DNA of 60,874 nucleotides, the filler included, from Dugesia japonica (lineage: Eukaryota): the NCBI GenBank assembly GCA_001938525.1. It is 6 parts of 6 records of this genome, joined end to end, with 100 filler letters (N's around TTAATTAATTAA, not from the genome) between each part and the next. Parts side by side here need not be neighbours in the genome. Positions count along the whole stretch, not along the records: positions 49,990 to 60,874 come from MQRL01451386.1; 5 more parts are not named here. One strand, 5' to 3'. A model generated the notes under the pieces. That model did no database searches. It was not told where the DNA came from and worked only from the letters and a program-made list of their open reading frames with translations. A program made the position numbers and the translations under genes. Positions 1 through 60,874 of the stretch are shown one piece after another (position 1 is the first letter of the stretch; every line of letters begins with the position of its first letter).

Positions 1-1
1 A

Positions 2-457
2 ATGGATGGACTAACAACGATGGAGTTGGCAAATCAACATTTCAATCATTCAGATATCCAATTGGTGAGACAAAATAAATCAATTTATTGTTAACATTAT
101 TTATTAATTAATTTTATTATTTTTTAGAAGGTAGATAGTAGCGCATCATAAAACAATAAAGTAAGTAATTAGTAAAAATACTTAAAATTAAAAAATTAAA
201 CTTGTAGATGAAGAGTTTTTTAAATTTTTATAAAATTAACCGGTTTACAGACCACAGGCCATTGTAGGTTAATAAAAATAAGTTATTATTAGAATGCTTT
301 TAGAACAGCGTGTGAAGAAAATGTGGATTTAATAACAAAATTACCACATCATATAAACAAACACAATAAAAAATATAATGAAAATCATTTTGTCTCAATT
401 CCGGACGAAGCATTAGTAGATATAACTGCAGTTACAAGTAAAAGATCCATTAAATAG
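2..457 (+). pseudogene. Decayed spliced gene fragment of unknown product
   Basis: Three short GT-AG introns (about 65-127, 161-207, 268-303) separate coding-like exons (MDGLTTMELANQHFNHSDIQL; ACEENVDLITKLPHH...). In-frame TAA/TAG present; AATAAA follows near 480. Confidence 0.3.
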
Positions 458-781
458 ATAAAAATACAGTGTTTATTCAAATAAATGATGTTAAATAAAT
501 TGTTTTTGAAATTGACTTTTTACTAGTGCTTTCTTAAAAATAAGAAAGCAATGATAAATATAATTAAGTTGATTTAAATAAATAAAAATTGCTCGAACAT
601 TTCTGTGCTTAATAAATAAAATTTTAAAATCTTAAATTCGATTTACTTTTAAAAATATTTCATTAATGTATATTAAATTCATTAATTAACAGATAAATTT
701 CAAGAAAACATTCTATTACTGTTAAGACCTGTACAGTTTTGAGACTACCAACTTAATTTCAAGTAATGAATTAATTACAAT

Positions 782-1020
782 AGTAGTTGGATAGTAGCGC
801 ACGGGGCCAACGCCCCACCTCCGAAGGAGAAAATTTTAACTGTCTCTGATTTTTAACGTTTTTATTGGCCACATATACATTTTTAAGATTTTTGATTGGC
901 CGAAATTTTAATGACAAGGTTTTGATTGATCGAAACTAACGATTTTGGCTTAAATTAATTGATTTTTATGATTGGTTTAAATTTACGGATTTTTGAGAAT
1001 TTTATTTAAATTAACTGATT
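782..1020. mobile_element. Candidate Polinton/adintovirus terminus
   Basis: Begins AGTAGT (typical Polinton terminal motif), then a GC-rich mini-hairpin GGGGCcaacGCCCC and repeated TTTTGATTGG-like motifs. Lies about 550 bp downstream of the PolB stop. Confidence 0.4.
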
Positions 1021-1343
1021 AAATAATATTCATGTATTTTCACAGAAAATCGTTGGTAAAATCTATTTCGTTAAAAATTTCAAATTTTGAAGTGAATTTC
1101 CCTCAGACAATATTAAGATTAGATGCTTATAAGACAATATTAATAATAATATATAAAAAACAAATGAAAAGACTAATCAAAACTAAATTTATGGTTGATA
1201 AACACAGATAATCACAGTTATTGTGTACAGTTGTTTAAATCTTGATCTTAATTGAAAATTAGATTTTAATAGTACAAATTAATTAGTTAAATAACAAAAT
1301 AAATTACCTGTAAATGTGATTCTTTTTACCTGAGCCTTTTTTA

Positions 1344-4300
1344 TTACGAGATAGAATAATGTCCGTATGAAACGCTTATGTTTTTGTCAGTCCATACTCT
1401 TTTGTCGTCATTATTGGTTAAGAAACTATACAGCTGATGGTTTTTTGTTCCTATTCTAAATTAATTAACTGAGACCAGCATACTGTAATTGTAACAATCG
1501 AGGTATGACAGATGATTAATGTCAGTACCTTTTAATGTTATATCCTTAGCCTTCATCGATTCCTTCTTGCTAAGTAAGCTATAACACTTTGGTCTGAGGA
1601 AAACCCATTCTTTATATTTCCTTCCTTTATTTTTGTCCTTAAACTTTATACCACCGAATTGAGTTCCCTGTTATAAAGAATGCGGTCTGGTGAGTAATTT
1701 GAAATATCTAATAGTCTGTCTTTTACCATCAGTGACAATAACTTTTCAAACCTTATCTTCCTAACTTTTAAGAAAAGCTATCGGTATCCCCAACTACTAT
1801 TCATATCTCACAATTTTCTTGTTTCCTTATACTTCTCTAGCACAATGTATTGAAGTCGATGTATTCGTAGTTTGCTTAAATAGAGAACTGTCTGTCCTAT
1901 GTAACTCGATCCTTTGAGACACACAATGTCTTTATTTAATTCTACCGCTATTAAATTTTTATGTTAATGGTTCTCCTAAACCATGGTTTTGAGTAATAAA
2001 TCATTAACTCTTTGGCTGAATTACATCTTTTCTGGTTTATTCTTTCAACTGATTTGCCAGACAAAAATTTGCTATTAGGTTATAGTAATTTTTTATACAA
2101 TTCATTCACACTTTCAGCTCTTAATTTGGTGTTTTCATCGATGTATTGCTTGAAAATATGATCTTGTGAAAATCTTACTGCCCTATAAACATTTGTAACT
2201 TGCACGCCTAATTGCAATTACATTTGCAGTAATCTCCAGTGCACTACGTAAATGAACTTTGAATAATGAGTCAACATTAATTTCTTGACCTTGTTTTTGG
2301 GGCACATTGATGCTCGGCTGTCATGGGTAAGTCACTGAGATAATCATGAAGTTCGTTGGGAATCTCAATGTCAACTTCTAGAGTATATCCATATTGTAAC
2401 GACTCGAGATCTTCATATTTACATTCTTCTAAAACTTCTAATCCACAATATATCAATCCAAAGTTTTTGTATGGTAACTTCTAGCTCAAAGCCCAACCAG
2501 GCAGGTTATTTATATTGATGTATAACAACTCTGTATTTTTAACTAAAATGGCATGGTGTTTGTTGACAAAGGTGAGCCCACTTCTATTTCCACCTTCCAA
2601 AAAGGTGTAAATGTCAGTATTAATCAATGGGTTCGTTTAACGTCATTAGAGCAGATGTCCAGCTCATACATGGAATGCTAAAGAGATTTAAGGGTTCCAG
2701 ACGGTTGTGAAAAATTGCTCAAAAAAGTCAGCTAGAAGAAAGACGTCGAGCTTTATGTACACCAGAATATATTCTAGTTTTTGCATTTCAAGATTTTCAT
2801 GTACAATAAGACAAGAACTTTTCACGTGTAGTTGGAATATAGCTAAGGCTCCAATGTGGGAATGGACGGAGTCTATACTTAAGAATATGATGCATGTCAT
2901 ATCCTCTTAAATTATGGAATACAACAGGTAATTGTATATATATTCTTCTGCTTAGATTGCAACTGTTGCATGCTGCACCCATATAATCATATGTAAAATG
3001 ATCGTGGTCTCTAACAAGATTTAATAATAATTTCTTACATAAATTACAAGTAGTATTAAAGAGCATTTCTTGATCTAGAGTTATATTTATTTTCTTTTTA
3101 CCATTATTCAAATAATACGGATGCACAAGTATCCTTGCTGATTTCCTCAATCTCTACAAAAATTTCAAAACATAGTCGCTTCTGATAAATTCTTGATATT
3201 TTGTTTCATTAGTGTAATTTTTAACTAGCAGAAGTCCGGCTGTAATAGGTAAATGTTTTGATAATAATCTTCATCTGGTGATAATACTGATTCAAAATTA
3301 GCGTATTTGAGAAATGGAGAACTTATAGTTTTTGAGTAGTCTTTAAATTCTAAGTTACGATCAATCGGGATGGTATATAATGTGGTACCTATCTGGATTT
3401 TACTACAAAGAGGTTCATGTATTTCAAAAGCTGCATTATCTCGATATCCATTCAAACAATTTAAGTACCATGTTGACGGTATTTGGATACCATTCTTTTT
3501 TATGTCTCTATTCATGAGTCTATCCAGATTTATTATGGTTGTGTAATAAAAGTTTTCATCTTCTTATAGTAATAAATTTATTTTTCTTCTATCAGTTATA
3601 TTTGATCTATGAATTATGTCAATATTTGTATGTTTCATTACAATATCATCGTCTTCAATGGCTTGCGATTTCCGAGAGAGTACATTTCTAGATAGTCCTC
3701 AGTTTCTTTCCTCAATTTTCGAATCGATATAATATGGTTCTACCAACCATATCTTTTTCAAGCATAGAAAGAACACTATAGATAAAACATAAATTATCTG
3801 TGTTCTGAGCATTGATTATTTCTATTTTTCTCGCAAAGTTACTAGGAGTAGGAATATAACCTCTTCCCGTAAGCCGACTTATATCGTTAGTTTTTGTTAT
3901 CTTCAAACTTATTTCCAAGATAATAATGTCCAACCACTTCTTAACTCTGGCCTAGTAATTATATTTTCATTCATTGAATTGATGCCTTCTTCAAAATACC
4001 TATCGCTTAAAGGAATTGCTCTATTCAATAATCTACATGTTTTTATTTCTTTATCTTTGGCAAATTCCGTATGTATTCCAACTTTTATTTTTACACTTTT
4101 TATTTCTTCGATTATCTTCAATAATTTTTCTATTAATCTATCCAGTAAAATGATTTGTTTTATATTTAATTTGGACACGTGAAGTTTCAATATTTGATGA
4201 GACTTATATAGGTCACTTTCTATTGTAGGTTTATTAAGAGAACCGCTAACTTGCGTATCTTCTTCATTTAAAAACTTTTGTAAATATATATCTTAATCTT

Positions 4301-4470
4301 CTTCTTTCATATATTCTTCATTCATTTCTTCGATTATTTCAAAATTACTACAATCTGGTTTCTCAATAACATTCACTTCTGGATCTAATTTTATTTTCTA
4401 ATATTTTCTAATATTTTCAATAGTAATTGTTTCTTACCAACAATAAAATATGACAAATGATGTACATGAA
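1344..4470 (-). pseudogene. Protein-primed family B DNA polymerase (Polinton/adintovirus type) with endonuclease VII insert, copy 1
   Basis: Motifs GRGYIPTP...INAQNTDNLCFIYSV, VRDHDHFT..GAACNSCNL, PVVFHNLRGYD, KLDVFLLADFFEQF, YINNL.GWAL, GYTLEVDIEIP, VGDTDS (about 1780-1795) and C-terminal DDKRVW...YGHY. Many stops and frameshifts. Confidence 0.9.
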
Positions 4471-7147
4471 ACCTATAAAATCCATTATAAAATTTAAAAA
4501 TAAAATAATTAAGTTATATCAATAAGTTAAATCATTGAGTTCAATTAAAATAATGAAATTAAGTAAAAATTATTAAGTTAAAATTTGATAATATTATTTT
4601 AAGTTTAAATCATTATAATAAAAATGGCAATGACAGTTAACTTAACAAAGTAAATACAATCATAACAATAAATATTGAAATGAAATTATATTCCAATAAA
4701 AATAAAATAATTAACTTAAAATTATTAAAATAAAATCATTAACTTATAATTATTAAAGAATGTCATTAACCGAAAATTTAATCTATTCATAAATTCCATT
4801 GTCATACTGTCATAAAATTCTTTAGACACATCGTTTATTTTTCCAGTCTAAAATATGTAAGCCCCATTGTTTACATTAAAGTTTTATACGATTTTATGGG
4901 TTTACAGGTTTTATATCGTGTGTGCAGCCCACTACTTTATAACTTTGTTTAACAATTGAAATTTGAATTTCCTTGTCTCGATGTTTTGCAAGTTTGATCT
5001 TACGTAAACCTTGGTGACCTTTTTAAATCCTTATATTAATATTTAAGATAATACATAATAATATAATAATATCGACTAAGTACTTGTTAGATCCATAAAA
5101 TACTGATAATAAAAATGATGATCTAATCCTAAAAACAGTAATCAATGATAAGAATTGTTGGGCCAGAACGCAAAAACCTAATAATAAGTAAATGAAGCAC
5201 TGATTTTAAAAATAATGAAATGAGCTTGAAAAATGTTAAATAATGAATGTGGAACTCAATGACTGTGATGTAAGAAAATGTAATGAGTGCTGGGTAGAAT
5301 AGCTAATGCGTGGCTAATTATTATTATTATTATTTTATTATCATAAAAGAACAAGTTTGCATAGATGAACCATATTTGAATTATACATTTTTTTTGCCAT
5401 TCGTGCATCTTATGTGTAAATATATATTAAAAATAATAATACGCTTATATCAGTAGAGGATTTGTTAACAAAATTGCCAGAGCAATTATCGGGATATGAC
5501 AAAAAAAATTGTTGTAGCAATGGTCAGAAGACTTATTGTTGAAGAGAATAGAGTTTCTTAAAGGAAGAGTTGAAACGAAGCTAATTTACATGTGTTGTCG
5601 TTATAACGGGAGCTCGATCAGATTTAACCCGTGACGCATTGATATTAACGCTTTTATTAATTGGATTTTATCCTATTTTATTATTTAACTGGGCAGTAAA
5701 TTGTTTGGTTTCATATAATAATAATTATAGTTTTGTTATGACATTTTAGTCGATAATTTAAATAAAGTAATTTTGTTATCTAGTTAATTTACTAATGAAC
5801 TGATTTAATTAATATCTGTTAAAGTAAACCGAAAATTGATCAACAATAAATCTCATTTAACTTCAGCTCAATGATAAGCTAGATCATTTAAGAATAATAT
5901 TGAGAATGAATTTGTCTTATTTATTTTGAACGATTGAATTGTGTTATTAAATCATAATTATGTCTGATTTAATATTCAGTAAATAAACGTCCACCGATTG
6001 AAAATATTAAGGATATTGTAAGAGAGCTCAGCACGAGTATGGGCAAGGGAGAATAGCTGGTATTAACGGTTATCTTCCCTGGTCTATACTCCAGGAGTGA
6101 AAGAACCCGGAAATATTAAGCCACACGCCTAAATGTCATTGTAAGAGATAATATTTTAATTATTTTGTTATATATTCTGTATTAATAAATTTTTAAAAGA
6201 TGAATTGACTAAATTGAAATTATGGAAAAATCGGAACAGTTTATGATTGGCCATACATCAACGCTTATGGCACTTATTTTATTGAATGTGATGATGTGCG
6301 ATCGATGGTGAAAAGTGAAAGGCAAAGAAGTAATACTGAAATCCGAGTTAGAAATTTTACTGTTCCAATTCACATCGAAAGAACAAAATACTCAAATTGC
6401 AAAACAACGCGATTGTGTCTATTAAATATGTAGAGCGTTTATTCAGAAAGTAACTAATCGACTTCCCCACAAGAGAATCTGAATCGCCAATGTTGCGGGA
6501 CCTAAAACAAGAGTTGTTAAAGCATACAGAGCAAGAGAAGGAACAACGAATAGTTTTGGAATTTTTTGGGTCTGAGCGGCGCCATTCAAGACATTAAATT
6601 TGATTGATAAGGGCAATAAATGTATTGATATAGATTTCTTCCTTTCATTTAAATGAATAGTAATATGTGGGTCACAATGATTTTATGACAAAGCTACAAA
6701 GTTAGACGTCAGTGTTATTAATCTAGAATACGTTAAAAGAATTTATGATCAGAGTGTTCAAAAATGAAATTTTATGTTTGAATAATTAAATCAACTTAGA
6801 ATAAATATTTGTGTATTATGGCTTATTACTTATAGTGTCCAAGCAAGCAGAAAGATCAAAGAATAAGCACAAAGATACTCGGTCAATAGAGAAGGCATTG
6901 TTGTTACAACAGAGGTAGAAGGAGAAACAGCGGAAGCTGCAGGTGGAGATATTGCGTCTGAAATCCCTACTTAGTAAATCTGAAACAAAGTGTCTGCAAC
7001 ACGAAACACGAAAAACTGCTTTGTAAATGGCAGATAAATTGATTACGGCAGGGAACACAATTTGTTCATAAATTACGAACTCTGTCTATGATGTATCAGT
7101 CAGCCAAATCAAAACAAGAAAAAGCGACTGACATTGTTGATTTAGAC

Positions 7148-8121
7148 TATAGGTTCCTAAAATAATTTGGTTTAATGTCCATTTTACCCTATTTCATAAA
7201 AAAATCACACGGCCCGGCTAAAAATATTTATCTTTTAAACGTTAATTAAAAAATAATTAATAACATATTGCTGTCTTTCACGTTAAAATATTTTTATGCA
7301 TAATTTTAAAATATATAACATCAAAAGTAGTTTTATTAATTCAAACTGAACAATTCGACTTTTGCATTGGCGAAGCTATGACTACAATATGAAATCTAAT
7401 ACACAATATTACTTTTATATTAAAAAAGTATAGGTATAAAATTTTTATTTATCTTGCTTACTTAATATATTACAAAGATTATTAAAAGAAATCAAACATA
7501 AATCGATTTTAATGTGAAGGATGAAGCTGATATTTTTTAGTAACTTTTCTATATCTGGATGTATTTTTATCAGCATAATTCTCAAATTTCCGCGTTCAGC
7601 TATTTGCAGGCAATTTATTTTTTAAACTTCTGACCGCACTAAATCCACGTTCTATAAAACACAGCATTTTGCCTTGGAAAATATAAATCAAATAGTTCTG
7701 CATTTAAAATCCCAAATAAACATGATTGTTTAATGCACGTTCTTAAAGTTTGTAGGATAATAAGTGACCATTATGTACCGAAAATATACTGAAAACGTCT
7801 GATTACAACCAATGATCTTGGTGTCTAAATATTATAATTCTTTAGCTTTAGAAATGTATTTTTAAGTCAGAGTTAGTATTGGATTGGTATTTGTTAAGCC
7901 TTTTGGATCGATTTATAAACTATTTACGTGTAATGTCTATGAAACAATAGATAAACCAAATAAAAATGTATCATGTGTAAAAATAGATTTAAATATTTTA
8001 TATTATTACTGGGCCAACTTTGGATCAACATGGTTCCACAAATATTCTGAAATCCGTCAGAGCAGCCTTTATTCTCTGGATACCGCCCGAAGGGCCATGT
8101 ACCACAGTTTGGGAACCTATG
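7148..8121 (-). mobile_element. Internally deleted hAT (Buster/Charlie) DNA transposon
   Basis: TIRs TATAGGTTCCTAAA / TTTGGGAACCTATG; 8-bp TSD ATTTAGAC (7140-7147) / ATTTAGAT (8122-8129). Transposase C-terminus ERGFSAV...RGNLRIML..IHPDIEKL...QLHPSH at about 7510-7660. Confidence 0.88.
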
Positions 8122-9829
8122 ATTTAGATGCTTAGGACATAAGTAATAAAAGTTTTGATGTAAATTGGGTTCATTTAATTATTTCGGCTATGTATAGCCA
8201 GTGATGATCACTTTCTTAAAAATCGATTTGTGTAAGTGCAGCGGTAAAAGTAAAACGCTTATTGATGAGTGTCCGCCAACATCAAAATCGTAAGACGCGG
8301 TACTACAAGGTCGCGCTGGACCTAGGAAAAAAGAAGGCATGACAAAGAGGTGTCATAAAGACTTTCGGGTTCTATATATGCCCTAGACTGATAAAGCAGT
8401 AGTGATTATGTGGATAAAAGTTGACCAGAAAAGAAGTTGACTAAAAATATGAATATCAAAAATCCAAGAATATCAACAGAATTTATAATAATTCTAAAAA
8501 TTCTTAAACTTTGGCTTGATTTACTCAATTATTTATTTTACAATTTTAAAATTTATATTTTAATTAAATGTGTTGGGGTTTCTTGCTAATAATTGGAACT
8601 ACCCCTATTAACTAACTGGAGTTCATTATAGAAAATTATTATTATTGCCAAAATTTATCAATAATTAAGGATCAATTTTATAATTACTATCGTCTAGCAT
8701 TATTACCTAATGAATTATTATGAGAAATTATTTATGGAAAAATTTAATCAATGTCAATAATCAATGAACATTTATTAATCATTATTTAATGTTTTAATAA
8801 TTACTACTCTTATTATAATCACCAAAAGAAATTCGATTACATAAAGTGTTTATTATCATTACTAAAATTCTATTAAACATTAAATTGTAGAAAAAATAAA
8901 TTAAACAAAGATATACTTGAGCCATTGATGGTCCGGAGCAAACACCTGATTATTTCGTTGTTGGTATCACGATTTGATTGTATTATATCCAACTGGCGAC
9001 TAATGTTCTTTCTTCTGTGCACTCGTGCGTCACTATTTGTTTAAGGTGCACTCGTGCGTAACCATTTAATTTCTGTTTAATCCAATTGATTATTGATGCA
9101 TCACTTCGGTCAGTCAATACTCACACACCCGTGCAATACTAGTCACCTTATGATTATTCTTATGTTTTATCGCTAGTTATCATGCCAACTGGTACGTTTT
9201 ATTTTTCCACCTGTGTTGATTTTACCAAGTCTTAAACCGTTGTTGAAAAATAAAAATTAGACTATTTCTTACTGCTTCAAAATCGATAATTTCAATTGTT
9301 TAGTTGAAAATTTTATGATAATTGATTACTAAAATTATACTAAATTTCAGCACGCCTTCTTTCTTCTCATTGACCAATGCATATGTTCTCATTTTTTTTG
9401 TATTTTCTTTGGACAAGATACTCAAATTCTATCACGTGATTTCTTATTATTGAACAAACTTTTGGAATTCCAAAATTATTGGAATTCGATTGGTTAATTT
9501 CAAAATTCTTACAACTTCTTTCTTAATATAGCAACGGTCTTCTGATTTAAATTTTTGAAATCTCTGATTTTTTCTAAACTATTATTTTCTTTACTCATAA
9601 ATTTTTTCTTAACCGTAAGCCTTCTTTTTTTGATATTTTTGTATAAATTAAAATTCTTTTTCTAATAAATTATTTTAATTTATATAATTTATTATTTTTA
9701 ATAAAATTAATTATTTATTTTCTTTTGTTCATAATTTATTAATTGGATTGCCAATTTTCTTTTTTAAATTGAATTTTAATTTAATGCAGTTGTTTTCTTT
9801 TAATAATTGATTTATTAATTTTATAAGAT

Positions 9830-10720
9830 CTACAATCTGTTATTTATGTAGAAAATCAATTAAAAATCCTGTAAAAGACCATGATCATTTCACTGGTAAA
9901 TATATAGGAGCTGTTTGTTCCAAATGTAATATAAGTAGGAAAATAAGGTTTGAACTTCCTGTTGTGTTTCATAATGTGAAGGGTATGATCTCCATCATAT
10001 TTTAAGGTATGAACTACGTAACTTTTCAAAGTGGGAGATTTCTTGCATTCCACTTACTAGTGAAAAATTCTTGAGTTTAACTGCAAATATAGATAAAGTA
10101 TCAGTAAAGTTTATAGATAGTTACCAATTTATAAACTCTTCTCTTGATGCTGTCTTTAAGACAATAAATTAAACTCCATTGACATCAAAGAAATTTAATG
10201 ATAGTAGACTTATTAAGACTAAGGGAATTTTTCCTTATAACCTTACGACTAGTTTAGAAGTTTTAGAGGAATCATTATCAATACCACCAATTTTGGTAGG
10301 AGTTTCTGAGGAAAATTACTTGAAAGCTGTTGAGATGTGGAAATTTTCTGGTTGTAAGAATCCTTTAGACTATATTATGGTCTATTTGAACTTCATGTTT
10401 TTCTTTTAGCTGATTTCCTTCAGCAATATCGGGCTAAATCTTTAGAACATAATAGATTAGAACCACTTAATTTCTTTTGTATTCCTGGAATGAGTTGGGC
10501 TTCTGCCTTGATTACTTTAAATGAACCAATTGAGCTTTTGACTGACAATGATATGTACACTTTCTTTGAAGGTGGAATTAGAGGAGGTCTTACTTTTGTG
10601 AATAAGCATTATGTGGCTGCAGATGATAATACTGAGCTTTTATACGTAGATATTATTAATTTATACGGTTGGGCTTTAAGTCAAAAGCTTCCTTATAAGA
10701 ACTTTGAATGGATTCATTCT
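9830..10720 (+). pseudogene. Protein-primed PolB, copy 2 (partial, cut by segment end)
   Basis: C..C...VKDHDHFTGKYIGAVCSKCN, PVVFHNVKG, FIDSYQF, KGIFPYN, EGGIRGGLTFVNKH, LYVDIINLYGWALSQKLP. Clearly homologous to copies 1 and 3. Confidence 0.9.
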
Positions 10721-10820
10721 NNNNNNNNNNNNNNNNNNNNNNNNNNNNNNNNNNNNNNNNNNNNTTAATTAATTAANNNNNNNNNNNNNNNNNNNNNNNN
10801 NNNNNNNNNNNNNNNNNNNN
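10721..10820. other. Artificial contig-joining spacer (44N-TTAATTAATTAA-44N)
   Basis: Palindromic 12-mer giving TAA in all six frames, centred in exactly 100 nt; identical at five places. Confidence 0.95.
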
Positions 10821-11400
10821 CAATTGGTGGTTATTTTTGGAATGACACATTGTAATTGTGTCTTTGTTTTATTTTTATTTTTAGGTTTTTTATTGGCCCG
10901 ATCTTGAAAGCCCTGAAGCAACCTTCTGGATGGTGGTAGGATTTTCTTCTTAACAAATTCTAATGTTTCTTACGATTTTCTTTCTGGATTTTCTTATCCG
11001 GATTCTCTCTGATTTTCCTGAACNGAGTTATTCGGGTAAAACGAATTTTTTAACTAATTTTACTTCTTTTTATTTCAAAATTAATTAATATTTTTTTGTT
11101 AATTGATTATTTTCCCATAATGATTTTCTTGATTTTATTATGAGTTTGATAATTTCTTTTAATTCCAATATTGATGTGTGCCAGCCCCATGTCACCTGGT
11201 TCTTCGTATCCCTCTCCAATTTTATTTTATACTTTTCTAATGGTTATTTTCATTACATCCTACCCAGATCTTAATTAATTTTCCTTTTGAATCTCATTAT
11301 TGATCAATATAAATGCCCTGCTGTTCTTCTTTGCTGATCTGGGCCTTTGGCCTTATTTTCCCCATTTAACGGGTATTTCACCCCAACAATATTCCAAAAT
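10821..11400 (-). pseudogene. Highly degenerate LTR-retrotransposon integrase relic
   Basis: GDMG (degenerate GHMG zinc-binding region) near 11190 and YHHPEG (SPYHPEG-like) near 10930; noisy sequence. Confidence 0.35.
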
Positions 11401-14400
11401 TGAAATTTGATTGTTGTGTTTCGCAGTCGAATTTTGCATAAGTTTCATATAAATTGGGTATGAATGAATACGATAAAGATGATACCTTTGAAAAATCGGA
11501 AATATTGGACTGACAATGCAACAATAGTGATTAATTTGGAAACTGATAGCGGATCAGTAAACCAAAACAAATTATCGCACAAAATCAAATTATTTGGATG
11601 ATTTTGTCTCCAAATTATTTAATGCCACTAAATCTACACATATGTTCAATATATGGTAAATAAGGTAACTGTTCTCGTTCCCAACTAGGAATCATTATCA
11701 AGAATTATTATCGAATTGTTGTAATGGAGAAAATCGAAACTCTATGGACAGATCTGAAAAATCTAACAAGATTTCTAGGAGTGGAAAAGTTATGAAAAGC
11801 AACTCAAAATACGAAAAGCAAAACCAAAATTTATCTTCATTTTATTTTCATAAAATTAACACACATATTTTATGTGTTTGATTTATAATTTCAAGCGAGT
11901 ATGTTTTAGTTTTGATTTCTTTCATTATATTTAATGTTATTTCAACAAAAAAAATAAATTNATCTAAGTAATACTAAAACCAGTAAAACATATCAAAGTG
12001 ATATAGAAAAAAAGAATATCTAATCAGAAGCCAATTAAACTTTGTCCAAACAAAGTCGTTCATCAAGAAATTGGTAAAAGCTTTACGTACGACACTCAGT
12101 ACGAGGCCGCAAATTCTAGGTGTAATATATTACAAAAATAAATAGTCTAAATGAAGCAATTTAACTCCGACCAACGATGATGTTTAAGAGGGACATTAAA
12201 TATAATAAATGAAAAATTCAATAATATAAAAGTAAAATACAAAATGGGAAGTGGTAAAATAAATTATGTAAAATATATTAGTATATATATATAAAAATTA
12301 TTCTCTATGTAACATCTTGGTAATCTTTGTGATGACTATTTCCATAAGTTGGTCATCATAAACAATAATCAATTTCTTTAAATCAATAACTATTTGTTCG
12401 ATTGAATCGAACCATTCCGATAAATTATTCAGGTTTCTGTTTGACCATTTGTTTGGTAATTTGCTATTGCTTATGAAATATTTATCGTTTAAAGTGCTAA
12501 CGTCAGATGAAGATATTCTCGAATCGAATCGAGCATCCGACATAGATCTAATAAACCAGATAGGAAGACTGAGTATCATATGACAAATTGATGTAGATAA
12601 TTTTTTTACATGTAACTGGTTGATTGAAACATTTTCAAACAAATCGATATTGATAATTTCATTAAGCTGCTGAAAAATGTTTATCAATCTTGATTTCGTA
12701 GTATCTATTAACTGTTGATCGATTATTACATCACCATCAATAAATTTCCTAAACAAATTGATAACAATTAATGAACAATAATTTTATTTCAATTTATAAA
12801 TAATACCAGAAGAAATCAATTAAAATTCGTTTCACATATTTTTGAAAAGCTTTCATATGACCGAAAATATACCATTCAAATTAATGCATTTATTGACATT
12901 AGAATTTAGTTCAAATAAATATTACATAAAGTCATTTTATATTAAACAACCTAATAATAATTGAATCACAATTTTTTGAATACAAAAATCAATATCGTTA
13001 AGGTCAATTTCAAAATGAGTGAAAATTAATTATATTTGTGGTTTTTATAATGTTATTATTTAACATGAAATTTATTCGACGATTTAATAATAATATTATA
13101 ATATAATAATAATATAATAATATAATATATAATATATAATTATAATATAATAATAATATTATATTATATTGATTTGTCTCTCTATTAAAAATCATCATTT
13201 TTCAAACCATTGTTACCAACATTCTTGAAATCGAGCATGTTGGTCATAGGCTTCTTCTGGGTAACTATCAGCAGTACTTAAATAATGAATTAAAACTTTG
13301 AACAAATGCTCTGTTGGTGGTACGAATATCTACATCAAACACGGACAAAGTGTAGCTCTTTGTTAATCTTTTGTGACTCAATTATAATTTTAAAATTACA
13401 ACTAAAATTTTTAAATTTCACTCCTATTTATTTGATTTTTTATGTGCGCAAAAAATAAAGTTTTTTTTCACTTTTTACCCCATCACGAAATTGAATACAT
13501 GAATTTTGCTTTTTATTTAATAAATTTAATAACAAATCTTAATAAAAATTAGAAACTTAAAAGAAAACATTTGGTTTCTTTAATATTACCTATAAAAATA
13601 ATAATAAAATTAAATTCAGATTAATGTTATATCGAGAACTTGTGGCTCAACAGCATTTTTAAAATTTTAAATACATAAACATCTGAGCACCTCTGATCTA
13701 CGTTGTTAATTTTTATGATAATAAAAACATTTCAGAATATTTGATATATATTCTAATATCAATACTAATCAATACAACAATATAATATACGAGTAAAATC
13801 TCATTTATTAACATATACACAACCACCTCTATTGAAAAGAAATTCGCACAATTAACTGGTGCACTTAGTATATCATTTAAATTTATGAATATTCAAATAA
13901 ATCGGTTTAAATTTTCAGTTTCAATAAATTAATAATTTAAAATTTCATTATTGATTTATTTTTACAAATTATAATTTAGTATTTTAAAAAATTTTACAAT
14001 GGAAAACATACGAAGTAGTTAAAACTTCACGATTCTGTGAAAATGTTGATAAATATTGATTATTCTTATCATCGATAATTCGAGCTATTGCGATATCAGA
14101 CAGAGTTCCATTGAGAAATTCCTTGATAATATTATGATTATTATCACGAAACTAAATAAATCAATATTTACCCTGATTGGTCCTGAAAGATTTAATAAAA
14201 TATCATTGAAAACTTTTCTTCCGTTATCTGACAAAATTTTATTATCGAAAATCAATTTGAAGACATATCGTATGTTTTCAAAACAGGGATTGACATTGGA
14301 ATATATCATTTGAGTAGTTTTAATGTCGAGATTATTTCCAACTATCAACTGTCTGAATAACTCTGTTTTAATCAATCCTCTATAAATATTGTCTACTGCT

Positions 14401-15189
14401 TTCACTGAAATTTGTTTTTCGAATTTTCGGTCTTCATGAACAATATCGCAACCACCAAAATTAACTGAGGGTCGACAAATAAATAAATAGGTACTTTCTA
14501 ATAATATTCCTTGAAAATTATATATTGTGATGAAAATGATTTTGGAAATCAGAATATTTACCAGACAAATCGATTTTATTTGATTTTTCAAATATTATGA
14601 ACATTTTACATTGAGGATGGATTGCATTTTTTAATTTATTTCTGAAATTTCTCCACAATTTCTTCATTATTTCATTAGAAAAACTCAAAAAACCACATTG
14701 ATTTGTAAATAAATGAGCATTTAATAAGATTATCCATGTAGGCTCAGTAACAAGTTGATAAATCGTGGAAAATTTATCAACAGATTTATCAATATTAATG
14801 AAGGATAACANNNNNNNNNNNNNNNNNNNNNNNNNNNNNNNNNNNNNNNNNNNNNNNNNNATCTGATTCAGAGGCACAATTTATAATTACAGATTTTGTA
14901 GAGTTTTCAACTAGTCTATGATGATTCTCAATAATTTCAAGAGGACTGTCAGTACCTAAAACAAAGCAATAATTTTACTAAGATAAATAAGACCAACGCT
15001 TCTAAANAAGTTCTCCCCCCAAATATATATAATACTTATTATGATTTGTTAACAAACAAAATGTTTTAATTTAAGATTTTATAACTTTTATAATTTGATT
15101 CAAATTAATATTATTTTTAATAAATATTACATGATATTATGCATGCTTAACTCAAACCTTTTTCGGAGCTGCATTAAAAATTAAAAGAA

Positions 15190-15700
15190 TCACAACCATA
15201 TTTCACAACCTTCATTTTTTTGTCTCTTTTCTTTGTGAAATTCTTTATATACTTGATTCCATTCTTTTAAACGATTTTCATGTTCTCTTTCGTTTTTTGT
15301 CATTCTTAATCTTTTACGAAGATTCGTGACCTCATCATTATCTTTCAAACGAGAACCAACACGGACTTTTCTCTCTTTGCTAATTTTACCAAAGCTCTCG
15401 GCGAGAGAGGGGTTAATAATATTATTTAAGTCATGAATTAAATTAACATCTGCAATATGTAAATCTCTAATATTTGCAGACATGTATAGAATATCATGTT
15501 TTATTGCTGCTGGGTCGACTTGATTAAATGGTTACTATACTGATCTTGAAATTAATGTTTCTGAATCTAACCTAATATCTAATCTAGTACCTGAATTATG
15601 TTTAAACAAATTATATTTAAACAAATGTGTTCCCTAGAAAATATTCATTTGTAAACAGTTTTAATAAAATCTGTTATTTTAGAACATTATATATCGCTAC
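15190..15700 (-). pseudogene. Parvovirus-like phospholipase A2 (PLA2X) of Polinton/adintovirus type
   Basis: Extending ORF 15190-15483 upstream gives HLFKYN..HNSGTRLDIRLD...PFNQVDPAAIKHDILY...DLHIADVNL. This matches the GPGT.L..RL...PIN.VD.AA..HDI.Y...RH.AD PLA2 motif. Two stops and a short duplication disable it. Confidence 0.8.
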
Positions 15701-15974
15701 CACTATATTTTGTTCTCTGGCATATTCTATTAATACTAATTTACCGCCAGTTGTTCCCATTTCAATATGTTTTCTCCAAGATTTACCAATATATAATTTC
15801 TTTGAAATCAGCATCTTTTCGAACATTTTATCATACATTTTTAGTGTTTTAATGCAAAAATCGAAACTTTATTTCTTTAAAGAGAATTAAAATTCTTTTT
15901 AATAACAAAAATCACGTGATTGGCATGCCATGGATATCCTTTTTTCTGGTTTTCAATGGTACCCCAAATTTACC

Positions 15975-16128
15975 ATTACTATTAATATTATTATTATTAA
16001 TATTATTATTAATATTATTATTAATATTATTATTAATATTATTATTAATATTANNNNNNNNNNNNNNNNNNNNNNNNNNNNNNNNNNNNNNNNNNNNNNN
16101 NNNTAATATTATTATTAATATTATTATT
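15975..16128. repeat. Low-complexity (TAATATTATTAT)n tandem repeat running into gaps
   Basis: 12-bp unit repeated directly. Confidence 0.9.
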
Positions 16129-17627
16129 NNNNNNNNNNNNNNNNNNNNNNNNNNNNNNNNNNNNNNNNNNNNNNNNNNNNNNNNNNNNNNNNNNNNNNNN
16201 NNNNNNNNNNNNNNNNNNNNNNNNNNNNNNNNNNNNNNNNNNNNNNNNNNNNNNNNNNNNNNNNNNNNNNNNNNNNNNNNNNNNNNNNNNNNNNNNNNNT
16301 AATATTAATTATTAGACCTATCATTACTATGAATATTATTATTACAATAATTATTTTGAATTTAGCCAACCACTGAACAATAATTATTATTAATATTATT
16401 ATAATTATAGTTATCATTATGTATGGGCTAGAACACTCCAAAAATAATCAGGAAAGATGATGAGCACAGAAGTGCACCTTGAGCAAAAATGAGAAAATTA
16501 TCTCCGTCAGTTTATTAATGAAAATTGTAAATAAAAATTAAAAAAATCGAATTTCAAATAATATTTTGCTTTTTGCTTGTATCTTTTATTAAAAATTAGA
16601 TCTATTTGAAATGGTAAGAATAAAATCTTACAATCAATTGTGTTGTCAGGAGTATATATTAATAATGGTTTTAACGGGGAACACTTGGAAATATAATTTC
16701 CTAATGTTTCTATTCTATCAATAGATACAGTTAAAATATCTTCACCAAACACATGTGCAATAATCGATGAATAAATCTCTCTAGTCTACAACAAAACATT
16801 TCATTGATTAACTAATGATCAAATACATTTACTTTTATCGGATTGAGTAATCGCCAAACAACTGATTTTTGAAGCAATTCAGGTTGACTGCTAATGCTAA
16901 ATCCAGGCATTCTTGTAGATTTCAAGAATGGAAACTAAGGGAAATTTATTAATTAATTCATTAATAACAGAAATATTATCAACCTTGAAATATTCTTTCC
17001 ATAATTCTTCATTGTCTACAATTGACTTACTGAGACCAAGTAATGATGCTAGATTCGTTTCAATAACAAGAGATAAGTGCAACATCTAAGAATAATAGAT
17101 TGATAAACAAAGAGAATATTGTAATTTGTAACTATATGCTCAAATAATACCTTTTGAAAAATACGATATATTTATGTGTATTATATAAAAAAAACAATTC
17201 TGTTTCTACTAAATTAGAGTAAAAAAATTAAAATTACTATTTTTTTTCAATATCATTCTACATATGAAAATCAGAAGTTTACTAAAAATTAATATTATTA
17301 AAATATATTTGTAATAAAATCTCAATAAATACACAATTCAAAAATAAAATTGTCAAAAATTTTTTTGTAGTACCCAAACATTATCTGAAGACTTCCAATG
17401 AAATATTGAGTATTCATTAAATAAAAAAACAAAAGGTCCGACTATAGCTGCCGAATTAGCGAGGAAAAATTAAAATTGCTAATTATTTTTATTATTAATG
17501 ATTATAAATTAAGTTTATCAAGTATTTACACATGAATATAAAAATTTTTGTACAAAAATACTTGAGGTTTTATTTACATCGTTATATGAATGACTGTTGA
17601 CTTTGCAAAAAATTTTGCAACAAATAA

Positions 17628-17759
17628 ATAAATATCAAAATATTGAATTATGAATATTTGATAAATATTCAAATATTGAATTATGAATATTTGATAAATA
17701 TTCAAATATTGAATTATGAATATTTGATAAATATTCGAATATTGAATTATGCATATTTG
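17628..17759. repeat. 33-bp minisatellite x4 (ATAAATATTCAAATATTGAATTATGAATATTTG)
   Basis: Four near-identical units; this explains the spurious NYEYLINIQIL ORF. Confidence 0.92.
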
Positions 17760-19024
17760 ATTAGCGCCAAATATATATATATATATTCAAATATTTATGA
17801 AACTTTTATACAAATAAAAAGTAAATATGAAAAATTACATCTTTTGAAATTTTGTTATTTGTATGATCATGAATAAAATCAAGAGGATTTTGGGAATTTG
17901 CTACAAAAAATTGCTTAATATCTTGACATAGTAGCACTTGTTTAATGAAATTCTTCTCATTTTCAGAGAGATCTTCATTATTTTGAGCGTCATTAGTAAT
18001 ACTATCAATACAAAATTTCACTGTATATTCAATCAACTCCTGAGAATCCAACTTTGCGTCGAAGCCAGTGATAATCGACGCAAGAGTCGACTTATATAAT
18101 TTCTAAAAAAACGAAACATAATATATTATATCAAATTCATCAAAAATACTTGTAGAAATTCATCGGATATTTCAGCATCAACAGTTTCATGAACAGTTAT
18201 TGAACTGACTTCTTTTACTATTTGAAGCTTCATTTCATTTATAATTTCATTTAAACTAAATGTGCTATTATTTCCAATTTTTTTATTGAATTCTGTTTCA
18301 AATGGGAACATTTCAAAAATTTTCAATAGTAAACAAACAGCTTCTGATATGCTATGGAATTTTTCATTACACTCAATTATGGATTTATGTTTCTTTTTCA
18401 TCGAACTGCTCGACGAATCAAAATCGAGTAATTTACTGTCCGCAGATAAAATTGTAGAGTGAAAATTGCGAATATTCAATATCGAAGGTTGAACATCAGT
18501 TGATACTGCCTCTTGATCAATTGCAGGAAAATCCGTTTGAATAGATTTAAACATAGATTCAACAGCCAAATTTAAAATAACGTTCTAAAAATAATTAGAA
18601 TAATAAAATAATTAGAACAAGTTAATTAAAACGTAAGTTACAATACGAATTTGTCGTCGTCCTTGAAGTTGAAAGCATTTTAATCACGGCACTGATTAAT
18701 TCATAAAACGTTTGAAAAATTTAATATCAAATTTATAATTTTATAACAATGTTCAATATTAATAATAAAGTATTATTACATGTTCTGTTTATCCATCAAT
18801 TTCTACACAAATAATTTCCTTTGTTGTTTAATACAACAATTTATATATAAAAAATTTCTTAATCAATTACCTTTATCCATTTAATCTAATTTAATGTAAA
18901 TTTTAACCAATCAAAATTGATTTAAATCAAATTATTTTTTAGAATTTTAGGACTAGAATAAATTGAACAATTGTTCCTGATGAAGTTTATGTCGAAATAA
19001 TAATATTATTTTTAATAATAACAA

Positions 19025-19025
19025 C

Positions 19026-19084
<59 letters not shown>
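19025..19084. repeat. (TAA)n microsatellite
   Basis: Direct reading; similar arrays near 28289, 38680, 44053 and 48513. Confidence 0.95.
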
Positions 19085-19184
19085 NNNNNNNNNNNNNNNN
19101 NNNNNNNNNNNNNNNNNNNNNNNNNNNNTTAATTAATTAANNNNNNNNNNNNNNNNNNNNNNNNNNNNNNNNNNNNNNNNNNNN
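19085..19184. other. Artificial contig-joining spacer
   Basis: 44N-TTAATTAATTAA-44N. Confidence 0.95.
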
Positions 19185-19770
19185 TATATGCATGCATTAA
19201 ATTCACTACAGAAATGGAAAGTAAATTGTAAACTTTCTTTCCTTGATATATTAATAGCAAGACAATCTACAAAATTTTGTTGGATTTCATGAGAATAATT
19301 TATGTAAATATATTCAACAATATCATCTATAACTTTATCTAAATTCAATGTTGACAAAATGAAATATGTTGATTTTGTTTATTTTGACCATTGTGGCATC
19401 TGCATTGCTTATCCTTTGTTTTAATTGCATTCTTATTGAATTGTCGTTGTTTAACGCGTACCTGGAATACTCATGCTCTTTGTATACTTGCATTCATGTT
19501 GCATTGCCTTTTTTTACTTGCATTCGAGTTGCACATGTATGACTTATAGTTTCTGATGACTTGCATCTGTATTGCATTTTTTGTTGAATTTTCTTTATTG
19601 TATCTATAATGTATAGCCCTAAAGATGACTGGTACACGTTCCCAATCATTATTATAGCCATAAAGAGGGCTTATATACGTTCTCATATACGCTCAATCAA
19701 TATTTGTGGTCCTAAAGAGGACCGGTATACGTTCACATATATACATTTTTTCTTTTTATTTCGACATTAT
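19185..19770 (-). pseudogene. Unknown repeat-containing gene downstream of and co-directional with PolB copy 3
   Basis: ORFs 19471-19686 and 19133-19357; three ~30-bp internal repeats (ERxPVxFR) followed by recurrent ATGCAA motifs. Confidence 0.3.
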
Positions 19771-19871
19771 TTTCATAAATATAAAAGTTTAAAATATTAA
19801 CTAAAATAAAATTAAATCGTACCTTGGAGTAGATTGTATTGAGTTGGATTGATGTTTTATGATGAAAAGTA

Positions 19872-22800
19872 TTACAATGTATACTGCCCATATGTTAAAC
19901 TTAAATTTTTCTCTATTCATACTCGCTTATCATCCTTATTAGACAGCTACTTTCTTACTTTTGATAATGTAGAGCTCATGATTTTTCGATGTTATTCTAA
20001 ATAGCTCTACTGAGACCGTTTCATTATTATTATAACAGTCAAAGTATGACTGATGAGAAATGTCAGTGGTTTTTAATGTTGCATCCTAAGCTTTCATTAA
20101 TTCTTTCTCGCTAAGTAGGCTATAACACTTCGGTCTCAAAAATATCCATTCCTGATATTTCTTCCCTTTACTTATCCTTGAACTTTCCGATGACTGAATT
20201 TAAATTGTTGCTGTAAAGGGTATGGCTTGTGCTGTAATTAGACATATCTAATAGCTGATCCTTCATCATTAATCCGGTTAGTTTTTCCAAACTTATATTC
20301 ATCACTTCTAGGAAGAAACTATACGTATAGCTGGCTACTATATTTATCTTACAATTCTCTTCCTGTCTGTACATTTTCAACTCAAAGTACTTTAGTCGGT
20401 ACATTCTTAATTCTGATGGGTCTAGTGCAGTCTGTCCTATGTAGCTTGGTCGATCTAAACAAACAGTTTTTGTTCATTAAAACAGCTATTAGATCATCAT
20501 CAATTTTAGTTGTTTTTCTGAATACGGCTTTGGATGTATATGTCATCAATTTTTTAGCTAAATTACATAAGCACGGATTCATTCTTTTCTTGAAAGTTCG
20601 AAACTCTTTTACCATACAGGCTATTATTTAAAAGCTTATAATAATTCTTCTCCAACTCTGATTTACACCCTGATCTTAATTTAGTGTTAATATCTATATA
20701 TCGTATGAAAATAGATACCTCGCTGAATTTGACACCTCTGTGTATCTTTGTTATTTGTACACCCAACTGCAAATAAATTTGCAGCAATCTCCAGTGTATG
20801 AGATTATTTTCTTTTGGGTAATGAGTCAGCATTTATTTTTTCACCTTACTATATGGAGCACTTTGGTGTTCTGCTGCTACCGTTAAATCATACAGTTCAT
20901 CGTGGATTTCTGCTGGTATAACTATATATACCTCTAATGTGTATCTTTATAGTAATGAGTTAAGGTCCCCTGTTGTACATTCTTCCAAAGCGTCTTCTAA
21001 ATTTGAATAGACCCACTAAAAGTTCTTAAAGTACAACTTTTGACTTAATGCCCAACCATATAGATTGTTGACTTCGATATATAATAAATCGGTGTTTTCG
21101 TTACTAACAACATGATGTTTATTTACATAGTTAGCTCGCCTCTTATACCTCCTTAAAAAAGGTGTACATGTCATTATCGGTCAACAGTTCAATTGGCTCA
21201 TTTAACGACATCAATGCAGATTTCCAACTCATACTCGGGATATCAAAGATTGTTAATGGCTCTAAATTATTGTGTTCCAATGATTTATTTCTGAACTGTT
21301 GAAAGAAATCGGCTAACAGAAACACATTTAGTTTCAAACATAACAGCATATAATCTAATAGATTATTGCATTCTATTATAATCCACATTTCCAATGCCTT
21401 CTCATAATCTTGCTCACTAATTTCCTCCCATCTTAGTGGCATTGTTGTTTCAACCAAAATTTGCAAACTTGTTGCATAAATATAAGGAAATATCCCCTTT
21501 GACATTGTTATTCTGCTATCTTCATATTCATTTGTTGTCAAAGGTGTCTCTTACGGATTTGACTGCTGTCTCCAATGAAGAGTTAATAAATTGGTACACG
21601 TTAATAAATCTGATTGTAATTTCTTTCAGATGTCCAATGAAGCATAAGAATTTTCTGATGTTGTTGGTATGCATGATATGATCCAATATGGAAATTTATT
21701 TAATCCATACTTTTTTATGTGATAAAGGTAATATCCTTTCAAATTATGGAAGACTACTGGTAATTGATAATTGATTCTTCTGCTTAAATTACATTTATTA
21801 CAGGCTGCTCATATATACTTGCCTGTAAAATGGTCATGATCTCGAACTAAACTACTTAAAGGTATTTTTACACAAATGACATATTGTACTATGTTTAAAT
21901 TCCATTTCTTGGTCCGGGTTCATAATAAGTTTCTTTTTTCTTTAATATAATATAGATATACTATATTATTGCCAATTTCCTCCCCTACCTTAATAGAATA
22001 GCCAAGATACTATATATAAAACACTTATTGTCACTGTTCTGAATATTTAAAATTGCTTTTTTCCTATAAAGGTTGACTAGGGTAGGTATATAACTATGAC
22101 CAGATAATCTACTGATGTCTAATACTTTGATAATCTTAAAATTCATTTCCAGTATGTGACTCAGTATCCAACTTACCTGAGCTCGCTTCTTATAGCTATC
22201 TTCTCATTTAATTATTTTATTCCATCTTCGAAAAAGTATCTCTCAATGGAACAGCACGATTGAATAATTTGCAAGTTTTTGTTTTATCGTCTTTTTTAAA
22301 TTCCACATTGATCCAGAATTGGATCTTAACATTTTTTAATTCTTCAATAATTTTAAATAACTGCTCAATTAAGGATTTTGGTAAAATTATTTCTCTCGTA
22401 TTCCACCTTGAAACATTCATTTTAATATCTGGTGATATCTATATAAGTCACTTTCTACTATCACATCTTCATTGAAGAAGCCACCAACTTATGCTTCTTC
22501 TTCATCTTTAAAACTTTGCATAACATCTTCTTCATCCATTTCATGCATGATTTGAAAATTATCTCAAATATCTGAGGCTCCACCTTCATTTCTTCTTCTG
22601 AGATAACTATTTCATTTTATTTTCTTTAATGGGGTGCTATCGATCTCTTTATAATATCATCCTCAATAATTGTTTTTTATTTGTTGTAAACTGCCATAAG
22701 TGGTCTGCGTATAAATATTCGCCTATATCTATAGACCTACATGTTGGACATATGTAACACTTTTCCTCATAAACTCTGACCATAATATTTCTCCATAATA

Positions 22801-23300
22801 TTATGGCAGTCGCCTTTATGAGTCCAATTTGTACAATAATATTTGTCATTGTACAACATTCTAAAAAAAATTGTCTAACAATTGTCTAAAAATTTAACAT
22901 TAAATTAAAATAATGATTAAAGAATACCATTAAATTTAAAGATTTCCATACAATTTGTAGAAAATTATTAAAATTTCATTTAAAAATTAACATTAAACTT
23001 TAAGAATATTATAAAATTAATAAAAACTAACTTTTCTCATAAATAGGAGAATCCACTGGAGCAGCAACAACATGAGCAGCATAATTCTGTAATAATTAAT
23101 TTTAATAGCTATTAAAAAATAATAATAAATTTACTTTAATTAAACTCTTTCTATTGATTCCCATTCTTCCTTGAGTTGAATTATTATTATTTTCAAATAA
23201 ATAATATTATTATCTATTAAATAATAACAATAAATTTACATAATCCATCAATGAACTTGTCAAATCCATATTTTGATTATTGTTCATACTGTTTATAACC
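19872..23300 (-). pseudogene. Protein-primed PolB, copy 3, with apparent spliced 5' exons and N-terminal Zn finger
   Basis: VRDHDHFTGK, PVVFHNLKG, KGIFPYIY, KLNVFLLADFFQQFR, VNNLYGWALSQKL, KLLNNSLYGK (motif B), degenerate motif C, FLRPKCYSLL and DDKR. CYICPTC...H at 22649-22849 and short exons at 23030-23300. Confidence 0.9.
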
Positions 23301-23395
23301 TGAAAATAATTAATAATAATAGTAATAATAATGAACATAGTTAATTTATCTTTTCTTCGCTCAACAATGTTCTCAATTTGCTTTTATTTGTAATG

Positions 23396-23570
23396 TTATA
23401 ATTTTTGTGTTGGCTTTATCATTCAATCACTTTTTACAAGCGGCAATTTTGATACGTAAGTTTGTTATTTTTTCTATCTATTTTATAGATAGAAAAAATA
23501 ACAAACTTACGTATCAAAATTGTCGCTTTTAAAAAGTAATTGAATGAGAAAGCCAACACAAAAATTATAA
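23396..23570. repeat. Long hairpin: 86-bp arms, 3-nt loop, 4 mismatches
   Basis: 23396-23481 is the reverse complement of 23485-23570. Confidence 0.95.
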
Positions 23571-24450
23571 TCCATCACACATAATTGTAACACATTACTC
23601 TAAAATTACATTCTATCTCAAAACTTTCATTCAATCACAGTAAAATTCAAAGTAGTCATTAAATTTCTAATCCAGTACATAAAAATTATAATTCAACATG
23701 CTAAAGTTATAAAAATCAATAAAATTATTAAAAATTACATAAAAGTCAATAAAACATTTCAAACATTGCATATTTCAATATTCAATAATCTTCAAAGATT
23801 GCATAGAAGATATTAAAATTTCTAATTCAGCAGATAATAATTCAAACCAACAAGTTAAACTTATAATCCGTCACATTCAAAATATAGTTTATCACATTCA
23901 AATTTCTAAGTCAATGCTTTAAAATGACATTTCATTACATAAAATTATAAAACAACACACGGAAATTTCTTAGTCAACTTTTAAAATATAGGATTCATTA
24001 TTAAAAATGAACACTTGAAGGTGGAGAATAATCACTTTGTCAATGAAAATCATAGTTTCATCACAAAACATAGACACTTCATAGAATTTACAGATATCAC
24101 CATGATAAATATACGAGTCATTATAGAAAATTAGAGACAACTACATAGCAGTTATATAACTCGTCATTAAAAATACATCTTTCATCATAAACCTTAGAAT
24201 TCATAAGATTTTAAGGTAAGAATTTATTAGTTTAAATTTAATAAGAATCAAATTTTACCAGCTTAAAATTCATAAAAATCAAAATTTAAAAAACATTTTA
24301 AAATTAATACAAATTAAAATTTATCAGCTTGAAATTAATGATGCAAAATTTAACAGCTTCAAATTTAATATGAATCAAAATTTATCATTTAAAAATTGAT
24401 CATTTTAGAATTAATTAACTTATATATTAATGTTTTTAAAATTTTAATTA
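23560..24450. repeat. Degenerate periodic AT-rich array (about 20-bp then about 30-bp units with AAAATT cores)
   Basis: Recurring AAAATT..A.TCA motifs and AAAATTTA.CAGCTT.AAATT units. Confidence 0.45.
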
Positions 24451-25806
24451 ATGCTTTTTAAAATTGATTTGTGGTTAATCATATGAATTAAAATATTTTC
24501 GACAATTATTTATAATTAAATAATTGTTTTAGCATATTAATTAAATATAACTGGAATAAAATAATTTCATATTATTTCATTCTTATTTCGCCATTTTAAC
24601 AATATCAAATAAGATTTTTATTTACTTGGTTATATTATTAATTTTATTTTAGATTTTTTAGGAAAACTTATTATGATTGATGATAGATATAATATGAAAA
24701 TTTATTGTGATCAATGTTATGAAAGCTTATATCAATGTTATTATAAAATTTTATAAACTATCAAAATAAGTAAGGATTTATTTTTATTTAAATAAAATGT
24801 TAATGATTTTCTTTAATTGCAATAATTTTCGTAATGGTTTTATTATAAGTTAACAATTTTTAAAATTAATAATTTCTTTTCAGTTAATACATTTATTTTC
24901 AGATAATAATTGTATACGTTATGAATTCTTAATGATATGATTAAAGTTATTGAAAATATAGTAACTTATTCGAATTATGATCATTGTTATGAACTTTGAC
25001 AAATAGTAAGGATTTATTTTTGGTTTAAATTAATTGGTAATAAATTTTTTTATAAACGGTAATGTTTTTCTTTAATGATTTAACTTAATAAAGTTTTAGT
25101 AATTCTTTTCTTTAATAATTTAATTTAAAGATTTATTTAATAACAGTTGACTTTGAATTCTTTACCATTTGGCGGATCTGTGTCTAGCCAAATATTTGCG
25201 GTGACTACTAATTGTTTTTATCTTATTAAGGTTATACAGTTGTAGCCATGTATATTTGAGACTAAATGTGTACGATCGGAAGCATTGCTGTCAGAGATAC
25301 ACATACTGTAATCGAGTTTAGTCTAGTTAAAAATATAGAAGTTGATCGATAAGTTCAATTATGCACGGACTTGATTGGATGCTAAGTTAGCATTTCTAAC
25401 GGACCATGATGGATTGGCTCCGTTGGACTGTACATGTCGGAGGAGGTAATATAATGGTATGGAATTCAAACAAAACTGTTATTGAAACAATGCATGAAAA
25501 TATTTTTAATGATATTATTGATAATAATTTTACTTAGAATACAAATAATATACTGATTTCATTAAGAGTTATTATTTGTTAAGTTAAATTAATGAAATGT
25601 TAAGTAAAAAATTAATTTAGTTTAAGTATATTTTAATTATTTGTTAAGTAAAATTAATTAAATATTAAGTTATTTTTAATACAAAATTAAGTATTTTTAA
25701 TAAAATATTAAGTAAATTAATCATAAAGTAGAAAAAATAAAAAACACAAGTTAAGAAATAATTTTTTAAGTCAGTAAAAAAAAGTTCAAGTTAATTTTAG
25801 CTTTTA

Positions 25807-27608
25807 TTAAACAAGTAATGCCATCTTTGCTTTCAATGATCTTCCACGTTTACGTTTAGTATCTATGGGAATATTTATTGCTATAAATGGAATTTTGCAA
25901 AATTTATTTCTCATTGATATAATGATCAAATGTTTACACATGTATTCCTTGTTAAAGATGGGACAATTACACCTACCATTTTTCCATTCTTCATTTTCAA
26001 CCGAACAATTTTTTGATAATATTATTTTCCAAATTGTTGTAGCTGTATCGACATAATTATCAAATAATCCCATCTCAAATTTTTCATCAAACGAATATAA
26101 TTGTTCAATTTTGTTTTGGTTATATGAGGCTTTTCAATTTAAATGGTGTGAAGTAATATTCCAATTGACGTGACTTTTTTTGAAATAATACTTGTTTATC
26201 CAATTTAATCCATTGATATCCATCTTTTCACTATTTTGTAGTTATATTTGGAGTGGTTGAAAATAATTTTGCGTTTATTTTATTTGGATCTTGTTCTTTT
26301 GACAAGTCTTCACAATCTTTTTTGCAACAACTTTAAATCTTGATAATGGATACCTTTCACGAAAGGTTTTGCTTCGTTTAATGTCATTATTATTGGATTC
26401 GGGTGCATTATTAGTTGATGGATATTCTTGTGAGTAACCCTCGTACCATCCTGGATGCTTGTTTAACCATTCGTTTTTCGAAGTAATCACAAAAATTATT
26501 TTCATCTTTCCATTTTATTAAGAACAATTCAGATGCTTTCATAAAGATTTCTTGCGACTGACATAACTGTAGATGACTTATATCGTCCATTATTTTAATA
26601 GATAATTCTTTGTTTGATAAGTAACTTTTGATATTATTATCTATTGCTCTATAAACGTGAGCCCAACACATAATACTTTTGTAATTTATTTCCAAAAACT
26701 GTTTCAAAATCATTTGTAATTGCATCTGATGCGTCTGCTATTAAAACTTTTGGTTTGAATTCTTTATCATAAATATTTCTGACACCATTTTTAACGCTTT
26801 CAAATAAAAAATTATAATCAGCTGCTTTTTTTCAATTGCACACTGCAAGACAAAATGGATTGAATTTTCTATCTGCATCAAAAGTACCTGTTATCAATAC
26901 AGGATAACCCTGTAAATTCAATTTATAAGTAGTATCTACGTGAACCGCTGTTAAAATTGAAGCAATTTGAAGTAAACGTTTTGTAGTAATACAAAAACGA
27001 ACATATTGTTTTGAATTTCGATCATCATCTTCTATATCCTCTATATCTTCATACTCATCATTTATAGGTATATTACTTTTTGATTCACACCATTAGTTTA
27101 ATTCACCCATACTTATAGTAGAAACACTGAAGTTTTTATCACAATATTGCTTGAAATAATTATTAAGTTGACTTGTTTTTGGAACTTGCAAACCATTTCT
27201 TTCAATGTTTGCTAAATTGTTTTTGGTTTATTCACACCACTCTTAATTTGTTCGTTTATGAATATGTTCACGTCATCTCGTATACCAATATTTTTATTAC
27301 CATTACAGGTATGTTCACATATAGTTTTATAAACTGAAACATCTTCAGCATGACATAATAAATATAGTTGAGCTTTACATTGTGTTTCACGTGCTTTTAC
27401 TTTATTGCATCTATAAATAATTTATCTCTATCTGTTGTTTTATTTGTATAAAAATAAGACCATAATTTTTCACTTTTGATTAATACTGTAGCTTCATTTG
27501 CATTATTATGTTTATTGCATAATACCCACTCATGTCTCACTTTTCCACTCTTATTTCTTACATTCTCAATTGATACAAAATCGATTTCGTCATCGCTTAA
27601 TTCGTATC
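25807..27608 (-). pseudogene. Mutator (MULE) transposase with C-terminal SWIM zinc finger
   Basis: HVDTTYKLNLQGYPVLITGTFD, KPKVLIADASDAI, MCWAHV, PSTNNAPESNN, SWIM CNCPIFNKEYMCKH; frameshifted. Confidence 0.9.
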
Positions 27609-28188
27609 TGGGGGGGGGGCTCAGCAACACATTACGATGAGGGTATGATTTTTGGTGGTATGATTTTTGGGATCAAATTTTTTTTTTGATCGGATTAGAT
27701 TTTTTTCTTTTGATTGGATCAATTTTTTTTGATCGGATCAGTTTTTTTTATATTTTTTATTTATTTTTTTAATCTTTTTTTTTACCTTTTTTAAACCTTT
27801 TTTTTAACCTTTTTTAAAATTGTTTTAATTNNNNNNNNNNNNNNNNNNNNNNNNNNNNNNNNNNNNNNNNNNNNNNNNNNNNNNNNNNNNNNNNNNNNNN
27901 NNNNNNNNNNNNNNNNNNNNNNNNNNNNNNNNNNNNNNNNNNNNNNNNNNNTTTTTTTGTTTTAATTAATAGACTTTTTTTGTTTTAATTAATAGACTAT
28001 TTTTTGTTTTAATAATTAATTTTTTTTGTTTTAACTGTTTGTTTTAATTAATGAAAATGGTTTTTTTTAATTAATACTGGAATTTTGTTGGTAATTGAAA
28101 TTTTATTATTTTTTTTTTGGGATTTTGGGGGTGGGAAATTCAAAAAAAAAATATTTTTGGCGGGAAATTCAAAAAAAATATTTTTGGT
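27609..28188. repeat. Composite tandem-repeat block starting with a G run, probably the end of another element
   Basis: GGTATGATTTTTGG x2, TTTTTGATCGGAT x3, TTTTGTTTTAATTAATAGACT x2-3, GG(C/T)GGGAAATTCAAAAAAAATATTTTTGG x2. Confidence 0.6.
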
Positions 28189-28288
28189 NNNNNNNNNNNN
28201 NNNNNNNNNNNNNNNNNNNNNNNNNNNNNNNNTTAATTAATTAANNNNNNNNNNNNNNNNNNNNNNNNNNNNNNNNNNNNNNNNNNNN
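28189..28288. other. Artificial contig-joining spacer
   Basis: 44N-TTAATTAATTAA-44N. Confidence 0.95.
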
Positions 28289-28355
<67 letters not shown>

Positions 28356-29555
28356 CAAACGAATATTAGAAATTGAAAGTTTACAGCATATGGTTAGTGT
28401 AAAAGATTTATCTTAAAATATTTAATTTTTAACATTTTAACATTTTGACAATCATCTCAGATTGATTTGTATTTATTGATGATTTTCTAAATTATTTTTA
28501 TAAATCCTTCATAAATTAACTGTGAAATAGTCTGAAATCAAATTACACGTACAAATAACTAATATTTTGTATTTCATTTGATTATTTCTTAAAATTAATT
28601 TTAAAATAAGTAAAATACTTTTTTTGCTTCTTAATTAATTATTTATTTTAGAAGCTGAAAATTGAAATCATTTTTGAATTTGATAAATTATAAATAAATG
28701 AAAATTTAATGTCACATTTATTAAAATTATATGACAATTAATAATTAATAAAATCATGTTATAAATGATTTATTAAAGAAAAACAAATTAAGGAAAGAGT
28801 GGTTTTGAAATAGTGAATTTAAAAATTTTATTTATTAATTTATATTTATTACAATATACATTTTTTTACGTAAAATAAAGTACTTAAATAAAGTTTTTTT
28901 CAAATTCGAAATAAAATTCATTAATACTAAATTATTAAATTACTATTAAATTTTTAGATTACATTAATTGGTTGGCAGTGTAATATATAGTTGAATAATA
29001 TTTGTTGTAAATCAGTTATCAGTATAAATAATTTAAAAATTTAGTATAGAAACATTAAAAATATTTGGGAAAGAGTTATGTGTGAGGCATTGATTATTAA
29101 TCAATTGATCCAAAAATTAATGTTTAAACAGAGCTTTCTAAGACTTTATTGTATGTTTTGAATTAATTGGACTTATCGAAGAGATTATATTTACTTTCTG
29201 ATTATATAATCAGAACTTTTAATATATGAGCACTTTTAAAAAGGATTAAATATTGTATCTGAAGAGGATAAATGTTCTGTCTAAACATTTTGTACAAAAA
29301 ATTATAAATTGAAATGGTGTTTAAGAGTTATTATTAGTAGTAATATTATTATTANNNNNNNNNNNNNNNNNNNNNNNNNNNNNNNNNNNNNNNNNNNNNN
29401 NNNNNNNNNNNNNNNNNNNNNNNNNNNNNNNNNNNNNNNNNNNNNNNNNNNNNNNNNNNNNNNNNNNNNNNNNNNNNNNNNNNNNNNNNNNNNNNNNNNN
29501 NNNNNNNNNNNNNNNNNNNNNNNNNNNNNNNNNNNNNNNNNNNNNNTTATTATTA

Positions 29556-29744
29556 TGAGGAAATAATTAATTATTAATAATCTCATCCAATAGAAAACGA
29601 ATTATCTGAATATTAATATTGAAATTCTTGTATTTCATTTATATTTATCTTATAAGACATGTGTTGTAGTAGTAAAATAAATGTAGTCTTAAAATATTAG
29701 TTGTGATTTTCAAGATGAATTGCCAATTGAAGATTTATTTAACA
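29556..29744 (+). repeat. 5' LTR
   Basis: TGAGGAAATAATT...GAAGATTTATTTAACA, diverged direct repeat of 33615-33803. Confidence 0.9.
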
Positions 29745-29747
29745 TTG

Positions 29748-29757
29748 TGGCAGCGGT
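29748..29757 (+). promoter_or_regulatory. Primer-binding site TGGCAGCGGT (tRNA-Leu-like)
   Basis: Starts 3 nt after the LTR end; complementary to a ...ACCGCTGCCA tRNA 3' end. Confidence 0.75.
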
Positions 29758-29769
29758 AAATACCGATTC

Positions 29770-30480
29770 AATTACAGAGAGGTTATTGCCGAATGTATTT
29801 TGCAGAGGAGATAATATTGAGAAATTCATCAAGCGGTGTAAAAATTATTTTGAAGCTAAAAGCATCACCCAAATGAAATAACAGAAGAGATTAGTCTCTT
29901 GTTTGCTAGAAAAAGATTTTTTGGAAGAATATGCGAAGACGTTGAAAAACGTTGAAGGTTTTCAGGCTCGTTTACATGTGGCATTTAAGAAAGAGAAAGA
30001 TGTTATCAAAGAGTGTCAAGTTTATTTTAAAAAGGTTAAAAATTTAGTAAAAAGATTATTTAAAATAAAGATTTTACTAAGAAAAGAATGGTAGCAAAAA
30101 TGCTGGTATATTGATCAGATAAGAAAAATGTTGAAGAAAAAGTGACTTTGCGGAAACGAGAGAATATAAAAGAAATTGAAGAAACAATGAAATTAGTAGA
30201 TCAAGTAGAGAAAAACATAGATCAAGTTGATTGCTGGAGTAGAGTGCTGGAGTTGTCATAAAACAGGACATATAAGTCGAGATTGTCCAAATAAAAAACC
30301 AGCTAAATGTTTTTGACTGTAGAAAGGTTGGCAATATTAGAAAGTTATTTCAAGAAGTGAGGTGTAAACGATGTGGTAATGGCAGACATAGGACAGAAGA
30401 GTACTACACAAATTTGAAAATGAATAGAACAAGTGAGACATTACTGCAGAAAGATCAAGAAACTGATATAATCGAGAACA
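29770..30480 (+). pseudogene. gag: Gypsy gag with CCHC zinc knuckles
   Basis: CWSCHKTGHISRDC followed by two degenerate knuckles (CFDC..., CKRC...H). Confidence 0.85.
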
Positions 30481-30586
30481 TACGATTGAAGATGAAGATG
30501 TCAGTACAAACGATGGATATGAGGAAGTATATGAAAGTGATTCCAAAAGGCGGGGCTCCACCAGTAGAGGAGTTGGTTGAGTTGCA

Positions 30587-33500
30587 TTGATAAATGCAGT
30601 TAGTAATTATACTCAAAAAGTCGAAAAGTGGGATGATATAGGCAAATTTACAGAAAATGTTTACATGTTCTTAAAGAGGGAAAATTTTATGGATGAGAGA
30701 AAAATAGAATATGTTGAAACAGTTGAAGCAGAAAAGAAAACAAATACTTTGTATTATAAATTGCAAGGCAGACCAAGTGTTACGGTATCAATTCAAGAAA
30801 ATAACGTAAGATGTCTATTAGATACATGGACTAGAATTAACGTGATGAGTTTGAGTTTTGTTTTAATAAATTACGAGATGCTCATTTAGAAATGAATGAT
30901 GAAATATTGCGTTGTGCAAATAATATACACTTAAAATTGTTAGAAAAGTTAGAGCCGGAGTGATAATTGATGAAGTTTGCAAAGAAATTACTTTCTAAAT
31001 TGCTGAAAAAGTGACTCCAAATCTGATAGGAGGAATAGATGTGCAGAAGATCTTTAAATACCAGTTTAGGCAAAAGGTCGATAGCAAAACGTAGGAAAAA
31101 TTTGAAAATTACATTTGCAATATTGAAACAAAATTTGGAAGACAAATTAAAAAAGGAGAGCGATTGACAAGAGCCTTAAATACTTTGAAGGTTAAAGAGA
31201 ATCAGAGATTATTGAAAATGATTGGAAGTAAAAAAGATGTTTTTATGGCAGATAAATGGAATGTAGGACGCACTCATCTGACAAATCACAAAATAATCAC
31301 AAGTGATGAACAAATCAATGTAAAACCGTACAGGTAACCAATAAACCTAGAATCTAAAATTGAAGAAACTATCCAAAACCTTTTCAAGAATAATATTATC
31401 CGTAAATGGAACTCTCCATGTGTGTGTTTTGGAAAAAGGAATAGAAGGACATAAGAATATGCTTGGAATTTAGACAACTTAATGCAGTAACGAAAAGACA
31501 AGCCTTTCCGATGCTTAATGTCGATGAAATGCTGGAAAAGTTAGATGGAGCTAAATATAGATTTGCGTACTATCAAGTAGAGCTTGAAAAAGAATCTCAA
31601 AAATACGGCGTTTCAAACAAAGAATGAATAATATTGTTTTAAAAGAATGCCATTTGACATTGCAGCGGCACCAGAAACCTTTCATTAGATGCTGACAAAA
31701 GTGATAGGCAGAATCAATGGAACCATGATTTATCTTGATGACATTTTGATATTCACAAACAATAAAGATCAACACTATGAAATCATTGAAAAGGTATTGA
31801 TGGAAATAATGAACGCCGGTCTAAGAATAAATCCAGAAGTGTCAGTTTCTTCAACGCGAAATCAAGTTTCTTAGACACATAATTAGCAGAGATAGTGTTA
31901 GAACTGATCCGTCATAAATTGAAGCCATGAGAACATTTGGCAAACGTAACTGTGTGAAGAAGTTAAGAAGATTTTTGGGAATTTGTAATTATTACAAGAC
32001 GTTTATAGAAAATTACGCAAAAAGTCAAGGATTTTAGATAAGTTATGTAGCGAACCAAGCAACAAAACATTAGAATGGACAGATGAAATAAACGATACTT
32101 TTGATGTTCTGAAGAAATTTCTAAAAACTGCACAATATTGTGTTTTCCAAACATAAACAAAGAATTTATATTAGATTTATATGCCAGTTTCTATACAATT
32201 GGAGCAGTATTGTCACTGAGAGATAAAAAAGGAAGAGAAAAAGTTGTTGCCTATGGATCACACTCAATGACGAGTCATGTAAAGGCATATTGCATCACAC
32301 AAAAAGAGTTATTGGCTGTTTATTATTTCTGTATGCATTTCAAACATTACTTGTACGGTAGAAAATTTATTCTTAGAACAGAACACAAAGGTCTAACTTT
32401 CATGATGACGACGAAGAAACCAATTACGATGCAATTCCAGACATGGATTAATTATTTGAGCAATTTAGTTATGGTTTTAGAATATAGAAAAGAAATTCAA
32501 TATAGTAATGTTATCTAGACCAAGATGTGAGGTATGTGTACAATGTCAAATGTCACATAAAGAAGCTAGAAAAGGGAAGATTAAAAAAATAATACTGAAC
32601 ATAATTGAAAAGGAAAAAGTAGATCATATAAACATTTCCGAGGAAACATATTTAATCAATAAAATGAGAATTCCGGATGACAAGCTACATGAAACAATAG
32701 AAGAAATACATAAATTATTATGCCACGCTGGAGTTGAGAAGGTGCACGAATATATGAAAAACAAATACATTGCAAAGAATTTGTGGAGCCAAATACAGAA
32801 GATAATTCGTAGTTGTGATATTTGTCAGAAGATTAAAGTAATTAGAACATCAACTAAAGAGAAAACCAAGAGATTAGAAGCTACAATTTGTTTGAAATGA
32901 TATTCACAGATATATGTAGGCCTATGCGAGAAACAAGTGGATGGTAAAAATAAATTCTTAGAATAATCGACCAGTACAGTAAATATCTGGTTTTTATATC
33001 ATTGCCTAGACAAGACGAGAAAACAATACGAAAAGCTATTTTTGAAAAGTAGATATTGAGATTTGGAATTCCGAGAGAAATAAGATTAGATAAGATTAGA
33101 AACGTTTTTGAATCCAGAGTTATGAGAGAGTTTGCATTGAAGTTAGATATTAAACTTTGCGTTTCAAGTCCCTATCATCATAATGCAAACAGACAAATTT
33201 AGAAACAGTTCTGAACAATTCAAGATTTGATTAATGCAACACTTCAGGAAAAAAAGACAACAGATTAGGAAGATCTTTTACCGGAAATAGAAATTACAAT
33301 GAACTCAACAACACAGAAGACGACTGAAAAGAGCCCTGCTGAGAGCGTTTTTAAAAAGGAAAATTGCAGAGAAAAGCTGTACCAGTCAGACGTTTCAGAT
33401 AGAACTAAAGAAAACATTTCAGACGTGATTACTAAAGAAGAATTCAAAGTAGGCGATGTTGTACTCATCAAGGTAGAAACAAGAAACAAAAGTCAAGACA

Positions 33501-33604
33501 GATTTGAAAGACCTTATCGAATAATTGAGAAAATTCACAAAAGACGGTATTCAGTACAAAGAGAAAATAGACAGCGATTAGAAATAAATGTGGAAAAACT
33601 TTAA
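30587..33604 (+). pseudogene. pol: Gypsy pol (protease, RT, RNase H, integrase)
   Basis: CLLDT, RMPF, IYLDDIL, FLGICNYY, ASFYTIGAVLS, KELLAV, HKLLCHAG...CDIC, SPYHH. Confidence 0.92.
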
Positions 33605-33614
33605 AAGCGGGATA
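33601..33614 (+). promoter_or_regulatory. Polypurine tract
   Basis: AAAAGCGGGATA immediately before the 3' LTR. Confidence 0.6.
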
Positions 33615-33803
33615 TGAGGAAATAATTATTAATTAATAATCTCAGACATTGAGTTATCTGAATATTAATATTAAAATTCTTGTATTTCATTTATTTTTAT
33701 TTATATTCTTATCAAACATGTGTTGTAGTAGTAAAAGAAATGATGTCTAAAAATATATGTTGTGATTTGCAATATGAATTACCAATTGAAGATTTAGCTA
33801 ACA
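33615..33803 (+). repeat. 3' LTR
   Basis: TGAGGAAATAATT...GAAGATTTAGCTAACA. Confidence 0.9.
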
Positions 33804-34117
33804 CTTATTGTTATTATTTTTATTGTTTTTGTTATTATTAATACTATTATTNNNNNNNNNNNNNNNNNNNNNNNNNNNNNNNNNNNNNNNNNNNNNNNNN
33901 NNNNNNNNNNNNNNNNNNNNNNNNNNNNNNNNNNNNNNNNNNNNNNNNNNNNNNNNNNNNNNNNNNNNNNNNNNNNNNNNNNTATTATTAATCGTATTAT
34001 AATTATTAATATTATTATTATTTTAAATATTTCAATTACTTTCTTTTAAAAATAAAAAAAATTCTTTTTAATTTATACTGATTTTCTTAGTATAAAAATC
34101 TATACAAATACAATTGT

Positions 34118-34258
34118 GATTTCATTAAAATAAGATAAGGCTTCGATCAAAACAAAATAATAATTTGTTTTGATCGAAGCCTTATCTTATTTTAATGAAA
34201 TCTCAAATCCGATCAATGGTTAAGTCCAACAATTATTCTCACAATAATTGTAATTATA
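34118..34258 (+). mobile_element. Fold-back retro-insertion (Penelope pLTR-like family), copy A
   Basis: Perfect 39-bp-arm palindrome 34118-34202, conserved tail CGATCAATGGTTAAGTCCAAC..., and 12-bp TSD AAATACAATTGT (34106-34117 / 34259-34270). Confidence 0.8.
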
Positions 34259-36676
34259 AAATACAATTGTATTTATTTTCAGAAAAAAACGTTTATTTAA
34301 AAAAAAATTATTTTCAAACACATAAAATATATATTAATTTATATTTAAATGTTACTAATTATTTAATTCGAAAATTAAAGATTTCCTTTAAGATTTTTTC
34401 AAGAAAATGACAGAACACCTATTTTATCGATTTTTTCATATAAATATACACGAAACATACAATTAATAATTAATAATTTGAACTGAATAATTAATGATAA
34501 AATTAGAGTTGAATTTCTATTTATGCCAATATAAAGTGATATAAGGTATATTATATCTTAGTTTGTGGAATATAAAATAAATAAATATTTTAATATTTGT
34601 TTTCTCTAAATATAATATGGTAATTAAATAAATAATTAATATATTCTTATAAGTTCTATGTAAATACAATCTATAAGTGTATTAAACAAGTGTATAAATT
34701 AATAATGCCGACTCAAAATAAATATTTCATAATAATATAATTATTATAATTATTTTTTTAATTCTATAATTATTTAATTTCAATAATTATTATAATTATT
34801 AATATTATCTTTCAATACATTTCATTAATTCTAATTATTTTATCGGTTTCATATTTATATACCTAAAAAATTGATATTAACATTAATAATAAATATTAAT
34901 ATATAATAACAAAATATAATCAATATAATAATTATAATAATAATAACAATAATAGTAATAATAATAATAATATTAATAATAATAATATTAATATTATTAA
35001 TAATATTTATAATAAATGTCAAACTTAAAAATTAAAAATGTCATCGAAAAATGAAAAAAGTTAATTTCACATAGTTTTGGCATTCTATTAAAACAAAATA
35101 AATTTCTATTTTATTTACTTAAAGAATTTAACTGCATAAAATTCCTATTAAGCTGATTATTTCTGGTTGTACCATAAATGTCTTATGCTAACAACCGAAA
35201 AATAATTAGTTGATTATTTTTTCAACGTTTAATTAATCAAAGTATGTAGAATAAAATATTTTCATTAAAAGAATTTTTTATTATATAACAACTTTGTGAT
35301 TTATTTATAATTAAAAAAAATTAATAATTCCTACAGATTTTATAATTATTCTTTAAGTGAAAAAACTTTTAAAATAAATTCTTTAATTTCAAGTAAAATA
35401 ACTCGTTAAAATATTCATAAACCCTTTGATAATCAAGATCATGAAATGATCGCACGTAAAATTAAATTGATAGGTTTATTTAACGAGCGTAATTAATCGT
35501 TAAATTAATTAAAATTCTTTATTTGATAATTGAGTAAATTTTAATTTTTAATTAAATATTTAAAAAATTAAAACAAAAATAATTAATGAATTGGAAAAAA
35601 TAATAACATAATTTTAATAAATAAAATTACACTGTATGATTTCTTTATTATATCGGATATAAATTATACACAGGATAAAAATTCAATTTCTAACTGTAAA
35701 TAAATAAATGAATAAATATGCTAGAATTAAACGAAAAAAAAGTAATTAATTTTCTGTCAGTTTCATTAACGATATGAAGAATAAATACCATAAAATAAGA
35801 AAGTATTGTTTTATTTTGAAAACTGTAAAGCTTTAATGAAAATGAAAACTGACAAGTAAAACATTTGAAATGAAAACAGCTGGTTGGCACTTCTGTCAAT
35901 ATGTATTTCAAGACTTTTCTTAGATTTACAACTTTATTAAAGTATATTTATTTTATTTTTATTGTGTTTTTATTTGTTATAATTGATTGGCATATAATTA
36001 CTCTGTAATGCTTCAATGTCAATATTTATCTATTTATTAAGAGAACAATCATTCATCCGTAATTCGATGAGCGTAACGTATTAATAATTGTTTCCATAAA
36101 TATTCAACGATTCTCGACAATTTGTTAAAAATTAAAAGTAAATTCATTGATATGAAAAAATTAATTTTAATTACATAATATTTATTAATAAAACCAAATC
36201 CAATTTAAATAAACTAAAATAAAGAAATAATTTTACAAATTAATAACGTAAACAATTAATAATCAGTAGCGTTAAAATTAAATTGTAATTATAAATTTAT
36301 TAAAAAAATTCGATAATTTCACTGTAAATAAACAAAAACCGAAATAAATATTTTTTTTCTTCAAATAAATAATTATGAAACATTTTATGGAATTTATGAT
36401 TATTCTAATTAAATATTAGAAATTTATCAATTTAAAATTTATTGTACATTAAAATGTACAGAAATAAAAATTGAGAAATTCCTTTCAGATAAGTATAACA
36501 TTTCAAGAAAAGAGTACCATTGAGCTTAACGGTCCCTTGGGTACTCTCATGTTGTTTGAAAGGCGGTCATTTGAAAGTAAATTAGCATAAAATTTCATAA
36601 TTTATATCATATTGAAACTCTTGAGAATTGAAAACAATTTTTCGATAAACAAGTTAAGAAAAACTTTGTTAATATC

Positions 36677-36776
36677 NNNNNNNNNNNNNNNNNNNNNNNN
36701 NNNNNNNNNNNNNNNNNNNNTTAATTAATTAANNNNNNNNNNNNNNNNNNNNNNNNNNNNNNNNNNNNNNNNNNNN
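36677..36776. other. Artificial contig-joining spacer
   Basis: 44N-TTAATTAATTAA-44N. Confidence 0.95.
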
Positions 36777-37239
36777 TTTTACTTTAAAATTAATTTGAAT
36801 TAAATTAATTAAATTTTTTTAATTGATTAAATTTCTTTATAAATATTTTTGAAATTATAGGTCGTTTCAATATATCAGTTTATGTTCAAATTATATATGT
36901 TCAAATTTTGCATCGAAATACTCATATTAACATAGTAATAAATAATTTTTATTATGAAATTTATATATAAAAATAAAATTCAAACCTAAACATAATCCCA
37001 TATAAATGTCTTAAGAGTATATTAAATCTATTAAAATTCATAAAATATCAATCAAACAAAGATCTGTAATTGAATTTAAACATTTTGTTCCCAAATGGTA
37101 ACGTTGTAAAATAATTCATTGATAATTAATTATTTACTTTGCTTGTATTGTAAAATAAATTATAATTGATTTATAGTTAATTTTTTAACTGAATTTCGGT
37201 ATGTAAATTAATCCAATTGTGTAAATCTGTGNTTCTTAT

Positions 37240-37891
37240 CAATGAGGTGTGTCTCCCAGGTATATGTGTGTCGATTTTGCAAGGAAGTATTAGTTTAAAG
37301 TTTGAATGTTGAACATGACATACTGGACCACTAATTTGTTAAATTAATGTTGGAAAGCAGATACAATCATCTCATTACTGTAGACCCAGATATCTTTAAA
37401 AATGTGTTCTTTCTTAGATGATGTAATAATGTAAAAAGTAAAATAATATTCATTGTGAGGAATTAAACAGACAAACAATTTTTGTGAATTTCATTGTAAT
37501 TGGTTTATTTTTGTATATCTGGTTTAATGTAAATATTTTTATATTGTATTTTCTATTTGTATCTTTGAGATTTGTAATGTGTTATTGTAAATTTTTAAAT
37601 TTGTAATAATTAGTAAAAGTAACTTTTTAATTAAATCTATTATTATTTCTATTTAATTTTAATTGACTATTTTTATAAATAAGATTTGTATAACAACATT
37701 TCGTTTTTTATAATATTTATTTTATAAAATTTATTGATACCTGAAATTATGGAAATACATGAAAGTAATTATAATCAAATTAACATTAAGTAAATATTTT
37801 AGATTTATTTTTATTTAGAGTATTCATATGAGATGAACAAAATAAAATAAATTTTACGGAGAGGTGATTATAGAAAGGTTAAGAATCCCTG
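37240..37891 (+). mobile_element. hAT-Buster right-end relic
   Basis: LNVEHDI and QIQSSH (C-terminal QPSH-like) plus terminal AAAGGTTAAGAATCCCTG (reverse complement CAGGGATTCTTAACCTTT). Confidence 0.5.
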
Positions 37892-38693
37892 GTGAAAACA
37901 GATCAAGATTTGATAATTGAATATTAAATAAAATTTTAAAACAAATTTAATTAATAAACTGTGATTATCAAATTCAGTTCGGCAGATTAGGATCATAATC
38001 TTTAAAAGAGAAAATTGTAAAATAGAAAATATCGAATTAAAATGTGATTAGTGATTTATAACGAATGTTGTTTGGTATGTGACTTTATCAATCAAATAAA
38101 ATTACAATTTATTTATTTTAAAATATGTTAATATTTTATTAGAAGTCTAATGTCATTTGAAATATTTGTCAGTGAAATGATTAAACTGAATTAAATAAGA
38201 ACAAAAAAGAAAATTGATAAAATGAAATAGGATACTAATGTAGATAATTAATTTGGAAATTTGTGGTTTCAGAAAAACCATAATATAATAATTAAATTAT
38301 TAATAGGATAAACTATACTAGATAATATATAATATATATAATTAGCTAATAATTAATAATAAACAATATTTGTTTATATAGGTCGCATGGGCATGTAAAG
38401 AGGTAAAGCGTTATGTAAATGAATAAATTCAAAATTCTGTTTTACCCACTAGTAAATATGTTAAATAATACATATTATTAATAAATATTCCTATTTTAAT
38501 GCTATTGGAATATATTCAAATTGGAACAATATATATATTGGAACGATTCTTTATCAGATTCAATACCCAGACGCTCAAATAATACTAAAACCATACCATA
38601 ATTGAGTCAACCAATTCAATCATGTCTGTCAACGCGTATGCTGCTGGTTTCGTCAAAACATTAATAACATTGCTAATAAAATAATAATAATAA

Positions 38694-38730
<37 letters not shown>

Positions 38731-38740
<10 letters not shown>

Positions 38741-38800
38741 GTTTATTAATTATAACAAATTTGAAAATTTCAAACAAAGATTATAACCTGCGCTAACAAT
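38731..38800 (-). mobile_element. Short 3'-end copy of the RLE non-LTR element
   Basis: About 60 bp nearly identical to 41398-41460, abutting a (TAA)n array. Confidence 0.7.
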
Positions 38801-39119
38801 ATTTATATAGTTGACTAGTTGAAATATATTAGTTGATTATTTAGTTTCTCATAATTTGTCCGTACATTAGGAAACCAATGACGGAAAAAGGCCGTAGAGT
38901 TTTGTGCACACATGTGTAAGTGATGTGCAGTCAACCCTTATGAGTTGACGGATTCTGCTCAGGTGTATATAGCAGCAGTATTGTAGCAGCTGTAATTTAC
39001 TTATGCATGTTCAGGCTTGTTTTATGTCAGATTTAATTGAGAAATCAATTAATTACCGATCATTAGTGATGGTTTAACGAAAAAATAATTGCTTTGCGAT
39101 TAATACGACTGATCTATTA

Positions 39120-41395
39120 TAGCAAACAATTCTTATACCGAAACCAGGTAAAAAAGGTCAATATGAAAAAATGTCATTATGAAGACCAATTGCACTACTC
39201 TCTATCATTTATTTGCTTTTATTTTAACAATACGACTAAGCTGCTGGGCAAATTATAACAATCTCAATCAGAAGGGATGTTCGGAATTTGAGGAGTGCAT
39301 TGAACACAACTCAGTTCTAACAGCTGATTTAGAGCACTCTAAATTTACTAAGAACCGTCCAATTGTCATTGCATGGTTTGACATAAAAGATGCTTTTGGT
39401 AGTGTTCTACACAGTTGCTTATGGGCATTGCTACAATATATTGGTGTTGAAATTGAATTTGTTAACATCCTAGAACTCCTATATTCTGATACATCTTCAT
39501 TTTATACTTGTAGTTCAATAATCACAATAAATATTCCGCTGTCCATTATCTATGATCCTATTTAATTTGGCAATCAATCCAGTTCTGCAATCAATTTCTG
39601 CATCCAACACAATACCATTTATGATAGAGTCATCATATGCGAATGATTTGGCACTCGTTGCAACTAATACTAAAGACCTTTATAAAATAATAGACATAGC
39701 AATATAAACTGCAAGAATCATTGGATTTGAATTTCTTCCTGATAAATGCGCTTATCTTCAACTAACTCAAACCAACTTCCCCAGCGAAATCTCTATAAAT
39801 GATAAGAAAATTAGAAAATTGGCCATAAAAGAAATCTATCAGTATCTAGGCGTTCATGTTGGAGACAGGAATTACCAAAGTCCTTATGAGACCATACAAC
39901 AAGTCATTGATGATTTAACAAAAATTGTTGATTCAAACTTACCAGGATAACAGAATCTAAAGGCATACAAAGTATTACTACATTCTAGACTCACATTTGC
40001 ATTCCAAACGCGCGAAATAAAAATTAGCACCCTAAGTCATACTCAGAATAATCCAAATGTCAGTAATAACAATATTCGTAATGTTTGATTCCAACTTAGA
40101 CGTATATTAAATCTTCCGAAACAATCTGAAATTCTTTACTTCTACAATTCAACCAAAAATGGAGGAGCTGCTTGCTTTGATATACTGGATGAATATCAAA
40201 CTCAATGTGTTGTGAAATACTTTAAATTTCTTACCTCAAGATGCATTTACACAAACAAAATCAATATAGACTTCTTATGTCTCGAAGCAAGTTCAGAAAT
40301 AAATAAACTAAACCCATCTCTAAATGAATGTCTGGAATGGATAAATGGTAAACAAACATTAAAAAATTCAAATTCAAAGAAAACGCACTTTCAGCGAATA
40401 AGAACTGCAATACAATTTTTCAAAAGGATTCATGATACAGATATATCGTTTAATGTACTTAATAAAAAAATAGTCCTTTATATGACAAACAAGACAAGAG
40501 GAAAGTATNTTATTACTCATACCTCCCGTAAAGAAATTTCAAATATCATTCACAACGTACTCTTTGATTCATACGCTGAAAAATAGAAAAAAAGCAAGGT
40601 GAGCAACCTGATATTCGCAGCCATTCAAATTAGCCCTATTAATAATAAAATGATTTTCAAAAGTGACCTCAATAACATTCAGTGGAATTTCATTCACAGT
40701 GCACGTACAAACTCTCTATAAATACGTGGAAGATCATTTTATGAAAAACAAAACTATCGGCGCTATTTTACTGGAAATGAATCCAATGAATCAGATGTTC
40801 TTCAAAAATCCAAAATGAATCAGGCAATAGCAACTGAAAGACATAATTCTTCCCTTGATATTATTGTCAGCAAAATTAAAACTACAAATGCTATTGTTGA
40901 GGTCTATAGAATAAATAACTATATTTTGGATTCTAGGGAAAGAGTGGATATTACAGAAAATAATGTTGAAAAAAGACGATATATTTAATTGATGTCAAAT
41001 GCCGAAAAGAATTTTGAAGAGTAACAAAAGAAATTTAGAAAAATATGATATACTAAAAAATAAAGTGAAAATAGCAAAGCCTGATTTTAAAATAGATTTA
41101 AATACTGGCATAATTGGATCACTTGGCTCAATTCAAACCCATTCAAATTCTAGAAAAGATTATTGAAAACAAAAACATAATAAAATGAATATTAAAAGAT
41201 TTCTCTAAATCAAACATAGCCTACTCAGCAGAAATATGGAAGTTCCACAAAACTGGTATTAGAAACAACAAAACAACTTCCAATATTGAAGATTAGTATA
41301 TAAAGAATTGAAGAAACGTGTGTGGGTTCTATGTAGAACCAAAAACAAGACTGTTTGTATATTCAAACTTGTTATATTTAATAAATTTTATATAT
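39120..41395 (+). mobile_element. 5'-truncated non-LTR retrotransposon with C-terminal restriction-like endonuclease (R2/NeSL/R4 group)
   Basis: ILIPKPGK, RPIAL, QKG...CIEH, AWFDIKDAFGSV, LFNLAINP, YANDL (YADD), YQYLGV, RHN, LIDVKC, IIGSLGS; 3' UTR with AATAAA. Confidence 0.88.
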
Positions 41396-41397
41396 AT

Positions 41398-43280
41398 AAT
41401 AATAAAAGTTAATTAATTATAACAAATTTGAAAATTTCAAACAAAGATTATGTACTGCGTAAAACAAACCATCAAATGCTATTTAAAATATCATTTGTCT
41501 ATGTAGAAATATCTGATTTCTCTACAAACATTTTTTTGGAATAACTGTTTTACCAAAAACTTTTATTATCCGTATTTACCAGATTTTGGAAGAATATAAG
41601 CTGTTGAAACGGCACATTCTGTTAATAGTTTATTTACTCTGTCTTTCCTTATACCAATATTTCTCAGAGTTATATTGGTTTTCACTGATCCGAGAGATCC
41701 AAATATTCATGTAAATAATTGAACATAATAATGAGCTCTTGCTGTTTGAATCTTACTTTTTAAATTTTCATGTTTAACCAGGTTGCTTTCATTAATCAAT
41801 TGAAAATTCTTTTCCAAGTCTAATGAACATTTGATGACTATTAGATGTATTGGTTAAATTCAAAGTCTCGCAAATCTCCATAAATTGTTTATTGATTATT
41901 ACAAGTCTTTCATTAAAATGAAAAAATGATGAAGAACAATTCACAATATTCAAACAAATAATCTGAGAAATCTTAATAAAATATTTTTCAAAAATATTGA
42001 TTTTTTTAATTCCAAAATACTTTTATTTTACCTGTATCTTTCATTATTTTTAAACCTAAGTTTATAAAATAATTTTTATAATTTTATAATTTAAAATAAT
42101 ATAACATATCGACTTTAATTTTAAAATACCTTTATTTTACATATATATTTAATTATTTTTAAACATAAANNNNNNNNNNNNNNNNNNNNNNNNNNNNNNN
42201 NNNNNNNNNNNNNNNNNNNTAATTTTCCATAATATAATATATAGAATTTATTCAATTAACTTGTATTTCTTTGTATAAATTTTGTATTAATTTGTATTAA
42301 TTTTGTATTAGTATTAATTTGTAATGCTCAAGTCTGGCGATTACAGGCAATAGACTATTTTTTTAAGCATTCATTGTCTTTTAGTTGGTAAACGTTGATT
42401 AAATTTACAACTTTTAAGAACATGAGACATAATTTCCTCGGCAATGACGATAAAGATGATTGTGTTGATTTATGATAAATGCACGAGCAAATGTAGACAG
42501 GTTATTTAGATGAGCCCTGGGAATGAAGTTCCATTGAAATTCATTGAGTTTGCCATTATAAATTAATTTGTTGATAATTGGGCAAATTTAAATAGATGAT
42601 ATGAGTATAATACTATGATTGTTCCATTTCCATTTTTCAAGATATGCGTCAAACAATTCATTGTGAATAACACTAGCAAGTTCTTGTTGAAATGTTGCTT
42701 TCAGAATATATGTACCTAGTATATTTCTGATTATTCGTAATGCCAATTTTTCATCAATTATTTCAAATGATATCCAAATTTTATAAAAATTTCTTTCAAA
42801 TATTCCAATCCATTTCTTTAACAGTAAGACTGAGTCTTTTTTGACTTTGAGTTGGTATTTGTTTGTCCACCATTAATCCATTGGAAGCATTTTTGAAAAG
42901 TTGGATTTGATTTATTAATACGAGTACTTGCTACAAAACATAGTGAATCTAGGTTTATTTTTCTAGTGCATGAACATTTTGAAGTTAAAAGTCTGAAATA
43001 TTGAACTGTGATTCGAGTGTGATATTCATCAAGCATATTAATACAGGCTGCTCCATCATTTGCTATAGAATTGTAGAAGTATAATGTTTCTGATTGATGA
43101 AGAAGATTCAATATTGGTCTGAGTTACTCTATTAGTTTAGAAGTATTATTCTACTTAGAATTTTTATTTCCTTGTCAATATCTGAGCGCACTACATTTGA
43201 TTTCACACGTTCGAAAAGAAAAAATTAATCTTGAGTGTAAGATTATTTTGTAAGCTTTCAGTTTATTCCGGGTAATTACT
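41398..43280 (-). mobile_element. Second RLE non-LTR copy, tail-to-tail with the first and interrupted at about 41853-42330
   Basis: ORF 42818-43111 aligns with 40100-40400. QWNFIP.A, RHC...SHVL..C, IKCSLD and IFGSLGS are present. Confidence 0.85.
41853..42169 (+). repeat. Dispersed non-coding repeat (MITE-like), copy 1
   Basis: About 315 bp, nearly identical to the reverse complement of 45895-46205; a diverged third copy starts near 49425. Confidence 0.85.
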
Positions 43281-44046
43281 TTACTTCTTTAAAATTTTCT
43301 TAAAAACTAATGTCATTCAATCAGATTGCAAAATAGTCAATCAAAAGATTTTCCTTTTCCCGAGGATGGATAGATTCAGCACTAGATCACACATCAGGTC
43401 ATTGAACTTTACATATAATGANTGCATCATTTCCAGTTACATGTTCATCGAAGAAGCTTACGTCACAACTGGTTGATATCCAGTATGTGATTACATCACT
43501 TTCTAGTCGCGTAATTACCTATCCACTTACTCTAAAAATTAATATAAGGACCGCCAGCTCCCTGGTGATAAGTGTATCACCCTTTGCTAAGTAGTTGAAT
43601 AGATGGTGCCACATTACTTGATGCCCTAATTACATGCCTATATTGCTTATAGGTGAATTCATCACTGATTAGATTGATCATTTTAATTATGGATCAACAT
43701 GCTATAAACTATTTAATATTAATTCTATTCAAACTTTCTAGTCGACAAAATATTTCGGATAAAATGGATAAATTATAATTTAGTTAACTTAAAAAAATTT
43801 TACTTCACTTAAATTGGTAATTTAGAAAATATAAGAAATGATTAAAGTAAATAAAATAAGTTTACTGATAGTTAAGTGAGGAATCCAATAAAATCAGCGT
43901 GATTAAGCACTTTTACCAGCGCCACAAGGAATGCTACCAATGAGGTAAGTAGATTTAATTTCATGCTTGAAAAATAACAAAATGTATATATTCTCTACAA
44001 AAAAATTGTTAATAGTTTATTTATATATATATATAATGATTACTTA

Positions 44047-44096
<50 letters not shown>

Positions 44097-45419
44097 TAAT
44101 TTTAATTTTTAAAAATTATCAGAATTAAAATGAATTCGTTTTTAAACTGGTCACAGATTTATAATTATAATAAATTGATTGACTGACCATTTAGCAGCAG
44201 TTGTTAGAATGGAGAAATAAAAATAAATGAAACAATTTGTAAATATAGAACATTATCAATAAATCCACAGATTTATCAACAACTATGAAATATCAAAATA
44301 CCAACAATTGATGGTAAAATTAGCAAAGAAAGTAGGAGGCTCAAATAAATGCTTCAATCATCACTTCTGACATCCCATCGATCATTGCCATAACCAATAC
44401 CATAAGCCGACCAACTGGACCTGCCCACCCTAATAATATCGTCTTGGAAAAAAGGTGAGCAAATAAACATGACAGTGAACAATGTGTGTGAGTGTATACA
44501 GTGTCTATCCCATGCTAATACTGGTCGTAAAAATCTGATAACAATACCAGCGATCATTCACCTCAATTTGTTATAATGCTAGAAATTGCATAGCAGAGAT
44601 AAGAATGCTGCTGATAGATGGAGCTTTATTTACCTAGTCGTAAATCTCTTGATTCTTTGGTAAGCCTGGTTACCAAATTAATTAAATAAAAATAATTTAA
44701 TCTTTTATTTTCGGTGATTTGTGAGATTTCTAATCAGGCTTATCTAAAATTTGCTTGATTTTTTGACCGTCCTTTTCAGACAGGATCTTTTGAATGTGAC
44801 ATTTTTGTCAACAGTTTTGAATCTAAGCCTGGTTTTATTTAGGGTAGAAATTTTTTCGATAAATGTAAATGAGTAATTTTATTGATATTTTTTTTCATTT
44901 TGTAATGCAATTTAGAAATAAAATATTTNAAAAAAAAATTATGAATTATTTTTGAAAATTTTTTATTGAAATTATTTTTATCTAGAATTTGTTCAGTTTA
45001 AATTGGATATTTTTATTTAATATTTAGGCTTTTTGAGAAATAAATATCAAAGGAAAAATAAAGTTAAGAAAATTAATTTTTACAATTTTTATAAGTTCAA
45101 TTAAAACAAAATTTCATATTTTAAATATGTGAATTTTTGTTTAAAATGATGCAATTTAATTTCAATACACCATATTTTTATTTTAATATGGCAGTAAAAT
45201 AGAAATTGAAATTTGAATTTGGCAAAAAATTTAATAAATGAAATTGAAAAAATATTTTTATTACATAAATATTAAATTAATTTAATATGTAAAAAACAAT
45301 TGTAAATGTTTGATAAAAATTATAAACATTGTTTAAATTAAAACTTTATTGTAGTGTATTTCGACAGATCAACCGTCAACATCAGACAAAATAAAAAATT
45401 TGAGATTATTCAGTCTGTA

Positions 45420-46420
45420 ACATTAGAATTAAGCGGTTTTCTCTATTTTCATCGCACAAATTGTCCTCTGTTCATAACATAAGAAATGTATACTAGGTTA
45501 CGATGTATCATACGTCTGATGGTTGGCTCTGATAACTGCAGTTGCCTGGAAATGTTTCTCATTGATGTGTCAGGATTTTCATTAACGACACAACGAACTT
45601 GTTGAACAAAATCGTCATTCCTAACTGTGAGATCCAGTCATGAATTTCAAATGTCTGAGATTTTCTAATTTTTATATAATATTAAAATTGGTTTTTTTTG
45701 AAACTTTTAAAATATAAAACAGGTTTTTTAAAATACAAATTAATTGAATAAATTCTTTATATTATATTTTGCAAAATTATGAAATTATAAAAATTATTTG
45801 GTAAACTTATGTTAAAAAATTAATTGTAAAAGTATTTAATAATTAAAATTATTTTACATTATGCAAAATTTTAAAATTATAATAATTATTTTGTAAATTT
45901 AGGTTAAAAAATAATTAAATATATATGTAAAATAAAGGTATTTTAAAATTAAAGTCGATATGTTAGATTATGTTAAATTATAAATATTATTTTTAAAATG
46001 AGGTTTAAAAATAATGAAAGATACAGGTAAAATAAAAGTATTTTGGAATTAAAAAAATCAATATTTTTGAAAAATATTTTATTAAGATTTCTCAGATTAT
46101 TTGTTTAAATATTGTGAATTGTTCTTCATCATTTTTTCATTTTAACGAAAGACTTGTAATAATCAATAAACAATTTATGGAGACTTGTGAGACTTTGAAT
46201 TTAACTAATTCTGACAATGTCTGAACTGGAATAGTTCTTTTTTGGATATAGAAGACCTCTTCGAGCGCGGCCGTAATTTTTTTAAAATTTTAAACACAAA
46301 AGATCGGGCAACATTGAGATAATTTGCAATTTCATAATCATTGTGTTTCGAGTCTAATACAACAGCTATTTTATTAAATTTAGAAAGTAAAATAGTTGAG
46401 CAAGTCAATGGTCAATTCAC
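45420..46420 (-). pseudogene. Tc1/mariner-superfamily transposase N-terminal relic split by the repeat
   Basis: HTH EIANYLNVARSFVFK (46205-46408) continues as VRNDDFVQQV...NPDTSMRNISRQLQLSEPTIRR...GQF (45430-45630). Confidence 0.7.
45640..46205 (-). repeat. Dispersed non-coding repeat (MITE-like), copy 2
   Basis: Inverted match to 41853-42169; sits inside the Tc1/mariner relic. Confidence 0.8.
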
Positions 46421-46599
46421 CACTCACCAGCAATGTTTATGTTAAGTATAATAAGATTTTTTTTATTATAATAATATAATTAGAATATTAAGGATATTCT
46501 TTATGTTTTTGTTATTTTTTGGTTTTTGTTACACTTACAAATGTTAGTTATAATGCCTTATTTTTGTTGTAATTGTACTGTTTTTTTTAATAAAAAAAT

Positions 46600-48260
46600 A
46601 CTCATACATTGTCTGGCGCAATCATCCGTGATTTATTCAATGCGATGAAAATTTACAAAATTCAAAATCATATCAAATTTATAAGTGAATGTAAAAGAAG
46701 AAAATTAATACCATTTGGTTTGATAACTAAAACAAACTCAAGAATACTTTTTAGTGTCATCTATCTAAACGTCTATGTTTTCCATAAATAACTGTTCTTC
46801 GTAAAAGACTCTATAGTAAACGTAATTATCTGATAAAAAATAAACCACTACCATTTCCTCTAAATAAAGAAGATGAAGAAGCATATGGAAAATTTAAAAA
46901 CATTTATGATCTCAACAAACAAAAGAAATTGAAAACTCAACTTTCTGAGAAAACTAAAACATAAGAAAAAATCAAAATGAAAATAAATTTACACTCAGAT
47001 GTTATAAGCAATACAACTGTTCTTCCTTTCCAAAATTTAACGGAATATACATTTACTGACAGACAAATGATTGAAGCTGCCATTTACATTCTCAAATGCC
47101 AATGGTACAGACTAGAAAACACAACATATGAAATATCAGATAATTCTTCAGTTTTTTTTTATCAAAGTGGTAGTACAAACAAACATTCAGACGGGTAATA
47201 GCAACGTACAATTATCCTATTACAGAAATTGATAACAATATAGAGGAACTCAGAAATAAACTTTTAAAAACTTACAAATATAACAAGAATATCAAACCTA
47301 AAAGTAATGAGAACAAAATTATCAAAGAAATAAAGAATTTGAAACCAGTTATCATCGCTCCAACGGATAAAACAAATAAATTGGTAGCTTTGCCTGAACA
47401 GACGTACAAGGATTTCTTCTCTAAACATCTGAATAATTATGAGACCATCACTCATAAAAGAGTACCAATTACTGAAGAGAATAAATTCAATAAAGAATTG
47501 ATTAAATTTGCAGAGAAACATGAAGACCGAAAGAAATCTTTTTTTTTAACAGTATAATGTCATGAACCCGTTCCGTCATCTATGTACTGTGTTCTTAAAG
47601 ATTATAAAACAACAATGAAAGGAAAACTTTTGGTCAATGCTTCCGATAATCCATCTACTTTATTATGCAAAAATATGGCAGATTATTTGAGACCACAATT
47701 AAGTTTTATTCCACACATTTGAAAAATAGTTGAATTTGTTGAACGAATTAAAAATTATGATTGAAAGAACGATGATCGATTTGGTTCATTGGATGTAACA
47801 AATCTTTATGGACCGATTTCCATTGAAGGACCTGAAAATGTCATCGATATTGTAAGTGATTTCTTTGAAAGATACAAAGAACGTACAGATATTCTTGAAA
47901 TCACCAAAAATAATTTCATATCTCTTATCAATTTGTGATCTATTCTTTGACAGCATTTTTATCGGTGAACAACATTTTAAACAATAAAATGGTCTTGCAA
48001 TGGGTAACAATTTGTCTCCTATTTTAAGAATATTTTTTATGAAACATGCAGAACCATCCGTACAAGAATTAAAGAACATCTCAAACAGAAAGAAAGTGAA
48101 GTCTTCAGACATTTTCGAAACAAACATAATATTTTACCAGAAAATCATCATATTACATGGAAAACATTAAAAACAGGCTACATTTCTACACTTCATAGAA
48201 AAAAACATGAACAAATTTGATTAAAGAGGATAAACCTAAGATCAATGTGGTTTTCAACAA
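46600..48260 (+). mobile_element. Penelope-like retroelement, degenerate and internally deleted
   Basis: HIKFISECKRRKLIPFGL, IIAPTDKTNKLV, PSSMYCVLKDYK, SLDVTNLY, KQ.NGLAMGNNLSPIL. The sequence then jumps to an endonuclease-like C-terminus with no YVDD motif. Confidence 0.85.
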
Positions 48261-48512
48261 TATGATAATTAAAATTTTAAAAAATTAGTATCAGTATCAA
48301 TTAAATTTTAATTTTATCGATTAAATTTTAAAAACATTTTTTAGAAAAAAACGAAATAGTATTGATAAAATTTTCTTTGTTTCCGATAAATCAAAATATT
48401 TTGTTATGTTTGAAATAAATTTTTCAACATCATCGCCTATTCTGAAAGTTCCAGAATAAGTTGCTTCCTTTAGCAAATCCAATGATTCTCTGGTCACTAT
48501 GATAACACTATA

Positions 48513-48578
<66 letters not shown>

Positions 48579-48628
48579 NNNNNNNNNNNNNNNNNNNNNN
48601 NNNNNNNNNNNNNNNNNNNNNNNNNNNN

Positions 48629-48690
<62 letters not shown>
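48513..48690. repeat. (ATT)n microsatellite
   Basis: Direct reading; source of the poly-Ile ORF. Confidence 0.95.
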
Positions 48691-48692
<2 letters not shown>

Positions 48693-48739
48693 GGAAATTT
48701 ATGTCAATAAAGTCAATTGAATCTTAAATTACTCAAAAC

Positions 48740-49406
48740 TTGTAAATAATATTTAAAACATCTTTGACTACATAAAAGTATCTTATTTTAAAATTTATAA
48801 AGCTAAAATTGTCAAAAATTTGATCAAAAATTCAAAGATTATTTCAAAAGGTCAAAACTTTTTTTAACCAGTCAAAATTTAAAAAAATTTTATCAAATCA
48901 ATCAACGTCATACGATAAAAAATCAACACTTTTTAATTATAAACTGAGTAATGAGTAAAACATTTGCATTATAAAGTCCAAATTTTGGTCAAAAAAGTAA
49001 AAATTTTCTTTTTAACATGATAAATAAAAGATTGCCCTTAGAATGACAATAAGGAACATGAAAAAGGAAAAAATTTCANCAATAGAATAGCCTACTTCAG
49101 CTTGTGTCAAAAGAAGTTTTTCTATGTTGAGTAAACCTTTAGCAAAAGACCGAAACTTTGCCCCTGAAATTTGGTAATAAAATTATGTTGTTATAATGTT
49201 CAATAAAATGTAAACTCTTGATATATTTTTCATTTACAAACCTAAGTTTTCATAAATTTTAAGACTAATAAGCAGTGATAATTGTTTAAAAAAACATAAG
49301 GAAACATAAAGTCCAAAATTTGTCAAAAATTTTCATTATTAAGTCAAAATATTGGTCAAAAAAAGTCAAATTTTTCTTCTTTATAAGGTTAAAAAAGATT
49401 GCCCTA
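48740..49406 (+). mobile_element. Two tandem hAT right-end relics
   Basis: Both end AAAAGATTGCCCT (about 49038 and 49405) with GTCAAAA subterminal repeats; TSACVKRSFSML..LAKDRNF dimerisation-domain fragment. Confidence 0.65.
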
Positions 49407-49676
49407 ATTATTATATATAAACACTATTGCAAGTCTCCATAAATATTTATTTAATTACAAATTGTCTTGGTTTTTGTTGAAAGTTAAAAAAGATAAATAC
49501 TCAGATTATTCAAACAAATTAACTCTAAATAATATTTTAATGAAAGAATGTTTTATAAAATTAACCCAGACTTCACGATATTCAAATATTTATACATACA
49601 TAAAATACATTTTCAAATATGTTTAAAAAATATATCATTTAATAATTTAATATTTGAAATCTTTCGTAATATAATA

Positions 49677-49840
49677 TATTTTTAAATTATGGATTAAAAT
49701 TATAATTTAAAATTAAAATTAAAATTATTGAGTTTATGTTTTAAAAATATATACTACAAAAAATTTACTTTTATATAAACTCAATAATTTTAATTTTAAT
49801 TTTAATTTTAAATTATAATTTTAATCCATAATTTAAAAAT
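49677..49840. repeat. AT-rich fold-back inverted repeat (about 60-bp arms)
   Basis: TTTAAATTATGGATTAAAATT...TTGAGTTTAT versus ATAAACTCAA...AATCCATAATTTAAA. Confidence 0.85.
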
Positions 49841-49889
49841 TAACATTTGACTAAATAATTTTAATTATAATGTAAATTATAATTTTAAT

Positions 49890-49989
49890 NNNNNNNNNNN
49901 NNNNNNNNNNNNNNNNNNNNNNNNNNNNNNNNNTTAATTAATTAANNNNNNNNNNNNNNNNNNNNNNNNNNNNNNNNNNNNNNNNNNNN
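49890..49989. other. Artificial contig-joining spacer
   Basis: 44N-TTAATTAATTAA-44N. Confidence 0.95.
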
Positions 49990-50509
49990 AAATAAATAAA
50001 TAATTTTATTTTATTTTCTTCATAAAATTTAATTATATGTTTATTTCTTTGTTTTTCCGATCTAAAATTAACTTAAGTTCGTCGTTTCTTCTTTCATCAA
50101 TTAATTTAATTAATTCTTTTAAATTTATTTTCTTTCACCAATTATTAGTTCTATATGATTTTCTTAGTTTTGCCCAATGAACTAATTGTTATTCATGATT
50201 TTATTTATCTGGTTGATAGCTTCTAATTCTTCTTTTCTTCCTTTTGGCTTAATTATTTCTGGGTTATTTCTTGTTGTAAGTTTAAATTTTGCTGGTCATT
50301 ATGTTGAGTTTAACTACCAACTTGGGTTTTTCTTTTGATTATTCCTTTCCTTCAATGAATTGTGACTTTCCTTTGTCTGGGTTCTTTGTTTCCCAATTTG
50401 GTGACTATCTTTTCATTTTTGGCTTTACCTACCGCCATTTTTATTTTCCATTCCAAGTGTCTCACCTCAACATAAGTAAATCGACATATGTATGTGATAA
50501 TAGGTGATA

Positions 50510-50681
50510 AATTTAGTAAGTATAACAAATTTGAATATAAAAATAGTCTTTTTTTGGTTCTACATGGAACCCACACACGTTTCTTCCATTTATTATATAC
50601 TTATCTTCAATATTGGAAATCATCTTTTTGTTCCTAATACTAGGTTTGTGGAACTTCGCTATTTCTTCTGAGTAGGCTATG
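50510..50681 (-). mobile_element. 3'-end fragment of the RLE non-LTR family
   Basis: Reverse complement matches 41215-41385, including the GGTTC(T/C)ATGTAGAACC hairpin. Confidence 0.85.
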
Positions 50682-50698
50682 AAATTACTAATACTAAT

Positions 50699-51100
50699 GT
50701 GGAACGATTACAAATAACTGGACGGAGGTCAATAAGTAGTGTTGATGAAGTTATGAAGGGTCGACTCCGCATTTATCTTAATCTATACCATACTCCTTCT
50801 AATATATTAACTGATAATCGTTTCTCTTCAGTGAACAGCAATGAAGTGGCTAAATCTTCCGAAACAAAAATGGATGAAGAGCAGATGTATCAATCCTGCG
50901 CCGCCAAACTGGTCTAGAAGATACAATCAGTCCAGGAGCGAAACAACAAATTAATGGCTAGAAATTGAGGGAATTAGCGATGCGGATGACACGTCGTATG
51001 CTCGTAGATGTGACAAAGTCTTACATGAACTGAGATGCGGCAATAACCTCCAACATTCGGATTCTTTGGACTAGCTATAAACCAAAAGTCGAATCGTCCG
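50699..51100 (+). pseudogene. Possible Gypsy integrase C-terminal relic
   Basis: TG...DEVMKGRLRIYLNLYH resembles the TG.SPAELM.GR.LRT.LDLLHP segment. Confidence 0.3.
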
Positions 51101-51615
51101 TGGAGGTAGTTAATCTCAACGATGAAAAGCTTCCAGTGGTCAAAATTAACAAATGACTCCATTATCTAACTCCTTTTGTATATGTAATTGTTGAAAACAC
51201 CTGTTTTTGACTTATTATTACCAAAATGTTCTCTACTGAGCAAAACAAAGAAACCTGACTACAAACATCGTAGATTAGTGGAGTATACCTCTAGACAGGT
51301 CAGTATAGGCATAAGTTAAATATCTAAGATTTTAAGAGCAAAAGCCTAGAAACTCAACAATACAATTACATAAATAACATATTATTAAATAACATTGGGA
51401 ATCCAAGATTTTAGCAATATACGTCTAAACTTGATTTGCATCTTTATTTTTATTTTGTTTAAATATATTTAGAAAATAATATATTTTTATAAATAATTTC
51501 GCATTTAGAGTTATATTCAAAGACGAAGTTAGGAATTTTAGCATTTTTTTTCAGAAAAGCAAATGCACTGCTCTAAAGCATCATATATTGCCATGCTTTT
51601 TAGCCTAACACAATA

Positions 51616-53095
51616 CAGGTAACCCTCCTATAACAGAGGTGACAAGTTCCTATAATATGAAGTGTTATGTGAAACCGTGCTATAGGAGACTAGAAGCTAG
51701 TATAAAAAGAGTGGTAACTTTCCAAAAATATTTCAATGACATAGAAGAAACTTTATTTTTGTTAAGAATAAGAAAACAAATAAAAATACACTTAAATATA
51801 TAAAAAATAAATAAATAAAAAAAACAAACAAAAATTGGCATAAATACATATAAATTTAATTTATTAATTTATTCGTCATCGCTGCTCAATCCTATTAAAC
51901 GGGAACGTTTGTTCGGTTGAATAACATCATCTTTACTTCCTGAAATATTTTCTGCATTTGTATTTTACTCGCCTTCTGATATCTTTAAAAAATCCGTAAT
52001 CTAGCTTTGTTTCCTTGTTCTTTCAAGGTTGTTGTAAATTTCTTAATATGGTGATAAGCTATTTTGCAATTCTTTTTTGAATTTTCGGCTTCTTTCAGCA
52101 CAAGGGTCTGCATTCAAGAAAAGTAATTCCAAGTTTTTGGCCAAGCCTGATCCTTCCTGTAATTTTTTTAATTTAAAATTATTAACTTCAGTATCTTCAT
52201 CAGAGCTAGAATCGATTTCATTCACTAAGATAGGTATGCCATTTCCACCAAATCTGCTTCGCCAACTTCTTCTTTTCACTAATCATTCTTGAACATCCTC
52301 AATAGCCATATCCACAATTCCTTCTCCGTCGAACGACCTATAAAGTTCTATTATGCCACAAATTTCTTTTTCTTCTAATTTATGCACATTTTGTATCTCA
52401 ACTGCTGCTTGTCATACCTTTTTCCAACATGGATTTAATGTTGTACTTTGCAGTTCTTTCAGAGATAAGGATATGATTTCGATGCAGTGCTTCATGGAAA
52501 TTTGCTTCCAAGCTTCCTTTACATCAATAGATTTTTAATAATTTATATATAGAGTCCATTGTAATGACCTTCTTATGTAATAAGTTTTAAAGGTATAAAT
52601 AATACCTTGATCCATTGGCTGGAGCAATGAAGTGGTATTATGAGGTAGAAACGCTATTTGAACGTTAGGATGACATAAATCTTGCGGGTGGACCCGGCGC
52701 ATTATCTATTAGTAATAGCACCTTGAAGTCGAAATTATTGTGCTTTAAATAAATATCTACCTCTGGGATAAAACAATTTAAAAACCAACTTCTAAATAGA
52801 TCTACAGTTACCCAAGCTTTTGAATTTACTTTCCAATATACCGGTAAAGCGTTTTTATTTATGCATTTGAATTTACGTGGGTTCAAAGATCTATAAATGA
52901 TCATGTGTTTTGTCATATAATCCTCCGAAGCATTACTATACAAAAGTAACGTTACACAATCTTTTGATACTTTAAACCCGGGTGAAATGTTTTCATTTTT
53001 TGATATAAATGTGCTATTGGGCATTTTTGTCCACCAAAGCCCAGTTTCATCGGCATTAAAACCTTGTTTTGATGTGTATCCTTGCTCCTCAATTA
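51616..53095 (-). mobile_element. Tigger/pogo transposon relic (TIGD1-like DDE transposase)
   Basis: FNADETGLWW.KMP, KAWVT..LF..WF...[32 protein letters not shown]; terminus TA|CAGGTAACCCTCC at 51616. Confidence 0.9.
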
Positions 53096-53284
53096 TGAAT
53101 TAACATGAATTAATATAAATGTTAAATACACCAAAATCTACTATCCGTAGACATTAATTGAAGCTTGGATAAATAAACTGTTTTGATATATGAATTCCAC
53201 ACGATTTAATTGAAAAGAATTTGTTAGAATCGCATCGACATCTGCCCCTCGCTATATAAAAGCTAAGAAGCGACACAAGCAGAA

Positions 53285-53860
53285 ACCGGATATGAGAAAT
53301 GGATCATTTTTAATAATGTTTAGTGGAAAACATACCGTGGAAAAAAATAGAATCATCATTAACTTCCTCCAAAAGTCGATTTTCATTCAAAAATGTTATT
53401 CTCTGTATCTGGTGAAACTGGTAAAGAATTTAGTTTTATGAGGTTCTACAAACTAATCAGACGATAGATTCTGAAATATATTGTTTTCAAGTTGATGAAT
53501 TAAACAAAGTCAGTTGAAAGAAAACGTTGAGAACTAGGCAATTTGAAAAGGGTCGTGTTTCATCAAGACAATGCGTGCCTTCATGGGTAGTTGGCTTCTA
53601 GAAAAAAAGGGTTTGGAGCATGGTTGAAAAGTACTGCCACATTTGCTTCATTAACCAGACATTACATCAACATATTTTTAGATATCTGGGTCTTTGCAAA
53701 ATTCCCTTAAAGACAAAAGCTTTAGCTCTTTGATCGATATAAAAAATAAGCTTCAAAATTTTTCACCAGAAAATCTTTAAAATTCTATAAGGATGAAATT
53801 TTTAAGTCTCATGAAATATTGAAAAAGTTTGTGGAACAAAATGGCAACTATGTAATTTAA
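53285..53860 (+). pseudogene. mariner transposase relic (catalytic half)
   Basis: TGYEKW (TGDEKW), NQTIDSEIYC, VFHQDNA, degenerate LPHPPYSPDL, SLQNSL. Confidence 0.85.
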
Positions 53861-54029
53861 TAAATTTATTTTGAAATTTAAATATGCAATCAGGGCAACC
53901 CTTATAATTGTTTGCGAAAATGTTATTGTAATTAAATATTTTATAAATATTTTATATATTTATTATTTAGTTTTTTACATTAAATTCAAAAAAATATATT
54001 TTTGACCAGTTTTTATTTTTAATCAATTA

Positions 54030-54860
54030 TATGTAATGATCCTTGCTATTAACAACATTCTTGCCATCAATGTCGGATCGATAAAAATCACTTGGTTTTG
54101 AGGTCAATATCTGTAGATAGCATATTAGACATCATCTTTTAAACATAAAATTTCTTTTGATCTTTGCATTTAAAAATGAATTTAAAATAAAAAATTTGTT
54201 TTTCAAAATATTTATTTAATATACAGATCATTGATTAGAATAATTTTTTCAAAAGGAATTTTTTCAAAATGAATGATTCTGCGAGTACTCCACCAAACTA
54301 AGAAAAGCGCTTTTTTTGGATATAAACGTAGCTTAGCAGTACTTCGTTTCGATTTATTCTGAAAGAGCCACTGCATTTTGCGTTGTGGATTATCATAAAA
54401 GACCCTTTTTTATCTCTAGTGATCAAACAATCAATAGATACTTCTGTATTGCACCATTAAAACAATAAGTTGTATATGATGAATTGGTTACCTTTGTTTT
54501 TTAGGACAGATTATGCGGGACCCAATCATCTACTCTGTTTACTTTACCAATCCTTGTTCTTGGATGGTCAACCAATGTTGGTTGACAGTTCATCAACTGT
54601 CTGAGACAAATTTGCTTCAACTCCCGTCATTAACATGTTATTATCTTAAGTTGTTGATTTTCTTGATTGATACAAATCGAAAAGATCAAAATTACCGGAT
54701 TTGAATTTAGAAAATCACCTTTGGCATTTACAAACCATTCATGCACTTGGATAAACATCGCAAAGGTTTTTAATATCAAGTGTTACATTACTACCCTTGT
54801 GACACTCGAAAAGCATAAAATATCAGATTTGTACCATTTCTGGTTTTTGGGTGGCCATTT
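54030..54860 (-). pseudogene. mariner transposase relic
   Basis: FSKFKSGNFDL (HTH), PHNLS, LITRDKK, YDNPQRK, LYPKK..LVWW...IIHFE, SKPSDFY. Confidence 0.82.
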
Positions 54861-55308
54861 TACTTAAAATTGCAATAAAATTAAGATTTAATTACTTTAA
54901 AGTAAACAAGATACTTTAACCTTATGGTACAATTTATAGTACGCTGGCAAATTAATATTTATGTTGTAAAATTCACATATTTACATTGCAAAGTAAGAAT
55001 AGTTATTTATTAGAATTTTATGTAAATAAATATTTTATAAATATTTATATGCACCTTTACCCCCATTTACAAGGTATTTTTTTGCACATTTTCACTTTTA
55101 CACAGTTTCAAAAATTATAAATGTTTCTAATTTTTAGAAATTTGGTTTCATAAATTATCTGCATTTAATACTTATTCATTCTTAGTAACATTTATAATAT
55201 GTATATATCTATATAGATATTTAAAATGAAAAATATGATTAAATAGGGAATTACCTGATTTAAGTATACTTGTTTAAATTAATTAAAATTATAAAATTAT
55301 GTCTTTGT

Positions 55309-55380
55309 CTCCATTTACACGGTTTCGATTGACACGGAATTCTCAGGAACCAATTTACCGTGCTAAGCGTGAGATAGGTG
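55309..55380. mobile_element. Isolated Tigger/pogo-type terminus
   Basis: Reverse complement resembles the 51616 terminus (GTTCC...GAAACCGTG...GGAG) and is followed by TA. Confidence 0.5.
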
Positions 55381-56477
55381 TACTTTATAAATACTTTATA
55401 TCTTTTAAAATCCATACATTTTAATTGCAAAATAGGAATTGTTATTTAATAAAGTTTTGTACTCAATTTCCACCAAACTACCCCAATTTTTCTATGTTAG
55501 TCATTATTCTCATCGTACATAGATTATTACTATTAATTTAATATTAACAATCATTAGTCATTATGCCACTGAGTTTATTTTTAAACCAGTATTAAAATTG
55601 TATATAAACTATTATTGAGTTGCTGTAATATTTAAAATGTTATCTTCTAAAATTTTACGTAATAAACATTTGAAATTATCATTATATTTCGGGAAAAAAT
55701 CATTGTCAAGTAATAATTTAGGATTTTACGAAAATGAAATGTACAAAGCTTATTTGGAAAATGCATAAAATGTTCATTATGTAATATATTACATTTATTT
55801 TATTAATATTTCATTTTTTATTTTCAAATTTTAGACCTGGAATAATTTTTTCACTAGTAAGAAACAAATGAACATTAATACAAGTTTTGATTCAAATTCT
55901 TTAAGTGATTACAATTCAATATATCAAATGATAGAAAATTATTGGATAATTCATTTTATTTTTTTTATCATTTTATGAAAAGTAATTGAAATAAATTTGT
56001 CTATGATTATATAACGTTGAAAAATGTTCAATTACTACAAAGATAGATCAAAGATATTAAAATAATTAATTTGAATGAAAATCATAAGAACTTTAGTATT
56101 TATTTATTTAAAAAGTCAGTGATATTACTCACTAATTAGACAGTAGGTTATTTTATAAATTTAAAGTTTTCATATCTTGAAAATACTTTTGTCGACTGTT
56201 AAAGTTCAAAATTAAAATATTTTAAATGTTTATTATCTATCCGTATAATAATAAATCTACAATACGAAAACTTTTCCTTATTTATTTGAACTTTATCTTT
56301 AATAATCAATGACAATATTTTGTTTAAATTATGAAGAAATTAAAAATCTTATGTGCAAAAATTCTACTTTACATCTATGATCAGCATAAAACATTATACA
56401 CAGATCCAATTTTAGAATTCATTTAAAATAAAAGCTTCGATCACAAAATTTTTTTATTTCTTGTTGTTTTGAGATTG

Positions 56478-56510
56478 ATTCCATATTTCGACTTTGTCTT
56501 CGTCAGGAAT
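56478..56510 (-). ncRNA. Antisense copy of the minimal hammerhead motif (cleavage triplet AUG, predicted inactive)
   Basis: ATTC-CTGACGAAGACAAAGTCGAAA-TATG-GAAT on the minus strand. Confidence 0.55.
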
Positions 56511-56525
56511 TGACTTTTTTGGCTA

Positions 56526-56558
56526 ATTCCTGACGAAGACAAAGTCGAAATATCGAAT
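56526..56558 (+). ncRNA. Minimal type I hammerhead ribozyme motif
   Basis: ATTC-CTGACGA-A-GACaaaGTC-GAAA-TATC-GAAT: core boxes, 3-bp stem II, palindromic loop-less stem III, 4-bp stem I, predicted AUC cleavage after 56554. Confidence 0.65.
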
Positions 56559-56899
56559 CAATCTCAAAACAACAGAAAAATAAAAAAAATTTTTGATCGA
56601 AGCTTTTATTTTAAATGAATTCTAAAAAACGATCAATGGTTACGTCCAACAATTATTCTTGCAATAATTGGAATTGTAGATCCAATTTTGTTTGCATTAA
56701 TCTATAATATTTTTTAACCAATACAAATTTTGTTCATTTAAAATATAATACATATATTGCAGAATAATAATAAAAATAGTTTTAAAATATTGTTTCTGTG
56801 GTGTATTTGTTAAAATAAAATGTTTTATAATCTAACTATATAAGTTGTTAAATATAAGTAAGAATAATTAAGAGTTGATATTCAAAAATGTGTATTATA

Positions 56900-58183
56900 T
56901 TGTTAGGCAATACTGTTGTTAAGAGGAACATGCTTTATGCCAAGAAATATTTTCAAAGTGACAAAGATTGATCCTACCTTAAAAACAGTGAGTAATTTTT
57001 CTGCGAAACAACATTTCCTCCTGTAGTTTGTGGTCTAAATGAAATATCTGACCAACGCCATAAACAAAGCTTCATTCCCAAGTAACGTAGAATCATAAAT
57101 TTGCAATGAAAATTTAGTGGCTCGCAAGTTTGTAACTACTTGCTCTACCACATTTACTGCCATTTTATCAATACGTCTTTAAACAAATGTGTACTTAGTG
57201 GTAAAAGTTGAGCACTTAGCTTGGATCCTGGAACATCACAGTTCTATTAATTTCTTTAAATGCTGGTAAGATGGGTTCTTTGACAATGGTATGAGGTTTT
57301 CCACACTTTGCCATGAGTTCCAAAACATGGTACGGTGCAAAAGTCCGTTACTCCTTTTATGTTACTTTTGTGAAACATTATGGTAATTTGTTTTCGTTCC
57401 TTGAATTGCTTATGCAGAATTTTAAAATAATCCACTGGCTTATCCTTTTTGTCTGAGTGCATAAAATTTTAATGTGCTTGGTGGCTTCATAGTCTCATTT
57501 GAATATGTGTGTTTACAAATTAGGCACATTGATATATGCTTGCAATTAAGAGCCTTAACAAATCCATATGAGAAATAGTCAAACAAATACTGTCTGCAAC
57601 GCTTCCTATTTGATGAAATGTCTTCATTCAATCCTGGGGATAACCATATGCAAATAAATGTATTGTAAAGTATTTAAGTCGATAAGCAAGCACATTTCCT
57701 ACTCACAGTGTGCTGTTGATACACAAATTACTGATAAAATCAAAAGACAAAATGTGAAAACTCAAAAATAGCGGTTGCACTGTCTGTACTTTGTAAGATG
57801 AGTAAGTGAATGACTACTCTAGAATGTTGTAGTGTAAGTTGTCTTAAATTTCTGTTTGTATTACATGCATTATTAGTAACAGAAAATTTGCGAGTACGTG
57901 TGCATGCACATGTAGCATATGCTATATACAGCTGGATTAAGATATTAGGACAACTCAGCTAAGTTGATTAGTTGTTGGTTATGGTGAATGGTGCTTGGCT
58001 TATGTGAATAAGTGTTTGTATGTACTAATATACAAGTTACTAGTTACATCTGAGTACAGGCTGCAGATAAATTGTCAAAAGTCTAATTTCCACATATACA
58101 CAGAGCGCCCACTCACTGCCCACTTTCTTCTTAGCGCCCACTTAAACTTTTTATAACGCCCACTAGTTATGGTCCAACCACTG
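56900..58183 (-). mobile_element. hAT-Buster (ZBED5/SCAND3-like) transposon 5' part
   Basis: RQY..DY.SYGF, MCLIC...SNETMKP, KPVDYFK, GKPHTI.KELILPA, RRIDKMA, FSLQ..DST. Terminus CAGTGGTT at 58183 with GTGGGCG subterminal repeats. Confidence 0.88.
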
Positions 58184-58209
58184 TGCTGAATTCTTGAAGT
58201 CATCAATTA

Positions 58210-58600
58210 TTACCCATTATTCAAAGCATGTTACTATCCGATCGATAAAAGGATCGTAGATATTTCGGAGAAGAAATAATAAGTAGACTTCAAAAGCCGA
58301 CTTTTATTTTTCACTCAGGTCATGCAGCACCCATTTGTCAAGGTTTTTCACTTTTTTTAATTGTTTGAACTGATTCAGAATGGCAACATGACTAATAATT
58401 AACTCTTGGGTAAGCAGTCAAATAGTTGTATTGAATCTGCCTTAACCAAATCGTTTAATTTTTCATTATTTACTGAAGATAGACATTATAACGTCTAAAA
58501 TTTCGAGCGCTCATTTATCGTCCCTGACTGAGTTCGCGATTGATATTTCGACGTTCCTATCCAGCCTTGTAGTCCAGTTTGTACTCTTAAAGTTAAATGA
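58210..58600 (-). pseudogene. mariner transposase relic (N-terminal part)
   Basis: KVKNLDKWVLHDLS (WVPHEL-like), LLRN..DPFIDRIVTC.E. Confidence 0.75.
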
Positions 58601-58672
58601 CACACATTTGATTTTTTCCCTATTTGAAATCTTCTATTGAAATGGCGAAATATTTTGAAATAATAAAACAAA

Positions 58673-58797
58673 TTCATTAAAATAAAAGCTTCGAACATAT
58701 TTGTTATTGTTTTTGCTCGTAGCTTTTATTTTAATAAATTCTGAAAAACGTTCAATGGTTACTTCCGACAATTATTCTCGCAATAATTGTAATTGTA
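58673..58797 (+). mobile_element. Fold-back retro-insertion family, copy C (diverged)
   Basis: Short imperfect palindrome TTCATTAAAATAAAAGCTTCG...AGCTTTTATTTTAATAAA, the same tail, and a 15-bp near-TSD AAAT(A/T)ATAAAACAAA. Confidence 0.75.
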
Positions 58798-59054
58798 AAA
58801 TTATAAAACAAACACGAAATTAATACAGAAATTTATAATGTTAATAAAAAATATTTCACTGTCTTACATTCTTGTATTAAAAATGACTTAAAAATTCTTT
58901 TTTTTGAAAAAATCAGTTTTTCTACATTTACAAAAATTATACTTTGCAAATATTTAATTGGAAACATGTACTTCAACATATTCTATGATATAGTTAAAGA
59001 CAGATTGACTCAAAGTACTTATAGTTATACATTTCCATCATTTTATGGAAATGA

Positions 59055-59987
59055 CAGGGGTGGCTCAAAACATGTGGACATATATAAGTTAAGTTACTTT
59101 CCAAATCAGACTTCATTTAAATATTTATTATAAATCAAAATTACACAATGATCAATCACGCGTTAGACTCGTTATAATAATCTATATGAAATTTTGCACT
59201 TTACTTCTCTTCACGATTTAAATAATCTTTTTTGATACATGATTGATTTAAATCAATAAATCCACAAGGGGTTTATTAGGATTTGTATTTAAGAATGTTT
59301 TTAATTTTTATAATTTGCTTTTGATATTGTTTTTTTTATTGTTAGATTTTGTAGGATTTGTTAAAAAAAGTTGAAGAAAAGATTTTTGTTTTGATAATAC
59401 GAATTTTGTTGGTCAGTTTTTGAAATAAGACATTAGTAAATCTGTAATAAATGTATTATTTATTTATCAAATTTTATTGTAAATATCGAATATATTACTT
59501 TTTATTATTTTGTAATTTAGATTTACGTTATTTAGTGTAAATAATAAGTAAAGTTCATTTTTTAGTTTAGAATTTTTGCAGGAATTTAATATTCAGATCC
59601 AAGAAATTTTTTTAAGAAAGAGACAATAAATTTATTTAGTATGAATAAACTTTTGGAAACTAATTTTAATTCTGTTGTTGATAGATAACCCTCTTATAGG
59701 GTTAATTATTATTTACAGAACAAATCACTTATACGATATACTAATAAAGGGTGGTCGATAAAAAATTGCAGTTTTCAAAACTGGTCTAATTTTAATTCTT
59801 TTAATTAATATATACTAAAATATCATATGCTGACGATGTTATAGAGTGTAATGAGAACTATACTTTTTATTAATTAATTCATTTTACTATTTCATGTAAA
59901 TACTCTATAGTTTATTATATTCTTGTATTATTAATATTGTTATATCTATAATAAAAATTAAAAACGGAAATATTTTGGGCCACTCTA
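59055..59987. mobile_element. Possible non-autonomous Tc1-like element
   Basis: CAGGGGTGGCTCAAAACAT versus ATATTTTGGGCCACTCTA imperfect TIR pair; a further TIR-like end near 59747. Confidence 0.35.
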
Positions 59988-60874
59988 TATTTAACAATGA
60001 AATAAAAAATATAAGAATAAACATGAAATAATTAGAAGTTATTCGAGAAATGATATATGTAACTATGGAAAAGTAAATATATATAATTGTGATAAAATTC
60101 CAAATAGAATATTTGATATTTTAAATTTTACCACAAATTTTGTATTAATTAAAAGTAAATGATCTTCATTAAAACAAAGTCAAAAAGTAATAGGAATGAT
60201 AATCAGAAATTAATTAAATAAATGAAATTAATTCAAGAAACAAAATTGTTTGAAAATTCAGATCATAACATGAAGTTATATTAATATTAATCTTCAGCTA
60301 ACAAAGGTCAGAAAATACTTTGTAATCCAACGGATATTTAGTAGATAGATTATTTTAAAAGCAAGAGATCAATCGAGAAGAGAAAAATAAAAGTATAACA
60401 TTATGATAATTAAATTTTACACTTGAATTGAAAATCAATTTTTACAGAAGAATAGAGCATATAATCAACCAAACCTAACAATATACGTATAAAGAAAATG
60501 GAAAATTTATTAGTACAATCAATCACTCAAAATAGCTGATAGTATAATTAATTCACAAATTAATCACCAAAGTGCGATAATTTGCTGGTATATGTTATTT
60601 GACTAACCATTCTCATAGATAATGAAATAAAAACAAATCTAAACCATTGCATTTTAATATTGTTGGCAAGACTAGTCAAGTAGCAACTTTTGAAACTAAA
60701 TCAATAGTCCGGGTTACATCAACTCCTTATGTATAATCAAGTCGCTATTAACACATTAAGGTTTTAAGAAGATATTAAATACAATAATAATAATAATAAT
60801 GTTGGGGTTTTACCCTTTTTACGTTGGTGATTTCTGTAATTAATTCTAGGGAGTCCATCTTTATATAAAATCAG

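What the first reader, a model, noticed from the sequence alone, without database searches (positions are those of the whole stretch)
56402..56689. Rod-like fold-back insertion with a hammerhead ribozyme core on both strands
Seen: a ~100-bp-arm palindrome, each arm holding CTGACGA-A-GACaaaGTC-GAAA-TAT(C/G) closed by ATTC/GAAT, followed by a ~50-nt unpaired tail and an exact 12-bp TSD. The plus-strand copy has a cleavable AUC triplet and the minus-strand copy has AUG. Known: Penelope-like elements carry minimal hammerheads with very short palindromic stem III that act as dimers, and they insert as an inverted pLTR plus a direct pLTR with a 3' tail. Inference: this is a non-coding, ribozyme-bearing unit mobilised by a Penelope RT. 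Its transcript would be a long dsRNA rod (siRNA precursor or retrozyme-like RNA) in which the ribozyme fold competes with the hairpin.
Basis: partly seen in the sequence, partly recalled or inferred. Interest (0 to 1): 0.75.

Follow-up and report, generated by a model that had tools for sequence, protein, structure and literature searches.

The report
Fold-back Penelope retrotransposon end insertion
This hairpin-shaped 288-base insertion is a short head-to-head double copy of the end of a Penelope-type jumping gene, carrying a minimal hammerhead-ribozyme motif and the first codons of the jumping gene's protein; it belongs to a very abundant family, follows an insertion pattern already described, and is likely an inert by-product of copying rather than a new ribozyme RNA.

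Summary
In detail: arms 98/103 identical, a 50-nt tail, an exact 12-bp TSD, and a minimal type I hammerhead motif (AUC on +, AUG on −) that 200 shuffles never gave. Two shorter copies in the window share the architecture and both end points. The tail is not non-coding. It encodes 14 codons matching the N-terminus of an 843-aa RT/GIY-YIG Penelope-like (PLE) protein, found independently through a decayed PLE in the window. Two related PLEs show the same order: hammerhead, ATG, end. About 32,000 contigs per DNA run match; hundreds share the 3′ end, and other copies join the arms at different points. This is the published inverted pLTR + direct pLTR + tail product, with no ORF body. Likely mechanism (inferred): two cDNAs primed at opposite target nicks from the two known RT start sites. 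In a transcript of this locus the rod is predicted to mask the ribozyme (48 kcal/mol). Two RNA runs showed no cleavage ends and almost no reads from the flanks. The scan noted this pattern before in two other genomes. New member of a known kind; low interest.

The parts
56402..56413 (.). Left target-site duplication (12 bp)
   Evidence: Exact repeat of 56678-56689
56414..56520 (-). Inverted arm: copy of the PLE end running from just upstream of the hammerhead to about 50 nt short of the 3' end (no tail)
   Evidence: 98/103 identical to the direct arm; 263 and 260 contigs leave the stretch behind 56519 with unlike flanks
56478..56510 (-). Hammerhead motif with G at position 17 (AUG; not a cleavable triplet by established knowledge)
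   Evidence: at 56482, 64% of X2 contig depth gives A17 and 12% gives C17
56521..56524 (.). 4-nt junction peculiar to this copy
   Evidence: Depth about 2,900 at 56521-56522 against 528,000 at 56534 in X2
56525..56627 (+). Direct arm: hammerhead plus 5' leader of the PLE ORF
   Evidence: same order in related PLEs L001 and L002
56526..56558 (+). Minimal type I hammerhead motif: 4-bp stem I, extra A after A9, 3-bp stem II with 3-nt loop, palindromic AUAU stem III without loop, AUC triplet; predicted cut after 56554
   Evidence: Sequence, descriptor; activity untested
56628..56677 (+). Tail; 56636-56677 are the first 14 codons of the PLE ORF (ATG at 56636)
   Evidence: Matches P0002 residues 2-14 at E 3.6e-5, 10 of 13 identical; translation
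56650..56670 (+). 8-bp hairpin in the tail ending 7 nt before the 3' end; candidate RT-start signal (inferred)
   Evidence: Same hairpin predicted in 3 of 3 window copies, but z = -0.1, -2.5, -0.9, so weak
56678..56689 (.). Right target-site duplication
   Evidence: 435 and 440 contigs leave the stretch here with unlike flanks
34106..34270 (+). Second family copy: short fold-back without hammerhead, tail, exact 12-bp TSD
   Evidence: arms 37/37 identical
58658..58812 (+). Third family copy: short, more diverged fold-back without hammerhead, tail, 15-bp TSD with one mismatch
   Evidence: arms 25/32 identical
46609..48261 (+). Decayed RT/GIY-YIG PLE ORF (stops, frameshifts, internal deletion of about 240 codons); it led to P0002. 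No recognisable pLTR or tail was found on it
   Evidence: tblastn to P0002, 44-77% identity per segment

Best explanation
This is a target-site-duplicated insertion of two head-to-head copies of the hammerhead-to-ORF-start end of a Penelope-like retrotransposon, likely made when the element's protein nicked both DNA strands 12 bases apart and likely primed one cDNA from each nick. Shown: the architecture; the tail encodes the ORF start; three window copies share both end points; the family is very abundant and joins its arms at varied points. Inferred from the published anole PLE biochemistry: the direct arm was primed at the downstream RT start site (end of the tail) and the inverted arm at the upstream site about 50 nt earlier. 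Both cDNAs ran toward the RNA 5' end just upstream of the hammerhead, or stopped early, and were joined end to end. Inferred: both came from RNA of the same source locus. Predicted: in any read-through transcript the rod masks the hammerhead, so this copy is likely an inert by-product; the ribozyme would matter only in the parent PLE RNA.
For: Tail-ORF link: the first 25 residues of P0002 hit the three tails best of all window frames (E 1e-10, 2e-9, 4e-5; next hit 0.03), and P0002 was found with a different query, 47174-47554. At three tail places most contigs carry letters giving P0002's K, R and C, and the C codon splits 51/46 between two synonymous letters (rows 56643, 56660, 56671). Related PLEs L001 and L002 show stop codon, 28-29 nt, minimal hammerhead with compensatory stem changes, 55-56 nt, ATG, and part ways 26 nt into the ORF. 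3' ends of 3 of 3 window copies fall within 1 nt of each other and inverted-arm ends within about 8 nt. Either arm can be the longer one: 14 of 15 listed joints join a full inverted arm to a direct arm cut at 56578-56613, 1 of 15 the reverse, which fits two separate priming events. Arms within an insertion are more alike (97%, 100%) than between insertions (70-85%) in 2 of 3 copies. Literature: PMC11167929 (both strands cut and extended, two RT start sites bounding the tail), PMC3846280 and PMC8557442 (inverted pLTR, tail coding the ORF start, TSD).
Against: No DNA of an autonomous element of this exact family was seen: the link rests on a 13-17-residue match to a protein of unnamed origin, and on relatives at 33% identity. 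No pLTR was detected on the window's own decayed PLE (scores 28-39, no better than reverse-strand controls at 35-39). The third copy's arms (78%) are no more alike than between copies. The tail (50-54 nt) is longer than the 30-40 nt in print. Two-ended priming has not been shown for this family. One search listed only 15 of 250 joints, 40 of 147 letter differences and 24 of 989 loose ends, and no empty-site joint was among those listed.
Confidence: 0.75

Rival explanations
1. Same PLE origin, but the inverted arm arises by self-priming (snap-back) or template jumping, possibly on an antisense template, as proposed in PMC3846280, not by priming at a second target nick.
For: Arms of one insertion share rare letters, as copying one from the other would give; published proposal for head-to-head junction palindromes.
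Against: The inverted arm carries family sequence upstream of 56525 that the direct arm lacks, and in 14 of 15 listed joints it is 50-90 nt longer at the 5' side, while the tail is only on the direct arm. Neither arm can be a plain copy of the other.
Confidence: 0.15
2. One reading: a self-propagating non-autonomous, retrozyme-like unit of about 160 nt (or the whole rod) that is transcribed, processed by its hammerhead and mobilised in trans, with the rod feeding small-RNA pathways.
For: Very high abundance and a shared 5' boundary at 56519-56520 in 230-263 contigs per row; listed differences in the hammerhead fall only on free positions (5 of the 40 rows shown lie in the two motifs: N7, loop II, N17); family RNA reads exist on both strands (70 and 2,220 reads).
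Against: No tandem copies on one strand here; junctions vary; 97% and 93% of the RNA reads run on into unlike sequence, as expected of copies inside host transcripts; no pile of read ends (table 6); stems I and II have pairing probability at most 0.02 in the isolated arm. The shared 5' boundary is also what cDNA running off a pLTR transcription start would give (inference).
Confidence: 0.08
3. A MITE or foldback DNA transposon whose inverted repeats happen to hold a hammerhead-like motif.
For: Long inverted repeats, short size, high copy number, a TSD.
Against: The right repeat ends 50 nt inside the element, TSD lengths differ (12, 12, 15), and the tail encodes a PLE N-terminus.
Confidence: 0.02

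Closest known systems
Inverted pLTR + direct pLTR + tail insertions of canonical EN+ Penelope-like elements (Adineta vaga Pen2/Pen3, PMC3846280; general scheme, PMC8557442)
   Same: Head-to-head arms, tail on one arm only, tail and pLTR carrying the first codons of the ORF, TSD, hammerhead in the pLTR.
   Different: No ORF body or second direct pLTR between the ends; tail 50-54 nt rather than 30-40; TSD 12-15 bp rather than the 8-10 bp in the A. vaga passages; far more abundant.
Minimal hammerheads of metazoan PLEs (Cervera and de la Peña 2014, PMC4209133)
   Same: Core boxes, extra nucleotide between A9 and G10.1, G10.1-C11.1 pair, palindromic 15.2/16.2, 4-5-bp helix I. That paper already reports pairs of motifs 100-700 bp apart on opposite strands.
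   Different: Helix II is 3 bp, not the 7-8 bp of the Schistosoma motifs; the two cores lie only about 24 nt apart.
PAc Poseidon of Anolis carolinensis (PMC11167929)
   Same: Hammerhead near the ORF start; genomic ends at two fixed sites inside the ORF start that bound the tail; AT-rich targets (flanks 81-84% AT); no RNA reads ending at the cut site.
   Different: Here the ATG lies 82 nt after the cut site and the 3' end is 42 nt into the ORF; in PAc the ATG lies inside the ribozyme and RT starts 111-118 nt in.
Non-LTR retrozymes (PMC7229834; bioRxiv 10.64898/2026.07.22.740005)
   Same: Short, ORF-less, type I hammerhead, related to PLE pLTRs, long TSD.
   Different: Retrozymes are head-to-tail tandems with hammerheads on one strand that yield circular RNAs; this is a head-to-head pair with a minimal motif.

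Membership tests
EN+ Penelope-like element (insertion product) | Parent ORF with RT and C-terminal GIY-YIG | tested here: met
   Met by the linked protein P0002, not by the insertion, which has only 14 codons: RVT_1 E 7e-7 (at cut-off), GIY-YIG E 2.8e-4 (21.6 bits, cut-off 22.6); 8 of 9 and 7 of 9 relatives match these families; tail link
EN+ Penelope-like element (insertion product) | pLTR with hammerhead just upstream of the ORF start | tested here: met
   Cut site 56554, ATG 56636; same order in 2 of 14 related loci, the only ones in which the scan found a hammerhead
EN+ Penelope-like element (insertion product) | Inverted 5'-truncated copy adjoining the direct copy; tail on one end only | tested here: met
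   3 of 3 window copies
EN+ Penelope-like element (insertion product) | Target-site duplication | tested here: met
   12/12, 12/12 and 14/15; empty site not seen
EN+ Penelope-like element (insertion product) | Full-length copy of this family joining hammerhead, tail and RT ORF in one DNA | not testable with these tools
   No genome is held; the contig behind P0002 could not be read
Minimal type I hammerhead (PLE type) | CUGANGA and GAAA boxes, extra nucleotide after A9, G10.1-C11.1, palindromic stem III, helix I of 4-5 bp | tested here: met
   features as listed in PMC4209133
Minimal type I hammerhead (PLE type) | NUH cleavage triplet | tested here: met
   Met on + (AUC); not met on - (AUG)
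Minimal type I hammerhead (PLE type) | Core conserved among copies while free positions vary | tested here: inconclusive
   The 5 listed differences in the motifs are all at N7, loop II or N17, but 107 of 147 rows were not shown and matches were selected at >=80% likeness
Minimal type I hammerhead (PLE type) | Self-cleavage as a dimer | not testable with these tools
   Needs an in vitro assay; no read-end pile in two RNA-seq runs, a weak test
Non-LTR retrozyme | Head-to-tail tandem with two or more hammerheads on one strand | tested here: not met
   One motif per strand in the window
Non-LTR retrozyme | Abundant circular or monomer RNA | not testable with these tools
   Only a cDNA and an oligo-dT library were laid
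MITE / foldback DNA transposon | Inverted repeats flush with both ends and a fixed TSD length | tested here: not met
   50-nt tail beyond the right repeat; TSD 12, 12, 15

The most novel reading that the evidence does not exclude
This genome holds thousands or more of ORF-less fold-backs in which one PLE ribonucleoprotein primes two cDNAs, one at each target nick, from its two RT start sites on same-source RNA. That would give one mechanism for the inverted pLTR and the tail of all Penelope-like elements, testable at scale here; part of the family may also have become a self-amplifying 160-nt hammerhead SINE.
Probability: 0.4. Interest if true: 0.5.

Novelty: new member of a known kind. Interest (0 to 1): 0.22.

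Why it matters
As a single feature it is ordinary: a known type of Penelope insertion. Its use is as material. How PLEs make inverted pLTRs and tails is not settled (self-priming was proposed in 2013; two internal RT start sites and cutting of both strands were shown in 2024). A family this abundant, with fixed outer ends and variable inner junctions, would let one test two-ended priming by counting junctions in one genome. It also warns annotators that such hairpins score as microRNA-like or MITE-like but are retrotransposon ends.

Tried and rejected
Reading the arm and tail as a GIY-YIG C-terminus (frame of P0001, which looked like the motif as I recall it): rejected. No hit at E <= 10 among 3 candidates, 0 Pfam families, alignment score 27 to P0002, while another frame matches the N-terminus. 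microRNA precursor: all Rfam hits below gathering score. Whole-genome census: no genome held; public contigs were used instead, which give no copy number. pLTR on the decayed PLE at 46.6-48.3 kb: not found. Hammerhead-like strings at 18977-18997 and 58543-58552: fail the descriptor and lie within chance counts. Tail hairpin: significant in 1 of 3 copies only. Taxon: an Atlas search with a putative host exon gave only scores under 0.9; not determined. My guess of a planarian is from memory and no call supports it; a literature search on that guess gave nothing useful. Run search: no RNA holder listed. Filled site in other samples: contigs cross the junctions in X4 (left) and X2 (right) but with fewer than 31 letters inside, so not counted. 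Lünse et al. 2017 is not held. Look-ups of earlier findings by place and by sequence gave nothing relevant.

Full report
Setting. The window is AT-rich (GC 16-32% per 2 kb) and full of decayed mobile elements: RT-RNase H and integrase zinc-finger, DDE_1 and DNA polymerase B fragments (5 of 25 ORF pieces reached a Pfam cut-off-level score or E < 1e-3). It looks like an animal genome; the taxon was not determined. No whole genome is held.

Observation. The palindrome, tail and TSD are as described. The arms are identical in 98 of 103 columns, the rod folds at z = -22 and the 12-bp TSD is exact. A structural descriptor for a minimal type I hammerhead finds only the two arms in the window and nothing in 200 shuffles; it was written after seeing the motif. 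The + motif has AUC (cut predicted after 56554), the - motif AUG. No Rfam hammerhead model matched.

Family in the window. Two more copies lie at 34106-34270 and 58658-58812. Each is a shorter fold-back without the hammerhead, with the same tail and its own TSD (12/12 and 14/15). The 3' ends agree within 1 nt and the ends of the inverted arms within about 8 nt. Over the shared segment, arms within an insertion are 32/33 and 37/37 identical in two copies against 70-85% between copies; the third copy's arms are 25/32.

Link to a Penelope ORF. A decayed ORF piece at 47174-47554 retrieved one protein among 729 candidates, P0002 (843 aa, 65% identical), with RT and GIY-YIG domains. Searched back against the window, P0002 maps the decayed PLE at 46609-48261, and its residues 2-18 hit the three tails (whole protein: E 0.005, 0.009, 0.93; first 25 residues: 1e-10, 2e-9, 4e-5, next best 0.03). 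So the last 42 nt of the element are the first 14 codons of a PLE ORF, ATG at 56636. A metagenome scan gave 14 related PLE loci; 2 of the 14 show a hammerhead. In both it follows the stop by 28-29 nt, has the extra A and a palindromic loop-less stem III with different, compensating stem letters, and is followed 55-56 nt later by an ATG; the two loci part ways 26 nt into that frame. This is the same anatomy as our direct arm.

Genome-wide view from public runs (4 of the 24 runs listed were laid). 32,540 and 31,873 contigs of two DNA runs matched 751 bases at >=80%. Summed depth was 2.1-3.0 million over the tail against 5-10 in the quietest flank bins; the tool warns this is no copy number, so I claim only 'very abundant'. 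435 and 440 contigs leave the stretch at 56678 and 230-263 at 56519-56520, with unrelated flanks (agreement 0.44-0.52): shared 3' and 5' boundaries. Of 250 joints, 15 are listed; 14 join a full inverted arm to a direct arm starting at 56578-56613 and one does the reverse. Of 147 letter differences, 40 are listed; the 5 inside the two hammerhead motifs are at N7, loop II and N17, where A (64%) and C (12%) dominate, so the G of this left arm is a minority letter. RNA: 70 and 2,220 reads, both orientations; 97% and 93% run on into unlike sequence; 0 of 70 and 14 of 2,220 are >=99% alike; flank depth 0-3; no place where many molecules begin or end. These libraries are a weak test of cleavage.

Mechanism. 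Shown: architecture, fixed outer ends, variable inner junctions, coding origin of the tail. From print: the anole PLE protein cuts and extends both strands, starts RT at two sites inside the ORF start that bound the tail, does not need hammerhead cleavage in vitro, and is predicted to be a dimer (PMC11167929; main text read). Inferred: staggered nicks 12 nt apart, one cDNA from each, the two start sites giving the long and the short arm, joined at their far ends with 4 extra bases here. I put the identity as a PLE end product at about 0.93 and the two-ended priming at about 0.75-0.8 given that. The self-priming model of PMC3846280 (passages) fits less well because each arm can hold sequence the other lacks. 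Function of this copy: forcing the hammerhead costs 48.4 kcal/mol against the rod, and even the isolated arm pairs stems I and II with probability at most 0.02 (thermodynamic models ignore dimers and protein help). Likely inert.

Comparison with print. The inverted pLTR, the tail carrying the first ORF codons and the TSD are described in PMC3846280 (passages) and PMC8557442 (passages). Minimal hammerheads with these exact features, and pairs on opposite strands, are in PMC4209133 (parts 1-2 of 4 read). Dimer cleavage (Lünse et al.) I saw only through a review (PMC6765202, passages). Retrozymes are tandem (PMC7229834, passages; bioRxiv 10.64898/2026.07.22.740005, part 1 of 5). I did not see an explicit two-nick account of the inverted pLTR in the passages read or in the listings of searches; supplements were not read, so this is not a claim of absence. 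Two earlier notes of this scan reached the same reading on other genomes; they are AI notes, not support.

Verdict. Observation confirmed; interpretation partly supported. It works like, and is, a Penelope-like terminal insertion product; it fails the retrozyme and MITE tests. New member of a known kind, interest 0.22.

Noticed in passing
window 46609-48261 (+): Decayed RT/GIY-YIG Penelope-like ORF with stops, frameshifts and an internal deletion (P0002 residues 531-769 missing).
   Followed up: yes
window 56650-56670, 34.23-34.25 kb, 58.77-58.79 kb: The tail hairpin overlaps the ORF's first codons; the three copies differ mainly in its loop. Candidate RT-start signal, weak by shuffling.
   Followed up: partly
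L001 2376-2482, L002 2035-2142: Related PLE 3' ends with minimal hammerheads and a TCGAA-containing box 22 nt after the cut site; a similar box lies 42 nt after it in our element.
   Followed up: partly
window 41849-42068 and 45990-46209: 220-nt inverted pair, 96% complementary, 3,921 nt apart; another of 131 nt at 41215-41345 and 50551-50681.
   Followed up: no
window about 2700-4300, 10170-10720, 20170-22470: Several decayed DNA polymerase B fragments (DNA_pol_B_2 E 1.5e-8 at 20566-20832); Polinton-like by recall.
   Followed up: no
window about 29900-33600: Decayed LTR-retrotransposon pol region (RT_RNaseH, Integrase_H2C2).
   Followed up: no
window 39167-40985 and 42591-43123: Two decayed ORF sets that resemble non-LTR RT elements by recall; 0 Pfam hits for the two pieces scanned.
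   Followed up: no
window about 56900-58000 (-) and 52668-53099 (-): DNA-transposon remnants: the first looks hAT-like by recall (0 Pfam hits) and is repeated in the runs (depth rises at 56852); the second hits DDE_1.
   Followed up: no
window 18977-18997 (+): Hammerhead-like boxes directly before a TAA microsatellite; fails the stem tests, probably chance or a relic.
   Followed up: partly
window 17624-17762: Four tandem copies of a 33-nt unit.
   Followed up: no
window 12301-18584 (-): Possible host-gene exons; best Atlas lead strumpellin-like at 0.85, below the reliable range.
   Followed up: partly
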